The notes beneath the pieces were generated by a model. It searched no databases, was not told the DNA's origin, and saw nothing but the letters and a program-made list of their open reading frames with translations. A DNA stretch of 64,000 nt. Origin: Botryllus schlosseri (lineage: Eukaryota). The position numbers and the translations under genes were made by a program. Positions 1 to 64,000 of the stretch are shown here, in pieces (positions within the stretch are counted from its first letter, which is position 1; each line of letters opens with the position of its first letter). The stretch is taken from the NCBI GenBank assembly GCA_051294905.1, contig CM119379.1, forward strand, positions 17,360,001-17,424,000, in the 5' to 3' direction.

Positions 1-19
1 GTACACCATGTTCACTCAC

Positions 20-3000
20 CGAGATTCATTGACGGCGACAGCGGCTGCATCTCCAAATGAGACAGCTGAGATTCTGCGTCCTTGTGCAGGTCGGCCGACT
101 TTGCCGCGTTTTGCTTCGGAGCGTGCACCAAGAAGAAGGCTTCCACGGTGGGCTAGTCGTGAAAAAAAAAGTGGGTCGACACCGGTCTTATCAAAAAGAA
201 CAAGCTCGAGTCGATTACCTGCAACACCAGCACGGCGTGCGGATCGTTGCTGTCCTCCAGCTGCTTCAAACACTTTCCTAGATTGTCCCATAACTCCTCC
301 AGCTGCAGCTTTTCGCACAAGCTCCTCGGATCTGGAAAACGGACGGAAACTTGGGAAATAATCGTCGTGTGTCACATTCAAATTGGCGTGATTTGAAGAA
401 ATGACACGCATTGAATTCAATCGCTCGAGTCAATATAGACAGCGGTTCGGTGACCACGCAACACAAAATCTCACCTTCTTCCTCTACCAGCTCGTTCTTG
501 CCGTCACTTTCACTTTCAGTTGCGGTTGATCGTGAAGGCCGCGATGCCGGGTCCGCGTCATACCCACTTGACTCCAGGATGGTGGCAAGCGCGTTTTCCC
601 CAGCCTCGTGATCCTCGCGAGATATCCTCACAAACGGCAGTCCGGCGTTTCCTAAACATACCTTTCCATTAGCGTGAGAATTTCATTTTCCTTCAATTGA
701 TTCGTAAATTCGGAACAGATCAGCGGCCTACAGCTCGTTTGATCAGCTGTATGCGAAAACGTAGAGAATTGAAACATGAAGTTTAGAGTTAATTTGGAAA
801 TTCGGAACATAGTTTCTGCGTCGCGTCATAGAATCGAGATCCTGGTTTGCTATGAAGGTTCCGTACTGCAAAATGCCGCAAGTGTTGTGTCGAGCTGATG
901 GAAGTAACCTACAACTTTAAGCAGTTATATGCCGAAATTTTCAATTGATCTGGAAATTCGAAACGTATTTTTCAGCATCGTGACGTAATATCGAGTTCAC
1001 GGGTATAATTAGAACCACTCTTTGCATACGTCGAAATGCTGCAAGAGTCGTGCAAAACAGTTTAAAAGTAGCACACAAATTGTTCGACCAGTTACATGCG
1101 TAAGCTGAGAAGACAATCGAAACAATAAAGTATCTCATCGTGTTGCGGAAATTTCAAAAAACCACCTACAACGCATTATCAAAAAGGCAGCATCAAAATT
1201 CTTGTTACTGAAATTTCCAATATTCGCTTTACAGTAGCATACATTCGCCTCGATTACACATCAGGTTAATTTTGATTCATCAAGGTTACACAGTTCTGCA
1301 AAATCTATTTTGAAATTCCGATGGTCCCCACGCTAATCAAGGTTGCGAGCCACCGAGACAGAATCTCTCACCGAAAACGCGTGCGGGCCATCCGCGGCCC
1401 TGAACTCCCATCGATCTCCTCCCGCCTGTTGTGCGCTTGTCTTCCTTCTTGCTAGAGCGTAGCTGGATGATCACTTTCAAGATGCGGAGGAAAAACGCCT
1501 GCGACGACGACAAGAGATGTTTGTAATCGGCACGGACAGTCACGGCAGTCAGCGTTGCTACGCAAGCAGATGTAATAGTCATTCTGTAAATTTCTACCCG
1601 AATACAAGTTGAAACAGCGATTTTCGATATGTGTCAAAACTGCTTCATGCGGAAGTAGTACATGTAAGGTTCTGAGTAGTTTCAAAAAAAATATTTAGTG
1701 ACTAAACAAATAACGAAACCAAAAATAAGTACAATTTTCGTAAATAAAGCAGCGGTTGCTGTGACGGTTGCTATTCGACCGGGCTCTTACGGCTATTTGA
1801 CACACACGAGTGATGCACGAAAAAGTACTTTCATCTTTTCAAAATCCATCTGTAAAGAGTAGTTTTGCCAAAAAACCTGTTCCAGCAGAAGTGGTAGTAC
1901 TCCAAAAACGTTACTGCTCGAGTAATTAATACAAGTCAGCAAAACCGACGGAGTGCTTTGAGCAAGCGGAAGTGCTACCAAACGGGTTATCGACGACCTA
2001 TGCCGTTTCTTTGTTGTAGAGATGTTTTCGACGGGATTGTCAAAAATCACAGACGAATATCGGCTGTCAAACGATGCCGCAAAAAATTTTGTAATTCAAT
2101 CGCTCGCGTCGGAAAGCAGACCTGATTCGAAGTCTTGCTGGTGAGGTCCTGCATGACGGGCAGCTGGAGATCACGTCCGACCGATATCACTTTCTCCTTA
2201 CCGGAAGGCTGCGACACGGCGAGAGGATCCGTCCTAAACCGGAAACGCGTATTGAAGAGACAACGCTATGCTACGCGATTGCATGTGGGAAAGGTTGGAA
2301 TTGCCATCATTGCCTTCCACTGTCCAAAAATGCATGTTATGCGTGCGTGTGCGTGCCTTTTCGTGGGGGGTCGTAGTGTGAAGACTCGGGATGGGCACAA
2401 CAATTCGAGCACTCGAATCCGAGTCAAATAATAAGAGTCGGTTTTGCCTAGCGCTTCGCCAACTAGAGAACATACGCTTCACATCGAGGATAACGTTGCA
2501 ATGTCTGTCACAATAGAAGGAGTTGCCTTGTTCTGCACGAATTCTTGGCAACATCCATACCTAGAATTTCCAGCATTGTTAAATCTTAAAAGCCCCATTG
2601 ACTCGCAGGAGATTCATGATACTATTCGTACTCGGTTCAATGCTAACAAACAGCAATCATATAACGATCATACAACGACACCGAAACACGTATGATAGCC
2701 ATCAATCGGTAAATGATGGTCGACATTCTCACCTCTTGTTCGTTGCTGAAGAGCTGCTAGCCGAGATGCCAGACGTGCTGGTTTCAGGCCCAGGCGGAGA
2801 AGCCGCATCCAGCACCATGTCCTCGACGAGATGCTTCGACATTTGCTCCGACAATTCGACGACCTGCGCGCACAGCTTGTGGCCTATCTCTTGAGCGCCT
2901 GCGACAAACACGAAAATTGGAGCAAACTGTAGGACCTACGCATTTAGTGATGCCGCAGCCCTTTGTAGCAATGGTCCTGACCGCCAGCCCTTGCACCGAT

Positions 3001-6000
3001 GCAGGTCTGCTAAATATCTATATCAATTTCATCCCCAATTGCAAAATGTTAAGACTGTTTATATAGAGTGATTTTGAATTCTCTACTAGTCGCTGACCAT
3101 AGGCGCCGACTTTTATTTTTTTTACGAGGTGGCGAAGTCTTGTGACGTCATAATTGTTCCATATCGATGACGTCATTGTCGCACGCAAACGTAATTTACT
3201 ACATGCCGCTGGTGTACGTGCAGAGCTGAACCATTCGCGTGACGTCTAAATATCGGCCTTGCACTCATTAATATCAAACCATGCAGTCGAGTTATTAACT
3301 GGAATCTTAAAACGGTACGATCATTTGAAGTGTAACTGCGGCCAGCGCTACCAGTCCGTCCGACTGAATCTGCAGTCACATCAATGTTATTCACGCGCAA
3401 TGTCCAGTGTGACTAATGAAATACACTACGCACTGGCCTTGCAAGTAACACACAAAAACTCTCGAATACTTCGAGCAGACAATAATGATGATTACAAACG
3501 CGAAATCGCGCAGCCAATCAGTAATTGTCTCTTGCGGTTTCTTGCTTCGCGTAGACCAACTCGCATCGCGGCAATTGTTTGATGATTAAAACATTGGTGC
3601 ATTTCCCGATTTAAGTTCGCGAAGCGTTTCGGGAGTACATCGGTCAATTCGTAAATTCAATTTGCATGTCGACAGCCGCCAACGCATACTAATTGAATTA
3701 CGTGTTGACGGCCGCACAAATTTCGTTCTACGGCCGCGTGTTGGCCACTCTTGGGCTAGAATTAATTCCACTTCCGGACGCATGCCGCGATCTTACCAAT
3801 AGAAATCCACTGTCTATCTAATGCCTAATAGTTTAATATTTAGTAATGTTGTTCTCGATACGAGTACATCCAGCAATCAAGTTTATCGGAATGTAAAAGG
3901 TTCCCTGTTCAAACGAATCGAATAAAATCAGAATTTGTGCCACCCATAATCTTGTGCTGCATCACGATAATAATGAAAGGAACACTGAAAAATGACTTTT
4001 TCGGAGTACGAATGTATCAAACAGATAACAAGAAATATAGATGATGGTAAATGAGAAAGCATGTAATCTAATCAGTATCGCCACAATCGGTTTTGAGTGT
4101 GACACCGTATTGAGTAGTTTTCGTCACAACAATTGTTTTCTCATTATATCGGTGTTTAAGCTGTATTGCTGCATTTCCCGATTAATTTCACGGGCAAAGC
4201 CTTGTTAAAGAAACGAATCTGCGCAGAAATGAATTCCAATTTGCAGGCACACACCAACCCACCCTCCAATTTCGCGCTCCGATTACCGATCACGAAGCTA
4301 GCTAGCTCATGAATGGTTTTGTAAACGAATATGGGTGCACATAATTTAGATTTCAGAAAACCAGAACGCATATTTGGGCACCTGGTAGGCAGAGGAGATC
4401 TAGGATGGTGCTTCTCAGCACACGCTAGGCGCGTAGCCAGTCGAAAAATTAGGGGGATTTGTATTTTTTTCAAATTTACCAATATAGCATCAATTCCATT
4501 CGGGTCAAGTACATGTGTAAATGGCGATCATATAATCTCTTCGTATCGACGATTTTAGGCGTATGATAAGCTTGCCAAAGAGTCCGGGAGTGCTGTCAAT
4601 TAGCGAGTCAGTGATCTCTGGTGAACAATTAAATACGCGCGCGTATTACGCAGTGTCGGCTACAGTTTTCGCAAACTAAATGCCCGAACTTGATTGCACC
4701 GATTTCAAACCTTTGTCGTATTTCAGAACTTGAGACATGATACACATCTTATGGTCGTTACGTTCAAGTATTAGCGGGAATCAATTTCGCACGTTAAAGT
4801 CTGTTTGCAGCGATTTGATGTTATTCAGTTTCGCGATGTCGCTTTTTAATCAATATGACATAAAACAATCACTAATTAGCGTAAACTCGACCGTATTGTC
4901 TCAAAACCAGCGAGAGATAGGAACCAAAGCATGCTAGGCCCGAGACGCGATAGTTAGGCCATAGGCCAGCAATGATATCTGTCACTCCAAGCCTGTAGCA
5001 GATGCTGTTGTGTAGGCCAGCGATGATATCGTGTACACCAGGCCGAAGCCGCCAATGCCTATTCGATTGCACAGTTAAGCGATGATATAGTGTGTACTGG
5101 GCCTACTGCAGATGCGATTGTTGAAGCCTGCGTCACCAGGCTTCATCGAGATGCGATAAATCAGGCTGGTTAGGATTGGCACGCGCACGGGAATGAATGA
5201 CCTAATTTCGCGACCATCTCAGCGGGAGATCATCACAGATTCTTCTCGCTAATTCACAACACGTTTCTCGCAAATCCGCCGCGCGGAACACTGATTACAC
5301 AATTATTGAATTGCAACTGAATATTTGAGTTAGAATGATCATTTCAAAATGACGGGGTTTCGCGTTTCAAATAGGGAAGTTAGACTTCCGAAACCCCCGT
5401 CGCCACGACGTCTTTAACAAGGTCGCATCGATTCGCCTTATTACTGGTCACAAATCACTTGGGCGTTTGAGCATTTTGTACGGGGTGGCCGCCTATGTCG
5501 CTGACGATTATCTCTGTTTTGTCCTTATTTTGAGGGAGAAAAACTACACTGTCCTTATTATTTTCGTGTCAAGTGATGACCTCATACTAGGATGGCTATA
5601 ATCATGGCTGGTCGAGAGCGATGGCTTTTCCTATATTTTTCAGCATAAATTCGGCGGATGGGCAATAGAGAATAAAGGGCTCGTAAATTACATTCCCGCC
5701 TACCTTGCAGCAGCAGCCTGACGATAATCGGCCGCAAGTTGACCTGGGTCTTGGAAAGGTGGAAGAGTAGCGTGGTGGCGTGCTCGAGTCCATCCTCGGA
5801 GCAGGCGTGGCTGGTGAGGATCTGCACGGCGAGTTCCAGCTCGCGTTCCAGCGGTACGCTGGCTTTGTTTTTTTTCAAGAAATACGACGCAAAAGATATC
5901 GAGCCCTGGCTTCGCGTCGAACCTGAAACGCAAAGACAGGATAAGTTGTCGTCGGTAGCCAAAATTTCAAAAGGTAAGTCCTAAATTTGTGCCAGTACGC

Positions 6001-7949
6001 AGAGTATCTGAAGATTTGACAGAACATTGAAACCCCAAAAATGCCTCCAAATCTCTAACTCCCGATCTAGGATATTTTATATACGCCAGAAGCTGTCAAA
6101 GCAGTCAGCGTTGCTATTCAAATACAAGTAGCCATGTAAATCTCTACCATGTACGGTCTAAGTAGAAGTACCATTTAATAGCACCATACACATGCCCATT
6201 CCAAGACACCTAAAACTACTTCAAGATTAAGTAAAAAACTATTGAACTGCTCAAGTAACTAGTTTAGACAACGTAGTTCTGGTTGAGGGGGCCCGCACAC
6301 TTTTAAAAGTTAATCGGAGGTGCTACTTTGAAACAGCAAGGCTTATCTTTGAGACTAACGCAAAAAGACGACACTACAAACAATTTCGCCCAGTTTTCAC
6401 GACCACTGCACTCGTGGTATAAGTGAAACAAACTCATGCTGAAACTACTTTCTGCTTTACAAAATCCATATTGCAGTAAATAAAGTATTTTATCAATGAC
6501 TACCCCTGGTATTCACATATTGACAATGGCGATGGCAAGAAACTCAAAAACGAAATTTGTAAAATCGTGATGCTCGATCTTCGAGACAAATATGGGCTTC
6601 AGCCCGTCAATATAACTATCGGCCACTACAATATAACGATCGAAAACACTCTAATGCGAGGCACATCAAGTGTGGACTCGTCCTGTAGTCTCACCGATAA
6701 GAGCGCAATTCTCTAATCAGTGTTCGTCAAATCATATGCGACAACTACGCCCGTCATTCGAGGTGTAAGTTCCAAAAGTCCGCACTCACCTGTGGTGGCT
6801 GTCTTGGTATCCATCACAGCCTGGCCGACAGTGCTGGTGTTGCTTGTACTGGCACGCGCGCCCATGGTAGCGGTTTGCTCCTTTTCGTTCGGCGTGGAAG
6901 CCGAATCACTTCTCAACGAAAGGGGTTGATTAGTGCATATAAGGTTACGAGTCCGCAAGTTGAAAAAAATTCAGTCTCAATAACGATGATAGGATATAAC
7001 CGCTGAAAATCAATGCTAACGCTGATAATTTCTAGTTTGGCGTTTCCAGACAGTATCACATTTGGCTACCTCCGTCTTTTACACCACTTTCGACATTGTA
7101 GTTTTGTCACTAAATCAACATCGTAAATCCATATCCGTGGAAGTGGCATCAGCTATATGTCAATTGGGCAGACTTCCTCAACTTGGTTCAGTTTAGTGGA
7201 GGCGAGTTGACTTAATTTTTCTCTGCGCCTCAACAAATACAATAACATAACACTACTGTAAAAACTTCGTTTCAACAAATATTTCCAGCAACTTTTGAGT
7301 CCGTAAATACAAATTGCATCTTAAAGTACATTGAACGCTCTCTTATTTCAAATTTGATGCTGGTGACGTCATATTTTGTGATACGATTGTTGATACAGAA
7401 TGTTGTTTCAAATTCTCTACCAGTTGCTGACAATTACCCCCGACGAGTGTCAGCAGAAAATATTTGGGCTCATTTCAGTATGAATATATTATGCAATTGT
7501 ATACTGAAGTTCTGTAACTCCAGGAAGCTCTTCAAATTGCATTCTTTATTCCTTAGATTCGATATATCAAACATGTTTCATAAACAATTTGTTTTACTTT
7601 TATTGCAATATGTCCAATTAACGCAACCCAAAACATTTTCTCAGAGAGGACAATAAGAAAATTTAGGGAACCCCTGGTCCAAACGTAAGAAGAAAATATA
7701 CGTACTCCTTTTTATCGCTGTCGTCTTTCTGGCTGTCGGAATTTTTCGTGTCCGGGTTCGTTTCGCCCACAGATTTCGCGGGCGACGGCAGATGCACCGA
7801 GATCTGGGCCAGCAGACGCAACAAGCGATCGGTCAGTGGCTGGCTTCTCTTGATGACCGGATGGGTGAGCATCCTCATGAGCTCGCCCATGCACGTCAGC
7901 TCGATGTCGCGGCTCGCCAGTTCTTGAACCCTCTTCTCGTCAGCCGCGT
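20..7949 (-). CDS. HUWE1: HUWE1 C-terminal ARM and pre-HECT exons, including the activation segment and PIP box
   Basis: [69 protein letters not shown]|[48 protein letters not shown]|[11 protein letters not shown]. Confidence 0.94.
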
Positions 7950-10900
7950 CTTAAGGCAAAATTCGATACCACAAATTGTGAATTAGATAATTCTAATACA
8001 ATCGTCCATTTCAAGGTGCACGGAACAGGGCAGAAAAATATGCATCGATTTCACGATCCTACTATTAACAAGCAATTTCGCCTATTCATTACGGTTGTGA
8101 ATAGCGCTGGGCAAAATGAGATCACAATCAAGATAAATTGCAATATTTTAGACTATACCACTTTGTGTCAATGCTGCAGGTTGATCATGACTTCACAGAA
8201 ATTACGTTTCCACCCGATTGCATGCATAGCTTTGCGTTGCATGTTTCGTACGCTGTGATACGACCTATCGTGGTTTAAAGGCTTCCTCGGCGGGCGAGAA
8301 TAGCAAAGAAACTACAATTATCGTACAATTAATACACTCGATTCAGATTACAGTGATCAGCATTCATCCTTTAGCAGACCACGGTATTTCTAGAGAAGAG
8401 AACCTTTTATCCCATATACTTGATGTAGTTCGTCACACGACGTGAAATACTCAAAATCACTCACTCTTTTTCGGGAGCTCAGACGAGAAGGACAGCGAGT
8501 CCAATCGCAGCAGAATATCCCAAAAATCGGTCTCGACCCTTCTCTCCGCCCCGGCGTCTCTCACCGGTCCCAGCCGCTGTCCCACAAAGTGCTGCGGAAA
8601 AAACTTGGCCAGCATATGCAGAGTGTCCACCACGTGCCTGCACACGACGGGCGACGCCTGCGGATGAACGTAGACCCGGCAGTCCGCGCCACGTTTCTTT
8701 TTTGCGCCGCCCCGGCCGGGCGCCGCGACCCGGAATATCCCGGTCCTCGAGCCCAACGCCGCGTCCAATTTAATCGAAAGCCAAGACAGATTCCTGGACT
8801 CTGACAAGGCCGTCACCGGCTGCGTCTTCACTATTGCGCCAGGCTTCTGCTTGACCAGCGGGGTGGTCCGGTAGTCCATAGCGTCGTCCACGGCATTGTC
8901 GTTGTCGCGAGTCTCACGCGAGTGCTGCAGTATCGCCACCAAAGTCCCGACAAGCCAATGCCTGGTCGGGACATGAAAGCATATATTACGCAACACCCTA
9001 TGCAGCCTGGACAGGTTTAATTTCGGCTCGCCCACAAAAAGCAACAGCAGCAGACACGCTAACGAGTCGTGACTCAACAGCTGTCGGACCTGGACTTTGA
9101 CAGGCTGTGCACCGTGTTGCTTAGCCCTGGCCTCGCGTAAGTCACCCCACACCGTCCCGGTGGGCAACCGAAATCCGGACGACATGTTCAGCCTGTTCAA
9201 CTGGTGGCGTCCAGCCAGTAACCTCTCTTGCATGTACCTGCCCTGGCGACGTCTCAGTGTCTCACGGTGTTCCTGGGCCTCCGCGGCCAGGTCGGCTGGC
9301 AGGACCGCTATCAGCGAGTCGTCCATCTCGGCCAGCACAGACTGTCTGAGTGTGCTGGGTAGGGTTTGGATGAAAAGGGTGGGGTCCACGGGCTCGGCGG
9401 CCGAAGTGGTCTCTTGCTGCGCTCGGGCCTACGAAGAAAAGTGTCGTCATTGGTCTTGTTCATTGTTGTTGATAACGGTGTTTTAGAAATAGAATACTTG
9501 GCGACTCGAAATTTGACTAAAAAATTAGTCTCCGAGTCACGAGTCAAATCGAATGGTTAGGGCAGTACAAACTTGACCCACTAATTCTTGGTGACTAATT
9601 AAATTACTTGGAGCAAAATGGCGGTAATCTAACTATAATCTAATTTGTGAAATGTTTCTATGCTGTATGTTTAGTTCTAATCTAATTACTGGAATTCTTG
9701 TAAACGCTACATGGGAACTGTTAATTGCGAAACGAGCCAGCCGAGCTTCCTGTACATAGATTTTCTACTCTCACGAGACTGAGCTATGATAGGATATGGA
9801 CTGAAATTTATTCACTGTCCAAATTTTCAGGAATTCAGTAATTTTATTTCTGCTCCACTTTAGAAAAAACTATGCGCAGCTACAATTCTAATTCTACTCT
9901 AATGTAGGAAAAAAAACGGTAGCTACGGTTCTAATTGTAATCAATTTTGAAAAGCTAAAAAATTTTCTACTCGAGCAGTGGCAAAAGCCAAGTCAAGTCG
10001 TTCGGAACACGCGACTCGAGGCAAGACATCCGCTCACCCGTTCAGCGCGCTCCTGCGCCAAAACCTCCTGCTGTATCGAGGGAGGCAACGCCGCCAAAAA
10101 CTCGGGGCTGACACCGCTCGCCTGACTGTCGGAATTGCCGGTCCTGCGCGCACCTTGCCGGCTGAGTTGCTCCCTGAAATAGTAGGGCAAAATGCAGATA
10201 CACGACGCGGTCCCCGACAGCAAGTGCCTCAACGCCGGGCGTCCCACGCACCCAGATGTGGACAGTAGCGAAGTGGCCTACTTCTGCTTTATCTGAGTAT
10301 GTACTCTCCGTGCACTCGAGTGGGTTTTGCCAACTCGCACTATTGACTCACTGGTTATGTTTTTCACGCTAGTTCCACTTCTGCATAACAGGTTATTAGG
10401 CAAAATCACTATTACACTTTGGGCTTCGCAAAGTAAAAATAGTTTTAAGATATGCCCTCGGCGCTTTTACGAGTGAAATTGCCTGACAACTATGATGCGG
10501 TGTGTGAATATATTTTCGAAAATCACACCTATTTGTAAAGTCATTGATCATATTCGTTCACCGACTACATCTACTTTTCAAACATAGCTACTTGAGTACT
10601 TTTCGTACATTCATTTCCTGCTTGTACTCCATGTCTCAGTTTTACTTCTACTTGAGTAGCAACGCTGACTGCTTCGAACGATCCCGCACGTACCTGATCA
10701 CTTCCTGCCTGATGTCGTCTGGCAAAGCGGCCAAAAAAGACGGGTCCACCCCCTCGAACTCGTTCACGGGTTCGACCGTCGCGTCCGACTGCGTCTGGCT
10801 CGCGGGTTCTGTCGAGAAAGTAGATTCGCACGTCTAGTGACGTCCACAGACTAGTTTAACTACAACTCATTCAACGCCTGCACGACGTGAAAGCTAAGAA

Positions 10901-13900
10901 GACTTTTCAAACAAAATTTGACGTTGCAACAGAATCTAGCAAACAGCGAATTCACATTTCTTTTGAAAAGAAACTCAACAATCTAAATTTGGATTAAGAG
11001 GGCTTAGCCTTACAGAAAGGACACAGATTTCTCTAAAAATTAAACTTTGAAATCTTGTATACTCCTGACAAAATGAAATTATGGGTTGGTTCCAATCTTT
11101 GAAACTGTACCGTTCCGCAACTCGAAAAGGCCGAGAACCACTGCTTTATTTACAAGATTTGTTCTCAATTTGTAAGACAATGTCTATTCAAATTACACTG
11201 TCCTTTTTTTCGACTCAATCGGCCATGACAGAAGGCTGGACTGAAGTGTTGACATTTTTTTGTCACCGGTTAGGTCTTCAACCGGTCCAGGGTCGGCCAA
11301 CCTTTTTGGCAAAAGGGCCACATGCGGGTTTTCGAACCATTGCGCGGGCCACGTGAGTATTGATGACCTTTTTAGTCGCCGAGACTTCTACAAACGAGAC
11401 AACAAACTCTAACCTGCGACAGGGTCCACCGACGAGCCCTCTGCGCCTTGCCCTGGCTGCGGCACTCCTTCACTCGGCGCAGCACCAGGCGTTTCTTGAC
11501 TTTGTGCCGCCGGCGGGCCACTTTGCTCCGGGGCAGCTCCGGCCACGTCACCGACCTCGTCCTGTTGCATCTGCACGTCGGAGCCGGCTTCTTCGTCATC
11601 GTGATTGGAAGATAGAGACACGGATTGTAAAGAAGAACTGGCCTGTTGCAAAGCGTCTATGGCGTCTGCGTCGGCAAAAAACGACTCGATTGCTTCGAAA
11701 TTGGTGGCTGTAACGGAATATTTGCGAGACATTCATCTAATGACCTAAAAGGCCGTGGTATGTCGATATATTCTTTCGGAACATTAGTTATAATTCTCTG
11801 TACAGTGTACATGGGACTGAGCCAAAATCGAGTACCAGGATGTTTCCGAGTCGGGTATCAAGCTTTCAGTCACGTTTCGGGTGGGACAAATCACGCCAAT
11901 TTGGGGGGTGTTTGCCATAAACATGACATAATGTATTATAAAAGTCAGGCTTGTACAAACTATCAATCTACTTATATATTAGCAAACTAACGACCAGTTT
12001 TTCGAGTAATTCTAGTTCTAGTTAGGGATATTTAAAAGTGAGCAGATCTAGTTGCGCATTGAAAATATTAGTTTTAGAATAATTTGAAATCGTGATATCG
12101 ATGCCCTGTTGTTCGTTCCGGTTTATTAGCAATTTTTATCACTTCAATAGACCACAAATATTGCGATACAATGACAAGATAGGAAGGTGTCGAAACGACT
12201 TGGAGTAGTCTTTGGAATCGGACATCTTGCAGTCATCCCTACTAACAGTGACGCAGCCGGACGGCGAGTTTCGGGGTTTAAAGCGCCTCACATTCAAAAT
12301 CCCGTCTCTCTGAACTGCCCGTTCTATCTCCAATATTTCTTAGCTCATTTGCAGTTCAGAAACTCGTATTACCCTTTGCTAGTTGGTGCTTTTGTTAGTT
12401 GCGGATTTCTAAAGGCAGTTAGTTCTTGTTGTAGCTGTGCATTTTCAAAATCCATTAGTTTGTACAAATCTGGTGACAGAACGTCGCTGGTTCAGAAAGA
12501 TATGTCGTTGTTATGAACATACATTCTGAGCCATTTGACGCACGTTTTGGATGATGTGGTATGAAGGAATTATCGGCTGAGAAATTGAGTACTCCATAAA
12601 ATCGACTCAAGCCAGTAGACTCAAACATTGAAATGGCTACTCGACTCGGATTCTGGTACTCGAATCAGTGAACCCAGCACCCAGGCCTATCTGAACAGAT
12701 TGTGTCTCTTAAAGGCACCAAATCAATTCCAATCAACGGCCGAGCGCAAATAGACGACGCTTGAAAGAAGGAGTGAATCATACAGTTATCTCCCGTTGAT
12801 AAATAGCATCACGCAACTGCATATTCCACTACCTCAGTTCAAGACGTGCTGAGACTCTTTGAAAAACGCTGAAGAGACGGTGACGATTTCAGACCGGATG
12901 TGTAAGCTAGTAGGACTACCAGTTATCTCCTTGGCTCAATATTACAACTGATATAACCTACTACCTCAGCACATCGCGGCCCATTCGTATAGCCCTAGCT
13001 TCCGATTAACTGTAATATTGGCAAAGTACGGTCAAGAGTTCTACATTTATTTCATATATAAGAAATCGTTACTCGTTTATTAGTAGTTTGAGATTACTTT
13101 TCGTTTGAATATCACTAACATTGTCTGTCTGCGCCATCGACTATTTGGACATATATCAAACGCGAAAAATGTACGAGGGAAAAATTCAAACCCTACTTTG
13201 GACCAAGCACGGTCAGACGACAGCGCTGGAAGTTGGGAGGAGGTCAGTGGTTACGCAGTATCTCCCGTGTCGCTAATCTCAACCACTACATAACCTACTA
13301 CCTCAACCTAACAAGCCAGCAACCCAGACCAATTTCCTATACGCTTGTTATAAAGCGGCGGTGTAACGGAATTTTTTCAATAGCACAGCAGCATCTTAAA
13401 ACTGTGAAAATTCATGGACATAAGAGCAGACACGACAATATGGATGGCTGCCCACAAAACATACAAAACGATCCAGATTGAATGTCAATTATCGGAAATG
13501 AACATAAAGCGTTCCCGACATGTGAATTGGCTCCATATAGGAACAAGATGAAGTTAGCAGACCGCTCTGGAGAGATCGCAGGTTAGGCAGCTATCACCTT
13601 TGCTTCGTGATATATCAGTCGAGCGTCAACTGCATAACCAACTACCTCATTCAGAGCCGGCCCAGTACCGGATCCGGACTACAAGTCGCGAACAGACCGA
13701 GAAAACTTGCTAGACACATACCAGGTCTGTTGGCCGGAGACTCGGGCCGCGTCGCGATCGGTGTGTTGGTCGGCGTCGACACCTCTGCAGGTCCGGCGTC
13801 GGCGTTAGCCTGCGCACAAAAGCCAGATGGGGATCGGTCGGAGAGATTTGAAATTTGAGTGAAAATGGGGCAAAAGCATCAGATCTTCCGAGACCAATAT

Positions 13901-16900
13901 CAAAAGTATTTCTATTTTCTGAAGTAGGTTTCGCCTACACGCAGCACTCAGTCAAGAGGTTATGTCTTTAAAATATATCCACTTCTACTTGAACGGTTAT
14001 TTAAACGAAACTACTCGCTTTCACAATTTGAACATTACATCTCGTACTTTGTAAAGTATCCCTCCTCCGATTAAGTGACCCAGCGACCAAAACTACTTTT
14101 CAAATTACTTACTCATACTTTCATTTTTTTACTTCCACTCAAAGTAGATTTTACAGTCTTCCCATTTCCAACATAGCTACCTTCTATTAACCCTTTACCC
14201 CTTGACCAAACCAACTTTGATCAGCTACTTCCCAGCGGACTTTACACGCCTTTTATTGCTTACTTACACTCAAAATTGTTTCAACATGTCGTAGAAATCT
14301 ACGGTTTCACTTCCGTTTTAGTAGAAAAGCCGGCTGCTCTCTTACCGCCGATTCACTGGCACCGCCCTCGCCCGGCGCACGTCCTTCTTCCGGTTTATCC
14401 GTCTGCTGAGCTTTGCTTTCCGCCGCCTTGCTCGCCTCCTCCCTCTCCTTTCTCTCTTTCTCGACCGCTCTTTTCGCTCTCCTCTCCTTGATGTCCGCGT
14501 TTCTGCGCGACTCCCACGCCTGAAGTACTTCGTTACGCAGACCTGCAGGTCGAGATGGACACGATCAGGGTCGGGATCGTCGCAGAAAAAAGGTCACACC
14601 TATCGCGTTCGAAAAGTTGCGAGCACATTATCAAAGGCAATGAAATGAGTGCACGGAACGCAAGGCGCATTTAGCCGATGGTCCAGTCGGATTATTGAAA
14701 TTTACAATGTGAATGATATATTCGCGTACTCGGGTGAAGAGATTTTTCGGTGCACCAGTCAGACAATCAAAATTCACTGTCGGAAGAAAAAAAATATTTG
14801 CAGACACAGGTGTTGACAGAATCTTGTAAGCGATTGAAAGATGTGGATTCGGTCTGGATTCTAAATCGAATTGTTTTCATTTCTGAGAACACCCAAGTAA
14901 GTTTTGCACTACTCTTAACAGTTTTTGAGGAAAAACCATTTACATTTTTGAATTTGAATTGTGAAACCATCAACGGCTAAAATTATGTGTCCCTCGACCA
15001 AATCTACTTTATGAAACGACTGACTGGAGTACTTCTCATACCTTTCCTTTTCTGCTTTACCACCAAGGCAGTTTGAAATGTCTTGGACATTCCTACTTCT
15101 AGTTGTCAATGAGCAGAAATTCATGGAGTTATTCTACTCACACATCAGTAGCAACATTAACTATTTTGACAGCCTCTGTCAGCAACACGCAGCAGAGAAA
15201 TGCTGCGCTACGAGGGTGGAGATTCTAAAGACAATGAAAAGCATTGAAACACACTCACCGAGCAAACAATACTGGACACTGTCAGGTTCCAGCACCTCGC
15301 AAGTCTGCGTCCACCTGGACAACGCAGTGGGTAAGACACTAAGCGGCCCTCCAGAGGGCCGGCTGCCGCTCATGTGATCCCGGGGGTGATCCTAAACAGA
15401 AGTGTAGCGTGTCAAATAAAACTGGTGGAAGCCTAAATTAATGAGGTAAACGCGATCGACATGCCTGCAGAGAAGAGCCGGGCGCATCTCGGTTGTATGG
15501 ATAGAAACGAATGTTGTTTGAGTTTACCATCAGCTGGGCGTGGCCCCCGCCACTACCTTCGTTGTAAGCTGAGTCGTTCAAGTGTATCACGCTACCAGTA
15601 GCGCCAGGACCTAGTAATCTGAAACCGGGATCAATTAGACCATGACGCTTGTGCAAATTTACATTTCGGATTACACTTGAAGCGAATTTTGCAGAATTTT
15701 CAAAAAAATAAAATTCGATATTCCGCTGAATGCGGCATTGGGCGCAGATCAGAAAGTTAACTTATCATAAAGAATGTTAATTGTGGCAACCTGCTGGATT
15801 AAAGTTTCACAAGACAACTCGGGATGATTCTCACGCGAAATCTTATCCATCTTTAAGCGCCACGATTAACATTTTTAATCATACGATGAGCAGCCTCCCG
15901 GATAAGCTGACTTTACGATCTACGCCCACAGCATATTATCAAGCGAAACATGTATTATTGCATTCATAGATTCGAAAATGAATGTTTCACCGAAAGAGCG
16001 CGACTGTTATGTATGGCACATGGAGTATTTGGCATGCTGAATTCAGCACTTGGTATGTATGTAATAATGTATTTAGATTAAGAGCTAGGGTTGTGGGTTA
16101 GGTTATTGTCAGGGTAGGTTTGGATTAGGATTTGGGGCCACCAACTACAGAATTCACGAACAGCTTCTTGGAGGTACAGAACTTCAATATACAATTGAAT
16201 AGCATATTCATATTGAAATGAACGAGAATATTTTCGGCTGACAGGGGTAATCGTCAGCAACACATGCAGAGAATTCAAAATAACACCGTATATCAACAAT
16301 CGTATCACAAAATATGACGTCACCAGCATGAAATGCCGAAGTGCTAAATTAACTGGCAACAGTCTGACGCAGTGTTTTCTAAAAAATTTTACGCATCGCA
16401 CCCCTGGCTAATAATCCAGGTAAAAAACGCCCCCTACCCTTAAACATCAACAAAAAGTTGTTTTGTTTATAACGCATTCAAACATCGTTAGTGCTTATGA
16501 TGGGTATTTTAGGTTAATATAATTTAACACTATCAACGAATATAATCATAATCATTCCCTTTGAATGCATTCGTACATTGCGGTACATGAAGCTCTTATA
16601 AATTAAACATTCTCGTTGGACAGGCATTTATAAATCTGTGTTCTAAAACACTATCTAATAATTCCGTTCGTTATGATCGATTGATTAGAAAACTCATGTT
16701 GCATGACAATGAGAACATCCATAGAAAGCGTTGGTGACGATTTCAAATTGAATGGCACAGCACACAGCGTGACCATATCTTCATAAATCTCTTCCCAGTG
16801 CATGAGTATAGATATGAATTAACGTATTTTCAGCACAGATTTCCATAGTGCACAATGCCCGATTTTACTCTCAGCGCCCGCCAATCGCACAGTTTGTAGT

Positions 16901-19900
16901 TAGCGCACACTTTGGGAACCACTGGTCTAACGGCACGTGCTTACCTTCTGAGAATGTGGGGCGCTTCCTCCGAGTTGCTCGTGAATTCAATCTGCACTGT
17001 CTGCCCACTACCGTTGGCGGTAACTGTATAGGAGGCGGTAGGTCTTGACTCGACGGTTCCGGTGCTGCGAGCGCCGGTCGACAGCGAAGTCCGAGACGGC
17101 CTGGTCAGCATCGGGTGCACGGTCGGAATGTGCCAAGATTGAGACGCGGCTGAAACATAAGACAGGTGTTCAGACAGCCCAGGTGAACATGGGCAAATCG
17201 TAAAACGCAATACCCGTAGTCCCGCTCGAGTGATCGTCACCCATTGGTACAGGCATGGTGAACAGCTGGGATGTCCGTGGGTTTACGGGTTGCGGAAGAC
17301 GTCCTAGAAATCCGTCTGTAAACGAGACGACAGTAATTGAAAGTGCTGTCGAGCGGCACAATACATTTAGAGACGTCATAATCAACAAATACCACTTCTT
17401 TGCGAATTTGATTGGGAACCCGATGCACTTCGATTCTGATTTAGGGATAAAATACTCTCAGGGATCGTGTACACAAGTTGGGACTCCACGACATCACGAT
17501 TCTACAAACCTAGAATTGTCACCGGCTTTTCTGAATCCCAATCCAGAGATTAATTGTAATTTCTAGAATTCTTGACGCGAATCGATGCTGCTAATTACTG
17601 AGAATTGATGGTGCACGGCGGTCCGCGATCTCCCAATACCGAGTGTATTCATTCGTACACGAAATGGAGTGACCGATATCTCCTGACACATTTTAATACG
17701 ATATGTGGGCATCGTGGTGAACACACGACTTCGGCGAGAGATTGCAGACTCGTCAATTGACGGCACAAGGCTGGTATTATGACATGCCAATGACATTAAA
17801 TCTTTGTTTCTTAACGAGTTCTTATCCTAACGGACGTAAGTGTGGCTTATTCAGGTTTATATACATCATGCTGTGCGTAAGCTTGTGAGCGCGAGGAAGC
17901 TTTTCAGATACTTGTATAGGCGGCATTTACACGTGCACAAAACCGTAATAAAAGTGATGCTACGTTGGTAAACTTGGGAAAGTTTAAACATTCTTTTATT
18001 GGCTAGGTACGTGGCTGCACCTGACGCTTTGAAAGCAACTTTACAATATCACCCGATTGTCTGAAACACTCCACGCCATGGAGTCAAAATCCCAGGAAAT
18101 ACCAAAAATTACTATTTTGACTTCGTTCCCGGCCGAATTTTCCAAAAATTCCGCCTTAAAAAGTGATTCAGTCTCACCGCTCAAGACATCCTCCAATTGG
18201 AAGATCTGTTCGTTGGCCTCGTTTAGAAGGTCATAGACAAACGTCTCGTAGTTAAGATGGTTGGGATTTCCACCGTCGTCGTCGTCGTCATCTTCATCAT
18301 CATCATCATCAATATCGTCCATTTCGGATCCTTCATCCTCAAGATCCTGACCAATACAGTTTTCATTACCGAGAACAGAGCCACTCCAACGTTTTTCAGT
18401 TCGCGACCCACTTTCCGTACAAGCTTTATTGTACGACCCACAATGAGATATGACAAAATGAATGAAAGAAAAGAAACGATAAAACACCTGTGGAAAGATC
18501 AGATTGGCTTGGGATCTTCTTCAAATGATAGCTAACCAAGAACAGTGAATGCGTGCATTGGAAGCAATTCGCAATATACAATGCAATTTACTACACCAAA
18601 GTTTAGCTTGCATATTAGCTATTCACTTCTAGGCTTGATTGCCGTGATTCTTCTTCTCAGAAAATATCGGGAAATACAGAATATTGAGGTTCAGCATTCC
18701 AAAATCCTTTTGATATGAGCCTATAAAACTGCAACCACTATCAATTACACGACCTCGTATTCCTGTTCCACCAGAGCTAGTTTCGCGACACACTGGTTGG
18801 GAAGCACCGGTCTAAGACATGTGTTATCGAAAGGAATATTCTACCTGATCGTCGTTATTGATTTCTTCAGTGGGATCGTCGCTGGCGCTAGATTCCTGGT
18901 CATCGTCGTCCTGGTCATCCTCCATGACCACCTCCACCTCGTCCTGGTCCGTACTCTGACTCATCATCAGGTCTCGCGGAAAATCTTGTCCGGCCGAATC
19001 TATGGAAGTGACATTTGCGTTTCAGTTTTCCAGTACCGAAATGTTGGCTAGCAAACGCCATCGCATGCTGGGAACTCCGTAGTAGGGTTGTTCAAAGATA
19101 ATATTTTTTGCAAATTTTATGGCCAGCTGATAGAACTGTTAAGATTGGCTAAGAAAACGATTCACTTCACGCGATTTCACGCAGCTTTCTCCTTCATCTG
19201 GATGTGGTCAATACAATCATACCGAGAACTGTTAGAAATTCTGGGACTGATTTAAATTCGCCCGTTGCTCAAGCTGTCCGCCATGTTTTCGAGAAAAAGG
19301 GCCTACGATTAAGACTATAATCTTTCAGTCGCATGGACCAACATCTATTTGGATTTGACCTTCCGGACTGAATTAGGATACCACAAAGATTTGGACATGG
19401 CATTTCCAAAAACTGGGAATTCGGATTACATTATTCACATACACTGACACAAACAAAGAACGCATGCAACCCTGCTCCGGTATCAACAACGCGTCACCGT
19501 TATCAGGACAACAAAACTGCCGACTCGTGAATTCATTAGTTTCACATGCAGTAATGGAACATTTCAGAGCAACTGAACATTGTTTATGACCGGTTTACAT
19601 TTTGTTCTCATGCAACAATAGGGAAAGAGCATGCTTGCGACTGGAATGATATAAATTGCTCGCGACCCAACCCAGATTCAGGCGATAGCTGCTATTCTTC
19701 GAGTATACACCCTCAAAGAATCATAAGCCTGATTCAATTTTACTGCAACGTGAATCCCAAGCAACACAACCGAGTTATATCCCAGCCACAAAACAATAAC
19801 TCAAAAATTAGCCCCACACGATCACCGCTAACAAGAATAAACACAGATAGCTTCCACAACCCTAACATGCGTCATCAACGGCCGCGTGCCAAAATAATAA

Positions 19901-22900
19901 CCTGACGCAACCGGAAAGTCCTCGACCATCGACCCATTGCTACTGTCGCTGTCTGCAAAAGATTTTCGCGTTTGAGCCAGCCGAAAACAGCCAAGACGCT
20001 CCCTGCAATGTGCTCACCTTCGTCGATGACAAAAGTGTTGCCCTCATCGGCCATGTCAATAGACGCGCTCAGGTTGTACGCTTCGTTCGCAGATTCCATG
20101 AGGTTATTGTCGACGAGCACCGTTTCCGCCGAGGCTTGGGATCCTTCCGCCTACAGCAAACAAGGAATTTGTAGAATACAGTAGTAAATTTATTAGTTTT
20201 ATATCTCAATTGTACAATGAAAGAAGTTAAAAGCTTGTTAAGAGTGATGAAATTTAACATGTGAAACATCAACTTTTTAATTAATTCAGAAACTTGAAAC
20301 ATATTATCCTGCGTCGAGTCATAAGAGAAAGTTCACGGGTTACTTTGGATTTTGAACAAAATTATTTACATTTTAACAGTACAATCAAGCGACGTTTGGC
20401 AGCATAATAGAATCTAGCAAGAAGCAAAATACCAGCTCTTCCAGAAGGAACCAAAAAATCAAAATTAAGTTACTGGTTTTGACGGCAATAAACCTTGCAC
20501 AAAATTTGATAGAACTACGTATAACGCATGTAATATCAAAGAGGCAGAAGCAAATTATATTTTGGGTTAATTATGAAGGTTCACCGGTCCGGTGACATTT
20601 TACCAGTGTCCAATCTAAAAAGAAACGTAGACTTATTTGCCAGTTACTCGGCGGAATTCGAAACGCACAAAAACAGAGGCTACATCGCAGATCGACTGAC
20701 ACAAAAAATAGCGCTTTCACATCGCCGCCGCAGTTACCGTAGCTTCCGTTTCGTCGCCGTTATCGGCAGGCCCGGACGCGGCAGCCTCTGACGTTTGAGC
20801 ATCATCCGACTTGGCTCCAGTCCCAGACGGTTTCGGCGCGTTCCCAGCGGAAGACTGGTGAACCAGCCGTGACAGTATCTAAAAATTAAACTGGTAACAA
20901 CACAGCGTATTGCGGCGCGTCAAGAAAAATACCTCGAGTGGTTTCAAGGCGGAATTCACAGTGTCGGCCATGTTCGGCGAGCCGAGATCGATGTAATTCG
21001 AGATCTGCGCCAAGTCCGTCGCCAGGCCCCGGTTGATCATGACCCGGGCCAAGTTGGTCTGCTCGTCCATGATTGCGGAATGTATCGGGCCCTCGTTGCC
21101 GTGCGCCATTTTCGAGGCGCACTCGATCATATTGCTGTAAGTACAAAAGATATCGAATGCTCAAGTAGCAGTAGAGGGAACGCCGGGAATTTCCACTCCT
21201 CCGACTTTTCGTGTGTGAACCACACAAATTTAGAGGTTAGCGTTCACAAACAAACCTTGGTAGCCTCTGCACTTTCAAACTTTTTCATGTAATACCATTT
21301 CTCCCGTCATTATAACATCTTTGGTTGAAATTCTTTGCATTTCAACTTCAGAACACATAAAAAAATTCATCACCAAACGAGCATGCATCTTGCCAATTTC
21401 AAAAATATTGCTTGTTTGTGAATATTTAGCGACTCTCCGTTGTGAGCTTGGCCTGCAATGACACAACGCCAGGAAAGAAATACACTGCTTCTAGGGTAGT
21501 CCGTGTGCCTATTCAACCAAACAATGGAATGAATATAAAGAATACAGCGCTGTTTAATGTAAAAATACCTAGCGGGCACACGGGATCCATCTTGATTTGT
21601 TAACCCGTACTACACTCTGACCAATATCAATGAAGCAATAGTCTCAGGCCAAATGCATTGTCCGGTCTAGCCCAGACCGTTAAGGCATAAGCTTATATTC
21701 CGTGCAAGCCCATTGTTCCAGTTTATACATTAGGAGATGTTGAAAAGTCAGCATGCACTTCAGCATTCTGGCATATAATGTGGAATGAGTCGTCGTGTAT
21801 CGTGTACATTAATATATTACTTTACTGAAATGTAGGGAAGGAATTGGCAATATGACGTCGCGTGACGTCATAGGTTCACGTTCGCACTGAACCTTTCAAA
21901 AAGGTTGGAGCTCACACGAGCCTGAACCTTTCAGGGGTTCACACCATCCCTACTAAAAAACAAAACTGCTCGAGTATGCAGTCAAGTCGACGGAACTTAC
22001 ATCAGTACCACTAAAATTTACCAGTAATTTGTCACTCACCGTCTCTGTCCTATTCACGATATCAACGTGTACAAATCAAAAGAAATCATACCTGACAAGT
22101 CCCAAAATCGCCCGTAACGCATTATGCTTTGCCGTGGATTCGGGCATGAGTAACGTCCTTTGCATCGCAGACTTCACTTCCGAGATCACCGTGTTCTGCG
22201 TGGACTGCTTCGGGTGGCAGCACGCCAGGCTGGTCACCAGGACCTTGGCCAGGGAAGAGCAGCAGTCCTTTTCGTTTTGAGCGTTCTGCAGACACGGGGG
22301 AATTTTCACCGGCATGAGTGGGGACGTTTGCGGTTTGGAGCTGGCACTCGCAAGCTGGGAATTGTCTGTGCGAGTCGCTTACGTGTTACTAGTCAAAACA
22401 AAGCGGTTATCTCCAGACATGACAAATTTGTGGTAGTTGAACGAACCCGCACGACCTCAAATTAACCAGATGGTTGTCGATGAGACTCCAGTTTACAGTT
22501 TACTATATAATAAGTATCAATATTGCGGGGGAACAATTATTTCGGGGACAGACAATCCCTCGCTAATGTATAATGACACCATAATTTTGTCGATGGATAT
22601 TTCATACAAAAAGCAGACCTATAACAATGTTCAACAGCATTCTCCCGGGTCAGCCCACTTTAGGGTCAAAGCGCAATTAAAACCAACGACAATGCCATAA
22701 CGTAAAATGAAGAGATCTGGTGAAGTGTGAGTATGCGTACGTAATTGTTTTTGAATTTTTAGGTAGCAGGCGGGGAAGTTTGGTATAATTTGGGTTTCAT
22801 GTGGATATTGAACCTTATTTTGAGTTTTAGTCTGCAGGTAAGCAGTTCACTGTGAGATCCGCATTAGAAAACTGTATCGCACTCTGATAAATAGCGATGG

Positions 22901-25900
22901 CCCCTGATCTACAGTAACCGAATGACAGACGACTATGATCGGAACGGGGGATGTCATCACATTTCTGAAATATCTAACAATCCAAGGCGAAATCTGCAAC
23001 ACGATAATGTTCCGCTATCCGCTGCCCAAATTCAACAGAACTTTAACGTTTAAAGGCTGCTTAAAACAAGGCTCTCCCGAGACATCGTGAGTGGGCAGTC
23101 ATAAAAAAATTACGACAGCCGGAGATTATCAGTTAGCACCGTTAACGGCAAGATAGCGGCTTCCTTATCGGTGGGTCGCGAGTTCAATCCCCGGCCGCGC
23201 CCGATCAGTAAAACCGACATCTGTGGCTTCTTGGCGCTCGGCAAGCATTTTCTTTTATACGCATACGCAGACTGCACCCCCACCCGAATCACGAGGCCCT
23301 ACCATGAGACTTGTCGTGACAACAAATAAACTCATATTACCTTTGACGCGCCAGCGACGTTCCGATCGTCTTTTTTGCTCGGCTTGTTGGCAGGAGGTAG
23401 TAAACGATGTAAGATATACGACAAGCACGTGGTGTCCTTTGCATGATAGATAAAAAAATGTAAAGATGGTGCACGGCGGGACATCAGTTTCGCGACGGTA
23501 CCTGTTTTATGTCAGGCGAGATTCCGGCCGAGTAGGTGTGATACGCGATGTACGTGGCACACGTCGGATACGAGCTGACCAGTTCCGCGAGCAGCCGCAG
23601 GATTACGGATTTCGAGAACAGCGCGGTGTCCTGGTCGGCTGGAAAACGCAATGTTGCTAATCAGTACACTGATGCGACGTCTCTTGTCAGTGGATAGTTT
23701 CTATAGCAGTGGTTCTTCACCAATGTTCCACGGAACACCAACGGTTCCGTGGGCTAATCTCAGGTGTTCTACTGAAGGTTAAGACACGCACTCCACTCAT
23801 AAATATGATTTGTGATGACACGCCCGCCTTGGAAATCGAAACCCCATCCTTCTGAAATGCCAGTTCTATCTCCAACACTTGAAAGCTAATTTGTAGTTGA
23901 GCAGTTGGTATTACGCTGCTGTGTTTCGTCCGAACAATACTATGACAATTTTCAAGCGTGAAAATTATATTTTAATGGTTATGTTCTTTCAAGACTCCGT
24001 TGATGCACAGTTCATATTTCGCACACACAATATTTGTGGCATTACCATAACTTTTCGCATCTGTTTCTTGTTCAGACTATTGAAGACATTTTCGGTTGAG
24101 CTCGCTACGTTTCCTACCACGAACAGTACAACTATTTAGAACAATATTTCCTCCCCAATTTCTGCGTCATTCGCGTTCACAACGCAAGAGTGAAATGCAA
24201 TGTCTTTTACACAAGATACATGCTCCACCAGGACTACAAGACGCAATGTTAATGGGATAAAAAAAAACTAGCGAATTTATGTTTCCTGACGGACAATGTG
24301 AGTTTACGGTTAATCAGCACCGCCTAAACCGACAGTCCGGAAATTTAGTGCTCGAGTTGCGACGTAAGAAGCATACAGAATCGATATAAGACGTTCAAAT
24401 ATTTCAATTTACGTCAGCCATGTTTATCTTGTCTGGATTAATCCAGGCCCAGATTGTCGACAACGCCTCTATCTGCGTGACAAATGGAATTGCATACAAA
24501 GCAGGCCTGTCAGTTTCGGGAAATTTGCCGTATTGAAAGCTATCATTACAATTTACTTTACGAACTACTCTTGCAATTCCATTTACCATCAAATTTCGTA
24601 ACAGACTTTACTTCATTTTCATGATAATAGCACCGCAGTACTGTACTACAAGCACAGTCTAAAAATCTCCAATAGGCTTGGGATGTTCTCAAAGTCACAG
24701 TGCACACCACAGACCGGAAAACAGGTACAATGTGACATACTTTTGTCCGATTTAGCTTTTTCAGCATCAGCCTTCGACTTGTCGTCTTTAGATTCTTGAG
24801 AATTCTATAAAAAAGACGACACAAATCTGTTTACCGACCGGGTGACGAGTACGAAAAAGACGAATATTGGTTAGCTCGGATGTTCTTGACCAGGGTTCGC
24901 TGAGCTAGTTTCAGGAGTTTGTCGGATGTCACGACACAGAACTGCCTCTTAAAACAGAAGTCTCACTGATCCGCAGTAAATATTTATTGTAATCTTTTTG
25001 TTCGGGGTGAAAATCATATTTTATTCTTTCAACACTGCTGTTGACGCATAGTTCATTTTGTGCGCCGATATTCCATCGCAGCGGTCGGCAACATTTTTAA
25101 GAGCCAGCCCAATTGAATGGAAAATGAAACAAACGTTTACATGCGACCACATTTTGTTTTCTGATACTTGGAAAAATGTTTCAAGTAATGCTCAAGTTGA
25201 GTAGTTATTTACGTGCACATAGAGAGAAATCTTCACACACAAAAGTATTCCAAAATGATTGTTTTTACTATGATACAATAACCACATGAATTGGATTTCA
25301 CGAACACAGAATTGTGGATTTGTTTCAACGTTTAATTTGCACTGTTGATTCGATGGTAGCTGTAGCGCTTGAAATGTATACTATCCACCAGTTTGTAAAT
25401 ACACGACGTGCCTTTGTACATGAGCTTAACCACATATCATGCTCTTCTCACAATCGATTACAATGTTTCGTTATTATTATATCAATGCGTTGAATCTGAC
25501 TTCACACATAAAAGTCGTGAGATTTACAAATCCAAACATCATTAATGTCAGGGCATCATTGCCCCCTCTAAATTGCCTAGGAACGTAAAAATCGGCTGCA
25601 TTCAAAACACAGGCAAAGGTTGCAAAATAGAACAAAAAAGTGTCAGTCTATATTCAGCATTGCATTGAAACCATAATTAATATAATAAGTTGAGTCATGG
25701 CGACCGACAGGTTGCTGACCACTGTTATATAGTTATGTGTTAGATGTGTAGGGCCGTCGATTTTTGTTTGTGTCTCAGCAAAGTCTGCGGTTCGCCACAA
25801 AGACTTCCAGATTAGCACAACGGTTTGTCATGTTAGTAAACGTCAAGAACAACCGAGTTAACTATTGGATGCATGCGAGTATCGCCACCAAGTGTAAACG

Positions 25901-28900
25901 TACAAAGGCACGAGAAATCAAAGTGCAAAAAGAGAGCGAAACGAAATAGGGGTCCGTTCTTACGGAAGGATAGAATACGTCCGTGGCGTCTTGTGAGCCA
26001 TGCGACGGTCCTTCTTCCGTGACGGGAGCCACGCTGCCCTGGCGAAGCACCGCTGCGCGTTCCTCTTCGCGGACTGCGGCTGCTTCGCTCTCGCTGTACC
26101 GGCGGTTCATGTCGTCTGCGGCCTGGGGGCAGGAAAAACCGGGTGTTGATTCACGCGTAGTCCGTGTGAATCTAGGGTCGGCGCCCGGCATGCAACACCG
26201 CGCAAGACAACGGAACGGACAAACGTGCGGCTCAAATTCAAGAGTTCGATTCTGATGGCAGGCGCGGATGCGCACAATGAATGTACGAGTGTAAAATTGC
26301 CAGGACACCGTCGTGAAGATAATACAAAAATAAATTGCCTACAGCAGAGTGTGAACTCTTAGACACATCTCAAGCAATCGCTAAAATAATTGGTTGACTT
26401 TTTACTGTCATATTTGATTGTTTTTTAGAGGTGGTCACTTTTTCAAAGTATTCACATAGGACATGTTGACTTGCCAATCTACTTATGATAACAACACTTA
26501 CAATTTGGTAGTAGTTTCGCGGTACAACGTTAAGTACGAAATTGTCATAACAATTGCGCGATGTGTCCACTGTATTATAGTAACCAAATTTATTTCAAAA
26601 AATTCGCACCTCCTTGTACTGTTTTGAATCTTTTTGCGTTAGTCGCGAAGACGCACTTTGAAACTTTTGAAATTGAAACTATCTGTTACCTGCCAAAATC
26701 ATGCGACGCCCACCGACCAAATCTACTCGAAATACCATTTATACCTTCATTTTCAACTTCCGCTTGAAATAGCATTCACACATCTTGAAAAGCTCTTGAC
26801 CGGTGGGAGCACTTCTGAATTTTTCATTGCATTGCATTCCGATACATTAGTTTTGTAAGTAGCAACGACTGTTTTGGTACGCTATCTTTAAATCGATTTT
26901 ATCCACGCTGGAATAATAGTGGAAAGGGTTGACACCAAACCGATCGCAGACACCGTAACGTCGCATGCAAGTTTGGTGGTGATTCACGGCCACGCAGAAC
27001 ATAAGTAGCCCAACCACGTAACAAAGAGCAAATCATTGCATGCTATAAAATATGGAAATATTGCAGCCGGTGAACAAATGCACATAATCCGATCGCAAGG
27101 CATATCAAACGCATGCGGTCAAAAACCGAAATAAACCAAAATCTCACCGACGACTCGTCCTGATTCTGCGATAAATTCAACAAAAATTTGCAATACTCTC
27201 CCGGCGTGTCGTACGGAAAGACAAAACCCTTACCTTTCTCAAATGAAGCGCCATAGATGTGACAGATGATGCTGATTTCGAGTGCGCTTTTCCGGGTGGT
27301 TCTAAAATCACGAACACAGTTCAGAACACCGTCGCTGTGCCCACGTACATGATATATACCGGTATCCAGGTGCGGCCTATCGTTCCTGACTAAAGCGTTC
27401 AATAGTAGCTGTAAGATATGCCTCGTCATGTGGTTCAGAGCGGCTTTCGGCTTCGAATGGGCGCCGGGGTCTTTGACCAGCTCGAGAATCTGCACAGCTT
27501 CGTTGTTCATCATACGAGTTTCTTCTTCTTCAATGCCTGTCGACGGTGAAAATTGTACGTGCCGCAAAAACTTTGCGTGATGCTAGACGCCGTGTATTTG
27601 GTTCTTAAATTCCAGTGGCAAAGTAACGCAAAGACGCGTCTTGGGACACATTTAACGGACTTCCCACACTTCAATGTGTAACTTTAAAGGTAATGGTGTG
27701 CTAAGACTGCGTTCCAGAATACCGCTATGCAGCAGTAACAATTTAATATTTACTAAAGAGATTTTAATTTCACTTTCAAGTATGCAATACGGATACATGA
27801 TTCGCGATAACCTTCAGACATCATCATGGCCGAACAACATATTAGAACAATTATGTGGCTGCCGTCAAATGGGAAATGCCCTCGATATTGAGGATTTCAT
27901 TGCATCAAAAAGATTCACGCCCTAGACTTATACAGATTTATAGATTAGATAGATTAAAAGCGAAAGGGATGTCAGCCTCCATGCTGTACATTATCCTGTT
28001 CAAAAAAATTTCCTTTTCCAATTCTTGCTTGCTAGGTGATTAAATCGTCAGGTTGCCAAAATAAAAAAGATTTTTGGTCATGTCGGAGTGACGAAATTTG
28101 CCACCGTAAATACTATTATTTCAGAAATAAACAAAATTTCACTTTGGCAGTTATCGGCATATACTGGTTGGAATCGAGTCAAATTTGGTGTGCATCGTTT
28201 TCTATGCAACCTGACGATTTAATCACCTAGCAAGCAAGTTTTAGGATTTGAACAGCCCTACTGTACATCGATTGATGGACTTTGTATATACCGGCTAACA
28301 AATCGATAGTAACCAAGCGATCTCAACAACAGTTGGCAAAGACGGAAATGAAATTACATCACAGCAGAAAATCCATACCAAACTCCCGGATTGCAACACC
28401 AAAATTCGGCTGACGACCAAGTCAACAAACAACGCCGTTGCAAAATTCCATTTTTGCAAAAATTCCGAATAGCGCCCAATCGATTCCGGACAGGTTCAGA
28501 CCTCGAAGCCGAGAATTGGCCCACACAGCAAGCATGTTCAAGAGAACCACTTGTCTATCAAACTCTTTCCGAATGACACACAGTCACACAGAGCACAGAC
28601 CGACAGGATGCTCGTCAGCGCTTTTGATTTCGGGGAATCGTCTTTCCAACGCCGCGAGCGCAAATTCAAAACGGAAACGTGACGCTGGTGACAAACATGC
28701 CCAAACTACGTCGCTAGCGGCGCCCGATAACCAACCACAAAAACCAACGCCCTGAGCAGACTTGCACAAACTAATGGATTTTCAAAATACACAAGAACTA
28801 GACAGAGCTCAAATTAACAATCTTTAGAAATCCACATCCAACTACCTAAAACACAACTCACGTACATGCAATACCAAGTAACTCATTAATTTTTGTTTTA

Positions 28901-31900
28901 TCGGAATCAGATCGCCTTTCCACATGAACTGAACATGAAATGGTAGGGGTTTCGACAATAAAAATGCACCTCATGGCTACGCGACTGTTATTAATTATGA
29001 CTCTGAAATTGCAATGACAGCAAGAACATTACGCAACGGAACACCGGGTATCGCGAATGACGCCAAATGATGACGAGTGTTTGCTAGTTGTTCGGAAACA
29101 AATTTTTTAAAATACGTAACTAGAACTACAACCAGAACTATTCGAAAAAACAGTGGCACAAGTCTGGCCCTGCGTTAACGGCACTCACGAGATATTTTCG
29201 AGCTCGGCATCGATATCCGAAAGTGAGACTTGCACACGTCTAAAAACAAGTCCGGGCTGCGGCAGGCCATCGGCGCCAGAGCCTGCAGTACGTAGTACAT
29301 CTCGCGGTTGGCCAGGGTCGACGAAGAAACTCCATTAGCGGGACTCGGCACGCCCCGCGTCGCAGCTATCCTGACAGTCTGAGAGAGTAAAAGAGTGAGA
29401 TTTAATTCGTCAATCGATGAAGTATAGAAAAGTAAGTCGAAATATGCGGCACAAAACAATGCTTCATCGATATTGACTTGTACCAGTGATATTATCGTGA
29501 TGACATTCATGTCAACCAGAAGCGGAATACATAGTTCTTCAACAATCATGAAGCTATAGATTGATCTATGATCTTCATAAAACTTGATAATTATATTCGT
29601 AATATCGTGTTTTGTATGAAAAGAGAAGTCCAATTTTAAATACTATGAAAAAAGAATAAAAGTAAAAAAAATCAACCCAGATCCGACTATTACACACAAG
29701 ATATCATACAGAATTCAATCATATGACTCACTGACCAGTAATGATAAATGAAGACAAGGAATACACACATACAACGACGTCAATTAACAAAACAAATTCG
29801 AGAAGTGTAACTGGTGATAATACTATTGAGAATCTCGCTGGACAACTCACCTTCTCCATGGCGTAGCGCAGAGTGTCGGCGTCTTCGAAAATGTGAGAGA
29901 AAATTAGGGTGGCGAGAGACGAGAAGCCGGCAAAGTCGCTTTGTTTCGTAAGGCTCAGCAGAGCTTGCGGGCCTTCTAGCTTCACGAACGTGACAGCCCT
30001 TTCGTGGCCGCCGGGCCGGTCGCTTCTGGTTAGTCTGAACAAAGGTTCGCTATTAGCGATATCAGCCAGCTCCAAACACGTGCGTTAAGTGTAATGTCGC
30101 TGTAGTAAAGGCCCACCTTCCGACTGAACTACATTGTGTTGTACATAACATTGTGCCTTATCAGAATTTTCATAATGTCAGTGGCAAAGTTGGCATAAAA
30201 TGGTTCAAAATAACTCTCAACTACGAAATCCTAATGGCTCCAATTATATTTATAGCTCGGCTAATCACACAACTGAACTACTACGGGCGTTGTACCTAAC
30301 AAAGCGGCGCTATATCACAACTTTCCCTTCTGTGAGCAGCAAAGTTGCTTTAAAATGGTTAAAATTAGATGAAATCCTGATAGAAACTATACTCTCCACC
30401 AGCTCCGCTAGACCGCTAGCACCGCTTTAATCATTGATACACTGCAACCTCTAAAATATAGCCTCCGCCTGGAACAAACAATATCAAGGATACATCGTTA
30501 CAAAAATATCTCTACATCGCATCGACCGGCAGGTTGTGCCAATGTTCAAATATCCAGATGGCAACAGAAACTGATTTCGGCGCGCACCGCAAGAAAATGG
30601 TCAAATGTGCATTTTTGTTCGATCAGAAATCGCTTTCATGTTGCAAAGTCAGCGAAAGTAACAACAGCCGTCGACTTTACAGTAAAGCTAATGTCCTCAA
30701 TCGCAATCCCAATTCCAAACACGTAAGACGTTCGGAAACTTCACGTAACTGATCTTGTTAGAGACAGGGATTACATTACAGTTTTCAACCATAACTGTAT
30801 CCGGAAATTACCATGCCGGAATCCAGGACCGCGAGTATCAGCACACAAACGAACTGACGCTATAACTTCCACATTATCACAGTGAATAAGCGCTTTTGTC
30901 ATTACCTCAGCAAGAGTCTCATCGCCGCATGTACCGTGTCGCCGCGTATGGGAACCTTCAGCAGGTTAGTACAGGACTGCAATAAAGACCGAGATTGCGC
31001 TCCGCTCAATCCGCGCCAGACCTCGTCATCGTCCTTTGCCGTCGCAGCGCTGTAATCAGTCTCCATCGACGTATCTGAAAGCGCACAGAAGCATATGTCA
31101 ATCTAGACGCAATACAATCGGTGATTGTTCCATAACCGTATATCCTTTTAAATGTCCCACGTCAGATAACAAGCTTTGCCGAGTCCCAAGTCCCAACAGG
31201 ACTGCCATTAGATATGGCGGGTTCATAAAGTCTTCCTTGCGGTCGCTAAGTGGCCTACTCTCTTACATTCTCCGCTAAGCTATCTCCATGCTCCTAAGCT
31301 CAGAGTAGAATGCTTGAATCTTCCGATCGTGCAGAAAATACAACTCCGCCACTATGATTACTATCTATACTTTAAAATAAGGAATTTTCAGAAACTTTTT
31401 CCAAGCAAACTAAAACTACGACTGTAAAAACTACAAGTCTACTCTTACGGTGCTGAAACAAGTCAAACACGTCACCTTCTTTTTCAACTTTGACAGACGC
31501 GGCCGATTTATCGTCGGCGGCCTTCTTCCTTTCAAACAGAAGGATAATCGGCCGTCTGTTGCCCGATTCTTCGTTGACTTGTATCATTTGGTGAAAATTC
31601 ACCGTATACCTCCGTCTGCCGGCCGTGAATCTGTAACCGCAAAGTAAGGAGGTAAGTCGACAGACCCGACAAGTGCCAATCCACTTATCGTCCAAACTAG
31701 CTATACCAAGTGAGAAGATGCGGGATAAATGCACCCAACCGCGTCTCATAGACATGCATACAGACAGAGTTGAGCGATTACAAAATTTTCAGCTTTTCAA
31801 TTGGAATTAGAATTGTACCAACACAATTTTTTTCGAAATTAGATTGGATTAGAAATGCCGAATTCGCAAGAACTTGGAAATCGAATTGGATTCCTTCCGT

Positions 31901-34900
31901 ACTAGAGAGAAACACAACAAAAATCGAGTTCAATTCTTATCAAATCAGAGTATGATAATGACAAATACGTGTACAAACTGTACAGTTGTGCCCTCGTGGA
32001 GTTTTCAGGAAAATCAGAAATTAGATCAGAATTGAAATTAGAGCAGAGAAACTTGTCAAAAATTAAATTAGAACTTGATTACCGAAATATCTAGTCAAAA
32101 ATCTCTAGTCTGCATGGAGAAGCACGTAGACGCAAGGCACAGAGCATCACACAAATTTAGAGGTCATGTATTGTTCGAACCAAACCGGGCGTTACACAGC
32201 TGTTCAGTAGTACAGCTATTGCTGCTCAGACAGATAAGGTTCAAATAATGTGGAAAAAACGGTGTTGCCAGCGTTACCCAAAGTGAGCAATATCGCTCTC
32301 TGGGGCGATATAGTGATAACACGGGGGCAAAAAAAGGAAGTGGGATATTGGGGGCAAAAATTTGGAGGCGCACATCCGATACGATCGATAACGTACCTAA
32401 TAATGGCGACGCCGTCTTTGTACGCATCCTCCAAGATCGTCGAATTCGTCTTGCTGTAAGCGCTCCACTTTCCAGAGCGGTCGTCGAACCATTTCCACGT
32501 AGGGGCGTAGCCTTTGAAACGATCCAACACCTTGACGCGTCGCTTGTGAACGCACGATCTTTCGTAGAGGTCGATAAGCAACAGCGCCGACGAGATCCAG
32601 CTAAAACAGGATTGCAAGTCTTGATATGACATCTCTGCACCAATCAAGAAGACCTTTCCGACTCCGATAAATGACGGAATTTTAAAGATGAACGGTTCGA
32701 GACTCAAATCAATTTGAAGTGTCGACCACACAGTACAAGCGGATTGGTGGCATTATTTTTAATTAATACTTTGTAATTGCTCCAAGCCATTGTTGCCGAG
32801 TGAGAAATAGGCCCTCGGCACTCAGTTACTGAAATTACTCGGGGATACAGAGTCACCGACAAGCTGTTCTTACCAAAATCGAGAAATGTATTTACGGTCT
32901 AGTGTGAAACAGAAAACAGTACGGTGATGCTACGATTTTAGAAAACTACGGACCACTGCCATAATGTCATCTCTATGACAGTAGGATATCCCGCGTATCA
33001 ACATCAAAGTAAGGAGTGATAAAGACCAAGGGTGGGAATTCCAGTTGTATGCTCATCACCAACTGGGAGACATCAATGAAACTCATTGCTTTGATATTTT
33101 CTCCTCACTGTACCGGACTTGAAATAGCGAGTGCCTTGTCATATCATTTAAAACCTTTAGCACGACAATGCAATGCACGGGCTCACACGATCAGTGTAAC
33201 TTGAATGATCTTCATTTAATGTGATGGTACCAAATGTAGGTCTACATATTTGAACTGGAGTTGAGACTAACTATTCGCAGTTCAAATCATCATCTCAGCA
33301 ATGTGACAATTAATTAAACAAAAAGCCAAACACTTGACCAGTCGGGATTTCAAATTTTTCCGACATCTTGAAAAGTTAGCGTAAGGCAAAGTCGCAGCCT
33401 ATATTTCAAAGTCATCCACGAATATGCAATCGGACATGCCTTGAAAGTGACACCTGTTCTGTACTTTGAGCTGATTGATTGTAATTAACTGGTGCCGGGC
33501 ACATTCCGTTCGCAACTTAATCGACGCGAACGCGGCAATTTGCCACCGAATCCATCAACGCATCGTGTAATTTGACAAAGAACGACAAGTGCTTGAAATG
33601 TAAGCCTTTTACCCGCATAACCAGGCTAGACGTTAATCATGAGGCCCAGACTGTAATTTTACGCCGCAGGATTTTCATCAAATTACGGATGCCGTACATT
33701 TAGACGAGTACATTTACAAGGACTGGTGTAGCGTTTTAGCACCGATATGCAGTAGAAAAGTGACTGTAAATAGACGGTAAATTGTTTTCTGTAAGCAAAT
33801 GTTACTTTAAAGACGTCTGTCAAGACCCGCCTTTGGAACGGCTGTTCCGAGGAGCTTAAATCATAGCAATAGCCCACGAGAGTTTCGAGGTCTTCTGGGT
33901 TTCATCGCAGCCATTAAAACACTCGGGATAATCAAGTATAATTCGAATCACTTCATCAAAAACTGGAAACGGATCAGTTTTTTTCTAAATCTAAAACATT
34001 TCTAAAGCGATTTGACATTCCGAGGCCACCGCAAAGACGTCACAATCAAACGGCCGACAAAACGCCAAATAATTATCCGGCTATCTCAAAAACCGCAGCG
34101 CACAGTGAGCTAGTTTTGTGGTGTCGTATAAGTCGGTTTCGCGTCTTTGAAATGTGACGCGTCACTTTATAGCCAGAAACTATCTGTACAACAATCGGTT
34201 TACAGACCCAAACGAATCTCGCGCACATCTTCACAAAAATGACACTGACGAGACGACTTTGCATGTTACGAATTTTGCAGACAACTTGACGGCGAAGGGA
34301 GCAGTTGTCAGCCTAGTAGAAATTGTGCTAAAAGCCAGGCACCGTGATCAAGTGCTTTCAAAGGTCATGTTGAAGTACATAAGCCACTGCAATGACCTAG
34401 TCCGCACTGCAGCCTGGGATATCATTTTAACATCGAGAATTCGCCCACGGCAAGGTAAACAACACCGAATTAACTAGACCAACGTAATCCCGCTGAAAGC
34501 ACAACTAAGGTCTGTTTAATCGCGATCATTTTCCCATGACAGTGGCAAAAGCAATCATCGTTGGTAAATAGAAACGGAAGTAGTCTAAAATAATATCCAC
34601 TGCAGTACGTAGTGAAGTAGGCAAACTCAGTACATCGAAAAACTACAAGTTCTATGTAACTGACACAGTCAGGACACTGCAACACAATCTGGACACTGCA
34701 ACACAATCAGGACACTGCAACACAATCAGGACCCGCAACACAATCAGGACGCCGCTAAATCCATCACAACGCATACTCACTCTGGCGCAGTCTCCTGCTT
34801 TTTGTCACCGGTCAGCAAGCAGTACGATCCTGTCTGCAGTATCTGCACCAACTTCTGTATCACGTTATTGCCGTGCAACGCGACAGCACACAGATCGGAA

Positions 34901-37900
34901 AACTGACGGCCCTGCAATGCAACAGAAAGAAATCTTACGGACAGAGCACCAAGTTCGATTCGTGGTAAGGCAAGCGCGAGTGTGTACAACATAACAAGCA
35001 CAGGAAGCGGTTCGCGGCAAAATCAACGGCAAATCAATCTGGATAATGAAACTAGCCAGACAGAGGCGGGTAATATTTCACTAAACGGCAACCAAAATCC
35101 TTTCCCGACACACACTTGGAATAAGAGAGAAAGCAGCAGGCATCTCGACGATAATCGTTTGCGCGCTTCCAACTCCTTGCCAGCGTGGTCCGCTGACGTG
35201 GCCGGGCTCTCTTGCAGTAAGAAATCGCAGCTCTCTCCAATCTGAGAAACGGAAAAACATCAAGATTATCATTGCAACGGATATTAATCTGTGCCTTGAC
35301 TTGACGGGCTGCGTACCGCAACAGTAAATGCATACTCCCGGTATGGAAGGCAGAGATGGTCAAAGTGGCCAGTAATTCTACTCGCGCAGAAGTAGCGGAG
35401 TAACACTCAGATTACTTAAGACACTCCAAAACTGCAAGTAGAAGTACGAAATGAAAGGCATAAGAATTCGAATAAGTAGTTTGAAAAACTAGTGGTTAGT
35501 GGCTCGTGAGGGACCAAAAATAGGACAGCATTTCACGACAAGACAACAAACCTCGCGGAGTATGTTTTCGAAAATATTCTTCTCCCCGGTCCATTCGGGC
35601 CCGTTCCGTTTCATGATGGCTTCGAACACTTCGTAAACTCTAAAACGAGACCGTAAGCTCGTAACCTTCATAATTCGACGTTGACGCATCATCGCGGCAC
35701 TGCCGTCACGGAAATACCCGGCATACCGACAACACGCGTGTGTGATATCGCACAGAAAACGCGTGACAGTTCGAAGGAACGTTATCGCGATCTGCAGTTT
35801 CTACACTCCGAAATTTGCCTCGTACTGCATCCGGTCACGTCAACACCAGAAGCGACACGCCTACTTAGTAACGTGGACGTTGGGAACATCGGCAGACGCA
35901 GCCAATCTTTTGTAGAGATTAAAGCGGGGATGCGATCATCGTGCTAAATGGTACACATCAATTTTGGAAAGATACGTGTATTGCATATCGTCGTAGTGGA
36001 ATCAAGGTAGCGTATGACGAGTTTGCAAATTTTCAAATTTTGAGAAAATCAAGTATTTGTAAAATGTTGTCCTCGGTTATGTTTGTCACATTGCATCAAA
36101 GTTAACCATGGCCAAGATATGGACGGAAGAACCCGAAAACTTTACAAAAACTTAATCCTCTAAAAATATGTAAAATGGACATACGCAACTCCGATTCCAC
36201 AGCGACAATACATACGATTAGATGTATTGAAAACAGCTGCAAGTCGAAAGCGCACGCGTTTTCCGTGCTGCTGAAAAAAGCTAACCATTACCTGTAAACG
36301 CTGTTGGGAAAACTGTCCAGCAGACACAGGCAGCATTGCAAAATGTCATCGATGAACGAGTCCAGTTCTTTCCCGCTGAGGTAGTGATCGTAGTTTTCTT
36401 CCTCCTGCGGAAAAAACAAGTCCAAAACTCGAATGAAAAGCACTGGCAGTGCTAGAGTCTACCGAATGGTATGCAAAGGAAGTAAACAAAACTGCAGACA
36501 ATATCAACGACAAATTTGAAAACACAACATGTCGAGTCAAATTCTTAGCAAATGTGACTTTCTCGATACGCACGATGAAGTTCAGTAGCGTTGTTACATT
36601 CCGAACATGTAATTTCTGTGAGGATGATCCCAACAACACATCTAACAAATCGCTATTTTCAACAGACCGTGTTTTCTGATACACATGCGAGCTTGCGTCA
36701 AACACATGCACGAATGCACGCACGGATTCGAACAAATTTAAATATACAATTGAATAGTATATTTATATTGAAATGAACCCGAATATTTTCGGCTGACACT
36801 CGTCAGGGGTAATCGTCAGCAACTAGTAGAGAATTGGAAAGAACACTGTATATCAACAATCGTATCACAAAATATGACGTCACCAGCAATTGTATATTGA
36901 AGTTCTGTACCTCCAACAAGCTCTTCAAATTTAAATATATAAAAACATATATGTCCAACATGTTTTGGACAACTCGCAAAACAAATCGATACAAGACTAC
37001 ACGTACCGGTTCTTTCGACGTCCCAGGCAAATCCGCGTCCGCCGTTTTCATTTCCTTGTCCTGTTTTTCCTGAACGTCGAAATTGCAATTTCAAAACTAC
37101 CGCGTCATACCAAGGTCGAGGACTACATTCCAAACACACGTTCACATATTCACCTCGGCCCATTTTATCATTAGCTTGGAAAATATGATCAAAATTTTGA
37201 GAAGCCCAGGATGCATCGTCAAAATTTCAATTATAGAATCTCACCAACTTTGAAGACTGTATTCCAGACCATACATGTGTTGAAAAATTCACCTCAACGC
37301 ATTTGCAACCTAGCTTTTGAAAGGGAGGCCATAATTTTGTGGAAACATGGCTATTGGCTATACCGTAAACATTTAAATTATTAAATCTACGTTGAAGACA
37401 GATCTATAAATTCACCACAACACATTTTTTGGTTTGTTTCAAAAGCAAGACCTAAATTTAGAGTAGCCCTGGCTATATCATCAAAATTCCAATTATAAAA
37501 TCTCAACCACGTTGAGGACTAATATTCTAAACACACAATTTACAAATCCGTGTCCCATTTTATTGTTAGTTTCCTAACTTTCACCTCGTTGCCAGCATCC
37601 TGATTTCTTGACGGCTGTACTGGTTCCAGAGCAGGAGCGGCCTGCGTAGCAGTCATGGCCGCGGGCATGGCGAACGGCGATTCGTTCGGCACAAACGACG
37701 ACTCCAGCGACATCGTGATGGCCTGCATTATCTCCAGATCTTCGCTGTGCGAGAGGATCCATTCGGTGGCAGCCTCCAGCGACTGCGCGTGCATAATCGC
37801 TTCCCTCGCCGTAGCCCGGCCGAAGCCCATGTCGATAAGCTGGCAAAACAAAGGCAGTAATAATAAATCAATAAATCGACATGCACGGACCCTAAGTTAA

Positions 37901-40900
37901 AATGGCGGGAGCAGACAAAGTCAGGAGTTTATAACACGTTTCAGAACATGAAAAGAGCGCTGGTTTCACGTAGCGGAATCACGTTTCGGCGCAATGTAGC
38001 GCTATACATCAGGGTACAATAGCTGTGGGTTACTAAAACCGTGTGTGTATTCGTTACCGACGTTCGCTTACAGCAGTGGTTCTTAACCTTTTTTCCTCCA
38101 GCGCCCCCTTTCAAAGATTATCGGGCTCCAGCGCCCCCCAACCTCATATTGTAAGGAATGTACCAAAGACAATGAGTAAGAGGGAGGGCCGTAACAGAAC
38201 TTCGTCAACTCCCCTAAAAACGATTGCCTTGCGCACCCATAGCGTGATAAACCAAACTTCTTCACCCCAAGAACCCCGTAGCGTGATTTCGATGGTCAGC
38301 AAAGTTTGTGTGGCCTAGGCCTGGTCGCTTTAGGTGCCAAAATATTCTATAAATGCATAAATAAATAGGTGGTAATTACATATATATGTCGCTATAAACT
38401 TTTTATCCTCTCAGCCCACGTAATCAGATTTACCAGTAGCGCTGAGCTGTTGTATTGGAAAATAAACGGCACGTAATTAATAATAAACATATTCGGGCGT
38501 GCCCGTAGGTACAATTAATTCGTTACCAGGGCCGTAACAGCACTTCGTCAGCCCCCCAAAAAACGTTGGTCTTGAGTCCCCCGTAGGGAGATAAACTAAA
38601 CTTCCGGGGGGCTCCACCCCCAGAGCCCCCTTCGGCTATCCGTTATTTGTTGATACTGGTCATCTACATTGGGTGTGCATTTACTGAGCCAGCTATTCTC
38701 GCCTAGACGCGCGAAGCGCGAAAAATTTCAATAATTATTGATTGAATTGGTCAATATGATCAGGAAGTGCATATATATTAATATCAATTTTTATCCTTTC
38801 TCTGCTCACGTAAACTGATTTACCGGTAGAGCTGAGTGATGTGTGATTGAAAGGGTAGGACCCCTCAATAATAATTATACATCTTAGGGCGTATACCCGT
38901 TGGCAGGAACGAAACGACACTTCTTCAGGCCCGCCGAAAAAACTTGGGTCTTGGGCTTCCATAGGGTGATAAACCGACCGCCCCCCATCACGTTGTTCGC
39001 TTTTGCCACGAAATCAGCTGTACTGTTTAGCGAGACAGTGCGAAGCGCGAAAAATGTCGATAATTCACGATAAAATCGGTCAATAAGATCGGGATTGCAT
39101 ATATATTGCTATCAATTTCTTGTCCTCTCTGCTCACGTTACCAGATTTACCGGTAGAGCTGAGTGAGGTGCAATGTTCCCTCTAAGCTGCGCACGTGCGC
39201 AGTGCTGACACGGTCTCTGCGCACAAAAAATCTACGTTGCGCACAACAAATCCGAAGTTATGACCATTTTTTAGTCGTTACGCACTGTTGTCCAAGGGTC
39301 TGCGCAGTGAGTTTGTGAGTGTGCGCAGACTCGTCAAAACGTAGAGGGAACATTGTGAGGTGTCTTGGAAACTGTAGGGCCCGTAAGTAATAATTAAACA
39401 TAGCCGGGCGGGCGGACCCGTTGATATGACTTCGTAGCATGATGTTATTTCGTGACCTCCTGTCTGCTATATCAAAAAATATAGAATCGCCCAACAGGGA
39501 TATCGCCCAACGGGGATATCTAGTTCTATATATCCCTGTCGTCCAATCGTACTAAACTAAAAGACGCACACGATTTCAAATTGGTATTTTTCACTGGCAT
39601 ATTATTTTTCCCTGCCAGATGGAATTCGTCTTCTGAGGTTCAGATTGCCAAGACAGGAACATTCGGTGCCAGTCATTTAGGCGCCTATGGATAATTAAAC
39701 CTATATGTCTTTTGTAGGCTATAAATAACGAAGTTTTCGGTGTTAATTCGCTCTGAATATACTCATTAAGGATATGTCCTACTACCACATCATCTACTGC
39801 GAAGCCATTTTTCTCCAGCGCCCCCCCATACCGCCCCCTGAGCCCAGCGCCCCCCATATCGCCCCCTGAGCGTTTCCGCCCCCCTTCAAAATCGCCAGCG
39901 CCCCCTGGGGGGCGCTGGAGGCAAGGTTAAGAACCACTGGCTTACAGCATACAGCTGTTTTCGGAATGGAACACAATTTCAACATTTACTCAGAAATAAT
40001 TGGAATAAGGATAAATGTGGTGATCCGTAATCAAGCAAGTATTATTTTCGTTTGATTGGCCTTCCCTTGCATACGGTACTTCACTATTGTCTGTTGCACA
40101 GTGCATTTTCACGTTATCGTTACCCTGTCATTCTATTCTCTCTGCTCTAGTGTCTAGGTTGTGTTGTATGTTGCGTAAATCCACATCGGTTACTTTGACT
40201 ACAATAACTCGATGGCCAGTTACTCTTTTCGCACCAGGCATGAATTGCTACATAGCAAATCGCATTGTCACGATGGGTGCGGATTGGAATGTCATTCTGC
40301 GAGGATGTGAGGACTACTTAGAATGACATTGAATACCCGTATTATTGATCCTGCGGCCCACGGAGTCATCAAAAACTAGGAAATTGGCCCACGAGAAGAT
40401 CAGAGTTTGAGAACCCTAGTACAGGAGATGCAAAACCTATATTTATACAAATACATGACTTCATTAAATGCGAGCGTTGCTGTTGAATTTCTTCAGCCAG
40501 TTGCACAAAGCCAGGCAGTAGCCTCGTTTCGAGCGGTCCTCTCGTAAACATAATGCGTTCAAGGATGGAGATCGCTATTTGACCGACACTTTGGTATTCA
40601 GGAACGTTTTCAAACTGCTCAAACTCGACCAAACCTGTGTGCATCTCAAAGAGTTTGCTGGTCAAGCAGCCCAGTTGGATGCGGTATATGCTACGCCATA
40701 TGACAGCCTTTAAAATTTATGCTAAGCCTGGTTGAATATAGAGCACTGCGCATCATCCTAACAAACCTAGCACATTGGCGAAGCACGCTAACGACCAGTA
40801 TTAGGCGTTGATAATAATTATTCAACCACTTACCGATTACTTGAAGAGACATAATTTGTTTGACGCAAAACACAGTTAAAGTGAAGCAGAGATCGCAAAA

Positions 40901-43900
40901 CCAGCGATTTTTCACTTGAATCATTGTCAAGGTTGGAGTTGAATTGGCCGCAGAAATTTACGACGGGTAGCGTTACCAAAATTTAGGAGACATTTTCATA
41001 GATTTCAATGAATTGCATCAAAAATAGTCCTGCGGTAAGTCGACAATGGCAAACTTTGTGATGACAAGATAAAGAATTTTAGAAAATATAGCTAACAAGT
41101 TACGACGTAACTTGAACGTAACATGAAGCCGCAATAGTGCTACTGACTGAACGCAGGGATAGGTAGATTGTCCGAGATCAAACCAAACTTAATATCCTGG
41201 ACGTACCTGCTGAAAAATTCTCGAATCCTGCGGGTCGACTTCATTGGCGGGAGGAGCAGCTAGAACTCTACAAATAAATGAATGTTATGAAAAATCATAA
41301 CACAGAACCATATCCTGCGATCACGTTAGCCCATCAGCGCCGTCATAAGAAAAGAATCCGTGACGACACAGCAATGAAGGACACAGCAAATTCTAAGGAC
41401 CCCGAATGGCCCTGGAGGAATTTATCATAACCGCAAGACAAATAAACTCTAGACGGGCCAAAGTAAACCGCAAGTCCCCAGCAAAGCACCAACGTGCAGC
41501 ACAGACTTTGAGTCATGATACAATACACTCCACACAACAGATTACACAGATTCCAAACTGGATTGTTGAAAAGAAAAATTGATATACCCTACAGAATCAA
41601 AGTCACTAAATTGCATATAGGAAGGGCTTAGCTTGAGACACAATCTCGACATGTAAAAGAAGGAACATCCGCAACTCTGCCAGTGTTTCGCTAGGAATAG
41701 ATTTGTAAAACAACACAAACCTTGAAACTGCTGTAGTCGGGTGGACGTTTACTTCAGCGGCAGAACCTAAAAATAACAATCAATGTCAACCTTCACCAAA
41801 CAAAAACAACAGCGATGATTAATTACCACCACTAGACACGGTGTTCTTCCGTAATTTCTCTTTGATCGTCTTTTCGCCTTGTATGAGGTAAGTCAGAATG
41901 AGAAGGATGGAGTCACAGGACTGCGGGTTGGCCGATAGCCTCTCCAGTCGCTTGTTAGACCACAGCGACCGCAACGCCTCTGAAGCGGCCTGTAACGGTA
42001 CGGGCACAAGTGGTTGAAACTCGAAAGACCCTCAAGACACAAACTGCGCCAGACACGATTAACAAAACGGGAAGAGCCAATGATGAGAAACGCATCTCGA
42101 ACAGGTGCGGTATGAGTAAAAACCAAGACTGGCAGATAATATGTTCACAGCAATGAAAAGCAGCTTCGAAATTGGGCTTGGAAAAATGTAGCTATGTATA
42201 CATATGGCGGTTAACGATTTCATACTACGGTTTCAGAAGGAACAAACTTGTGCACGTGCAGTTTATCATAAAACTAACGGGAGAACGTTTTAACAGAAAA
42301 AACGCAAACGATAGCAAACTCGATTTGAAATCCTAGGCTATCAAGGAAACTGTCGCAAAGGCACACATAAGATGACATAAATTGAAGCAAGCGGCTTCAG
42401 AGTCAAACTGGTCCAAGAGAGTTGATGATAAATAAACTTTTTTTCCAACTTTTTTACAAAATTAAACACTAAACGAAAAATCAAGCTCTCCCGATCTGAC
42501 TGTGGTACTTTATTTAATAAACTGTCCTTGCAATCTCATTGGCTGTCAGGGGAACTGAATAAATAGTATCCTATGATGACCTCGGGAATATAATATTTAA
42601 ATATAGACCTTGATTAGTATATGCGTAAAACTTTTTCAATGTCAAATCACATGCCACACCGCCATATCTATCGAGCCAATAAACTTGAATAGGTCATAAT
42701 GCTGAATATGGTAAATTTTAACACAAATTTCGAGACAACAACATTTTGAACTAGCTTGAGAGTAATAACATACACCAACTGCGCAGCACTGAGACCACTC
42801 ACTAACATCCCCCATCACATTATCACAAGTGCTGCATCCTATTCAATTACTCATACCGCTTTGAATTTTCATAGTTTGATCTGACCATGCTGGCTGGCGC
42901 AAATACTGAACATTGTTGGACCATTCTGGCGCAGATACTAAAAATTGCTATCAAAAATAAATCAGTGATTTGCACAAGCCATTCAACACTGCATTCTGAT
43001 TTAAGAGAGCATCTGCCCTCCAAACATCAAATTCAGATTCTGAATAGGTTGGAACAAAACACTTCCAGTCCCCTTTGGGGCATTTACAGTAATTTATGAG
43101 ACTTTACAATAGGCACTGTGATCCTTCAGTTGGAAATTCAAACTGAACAGGCTATTTAGACACTTTGCTCCAAAAAACATTATCCAGACACTCAAATCAT
43201 ATTCTTGCAAACGGAGCAAAATTTACAGTTTCAGTTCTTGAAAAGAAGTACAATCCACTGACCGCGTGAATTTCCAGTAGGAATCTTGTGGGGTCAAACG
43301 CCTTCCCTTGACCTTTACCCTGCGTCTTATCGGTGATGGTGTGCGGCGATTCGAGGATATTCCGCGGGTTGACCAAGCGTTCCAGAAGTCCGAGCCATAT
43401 TTGGCAGAATACATCCAACGTGACTGAACACAAAGAACACAATATGTACGGGTGCGACAAGTGGGACAGCAAAATAGACTTCATAATGATGCATCAATGG
43501 GTTGTACTAGGCATACAAATGGAGTTCACCAATCACAAGCACTCCAGACAAACACAATCCTGGCATAGGTCTATTTTACCATGCAAACTTGGAGAAAACA
43601 ATTCGATGTCAAATGTATGCTCTGTTTGTCCCCCTAACAATACCATTACCATTACAAGAAAACAACAGCCAACATTCTATCCCTGTCAAGCATGACATTA
43701 CTGGAAAACGAGACTGTGCTATGTCACCAAACAAATCGAAAAAGAAAATTCCCAATAGTGTTGATGGTCACACTTCCAATAAAAGTGCGCTACTGGGATA
43801 TTGAATTATACGCATATAGTGTGGATATCACATAGATTTAGTTCCTCAAAAGTAGAGCCGTTTAGGACATAAGTCAGTTTGGTTCACGAACAGTCCTAGA

Positions 43901-46900
43901 ATAAGAAGCATTTTCTTGGACATACTGCCTCTTCAAATTACCAATAACTGCATCAAACATGCAGTGTGCCTATGTGACTATTCGCGATTGTAGAAAATAC
44001 GCTCTGCTGCGAGCCGATCCATGTACAGCAATCAGGCGCGTGGCACCCTTACAATGCTCTCGTACGAAACAAATGTTCACAATCGCAGTAACAAGATATA
44101 TCACTTCCGCTCCAGACGAATGAACCATATGACTAGCGGGTAACGTGAAAAGCAAGCAGTTCGTCGGGAATTAGTATTTATCGAGTTTCGCACGTTACTG
44201 ACGAAGCAGAGAAACCGTTGCCATAGGCGGCATAGGTGACTACTCAAAATCATACCGGCTTGACACAGGTCCGAGGGCAGGTCCGGCTTCTTCTCCAGGC
44301 TCGGCGTGTTCAACGCCCATTCGAAACACCTGCGCAAAATATCTCACATTGATTACGAGGAAAATAACACAAATTTCCGGACAGAATTTCTGGGAATTTA
44401 GCAGGAGAGCGGGCAAGAGAGTGTTTCTCGTTTGCTGCGTTTTGAAACAGATCGTCGACTCAACACGCGTAACAGGGACGCAGTAAAGAAGGGAATGGAC
44501 ACAACTCTGTGGAGTTTTCCGAGAAATTAGTCTGGCGTACACCCGCACTCATACGAGAAATGGCGGGCAGATCACGAATATACACTTTTTCCCGCCAAAA
44601 CTGTATAAATGCCACAACGCTGCAGGGTATTTCTGCCAGACTCGGGAATTGCGGTATGTAATCAGGCGTGTTAACCTCAAGCTCACAATGACGACCAAGC
44701 ATAAGATAAAGACCTACTGGAAAAAGGCTTTCGACGTGCCGGAACGTTGGAAGTATTGCAGCATGAGGTGATAGGCGAATTTCCTCTCGTCGAACAGCAT
44801 ATCCATGGTGAACCCGATGGTGCAATTGAGAAAGGAAATCCTAAAAACATCAAAACACGTTTGCGTCACAAAATTTCCAAACCACACACTCAATGCAGAC
44901 AGGTCATGGCATCGGAATTTACATGAGCACCACTGCCAGCATAAGTCAGAATAATGTTACAGTTACATATTCGAATCTCACAGGATGGAATTAGTACGCT
45001 GGGCACATTGTTTTTGTAACACAGAATCATCTCGATATACAGGTAACAGACTTGAATCGCGCAGAGGCGGTGTGGTGAGCTAAGCGATACCAATCTTTGT
45101 ACAACTTCTATTCATTCAGTATCTAATTAAAGATCATTCAAGTGCACCCTGTCTGGCAGTGTCTGGAGTGTTGATTGCCGGATAAACAAGGTTCCAAAAC
45201 AGGAAAACCTGTATTACATGAAAAAATGTTTCACAATGGGAAAAATAAGAGAGTGCGCTCTAAGCAGCAAAAAAAATATACTTGTTGCCAAGTACAGCAC
45301 AGAGCCATCGTCAATCAGTTTGTTTGGATACTAGCTCCTTGAACAAACCATTCAGACAAAAGCATGCACCGCCTACTAGCAGTATGAAGCGTGGCTTGAA
45401 CAGACCCGTAAATCCCTACCTCATACAAATCCATCATTGAGAGGCCGACACGTGTTCAAGTTAGAAATTTTGCTGGTAATCCACAGGCATATGTAGGTAT
45501 AAGCTACTATTTTCTGCGAAAACACATTTCCTCATAGAGCGACTCTAAATTAGCCGAAATTAACTTGCAGCACATGGTGAAAACGGCGCGATTGTGGCGA
45601 CCGTTACTGCAAAACCGCGCGTGCTTGACATAACGCCATGGCGGACACCGTCAGCATACGCCCAATATTCATGTGCAATTGGTGCTGCGCGTGCACATCG
45701 ATTCTCAGGCCGGTGCCAGTCAGAAAACACCGCAAAGTTTTAGATGGCCTGAAGCAAAAGTCTACGCCACAGTATTTTCCAATTGTAACGGTAGCGCGAC
45801 ACTACCTGGCGGCTTATGTGATTCCACAAACTGTCTACGTACAATACACAATTCCTCGTACAGAAGTTCGTGACTTCCACGCCAGCGTCCTGTGCTCACA
45901 GACCATGACATAGTCAGCATTCTACACACAAGCTACCTCATTCACACAAGGCAGCAGTGAGAAGGGCGCAAGAGAAAAAAATGAAAAAAGGCGGCTAGAC
46001 GGCAGAAACGTGACTTACTTGGAATTACAACATTCGACCCGAGATGGCAACAGCTCAGAGAGTAATGAGCATTCGGCAGAGAAGAGAAAACAATGGCATA
46101 TTAAAGAGCGTGCTGGTTAGATGACATAGGCAAAAATGCGGGGAAAAGGCTAATATATCAGAGGCTGATCAAGAACTGTTCTTGCTTTGTAATTGCTCAG
46201 GCGGCGACGGGCATTTGTAATGCACAGCACGATGTCAATTAGATCAGCTAGGCGGTTAAAACCGAGAAAGGAAAGTTCCAACTCTAAGAGAACGCGGCAG
46301 GGCATGAATTTCAAAGTGGTGTGAAAAAAAAATTATTTAAGAAAAAATAACGGGCGTCTGCACTCTGCAATGCGAGTTTCCGATATTTCGCAACCGACAA
46401 TTCAAATTTATATCTGCGCATGTCACGGCCTTGAGCACGTTTGTCGCACTATGGGAACACTAAAACAGGCGAATTCGAGCCACGCGGGCGCTGCATGATA
46501 TATTCTGCGTCAAAAAAAACGAGCCAAACACACATTCGTGTTCTGCAAATACTAAAGTAACTCAATGATGACATAAATGTATTGGTTGCAGATTTAGCAT
46601 TCGGCATCGGTGATATTTTCAGACAATCAAATCTAAATACGCCTACACGGAGCAGTGGCTCGAGCATTGTCAAACGTGAGCGACCTTTCACCAACCCAGC
46701 GAGGATAGCAACAAAGGATTCCGGGAACCGGCCCAGACAAAACAAAGATAAACAATGATCTTGTCTATTGAAAAATCGGTAGATTAAACTAAAACCGTCC
46801 CGCAACACAAATAATCCCCACTACACAATAGCTGCCTGGAAAATAATCTGTCTGGCTTAGACTAAACAAGAAACCACCTATAGCCAAGCAAGATCGCAGT

Positions 46901-49900
46901 GTTCACCGCCGATAGCGAAAAAATGCTTTAAAAAACGCTAACGAATACGCAAATGGATAGAAATAACAGTAAGTTACGAGATGGCTCAGTATGAAAGATC
47001 ACAGCATTGCACATAAACCATAGCGAGAGAAGCAGTGTTAGCATTGACCTTTGCAACACATCTGACGTTCTCGCATTCGACACCGCACCCTTACCACACT
47101 ACATAAGCTAACGCCTTGTTGTCTGACTCACGCCGGGAGTCCTGATACAGAGCCGAGTTACGAAACGTATCGTTTGCGCGCGAACCTCCGCCACGTGGAA
47201 ACTGATTATAACACCGAGGCCATGATGCAAAGAAAAACTGCTACGTCGCCGGCGATAATGAAAATACAACTCAACTGATGCCATTGCCCGCTCAGACAGT
47301 CCTTTTTCGCTACCATTAAAATTTCGACCCACAGATTTCGCCTTAACAATCACAGGCTAACGCCACAATACTTCCTGTATCAAATACAAGTTGTCGGCTG
47401 CAGCCGGCGAAACCAGAGAACTTCACACTAAAATCGAGTTTCGAAATATCTAGCTGCCCGCGATGCCGGATTGATACAAGATATCAGCAGTCCTTTCGCG
47501 CTAGCGCTAAAATTTCGAGCAACATATTCGCCATCATGCTCACAGCCTAACACTATACCAAATCAACATGAGTTACCGACCCTTATCACCAGTACTAGAA
47601 AACTTCACTCAAACCGAGCCTCGACCCACCAGATCACCTATCTGCCTACCTGTAACGCCTACAAAATGGAAAGACGGGTGGATTCGAGAGACAAGTGACC
47701 GACTAAATATCTGCGTAAGAAATGATAAATAGCTTCTCTGGCGACATCTGCTGACGTGTTTCAATCCAAAAATGGCACACGCAGACATGCGGGGCCTCGA
47801 GACACTGCTACGGCCGAAATACATCACTCGGTTGTGGCCGTTTGGAGTTCCTATTTCGTTTCACTTTTCTTGTACTTTTCACATTGTTGATTTTCAGTTT
47901 GACGAAGCAATAAAACTGCATCTCTCTTAAACGGTCGAGACACAAAAAGACGGACTTGAAAATACCCGAGGCGATATACAAAATACAGTCGTGTAAAAGA
48001 GAGCACACTAAAGTCGCACGAAATCACGATCGACCGGAAATTTGGATTATAACTCACTTGTACTGAGCGGATTCTCTCTGACAGGGTAACGACCATTCCA
48101 TACCCAACTTGAGCAGCTCGCTGAGTTTTTCAGCGACGGTGTATGAAGCAGCGCGTCCCGGCGGTGGGTAGTAGGGAATGTTATGCCTGAACAAGCGACG
48201 CATAAGTACAAAATTAACAAAGATCTATACTACCACATATGGAAGTACAGGTGGTACAATCGATCCCAACACAGCATAGCAGTGGAATATATTTAGATGA
48301 TAACATACTTGGTATTGAGAAATTCATGCAAAACAAGCACCGTCAAAAGTAACTAGACCCGGTAGGTCACAAACAAAACTATGACATACCGGCAGAATCG
48401 AAATTGCTACGTGTCACTCACAAGACATGAATATATCCTGACAACAACTGAGCACTCAACCACACAAGTGGTACATGCCCAGATGCTGATCCTGCTGACT
48501 AAAAAATGTCATTAGTAGGGCATTCTTTTTTGACATGCCAAAATAATTCAAAATTATGCCAAAATTGTAGCGTTAAGTAAGGACAGACGCATTCTACCCG
48601 ATAATGTAGGATAGTATCTTTCGTACATTGTACTACAACAAATTTTAATTATTTCTACCATAATGCAGGATGTAGCTACTGGAATTCTTCGTACATCCAG
48701 ATTTCGTTTTATAAAATGAAGTTTTCTCATGTAAAAACATGTCAGTTATTAGGTCAAAAAAGTTTTTTCCGTTTAAATTACTTCGTAAGCACAGACAGAA
48801 ATGAAGATAAGTAGTACGATTCCAACACACTGTGGAAAAACACCTTATTTATATACATGAGGTCAAAATTTGGTCAAAATCAAGTTTTTTTAAGGTCAAA
48901 AATGTCAAAATTTCGATTTTTGGGGTATAAATCTTCTGTTTTAGGTTAAACAAATCGCCCTACTCATCACTTATCAATCAGCTTCAGCTTCAGCAATGTG
49001 ACTCAGAATTGGGTTGTCCTTAATTTTTGTTTAGTTTTGCGCATATATCCCTCACCACTGTTGGTAACTACCAGTTTGGGCTGCTACGCCCAGCCTCAAA
49101 TCCGACCGCGGTAAATTCAAAATCAAATATCCGCCAACCTGTATCTCTGCCTCAACGGTATTCCGATAGCCAGCTTCGCCAGTAATCCAAATAATTCGGC
49201 CATCGACCTCCCGAGTCGCGACGCAGCAAGAACAACCGACCGGACCACTTTTTGAAACGAGTTCCAGGGTCCGGCGTTCTGAAAGGCGGCACAGAAACCG
49301 TGAAAGACTCAGTTGACTCAGAAAGACTTGATGGAAAAGATTTAAAGAGATCTCACCTGATTGTCTTCCTCCATTGCTTCTTTGCCTTTGCCTTGCGAGT
49401 TGGCCCTTTCCAGCATGATGGTTCGAAGTCGGGCGGCCGGTTCACATACTGAATGAAGATACATACAGAATACATAACAAACAGCATGCATAGTATTCGG
49501 TGTCAGATAGGAATGATCGATACCACACCACCTTGGGGGTTAACTATTCTGTTCAAACCTGCAGCAAACACGGACACTGCCTCTACAAAGTCCACATGAT
49601 CTGGTTGTGAACAACGTTAATCAAGAAATGAAAACAACTTACTAATAGTAGCAAACATTTAAAATGAAGAAATATCATGGTTAAGTAGGCCGATAATGTT
49701 AATATGGGGATAACAGGTAATCAATGGAATATTATCTAAATACATCATCATATCGGATATGTTGAGGTGGTTAATACCAGAAGTACCCGAGGAGACGGTA
49801 GGATGTCATAAGCTAGGTCACCGCTAGCCGATGGGTAAGTATATTTTATGTACTGTAGGTATTTGAAATCGAACAAACTTGTCAGGGACAGTGGATCACA

Positions 49901-52900
49901 AATTTTTTCTAACCTACAGAAAAATGCAGGTCCGAATGAATTTGGTACAGAAAAGAAATCCGATGTCGAGATAGCCTGCATTCCCAAGTGGGGAGCTACA
50001 AGCTCCCGATAGAAATGAACTGAATTCCGAGAAGTCATCAAAGTGGAACTGCTCTCGACGAAGATAACGTCGATTGTGTATTAGAAAGCACGACATGCGT
50101 AATCATTCCGAAAGTTATCATTGTATCACATCCACGCGATGACAGGCACTCTATGCCAGACAAACAAACTTGATCGACCCCGGGTGACACGGGATTTCAA
50201 ATTCATCCTATTTTTTCCCTTATTTCCAGGAAAACAGCCACAATGAAAAAAGGCACCTTCGGTCTCCTCGTTTTTAGGGCAGAAAGTCATCAGCATTGTC
50301 GCCTCCCAAATCAGACAGCAGTAGAGCTTGTTCAGTCGCGCGAGTATCTGAAGATCGGGACGAAGCCAGATTAGGTGTGTATGACAGTACCCCAGAAATG
50401 AACAGACACAGTAAATATCTTCTCAATTACAAGTAGAAGTAACTATTTTCCCGAAGAGTAAAGACTATTTCAAGAATAAGGTCAAAAGTACAAAAATACC
50501 TAGTTTCAAAAGTATATTAGCTCAGGGGTCGCATAGTCTTTTGAAGTGGCTGCTTTTAAAATTGAAACATGTATCTTCTTGACTAACACAAAATGACTAA
50601 TCGCAGTATGAATAGGTGTCATAATCTCAAGAACATATTTAGCTACCGTGATACTGGAGCTATTACGCCCTGCTGTTATGACAATTCCACTCAAAAACGT
50701 CGCGTTAACTTATCCAAACTATTTCCTTCTTTTCAAAATACAAATGCGGGAAAGGCAAGTAGTTTCAGCAAATAAACGATCAATCAGAAGTAGAATTTGT
50801 CCAAAACATAACCAGTTGAGCAAGGCAGAGCCTGCTCGAGTGCCATGAAAACGTAGAAGTACTTTGTTTCTGACAACTGGAAATAAACCCAAAACATTTG
50901 GAGAATATTGAATAAAACCACGAGACTTACCTCCAGTCCACTTTCGCCTGCCCAATTGCCGACCAGCATGTTCCTTATATCATTCTAAATGCAGAGTGAA
51001 ATATTCGGTGAATCAAATTAGGATATATGGCCGAAACTCATTGTAAAAACGTACCTGTTGTGTCCTGCTGATGTGCAAAAACACCATCACGAATGCGTGA
51101 GCGTGCACCAGCGTTTGTATCAGCGGAATGTCTGACGGATCACAGCCTGACGGCGCCGTAGCTAGCTCATACAGTACAACGCTGCCGTTTGCGATCCTGT
51201 TAAAAGAAAGGCACATATCTTCACCGACTGTGTACTCATACTTTTTCAACGCGGGCAAAAGTAGGTCGTCTGTGCTTGTGTGATTTGTGCTTATGGCTTT
51301 GATATCTGGGTGCTTTCTCTTAACACTGAACTGATTTTCGTTACAACGATATTATCATTAGCGAAATCGTCATTACCGCCGACTAATCTGGCCGTGGCTA
51401 GTTGGCTATTCTTTATTATCCACGGAGATGAATCACGTAACTATAGGGGTCACCGTGCAGGATACCAACGAGAAATCACCAGGATAACGCAGTCCTTGAA
51501 CTAGCTTACAAAGGTAGGCCTTACTAAACGGAAGCACTTTCAACACTTGAGGGGACTAGCAACTGTATAATTTGAGCAAGCATCAAAATTTTCAACTTAT
51601 CTCTTTTTGGTTGTAAATGTTAACATGGTACCTTTGTTTTTACGTCACTACCTTATCTCACCAGAAAAAAACAATTTCACAGGGCATGCCTTTATTATTT
51701 TCTTTCACTGCGTAAATGCTCAATTGAGTTTTTCTCCATTGTAAAACACCATTACATCGCTTCATCAGAAACCCAAAATTTGTACGAAATTTTCGTCGTA
51801 AATGACTCGCTCGTGGTTTTATGAAAAGATCCAAGTTTCGCTAATTTTGTTTGGAATAGGTATTACATGGTATGAGCTACAGAACTAAATATCTCCAAGA
51901 CTAGTAGCACGTAATCCTTCAAATTTTAGAAACATACAAGACTGTCCTATTACTTCCTAAAACAGGCAGTAGTTAGTGAGATTTTGTTTATAGCATAGCA
52001 TCACCTAGCAGCTGTGAAAATGTCATGCTGATGGGGCTTGCCCTTCGCGAGATAGCGTTGTTGAGTAGCTAGTTCCCTCAACTTGTTCTGCGCTTTACAA
52101 CATTAAGTGTACTCGAGCGATATCGGTGACTGCCACAACACTACCTACGCTTATTACAAAAGAGGGAGCTTTAACCTGGTCTGGTGACCAGAGATACAAG
52201 CGCAGCCAGTCAGTAATGAAGTACTTATACTCTTTCAGATTCTTCAAGTAGGTTTTGCCTTCTTGCACAACTTTACTCAACCAAATCTACTTCTCAAACC
52301 ATTTAGAGAACATTCCAGACCTTTCACTTTCTACTGTTAGTTTTGACACGTCTTGAAAGTGGTTACTTTTCCATATAATTGAGTATCAACTTAAAAACGC
52401 TGACAACTTTGACCACCTCTTGTTACGAACTGCATTCGAAGTAGTTTTTCGTCAAGTGAACGCATCCTAATCGGAATGCAAACCCGTAAAACTCTAAAAC
52501 ATAATCAAGTCTTCAAAATGATTTCAGCAACCTTCGTATTGATAACCGTTGTCAATACGGCATATCGCTGACGAGTGACGACATGTAAATTTTCGAAAAC
52601 TAAAAAATCGGACTTGTTCTATCATCGTGAGTGTGGGACAGGACAATTAACCATAAACTGCTCAAAGACGACGGCGAAACAGAAAAAAACCATACATTTT
52701 AGGCAATGCGGAAGAGAATAGGCTTTTATGGAGAAACCATGCCTATGAAAATTGAAGAATAACCATCGTGCGTGCCCCGAAAGTGCTTACATAAATCAGT
52801 GAACTTACTCCCATAGAGTTTCATCCCGTTCGGCGTTAACGGGCGAGTACATCATCTCCAATTGGGTCAAAATTGAATTGAATTCGGTGAGTCCGTCGCT

Positions 52901-55900
52901 GAAGACTTGTGATTTCTTTGATAGCGTCTAAAAACAAAGCAAGAACTGCAAGATGCTGTCACGCAATGACAAGAAGTCTACCGAAAACGGAGTACAGCAG
53001 TGGTTCAAAGCCGCCAGTCCACAGACCAGTGTCAGTCGGTGTCGACTTTACAAATATATTACAGTTATGTATCTTGATTGCAAAATGTTGGACACTTGTT
53101 CACGGATTAGAGAAAGGAAACCTCAAATTTTCAATTAGTTAGGAAATTTGAAATGTACTTTTTTGCACGGTATCATAATATACGGTTCATGGCTTACTTC
53201 TATCTTGGCGCGAGTTGTAAGTCACAATCGCAACGCCGCAAGTCTGTTACCAAACTGTTTAAAAAGTAGCCTACGTTACAACACGTTTAGGACCAGTTGT
53301 TTCAAATGAAAACTAAAAGCAAAATATGTGAAATTTCGTCGGTAAAATTTGTCAGCACAACAGAGGCTAGCAAACAGCTAGTCGTAGTTCTTTCGAAAGA
53401 AACTGGGCAATCATAATCAAGGTTTTCAACAGGACTTTTCCTTGCAGAAGCTTGAACATAATGTGTAATATAAAAAAGCAGCGACAAATTCCTCAATAGC
53501 CAATATCTGCTTCAGAGTTATCTTCATTTGCGTTAATTTAGATTTTTCATAGGTTCACCGGCTCGCAAAATTGATTTCGAAATTTTGACATTAAACAAAA
53601 AAACTCTGACGACTGAGTGCGGTCGAAGCAAAAATGCAATCCGTATTGCGCATTCTACAGCGTGGCATGTGTACGTCGCTTACCAATATCGATTTTACGA
53701 GGTTCGCCACCGATTGGCAGGCGGGCGAAGCCGGGAAGTCCATGGGCAAGGCGCGCAGATGCAGCAGTTGAAACAGGATAGGTAAGCCCCCGTGAGTCTG
53801 GAATTCTTGACAGTGATCGTCGGTGGCGTTGTTGCTCACAATCGCTTGAATGAACTTCATCTGGCAAAACGTGGGCATTACGCTAACATCAGTGCCGCTC
53901 AGTGTGGGAAGAAGCATATTTTCAACGCGACTTACCACGTTGTGGATGTAATCCAAGAGAGGGACCGCTTGCTTGCTCTCGGAGGGAAAAAACCTAAAAC
54001 AAAGATATCCGAATCGATCGCGACGAGGCACGACAAAAAAAACGCCAGCGCACTTACGTCTGAGCGAGAGCAGCCGGCTTTCGGGACGCGGCCGCATCTT
54101 CGTCTTCACTTTCTACAACGCAAAAATGACTTTTACTCAAAACTGGCAAGAGATACACACTCTAGTGGTGGGAAACAGTTTGCCCAGATATTAGTCTTTG
54201 TTCTTGCCTTATACCAAGTTGAATAGCTTAGAAGGCTTGGTTGTTTGTTCGCAGGCTATTCCATACGTCAATGGTGCGCTTGCACTGGTCCCACCTACTG
54301 TCCTACATGAAGGGTTTCCATTTGCCAACTTTTTCGAACGGTTGGCCACAAAAATTGAAATGTTATGCCAAACTATCTGACTGTGAATATGAATCTCTAA
54401 TTGTATGACAATTTAATGTATACATTACACACTGAATGACACCAAACAACTTTGTAGCCGTCAATTTGAAGGCAATTGTGACTTACTACCAGAATATTCC
54501 AGAATAATTACGGTACCTAGCATCGCTTCATGGAAGTAAAAATTGCAGACACAGTCAGTTAACGTAGACGAGAGATCAACGAGAATGACAAAAAAAAGAT
54601 GAATGCCAAATAACCCACAGATAAATTGATGCTGATTAACCACACCGGCTTTTATATATCTGATCGAAATATTACCTGTATCGTCTCCCCCACCGAGCAA
54701 AGCTTCGAAAGGCGTAGAAGAGGTACTTCCGGTTGTTTCCGACTTACTCGGGGCTAGTCTAAATCGAAGAAACACAACGCTGTAGGCAGCACGTGGAAAG
54801 CCACAAATCTAGGGCGACTTACTTTGTGCATACCGTGCTCGGGTCATGACCCAGCGCTTTAAGCTGATGTAACAACTCAATGATTGCTTTCATGGCGTCC
54901 GGCCGCAACGTGGGCTGGTGACGCATCAGTTCATCCATAGCGTTTCCGAGATTCGAAGCAGTGTCGCGGTCTGTCGGGGGAGAGGTCATTAGCCAATCTG
55001 GCACGACAATTTGCATTAACCGGCTGAGGAGGAACGCATCAACACAACAAATGCGTCGAATCAAGAAATGGAATCTGTCGCAAACCGATTTAAATTGTGA
55101 TAATTGTCCAGTCTGGAGAATTATTCATTATAAGTTATTAATATAAGAGCTAGAATCCGGGTCAGGTATCAATTGTAGTGGTTCAAGCTGAGTAGAGAAA
55201 GTAGATCTTTTCAAGCACCGAAATTCTGCGAGGAATATAGTATTGATACTTTCTACTCATCGCGAGAGCCTCCACACCTTGATTGGTCGTCATAAACATG
55301 TTGCTCGGGCCTACGAAATTCATGCAAATGAATTCTGTAAAGCAATGACCTGTGGGCACAACAGGACACGGTCACAACATGCAATCAAAAAGCCATGACC
55401 ACGAAAGGCAAGATAAATTTAGATGAACTGTGACAGGCATTATTTTATTGTTCCTTCAAAAAGGAACACGTATTTAAAGCTCTCAATTACCAATATCACG
55501 AACATCCATCATCACGTGTTAATATCAAAAGAAGAAACAATACACAAAACACCACTCACCAACGGGACTTGACCCGCGACGCGTACGCATCGCCAGCAAA
55601 TAATTCGGACTGAGCATGACTTTGAACAGCCTCTCGAACGGCTTGTGATTCACAAACGACTCCAGTCCTCGCGCATTCAAGCACAATGCACTAGAGAAAT
55701 CGTAAGATAACAATCAATTTCACCAGGCGAGCGGAAAAATAAAGCAGAATACCTAAAGACGTTAGGCAACGACGCCAGAACCTCCCTTGTCGCCGGTGGG
55801 TCTTTGACTAATAACGCGTTCAGCATCGCGTCGGTGATTCCATTGTCTTGTAATACAGAAAGCAGTGACGGCTCTTGGAAAACGTATACCGTCACCACCT

Positions 55901-58900
55901 CCATCGCTGGAAAATAAGTCATTGAAGCGCAGATCAATGAAAGTGTAAAGAAAAAAACCCGTCCGTTAGTACCCAACAAGAACAGCGAGGGTCCATAATA
56001 CTCCACGTTGTTGACAAGATGCTTCAACGAGTCGGGCAGGCTGCCGTCCATGATGTGGCGCACCTCCTCGCCAAAGACGTGGTCCGATATCGCTTTTTTC
56101 AGGAAGTTCAAAATTGACTTGAACAAGGCGGCGCGCTGCGGCAAACACTGGATGCCTGAAACCGATTTCAAAGTTTTGAAATCTTATCCTGACACCGCCG
56201 TGATAATAGATGCGTGTGTACACTGCTTGACCAAATTTCAGGAATACCATGGACTTCGTCAATAGCAAATTAAAATGTTTACAGACACTCTACCAACCTT
56301 GAAATATTTCGTTAATATATACTGCTACCGTATATGTCTGCTCAACATTCTTCCGTGTACAGTACACACGACACAAGTTTTCTTTGATATATGACTACAG
56401 CATGGTTACCGGCGCAGATGACCTGGTCTAGAGTTCTTTTTAAAGTAACATCGTCACGCCATACTTTGCCAGATTGGTTTTATTTCCATCTCTGTTCATA
56501 TGCTGATATCGTGACAGTAAGTCTCAGTAAGGTTAAACACAAAAAGACTTTTGGGTTAAACAAGTTTTACTGCCATGAATGTAATCCTGGGAACAACACA
56601 GGTCGCCTATTCTACCAGTACACTGAAATCAATATCCCAACTGTTTTCAAAGGTCATTTTCCTTAGACGACATTTTAGCAACATCGCGAAGAGTTCTATA
56701 CACGATATGCCGCATCAGGCATCACCAAGACCATAATCTAGCAATTCAATCCCCGGTTACATTCTAGCAGCCACAATACTTACCTTTTTTCCCGTCCACC
56801 GTGTCAATCCTACATAGGTCGACTTCGTGCATCAAACGATCAATAAAGATTTGCAGTCCTCCGAGTCCTTGAAAAGCTTGCCATTCCACGTTCGTGATCA
56901 AATCCACGACCCTGACGGCTCTTGTGACAAACTAAAAGAGATCGGGCAAGTCAAGAGATGCCAGGACACTAACGAGGCTCATTTCCAACCAACAGAAGCG
57001 AAGTTATTGGAGTTCAAAATTTTGGAGTTCCAAAAAATAGTATTTACGGTGGCAAATTCTTCCATTATTTATTACAGATCTACCCACCGCAAATACTATG
57101 ATTTGAAATCTTGAATTTTATATATCAATAACTTTGCTTCTACTGGTTCGAATTAACCCAAGTTTGGTATTTTTGAACAGGCCCTACTGACCACCCATGT
57201 TTTGACACTGATGCAACTAGGCAAAACTTAACAAGATACTTTGAAAAAGTTCAAGTACTTTACTACTGACCACCTCTTTGACACAACGCAAGCAACGTAC
57301 CGTAGTCTGTTCCTGCTGGTCGCCCATGGTGATAACAACATTTAACAACGGCCCCATCATGCCGCTTTGCACCAACGCCTCTCCGCCGTTTTCGTAACTC
57401 GACAAGTGATACAGGAACGAAAAAAGCGCCGTCGTGAAATTCGGGGTGAACTCCAAGGAGCCTGAAATAAGCCATAGGCTACACACTTCTTTGCGAATCA
57501 ACAACTGTAACTAATTGAATATATTATTTAACTGTGTATTGAAGTTCTGTACCTCGAAGAGTCTTTTCAAACTCTACGTAAGCTCAAGCAAACACATTAA
57601 TAACATCGCTATCTCTGTGTTTACATTCTACAGGAATATTAGATACCGTCTGGGACTAACGAAAAATCTCGATAATAGCTTTACCATTTAGGATCAAGAC
57701 AGAACAAAGCGTAGTTAAGCGTTACTGCTATGAAAATTAAAGTATTAACCCAAGACTAGAGTTGTCTGCGAGTATAAAATCCGCAAGCAATATCGGAAAT
57801 ATGTTTCTGCAAATATACTGCATAGGCGACCAATTATTATTACTTCCTTATATCACGATCATAATTGAGATTAATAATAAAAGCAATCGCAATTATCCAG
57901 AATCCAATTACTTCCACTCGAGACATTGGCACAGCTAGACGCAGAGGCACATCCCGAACTATTACTTGGTGCCGATCTTAGATTATTTAAGTTAGGGAAA
58001 GAATGACTGTGCAGCTACTTGTGCTCAATCGCGACCGTCCACAAAAACCGGTCAAATCGGATCAGAACACAGGGGCTCATAAACAGACGCAAGATCTAGT
58101 ATGAACCTGCACATACAGAGATTATTAATTTCACCAGATCAGATACCAAGTCTGAAAAACTTAGCTAGTCATGCAGAGTGGCCTAATGAACTTGAAGTCA
58201 CAATCTTGATCACGAAAAACTTAGACGAAAACTAAAATCCGCAAAAAGCAACGAAAAAACGTACCAGGATCGGGATCTTTTTCGGTCATCTTCTTAATGC
58301 ACCTCCGAACGAGTACCGGCAGAAAGCCGTGATACTGCGCGACGCCAGTTGCGTCTACGACAGTACCGACTCGCGGGGTCCTGTCCCGGCACTCCAAATG
58401 TACTATCGATGTCAATGTTCGCAGAGCCGCGGCTTTGATATCCTGGGAGACAAGCAGACACATCGCTCTCCGTTCAATTTCAACATATCGAAATTCGATA
58501 CTCACTACTATGTTTGAGTCGGTGACCTGTAAGATGTCCACTAGTTCTTCGATAAAGCCGTTGTAGAGGATATTCGGAATATTGTTGACAGACGATTGCA
58601 GACTGTTCATATACACTGCCAATTATAAATACTTTTTAGTAATTATTCTGATTCAATCGACTTAAAATCGACAGTAAATACACAAGCAATCGACATTTAC
58701 TTATCCCCTAATTTAATTTAAATAAGGAGTAGCAAGACCTCAACTAATCCTACTGTCCAATCGACTACTGTCTTTCAAGTTTGAAGACACAATTGTTAGT
58801 CTGTCATTACACAATAAATAAGCAGGGCACAAAAAATTAGTAAATATTTAATGGGAGCACAACCTGTACAAGCGGTACATGATCAATACCTGGAAAATTT

Positions 58901-61900
58901 TGAGGAATCTACCAGTTCAGTTATGTACATCAGCGTCAAAGGTCACAAAAGAGAATCTCAATCAGTTACATGAATTTACTCAACAATTTAACTGCAATGA
59001 AGACTATCTTGGTCACACCAAATTTCCAAGCCTGATAACTGCAACGCTAACAATATGAAAATTGGTAACTCCACGAGTCCACGTTGAACCCTATTCTATA
59101 TGGAAGCAGAACGATAGGACAGTGTTGCCAATTTAGCGATTTTCACGCTAGATCTAGTGATTTTTCATCCGGTTTAGCGCCAAAAAATATGGATCTAGCG
59201 CCTGGCGATAAATCTAGCGATTTTTGAAAAAGTATTTAGCAATTATTTAGCGCTTTTTTACCGAAAATAACCAATAAAGATCAGTTCTGGCTGACATGAC
59301 ATCAAGTTGTGCAACATTTCTCGCTCCATGAAAATACGTTCGGACGATTTGTCATGGTTGAGTGACTTTGGGTAGTAGATACGCAACTCCTGGCAGTTAC
59401 GCATGGGCAAACAGTGTCTCGTCTTCCTGAGTAGCATAATTGGCAGTGCTACATCTGCCGACCTAAGCGCTGAAATTTAATATAATTGGCAATGATCGCA
59501 AGATAGTTGTCGCAGTGATTTCGAAAATACAAAATAAAATCTCGTCCGGACAATCGAGCCATGCACCCGGAAACTGCCCTCAAAGTTTGAAAACCGGCAT
59601 TGCTCCAACAATGGCACCGCTGCAAGACAATGAACATAACAATGACCAATTTCGTCCAGAGATTGTTCTGATCAATGCCGATTTTCAGACTTTGGGGGCT
59701 GTTTTGAGGTCGTCATATTGTCTTGAGAAGAATTTAATTTGTATTTTCGGAATCAGTGTGACACTAGCTTTCGTTTAAGACCAGAATAATTACATTTCAT
59801 ACCCGGGTTGGTCCTCGGATTATTTTCTCAATGTCTCTACTTATAGTGGCTGGCAAACCCGGTTCAAGTCGTGTTGTGTCGGGTCAAGTCGCATGTCGTC
59901 TACACGTGAGTCAAGTCGCATGTCGTGTTCAAGTACTCCAACACAGATTAGAGAAGAGGTCAAGCGCATTTCCACGGTACATCGCATCACTTATTTACGG
60001 ACGCATCGAGCAAGGCACGCTTATATAGTGAGAGGTTATGCCTGCAAACCTGGCCAGTGGTCACGCAAAGCGATCTGCTTTATCGAAATGCACTACACGT
60101 TTTGTCCCGCTTAGAGATGACTATTACGTATTATGAACTAGAAATATGGTAAGTAACTTTGGACCCAGACGAGTGAAATATAGCTGAGAAGAATGTATTT
60201 AAATGATGGTTCAATTTGACACCTTTCGCAATTAATGTAGATTTAGCGCTATTTTTTAGCGCTTTTTTCTCAATATTTAGCGACATCTAGCGATTTTTGA
60301 CACCAGTTTTAGCAATTTTCTTCCATCACGAGTTGGCAACACTGCGATAGGATCGGTAGACAGATGCTCCAGATCTAATCAATCGAGGTTACCATACCGT
60401 AAAATGCAATAACATCCGCAATCAATTGTCAATACGATGGTGGTAACACCGGTGTCAAGGAACTAACCTAGCACAGATATCGCATGAAGCCGCGCTTGCA
60501 CGCATTTCAATCTCGAGTCGCGCTTCGAAAAACTGTAAGCGAGCCGCAGGTGGGTGTACAGGAGCATCCTTTTATCCTCCGGCACCGGATACATCTCCAA
60601 AAGCGAATCCATGATCTCGGCAGGATTAGACGGAAACTACAAAACAGAGAATTTGTGTTAACCGCCACCTCAATCGAACCTTCCCCACACCCTACCTCGT
60701 CCACGTTTTCGATATGGATGCAGTAAACTGCGCTTTGCAAGTTTTCGAGTCGCCCGTCATCCGCGGGCTCGGAATAAAATTCGTAATGAAGAGTCGTCGC
60801 ATTTCGCGGATAGGCCTGTAAAGATTATCCACAAGATAAGCATAAACATCAAAGTATAGAGCAGTGCATGAAGCAGGCAGTGCACGAGTCTCATACATAA
60901 CTTCTACTCCTTAGTCTAGTTTGGCAACCCCTACTGCCCTAGCCTCGTCACGTGCTGACCATGGCTGGGTAAAATCTAGTAGCTGGCTGATTCAATTACG
61001 AGTCATGCATCAAGCTTCGAGTCCAAGTTTTCAAATACCACGAATGAGAAAATTTTGGAACTGAAATAAGTAACTTTCATTCGATCACAAAAAAACACTG
61101 CCAGTTCAACTTGGTTAGAAATAATTTCCTGTTAGTTTGCCATAAATATGACGCAACACATGGCAACAGTACCGAGAGTTGATCACTACTTCGAAAAAAT
61201 GCCTCGTTTTATAAACATGCGTAGCCCCTTGCCGCGTGTTTCAGGTGATATTGAAATGGAAATTTTGAACGTATTTCAAGAGCCCAGTGCAGTTTCAGAT
61301 GGGTACGATCCAATTCCAAACGTAGGCTGATGTTTTTGGAAGGAGATTGTAGTCTGTTTCAAAGAAGCCGGATTGTATGCAAACTGTCCCCTTGTCACTC
61401 AATGAATTGGCTGCACCATTATCACTCCTAAACAGCTGAAATCGGTGTACTTCAATGACTCTAATTCGAAAAGAAGAAACAGATGAAGATTTTGTTCACG
61501 TTCGGATTTCATGAAACTGGACTCGGCTGTTGAGACCGGCAAATTTGAGCAATTATTCCTGCAGCTCCTCAAAAAATTTGAATCAGTGCCGGTACAGATA
61601 TCGAGCGAACTGAATTCAAGAATTGAACTTAAAATATAGAATACACAATCCGTTCATCCCCGGTGCACTCCAACAAGACACTAGTTCAGCTTATAAGGGT
61701 GGAAGGTGTGCATTTGGACAGGATTCTATACTATTCGACATTACATTAATGATGTTGCTAAATCGTTGTGCAAAGCTCGACCAGCGCCGACATTCACCAT
61801 ACAATAGAGATAATTTCCGTCAACTTTGCAAATGGAAGATAACATCAACTCTCTCACCGTTTTTGGCAGATCCTTCACAGCGTCCGCAAGACCGAATCCA

Positions 61901-64000
61901 TTCTCTTTGCCGCCCCAGTTCTGTTCAATGACAAAAACGCATGTTGAACGACAATACTTCAGAAAGAACGTTAAAATCATAAGACTTCGGTAATCATGAT
62001 GCTCGAGAGAACACAGAACCAATTTAGACCTCTTTAGTGCAATGCAAACCAATCCAAATCTTTATAATGTCATCAATACGCTGGTAATAACACAGATTAA
62101 TTCTCCACCCCGTAACATACATAGATACATTCAGAATTCAGACCCACAAATGGGACTAGGCCTAGCTAGGGTATAAAAAAAAGACAGGATAGGAGATGAT
62201 TCCAGTGAGCCCAAACTTCCAATAGACTAATTTGGATTAGGGTTTTTATCAACTGAATTCTAATTTCTGTCACACTCAGTGGTGAAATTGCAGCATAAGT
62301 AGCTTTCGTATCATCCGAACAGCAAACATATTTCCTCCTGTTAGATCCAAAATATTTCTCCAGAACAAAAGCAAACTTATCAAGCAATAGAACACTGCTG
62401 AAAATATGGCCTACGGTAACTGAACTTTAACTACACATCAATTCTTTCAGCGACCTCCATTCACAGCTTCAACAGAAACGCACCTCTGCCAAATATCCCA
62501 GTTTCTTCAGCAAAGGCAGCCTCTGCTTGTCAGACAAGCGGGAAAGAAAATTCGACCTCTTACTAAACACGTACAAAAGATTCAGAACGGAGAGAATGAT
62601 GTCCAAATCGGATGATGACAGCAAGGTAACGAGATGCTGAAAAAAAAGAAAAATTGAAGATTCGCACGGATCCTATTTCAGCTGACAATTTCATTAACAT
62701 AGTTGCAACAGCTCGCGCGATGCGTTCAAAGCTAAATCAGTGGCGAATTAAGGTTGCTAAGATAGCTATTGACGGCTGCTTACTGGCCCAATGGTCAATG
62801 ACACAACGATGGCTATGACACACACGATTGCGAAATTACCAGACTTAGTTCGCATAAAAAAAGTTTGTGATCCATAATACGGATAGAAACTCAGCACAAG
62901 TAATTTTAGAAGTCCAGCAAAAATTTAGGTTCAAAACTAGAGCATATTATGTCAGTCCGCGGAGTAGTTATTGAACAATGAACATGGTGGCCTGTAACAA
63001 TGTCAACACACTAATTTACCAATAGATTAACAATGAACGTATTGAATGGACATAGGATCGAATTGCGGTTCATGTGGCTCCTGCATTGCATTGTAGGCTG
63101 ACTCTGCAGGATTTTTCTTTTATCAGTAGGAAGTTCGAAGATTAGTGGATATCGTTTCCAAGTAGTCACATACCACCACATTTAGTCACTTCCCGAGCAC
63201 GTTCAACATTTGAGTAATGAACAAATCCTGATGTGGAAAGACTATCGAATAATATCATGCTCTCGCCATCCTCACCTCCATGGAATTGTAAAGATGCCTG
63301 GAAAAGCTGTACTCGATCAAGAGAGACGTGAAGTGAAGAACCGATAACGTTAGGTTTCGCAAGTGACTGTCCGTGTTTACAGACAGAGACCATTCTGAAC
63401 CAGTTGTCAAGGTCGCGGTCTGAAGAATGCCGTCAAACCTGCGCATACGAAATTGACATTCAATAATCGTACCAATCAATAATCGGCCTGGAGAAACAGA
63501 ATTGCACCTGAATGAACTTCAAATGACGCTTCTCATTGATTCCACTGATATCATTACACTCAACGGACCTTACTCAGTTGCTTTTATAGGTATTTGTTTC
63601 ACTGAAGCTCTGCCACACTAATATCATTGCCATACTTACGGCTCATCAACTGAATTAGATTCCAACTCTTCAATTGCAAGCAATATATAACACATCTATT
63701 TGCTTTGTTGTTGATTAGAAATACAAGCCGGCAACTGTATGCATTTCAAATGGAGGCACAACATGTTGCGAAGCACAAAAACGAAAAGGTGATTATTGAG
63801 TCACTTGGTTTTTGATTTTTTAACAAAATACATAGGCCTACTACTTTCATGTCATTGTACTAGTGTCAGATGCCATGGCCGTGTAATAACGACATGGAAC
63901 AAACTGCAAATAAGGATATTCTAACTAGGTCCAAGAGAGTAACAAAGAATAAAGTATCACTAAGTAGGCTACTGACTTGACCATTATCATGCACTTACCG
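20..64000 (-). CDS. HUWE1: E3 ubiquitin-protein ligase HUWE1 (Mule/ARF-BP1) orthologue; multi-exon, partial at both ends (first exons and HECT domain outside the window)
   Basis: Manually spliced exons in transcription order, all GT-AG with phases chaining without a break: 63999-64000 (partial), 63276-63438, 62484-62636, 61858-61920, 60696-60815, 60468-60636, 58506-58615, 58265-58442, 57301-57461, 56784-56931, 55973-56155, 55753-55906, 55560-55690, 54823-54970, 54676-54758, 54058-54112, 53936-53993, 53684-53860, 52809-52927, 51055-51196, 50931-50984, 50257-50347, 49357-49448, 49139-49278, 48058-48186, 44718-44840, 44256-44329, 43263-43423, 41827-41989, 41721-41766, 41207-41267, 37585-37839, 37007-37069, 36292-36404, 35552-35639, 35116-35241, 34781-34911, 32397-32600, 31449-31630, 30906-31074, 29851-30034, 29189-29378, 27360-27536, 27234-27301, 25964-26122, 24741-24804, 23502-23638, 23341-23436, 22092-22285, 20933-21134, 20738-20878, 20018-20150, 18845-18999, 18178-18346, 17214-17315, 16945-17149, 15528-15618, 15259-15391, 14346-14542, 13722-13809, 11414-11707, 10694-10808, 10038-10173, 8465-9428, 7706-7949, 6790-6911, 5704-5922, 2733-2898, 2122-2233, 1372-1498, 475-651, 219-331, 20-152. 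Recognisable HUWE1 peptides include [80 protein letters not shown] and [11 protein letters not shown]. Confidence 0.97.
4962..5130 (+). repeat. Degenerate tandem repeat, about 50-65 bp unit, three copies
   Basis: Recurring (TAGGCC)AGC(A/G)ATGATAT...GCC...GCAGATGC at about 4962, 5013 and 5078. Confidence 0.5.
7320..7532 (+). mobile_element. Short interspersed retroposon-like repeat, family A, copy 1
   Basis: Shares TGCTGGTGACGTCATATTTTGTGATACGATTGTTGATA...CAATTGTATA(T/C)TGAAGTTCTGTA with the copies at 16150-16335 and 36747-36925; flanked by the direct repeat CAAATTGCAT (7310-7319, 7533-7542). Confidence 0.7.
8465..10808 (-). CDS. HUWE1: HUWE1 three ubiquitin-binding motifs (UBM) and start of the C-terminal ARM region; includes the 964-nt exon
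   Basis: [19 protein letters not shown] (10694-10808), [21 protein letters not shown] (10038-10173), [75 protein letters not shown] and [11 protein letters not shown] (8465-9428). Confidence 0.96.
9590..9975. repeat. AATTAGA/TCTAATT-rich dispersed repeat; homologous copy in reverse orientation at about 31750-32100
   Basis: The reverse complement of 9890-9975 (AAAATTTTTTAGCTTTTCAAAATTGATTACAATTAGAA...) aligns by eye with 31760-31850 (AAAATTTTCAGCTTTTCAATTGGAATTAGAA...). Related AACTAGAACT fragments lie at about 12000-12025 and 29115-29150. Confidence 0.55.
11288..11352 (+). mobile_element. Left-end fragment of a Charlie/MER58-like hAT MITE
   Basis: CAGGGTCGGCCAACCTTTTTGGCAAAAGGGCCACA...GCGGGCCAC resembles the typical hAT-Charlie MITE 5' end; no right end or TSD seen. 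Confidence 0.5.
12760..12843 (-). ncRNA. let-7: pre-let-7 hairpin 4, divergent member (mature 5p about 12815-12836, UGAGGUAGUGGAAUAUGCAGUU)
   Basis: let-7 seed. The 3p arm AACUGUAUGAUUCACUCCUUC carries compensating changes opposite the altered GGAAU; loop has UGAU and GGGAGAUA; basal stem CUUGAA/UUCAAG. Confidence 0.88.
12897..12975 (-). ncRNA. let-7: pre-let-7 hairpin 3 (mature 5p about 12947-12968, UGAGGUAGUAGGUUAUAUCAGU)
   Basis: let-7 seed. Loop ends in GGAGAUA before the 3p arm ACUGGUAGUCCUACUAGCUUA, the same GGAGAUAACU layout as vertebrate pre-let-7a/f; basal stem GAUGUG/CACAUC. Confidence 0.93.
13225..13320 (-). ncRNA. let-7: pre-let-7 hairpin 2 (mature 5p about 13284-13305, UGAGGUAGUAGGUUAUGUAGUG)
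   Basis: let-7 seed. The 3p arm ACUGCGUAACCACUGACCUCC pairs almost completely; loop ends in GGGAGAU (Lin28-type GGAG); basal stem GCUGG/CCAGC. Confidence 0.93.
13564..13657 (-). ncRNA. let-7: pre-let-7 hairpin 1 (mature 5p about 13628-13649, UGAGGUAGUUGGUUAUGCAGUU)
   Basis: let-7 seed GAGGUAG. The 5p arm pairs with the 3p arm AGCUGCCUAACCUGCGAUCUC at 18 of 22 positions; basal stem GCUCUG/CAGAGC; large loop with an internal AUCAC/GUGAU hairpin. Same strand as HUWE1. Confidence 0.9.
13900..14270. repeat. AGTA/TACT-rich dispersed repeat family, probably hAT (Tol2-like) subterminal remnants; other copies at about 1541-1930, 6099-6340, 10560-10675, 35380-35490, 50420-50520 and 55180-55260
   Basis: Shared motifs TCAAGTAGAAGT, GTAGCTATGTT, TTAATCGGAGG, and the end GCAGTCAGCGTTGCTA (1546-1560, 6101-6116, reverse strand at about 10657-10672). 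Confidence 0.55.
14346..15391 (-). CDS. HUWE1: HUWE1 tower / coiled-coil exons (15259-15391, 14346-14542)
   Basis: [29 protein letters not shown]|[36 protein letters not shown]; compare human SIPTALTRWTEECKVLD..RDEELEERREK. Confidence 0.88.
16150..16335 (-). mobile_element. Short interspersed repeat, family A, copy 2 (opposite orientation to copy 1)
   Basis: Reverse complement of the 7354-7530 sequence with the same internal order; lies between degenerate GGTTAGG-like tracts. Confidence 0.7.
18178..20150 (-). CDS. HUWE1: HUWE1 Asp/Glu-rich disordered region (exons 20018-20150, 18845-18999, 18178-18346)
   Basis: Encodes [23 protein letters not shown] and [24 protein letters not shown]. The (CAT)n/(CGT)n runs on the + strand around 18273-18310 are this coding poly-Asp tract. 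Confidence 0.85.
23134..23260 (+). mobile_element. Possible degenerate tRNA-derived SINE head
   Basis: B-box-like GAGTTCAATCC at about 23180, with a weak A-box-like TAGCACCGTTAACGG about 45 nt upstream; no intact cloverleaf. Confidence 0.3.
23707..23793. mobile_element. Degenerate mini-MITE with CAGTGGTTCT-type ends
   Basis: Starts CAGTGGTTCTTCACC, has an internal CCACGGAAC/GTTCCGTGG hairpin, and ends in a degenerate AAGGTTAAGACACGCACT similar to the right TIR of the 38074-39939 element. A lone TTTGGGAACCACTG end also lies at about 16911-16924. Confidence 0.45.
26096..27254 (-). CDS. HUWE1: HUWE1 BH3-like motif split by a phase-0 intron (MALHLRK|AADDMNRRY)
   Basis: Exon 27234-27301 ends ATG GCG CTT CAT TTG AGA AAG|gtaagg; exon 25964-26122 begins GCC GCA GAC GAC ATG AAC CGC CGG TAC. 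The position matches the vertebrate HUWE1 BH3 (VGQLLQDMGDDVY). Confidence 0.7.
28024..28238. mobile_element. MITE with perfect 33-bp terminal inverted repeats, 215 bp
   Basis: CTTGCTTGCTAGGTGATTAAATCGTCAGGTTGC (28024-28056) is the exact reverse complement of 28206-28238; AT-rich interior; no convincing TSD. Confidence 0.8.
31449..32600 (-). CDS. HUWE1: HUWE1 WWE domain (two exons: 32397-32600 and 31449-31630)
   Basis: [34 protein letters not shown]|[27 protein letters not shown], with a phase-2 junction inside an Arg codon. Confidence 0.95.
34672..34750 (+). repeat. 19-bp minisatellite, about 4.2 copies of GGACACTGCAACACAATCA
   Basis: Copies start at 34672, 34691, 34710 and 34729 (18 bp, diverged), with a partial copy at 34747; about 30 nt from the donor of exon 34781-34911. 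Confidence 0.9.
35988..36208. mobile_element. TA-flanked MITE, Tc1/mariner-like, 221 bp
   Basis: Imperfect 29-bp TIRs (TCGTCGTAGTGGAATCAAGGTAGCGTATG versus reverse complement TTGTCGCTGTGGAATCGGAGTTGCGTATG); TA dinucleotides at 35986-35987 and 36209-36210. Confidence 0.65.
36747..36925. mobile_element. Short interspersed repeat, family A, copy 3, with an inverted 5' segment and a 14-bp TSD
   Basis: 36747-36888 is antisense and 36887-36925 is sense relative to copy 1; direct repeat CAAATTTAAATATA at 36733-36746 and 36926-36939. A further 3'-end fragment of the family lies at about 57533-57572. Confidence 0.75.
37216..37530 (+). repeat. Diverged direct repeat, about 52-bp core, two clear copies and one degenerate
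   Basis: TCAAAATTTCAATTATAGAATCTCACCAACTTTGAAGACT (about 37219) versus TCAAAATTCCAATTATAAAATCTCAACCACGTTGAGGACT (about 37481); weaker copy near 37370. Confidence 0.55.
37585..37839 (-). CDS. HUWE1: HUWE1 exon encoding the UBA domain and the adjacent UIM
   Basis: [31 protein letters not shown] (UBA with the MGF motif) followed directly by [15 protein letters not shown] (UIM). CAG acceptor at 37840-37842, GT donor at 37583-37584. Confidence 0.93.
38186..39425 (+). repeat. Three diverged tandem units of about 330-390 bp inside the hAT element
   Basis: Recurrent anchors: GGGCCGTAACAG (38186, 38529; degenerate near 38905), GCGAAGCGCGAAAAAT (about 38711, 39040), and TTATCCTCTC..CACGT..GATTTACC.GTAG.GCTGAG (about 38402, 38791, 39120). 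Confidence 0.8.
39171..39355. mobile_element. Nested hAT-type MITE, 185 bp, inside the 38074-39939 element
   Basis: 14-bp TIRs (CAATGTTCCCTCTA / TAGAGGGAACATTG); flanked by TGAGGTG on both sides (8-bp GTGAGGTG if the terminal G is shared); internal TGCGCA repeats; it interrupts the third internal repeat unit of the host element. Confidence 0.85.
43263..63438 (-). CDS. HUWE1: HUWE1 N-terminal armadillo-repeat solenoid exons (DUF908/DUF913 region, ARLD1-2)
   Basis: Exons encode [182 protein letters not shown] and [21 protein letters not shown], all colinear with human HUWE1 as recalled. Confidence 0.95.
48514..48964. mobile_element. Possible degenerate MITE with internal GGTCAAAA repeats
   Basis: Ends AGTAGGGCATT and AATCGCCCTACT are near-inverted; several (G)GTCAAAA motifs at 48860-48912; no clean TSD. 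Confidence 0.35.
59120..60344. mobile_element. Non-autonomous hAT-superfamily DNA transposon, 1,225 bp
   Basis: Perfect 12-bp TIRs (CAGTGTTGCCAA / TTGGCAACACTG); perfect 8-bp TSD CGATAGGA (59112-59119 and 60345-60352); dense subterminal TTTAGCG/TCTAGCG repeats at both ends; no transposase ORF. Confidence 0.92.

What the first reader, a model, noticed from the sequence alone, without database searches (positions are those of the whole stretch)
12760..13657. Four tandem let-7 hairpins inside a HUWE1 intron of an apparent invertebrate chordate
Seen: four sense-strand hairpins within about 900 bp of intron 11708-13721. Each has the let-7 seed, a well-paired 3p arm and a basal stem, and three have the GGAGAU loop end. 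Established: human let-7f-2 and miR-98 are intronic in HUWE1; in vertebrates HUWE1 ubiquitinates MYC/N-MYC, while let-7 represses MYC-family and LIN28 mRNAs. Inference: the host intron lies between the tower exons and UBM1, which may be the orthologous intron. If so, the HUWE1/let-7 unit predates the vertebrate genome duplications and expanded independently to four copies here. One transcript would then supply both a degradation arm and a translational-repression arm against overlapping growth regulators. Tunicate let-7 clusters are already catalogued, so the new part may be the host-gene synteny rather than the miRNAs.
Basis: partly seen in the sequence, partly recalled or inferred. Interest (0 to 1): 0.92.

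Follow-up and report, generated by a model that had tools for sequence, protein, structure and literature searches.

The report
Sea-squirt let-7 cluster inside HUWE1
Four real let-7 microRNA genes sit in one intron of a sea squirt's HUWE1 gene, in what looks like the same intron as in a bird and a shark, but this arrangement was published for other sea squirts in 2012, so it is an ordinary orthologue.

Summary
Four let-7 precursor hairpins lie on the minus strand at 12761-13655. They are sense to a HUWE1 gene that fills the window, and they sit inside intron 11708-13721, whose splice joint is confirmed by RNA contigs. They are the only Rfam matches at E 0.05 or better in the 64 kb.

The host intron lies between the Tower exons and UBM1. 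It matches the let-7 host intron of a crane in exon count after the Tower exon and in intron phases (1-0-1). A shark also has let-7 between the Tower exon and UBM1.

Two claims fail:
- **"Expanded independently here" is wrong.** The four mature sequences and their order match the four-let-7 cluster published for Halocynthia roretzi. An unidentified tunicate in JGI metagenome contigs has the same cluster, plus one extra copy, in the same intron.
- **The synteny is not new.** Hertel et al. 2012 (PMC3384580) reported four let-7 copies in an intron of the Ciona HUWE1 homologue. [quoted passage not shown]

No small-RNA run was listed, so processing is inferred. The MYC "two-arm" idea is untested.

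Verdict: real, well conserved, already known. The intron-level match is a small addition.

The parts
13566..13655 (-). let-7 hairpin 1 (type a, first in the transcript). Predicted 5p is UGAGGUAGUUGGUUAUGCAGUU at 13628-13649. Loop ends GGUGAU.
   Evidence: RF00027 37.1 bits. Fold -41.5 kcal/mol, z = -3.1. Own model R1 68.1 bits, but this hairpin is in R1's training set. One mismatch to the first Halocynthia S93 let-7.
13233..13311 (-). let-7 hairpin 2 (type b). Predicted 5p is UGAGGUAGUAGGUUAUGUAGUG at 13284-13305. Loop ends GGGAGAU.
   Evidence: RF00027 32.4 bits. z = -3.9. The mature sequence is identical to the second Halocynthia S93 let-7. Best precursor match is metagenome hairpin b, 0.72 identity.
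12898..12974 (-). let-7 hairpin 3 (type c). Predicted 5p is UGAGGUAGUAGGUUAUAUCAGU at 12947-12968. Loop ends GGAGAU.
   Evidence: RF00027 42.6 bits. z = -6.9. The mature sequence is identical to the third Halocynthia S93 let-7 and to metagenome hairpin c.
12761..12842 (-). let-7 hairpin 4 (type d, last). Predicted 5p is UGAGGUAGUGGAAUAUGCAGUU at 12815-12836. Loop ends GGGAGAU.
   Evidence: RF00027 43.1 bits. z = -4.0. One mismatch to the last Halocynthia S93 let-7. The last metagenome hairpin is of the same GUGG...AUGCAGUU type.
11708..13721 (-). Host intron of HUWE1: 2014 nt, GT..AG, phase 1.
   Evidence: Spliced joint 11707/13722 in RNA contigs of runs X12 and X20. Splice dinucleotides. Phase taken from the continuous reading frame.
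13722..13809 (-). Exon just upstream of the let-7 intron. It encodes disordered linker and is the second exon after the first Tower exon.
   Evidence: Joints. Open frame. A homologous exon lies just upstream of the let-7 cluster in the metagenome tunicate, L005:5217-5267.
11414..11707 (-). Exon just downstream of the let-7 intron. It encodes disordered linker before UBM1.
   Evidence: Joints. Open frame. A homologous stretch lies after the cluster in L005:7402-7449, 81% identity over 16 residues at E 0.07, so this is weak on its own.
15259..15391 (-). First Tower exon, used as the conserved anchor. It aligns to human HUWE1 residues 2636-2672.
   Evidence: PDB sequence search E 4e-4. Tower is residues 2641-2696 in PMC8476073. 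The intron after it is in the same aligned column and the same phase 1 as in the crane.
14346..14542 (-). Exon after the anchor: the rest of the Tower and a charged helix. It is followed by a phase-0 intron.
   Evidence: Joints. Frame. Aligned to the crane exon covering residues 2693-2742.
10694..10808 (-). UBM1 exon.
   Evidence: Joints. The translation contains [18 protein letters not shown]. tblastn with bird HUWE1.

Best explanation
This is the orthologue, in another sea squirt (ascidian tunicate), of the known HUWE1-intronic let-7 cluster. That cluster is the homogeneous second let-7 locus, the counterpart of vertebrate cluster F (let-7f-2 and miR-98).

Shown here:
- Four let-7 hairpins lie in the sense orientation inside one spliced, phase-1 intron of HUWE1, between the Tower and UBM1 coding exons.
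- The stems are kept by compensatory changes.
- The paralogue order a-b-c-d is shared with other ascidians.

Inferred mechanism: the hairpins are transcribed as part of the HUWE1 pre-mRNA and cropped by Drosha/DGCR8. Each has a basal stem of about 11 bp, and three have CNNC motifs about 16-20 nt downstream. The products are then exported and diced, yielding four 22-nt 5p isoforms. All share the seed GAGGUAG and differ at positions 10-22. The GGAG at the loop end of three hairpins fits LIN28 control, as in vertebrates.
For: - Rfam let-7 hits and seed statistics.
- Stable hairpins.
- The host is HUWE1 on the same strand.
- The intron is confirmed by RNA joints.
- Intron sequence that includes the hairpins is present in RNA-labelled runs (X8 contigs 11730-13364, X12 contig 13581-13751).
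- The four mature sequences match the Halocynthia S93 cluster in order, with 0-1 mismatch each.
- A second tunicate has the cluster between homologous exons.
- 11 of 22 stem pairs show compensatory changes across 10 hairpins.
- Model R1 finds exactly four copies in the window and scores the shark hairpin, which was not in its training set, at 61.5 bits.
- The crane host intron matches in exon count and phases.
- Hertel 2012 describes the same arrangement in Ciona.
Against: - No small-RNA run was listed, so mature 22-mers, 5' homogeneity and 2-nt overhangs are unverified in this species.
- All four hairpins score below Rfam's gathering threshold.
- The strand of the intronic RNA coverage is unknown, and DNA carry-over in those runs cannot be excluded.
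- Run X8 covers the intron but not the flanking exons, which could point to a separate transcript.
- Intron orthology with vertebrates rests on exon count and phase in a disordered linker that cannot be aligned.
Confidence: 0.9

Rival explanations
1. The cluster is an independent transcription unit with its own promoter inside the intron. Let-7 output would then be uncoupled from HUWE1 expression. This is a rival for the mechanism, not for the identity.
For: In run X8 (labelled RNA?), contigs cover 11730-13364 of the intron almost without a break at depth 5-10, while the flanking exons have depth 0.
Against: - Logan contigs are filtered, and by the tool's own caveat a hole proves nothing.
- Strand and library type of X8 are unknown.
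- The X12 contig 13581-13751 runs from hairpin 1 across the exon-intron boundary, as unspliced pre-mRNA would.
- Sense orientation in the same intron has been kept across tunicates, a bird and a shark, which fits host co-transcription.
Confidence: 0.2
2. Convergence: let-7 copies entered HUWE1 separately in tunicates and in vertebrates, so the shared host is a coincidence.
For: The residues flanking the intron do not align between the window and the crane; the MAFFT alignment puts the two let-7 introns about 55 columns apart in a low-complexity linker. Copy numbers also differ: 4-5 in tunicates against 1 detected in the crane and 1 in the shark.
Against: - Same gene, same strand, same interval between the Tower and UBM1.
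- Same number of exons after the conserved phase-1 Tower intron, and the same phase series 1-0-1.
- Hertel 2012 assigns Ciona copies to the vertebrate let-7-1 and let-7-2 subfamilies with covariance models.
Confidence: 0.07
3. The hairpins are decaying relics that are no longer processed.
For: They score below the Rfam gathering threshold. Hairpin 1 has U at position 10 of its 5p and lacks GGAG. Hairpin 4 has a diverged central region.
Against: The seeds are intact. Two mature sequences are identical to, and two are one mismatch from, those of a different ascidian. Compensatory stem changes are present. All four fold well.
Confidence: 0.03

Closest known systems
Ciona intestinalis and C. savignyi homogeneous let-7 cluster in an intron of the HUWE1 homologue (Hertel et al. 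2012, RNA Biol 9:231, PMC3384580)
   Same: Four closely spaced let-7 copies in a HUWE1 intron of an ascidian. The first and last copies are of similar type in C. intestinalis, as they are here (both end in AUGCAGUU).
   Different: A different species: the window is about 43% GC with long introns, which from my own knowledge of Ciona's lower GC content makes it unlikely to be Ciona. The paper does not say which intron. I could not fetch a Ciona locus to compare directly.
Halocynthia roretzi scaffold S93 let-7 cluster (Wang et al. 2017, BMC Genomics 18:314, PMC5399378, Table 1)
   Same: Four let-7 within about 970 nt on one strand. The order is the same, and the mature sequences are identical (b, c) or differ by one base (a, d).
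   Different: That paper does not name the host gene. Here the host gene and the intron are defined by splice joints.
Vertebrate cluster F (let-7f-2 and miR-98 in a HUWE1 intron)
   Same: Sense-intronic in HUWE1 between the Tower and UBM1. In the crane the intron is third after the first Tower exon and is phase 1, as here. The shark has the same interval.
   Different: Only one hairpin was detected in the crane and one in the shark, and two are annotated in human, against four here. The central mature sequence is GUUGUAUAGUU or GAUUGUAUAGUU rather than the tunicate GUUAU type. Three exons separate the intron from UBM1 in the crane, one here.
[quoted passage not shown]
   Same: Holds a let-7 family member processed from a polycistronic transcript.
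   Different: The window has no mir-100 or mir-125. This locus is homogeneous and lies inside a protein-coding gene.

Membership tests
let-7 microRNA family (Rfam RF00027) | 5p arm begins with U and carries the seed GAGGUAG at positions 2-8 | tested here: met
   Exact TGAGGTAG at 12836, 12968, 13305 and 13649 on the minus strand. Each lies at the 5' side of its hairpin stem.
let-7 microRNA family (Rfam RF00027) | Precursor folds as a hairpin of about 80 nt, with the mature sequence in the stem, a paired 3p arm and a basal stem | tested here: met
   Minimum free energy -34.9 to -45.7 kcal/mol, z = -3.1 to -6.9. Basal stems extend beyond the 5p start.
let-7 microRNA family (Rfam RF00027) | Score at or above Rfam's curated gathering threshold (53.5 bits) | tested here: not met
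   Scores are 32.4-43.1 bits. This is an annotation cut-off, not a biological criterion. E-values are 2e-5 to 0.013 for the whole window, and no other family matches. The tunicate hairpins in L005 also score 33-53.3 bits.
let-7 microRNA family (Rfam RF00027) | Stem kept by compensatory substitutions among homologues | tested here: met
   11 of 22 consensus pairs have changes on both sides that keep pairing, including all four basal pairs.
let-7 microRNA family (Rfam RF00027) | Expressed 22-nt mature RNA with a uniform 5' end and a 2-nt 3' overhang duplex | not testable with these tools
   No miRNA library could be listed for this organism. Logan contigs cannot hold 22-nt reads.
HUWE1-intronic homogeneous let-7 cluster (Hertel 2012: Ciona cluster and vertebrate cluster F) | Located in an intron of the HUWE1 orthologue, on the sense strand | tested here: met
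   HUWE1 domains and a match to human HUWE1 on the minus strand. Spliced joint 11707/13722.
HUWE1-intronic homogeneous let-7 cluster (Hertel 2012: Ciona cluster and vertebrate cluster F) | Same intron as in vertebrates | tested here: inconclusive
   The crane and the window agree in having two exons between the first Tower exon and the let-7 intron, and in the phases 1-0-1. The shark interval agrees. The flanking residues are disordered and cannot be aligned. Human was not examined.
HUWE1-intronic homogeneous let-7 cluster (Hertel 2012: Ciona cluster and vertebrate cluster F) | Only let-7 paralogues, closely spaced, with no mir-100 or mir-125 | tested here: met
   Four copies in 895 nt and nothing else in 64 kb.

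The most novel reading that the evidence does not exclude
The very same phase-1 intron of HUWE1, two exons after the first Tower exon, has carried let-7 since the common ancestor of tunicates and vertebrates. In ascidians the paralogue order a-b-c-d has stayed fixed. This would imply selection for more than 500 million years to keep this let-7 locus under HUWE1 transcription, that is, a functional host-miRNA unit acting on shared growth regulators such as MYC and LIN28. Intron-level orthology is likely; the functional coupling is unshown.
Probability: 0.3. Interest if true: 0.45.

Novelty: already known. Interest (0 to 1): 0.2.

Why it matters
It confirms, in one more ascidian, a textbook-level point of microRNA evolution: the second, homogeneous let-7 locus was founded inside HUWE1 before the vertebrate genome duplications.

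- The host intron matches a bird's in exon count and phase.
- The four paralogues keep one order in at least three ascidians.
- One unidentified tunicate has gained a fifth copy.

None of this changes current understanding. Whether the host-miRNA link is functional remains an open and testable question.

Tried and rejected
- **Other seed matches.** Those at 36377(+), 45423(-) and 45940(-) have no let-7 body, no hairpin and no Rfam hit, so they are chance.
- **Antisense hits.** The plus-strand mir-3596 hits are mirror images of the let-7 hairpins, in the same Rfam clan and with lower scores.
- **Small-RNA libraries.** None was listed.
- **Raw RNA-seq.** X24 and X21 gave no reads on the exons or hairpins; only a repeat core was covered.
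- **Direct PDB match of exon 11414-11707.** None, because the exon is disordered.
- **Fetching HUWE1 loci.** The kakapo, spider and manakin proteins are not on record. The contig of the closest exon-level relative, P0001, has no DNA.
- **Finding a Ciona or other named tunicate HUWE1 protein.** Twenty cluster representatives were looked up and none is a tunicate. Direct comparison with Ciona was therefore not possible and rests on Hertel 2012.
- **A fifth copy in the window.** The Rfam E-value scan of all 64 kb and the custom model both found exactly four.
- **tRNA origin of the repeat core in the intron.** No tRNA was found.

Full report
**What is in the sequence.** The window carries most of a HUWE1 gene on the minus strand. 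tblastn with a bird HUWE1 (P0003, kakapo) gives 34 ordered segments, from residue 58 near position 63446 to residue 3713 near position 30. Pfam finds DUF913, WWE and UBM in minus-strand reading frames. Exon 8457-9389 aligns to human HUWE1 residues 3056-3401 at E 2e-58. The finding's hairpins are on this same minus strand, so "sense-strand" is correct.

**The hairpins.** Rfam's let-7 model matches four places on the minus strand:

| Hairpin | Coordinates | Bits |
|---|---|---|
| 4 | 12761-12842 | 43.1 |
| 3 | 12898-12974 | 42.6 |
| 2 | 13233-13311 | 32.4 |
| 1 | 13566-13655 | 37.1 |

- All four are below the 53.5-bit gathering score, which is why the gathering run was empty.
- In an E-value scan of all 64 kb on both strands, they are the only matches at E 0.05 or better, apart from one antisense mirror hit to mir-3596.
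- The 8-mer TGAGGTAG occurs 7 times against 0.9 expected, four of them here. The other three have no let-7 body or hairpin.
- Each hairpin folds with z = -3.1 to -6.9 against shuffles, with the 5p in the stem, a paired 3p arm and a basal stem. Three have CNNC motifs 16-20 nt downstream of the predicted 3p end, though such motifs are common by chance.
- Three loops end in GGAGAU; hairpin 1 has GGUGAU.
- A model built from ten hairpins finds exactly four copies in the window.

**The intron.** Contigs of two RNA-labelled runs of the same organism carry the joint 11707/13722, with GT..AG ends on the minus strand. The same runs give the neighbouring joints. The introns are 10174-10693, 10809-11413, 11708-13721, 13810-14345, 14543-15258 and a 73-nt GC-AG intron at 15392-15464. 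Joining the exons gives one open frame from the Tower region through UBM1 and UBM2.

- Exon 15259-15391 aligns to human residues 2636-2672.
- Hunkeler et al. 2021 (PMC8476073) place the Tower at 2641-2696 and the UBM domain at 2951-3100, within a largely disordered stretch, 2259-3179.

**Is it the vertebrate intron?**

- I fetched the 37-kb HUWE1 locus of the red-crowned crane (L001). It holds one let-7 at 26597-26678, sense, at 75.2 bits. Its mature sequence equals what I recall of let-7f.
- Exact exon mapping puts this hairpin in the intron at 26462-27095.
- Counted from the conserved Tower exon, the crane has a phase-1 intron, an exon, a phase-0 intron, a short exon, and then the phase-1 let-7 intron. 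The window has the same count and the same phases, 1-0-1.
- The first of these introns falls in the same aligned column in both species. The later two lie in low-complexity sequence, where the alignment is arbitrary.
- Downstream, the crane has three exons before UBM1 and the window has one.
- In a bamboo shark locus (L006), a let-7 at 18406-18486 lies between the Tower exon (14563-14670) and the UBM1 exon (26919-27161). That locus contains assembly gaps, which I left as they are.
- I rate intron orthology as likely but not proven. Human sequence was not examined.

**Is the four-copy state special to this genome? No.**

Table 1 of Wang et al. 2017 (PMC5399378) lists four let-7 on one strand of Halocynthia roretzi scaffold S93 within about 970 nt. 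Compared in transcript order:

| Position | Halocynthia S93 | Window | Difference |
|---|---|---|---|
| 1 | (C)UGAGGUAGUAGGUUAUGCAGUU | UGAGGUAGUUGGUUAUGCAGUU | one base |
| 2 | UGAGGUAGUAGGUUAUGUAGUG | identical | none |
| 3 | UGAGGUAGUAGGUUAUAUCAGU | identical | none |
| 4 | UGAGGUAGUGGAUUAUGCAGUU | UGAGGUAGUGGAAUAUGCAGUU | one base |

- An exact-match scan of JGI metagenome contigs with the third mature sequence returned four contigs of one unidentified tunicate.
- In L005, five let-7 hairpins lie at 5439-7017. They sit between an exon homologous to window exon 13722-13809 and a stretch homologous to window exon 11414-11707. The UBM1, UBM2 and UBM3 exons follow.
- Their order is a, X, b, c, d. 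That is the same order as here, with one extra copy after the first.
- That upstream exon is 91 nt against 88 nt here by my reading of the sequence, so the intron phase is preserved.
- Across the ten hairpins, 11 of 22 stem pairs show compensatory changes, including all four basal pairs. This points to selection on the precursor and not only on the mature RNA.
- One-to-one orthology is clear for b and c (precursor identity 0.72 and 0.74). For a and d it rests mostly on the mature sequence and the order.

**What was already published.**

- Hertel et al. [quoted passage not shown]
- They state that vertebrate cluster F is expressed from a HUWE1 intron throughout.
- They also report that both amphioxus let-7 copies lie in the canonical mixed cluster.
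- A full-text search for let-7, tunicate and HUWE1 returned only that paper.

**How it most likely works.**

- *Shown:* sense orientation in a spliced intron; precursor-like folds; conservation and covariation. Intron sequence that includes hairpins 2-4 is present in run X8, and a contig in X12 spans hairpin 1 and the exon boundary.
- *Inferred:* co-transcription with HUWE1; Microprocessor cropping from the intron; Dicer processing to four 5p isoforms that share a seed and differ at positions 10-22; and LIN28 control through the loop GGAG.
- *Not testable here:* mature reads, because no miRNA library was listed.
- *Caveat:* X8 covers the intron but not the flanking exons. This leaves room for an intronic promoter, though contig holes are not evidence.

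**Organism.** It is coded in the run tables. The match of the mature sequences to Halocynthia fits an ascidian. The window's 43% GC and a HUWE1 gene longer than 64 kb argue against Ciona, on my own recollection of Ciona's lower GC content.

**Verdict.** This is a real and well-conserved let-7 cluster of a known kind, and the arrangement is already known. The intron-level match to a bird and the shared a-b-c-d order are minor additions. The proposed two-arm control of MYC-family targets remains speculation.

Noticed in passing
window 12162-12224: A core of about 55-60 nt inside the let-7 intron has very high depth in RNA runs of this organism (up to about 38,000 in X12), while its flanks are at background. 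Reads continue into varied sequence on both sides. It looks like a fragment of an abundant, expressed repeat family. It occurs once in the window and is not a tRNA.
   Followed up: partly
window 15392-15464: A 73-nt intron just upstream of the first Tower exon is spliced in two RNA runs, but it has GC..AG ends rather than GT..AG.
   Followed up: partly
window 11730-13364: Run X8 (labelled RNA?) has nearly continuous contigs over the 3' two-thirds of the let-7 intron but none on the flanking HUWE1 exons. This could be a stable intron or pri-miRNA fragment, an intronic transcript, or a filtering artefact.
   Followed up: no
L005 5439-7017 (also L002, L003, L004): An unidentified tunicate in four JGI metagenome contigs has five let-7 hairpins in the same HUWE1 intron. 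The extra copy (5714-5804, 5p UGAGGUAGUGGAUUCUGUAGUU) sits after the first hairpin. The last hairpin (6931-7017) starts with C instead of U (CGAGGUAGUGGGUUAUGCAGUU).
   Followed up: partly
L001 26462-27095 and L006 14671-26918: Only one let-7 hairpin was detected in the HUWE1 host intron of the crane and one in the corresponding interval of the bamboo shark, by Rfam and by the custom model. There is no second copy like miR-98. The shark interval contains assembly gaps, so a second copy there cannot be excluded.
   Followed up: partly
L006 1-10001: The shark annotation splits HUWE1 into two gene models, one of 2488 aa ending at 5215 and one of 1601 aa starting at 10001. The Tower exons and the let-7 hairpin fall inside the span of the second model.
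   Followed up: no
window 18041-18967: Two minus-strand reading frames upstream of the Tower exons (18041-18487 and 18824-18967) encode long acidic D/E runs. From memory, this resembles the acidic stretch of vertebrate HUWE1; I did not test the correspondence.
   Followed up: no
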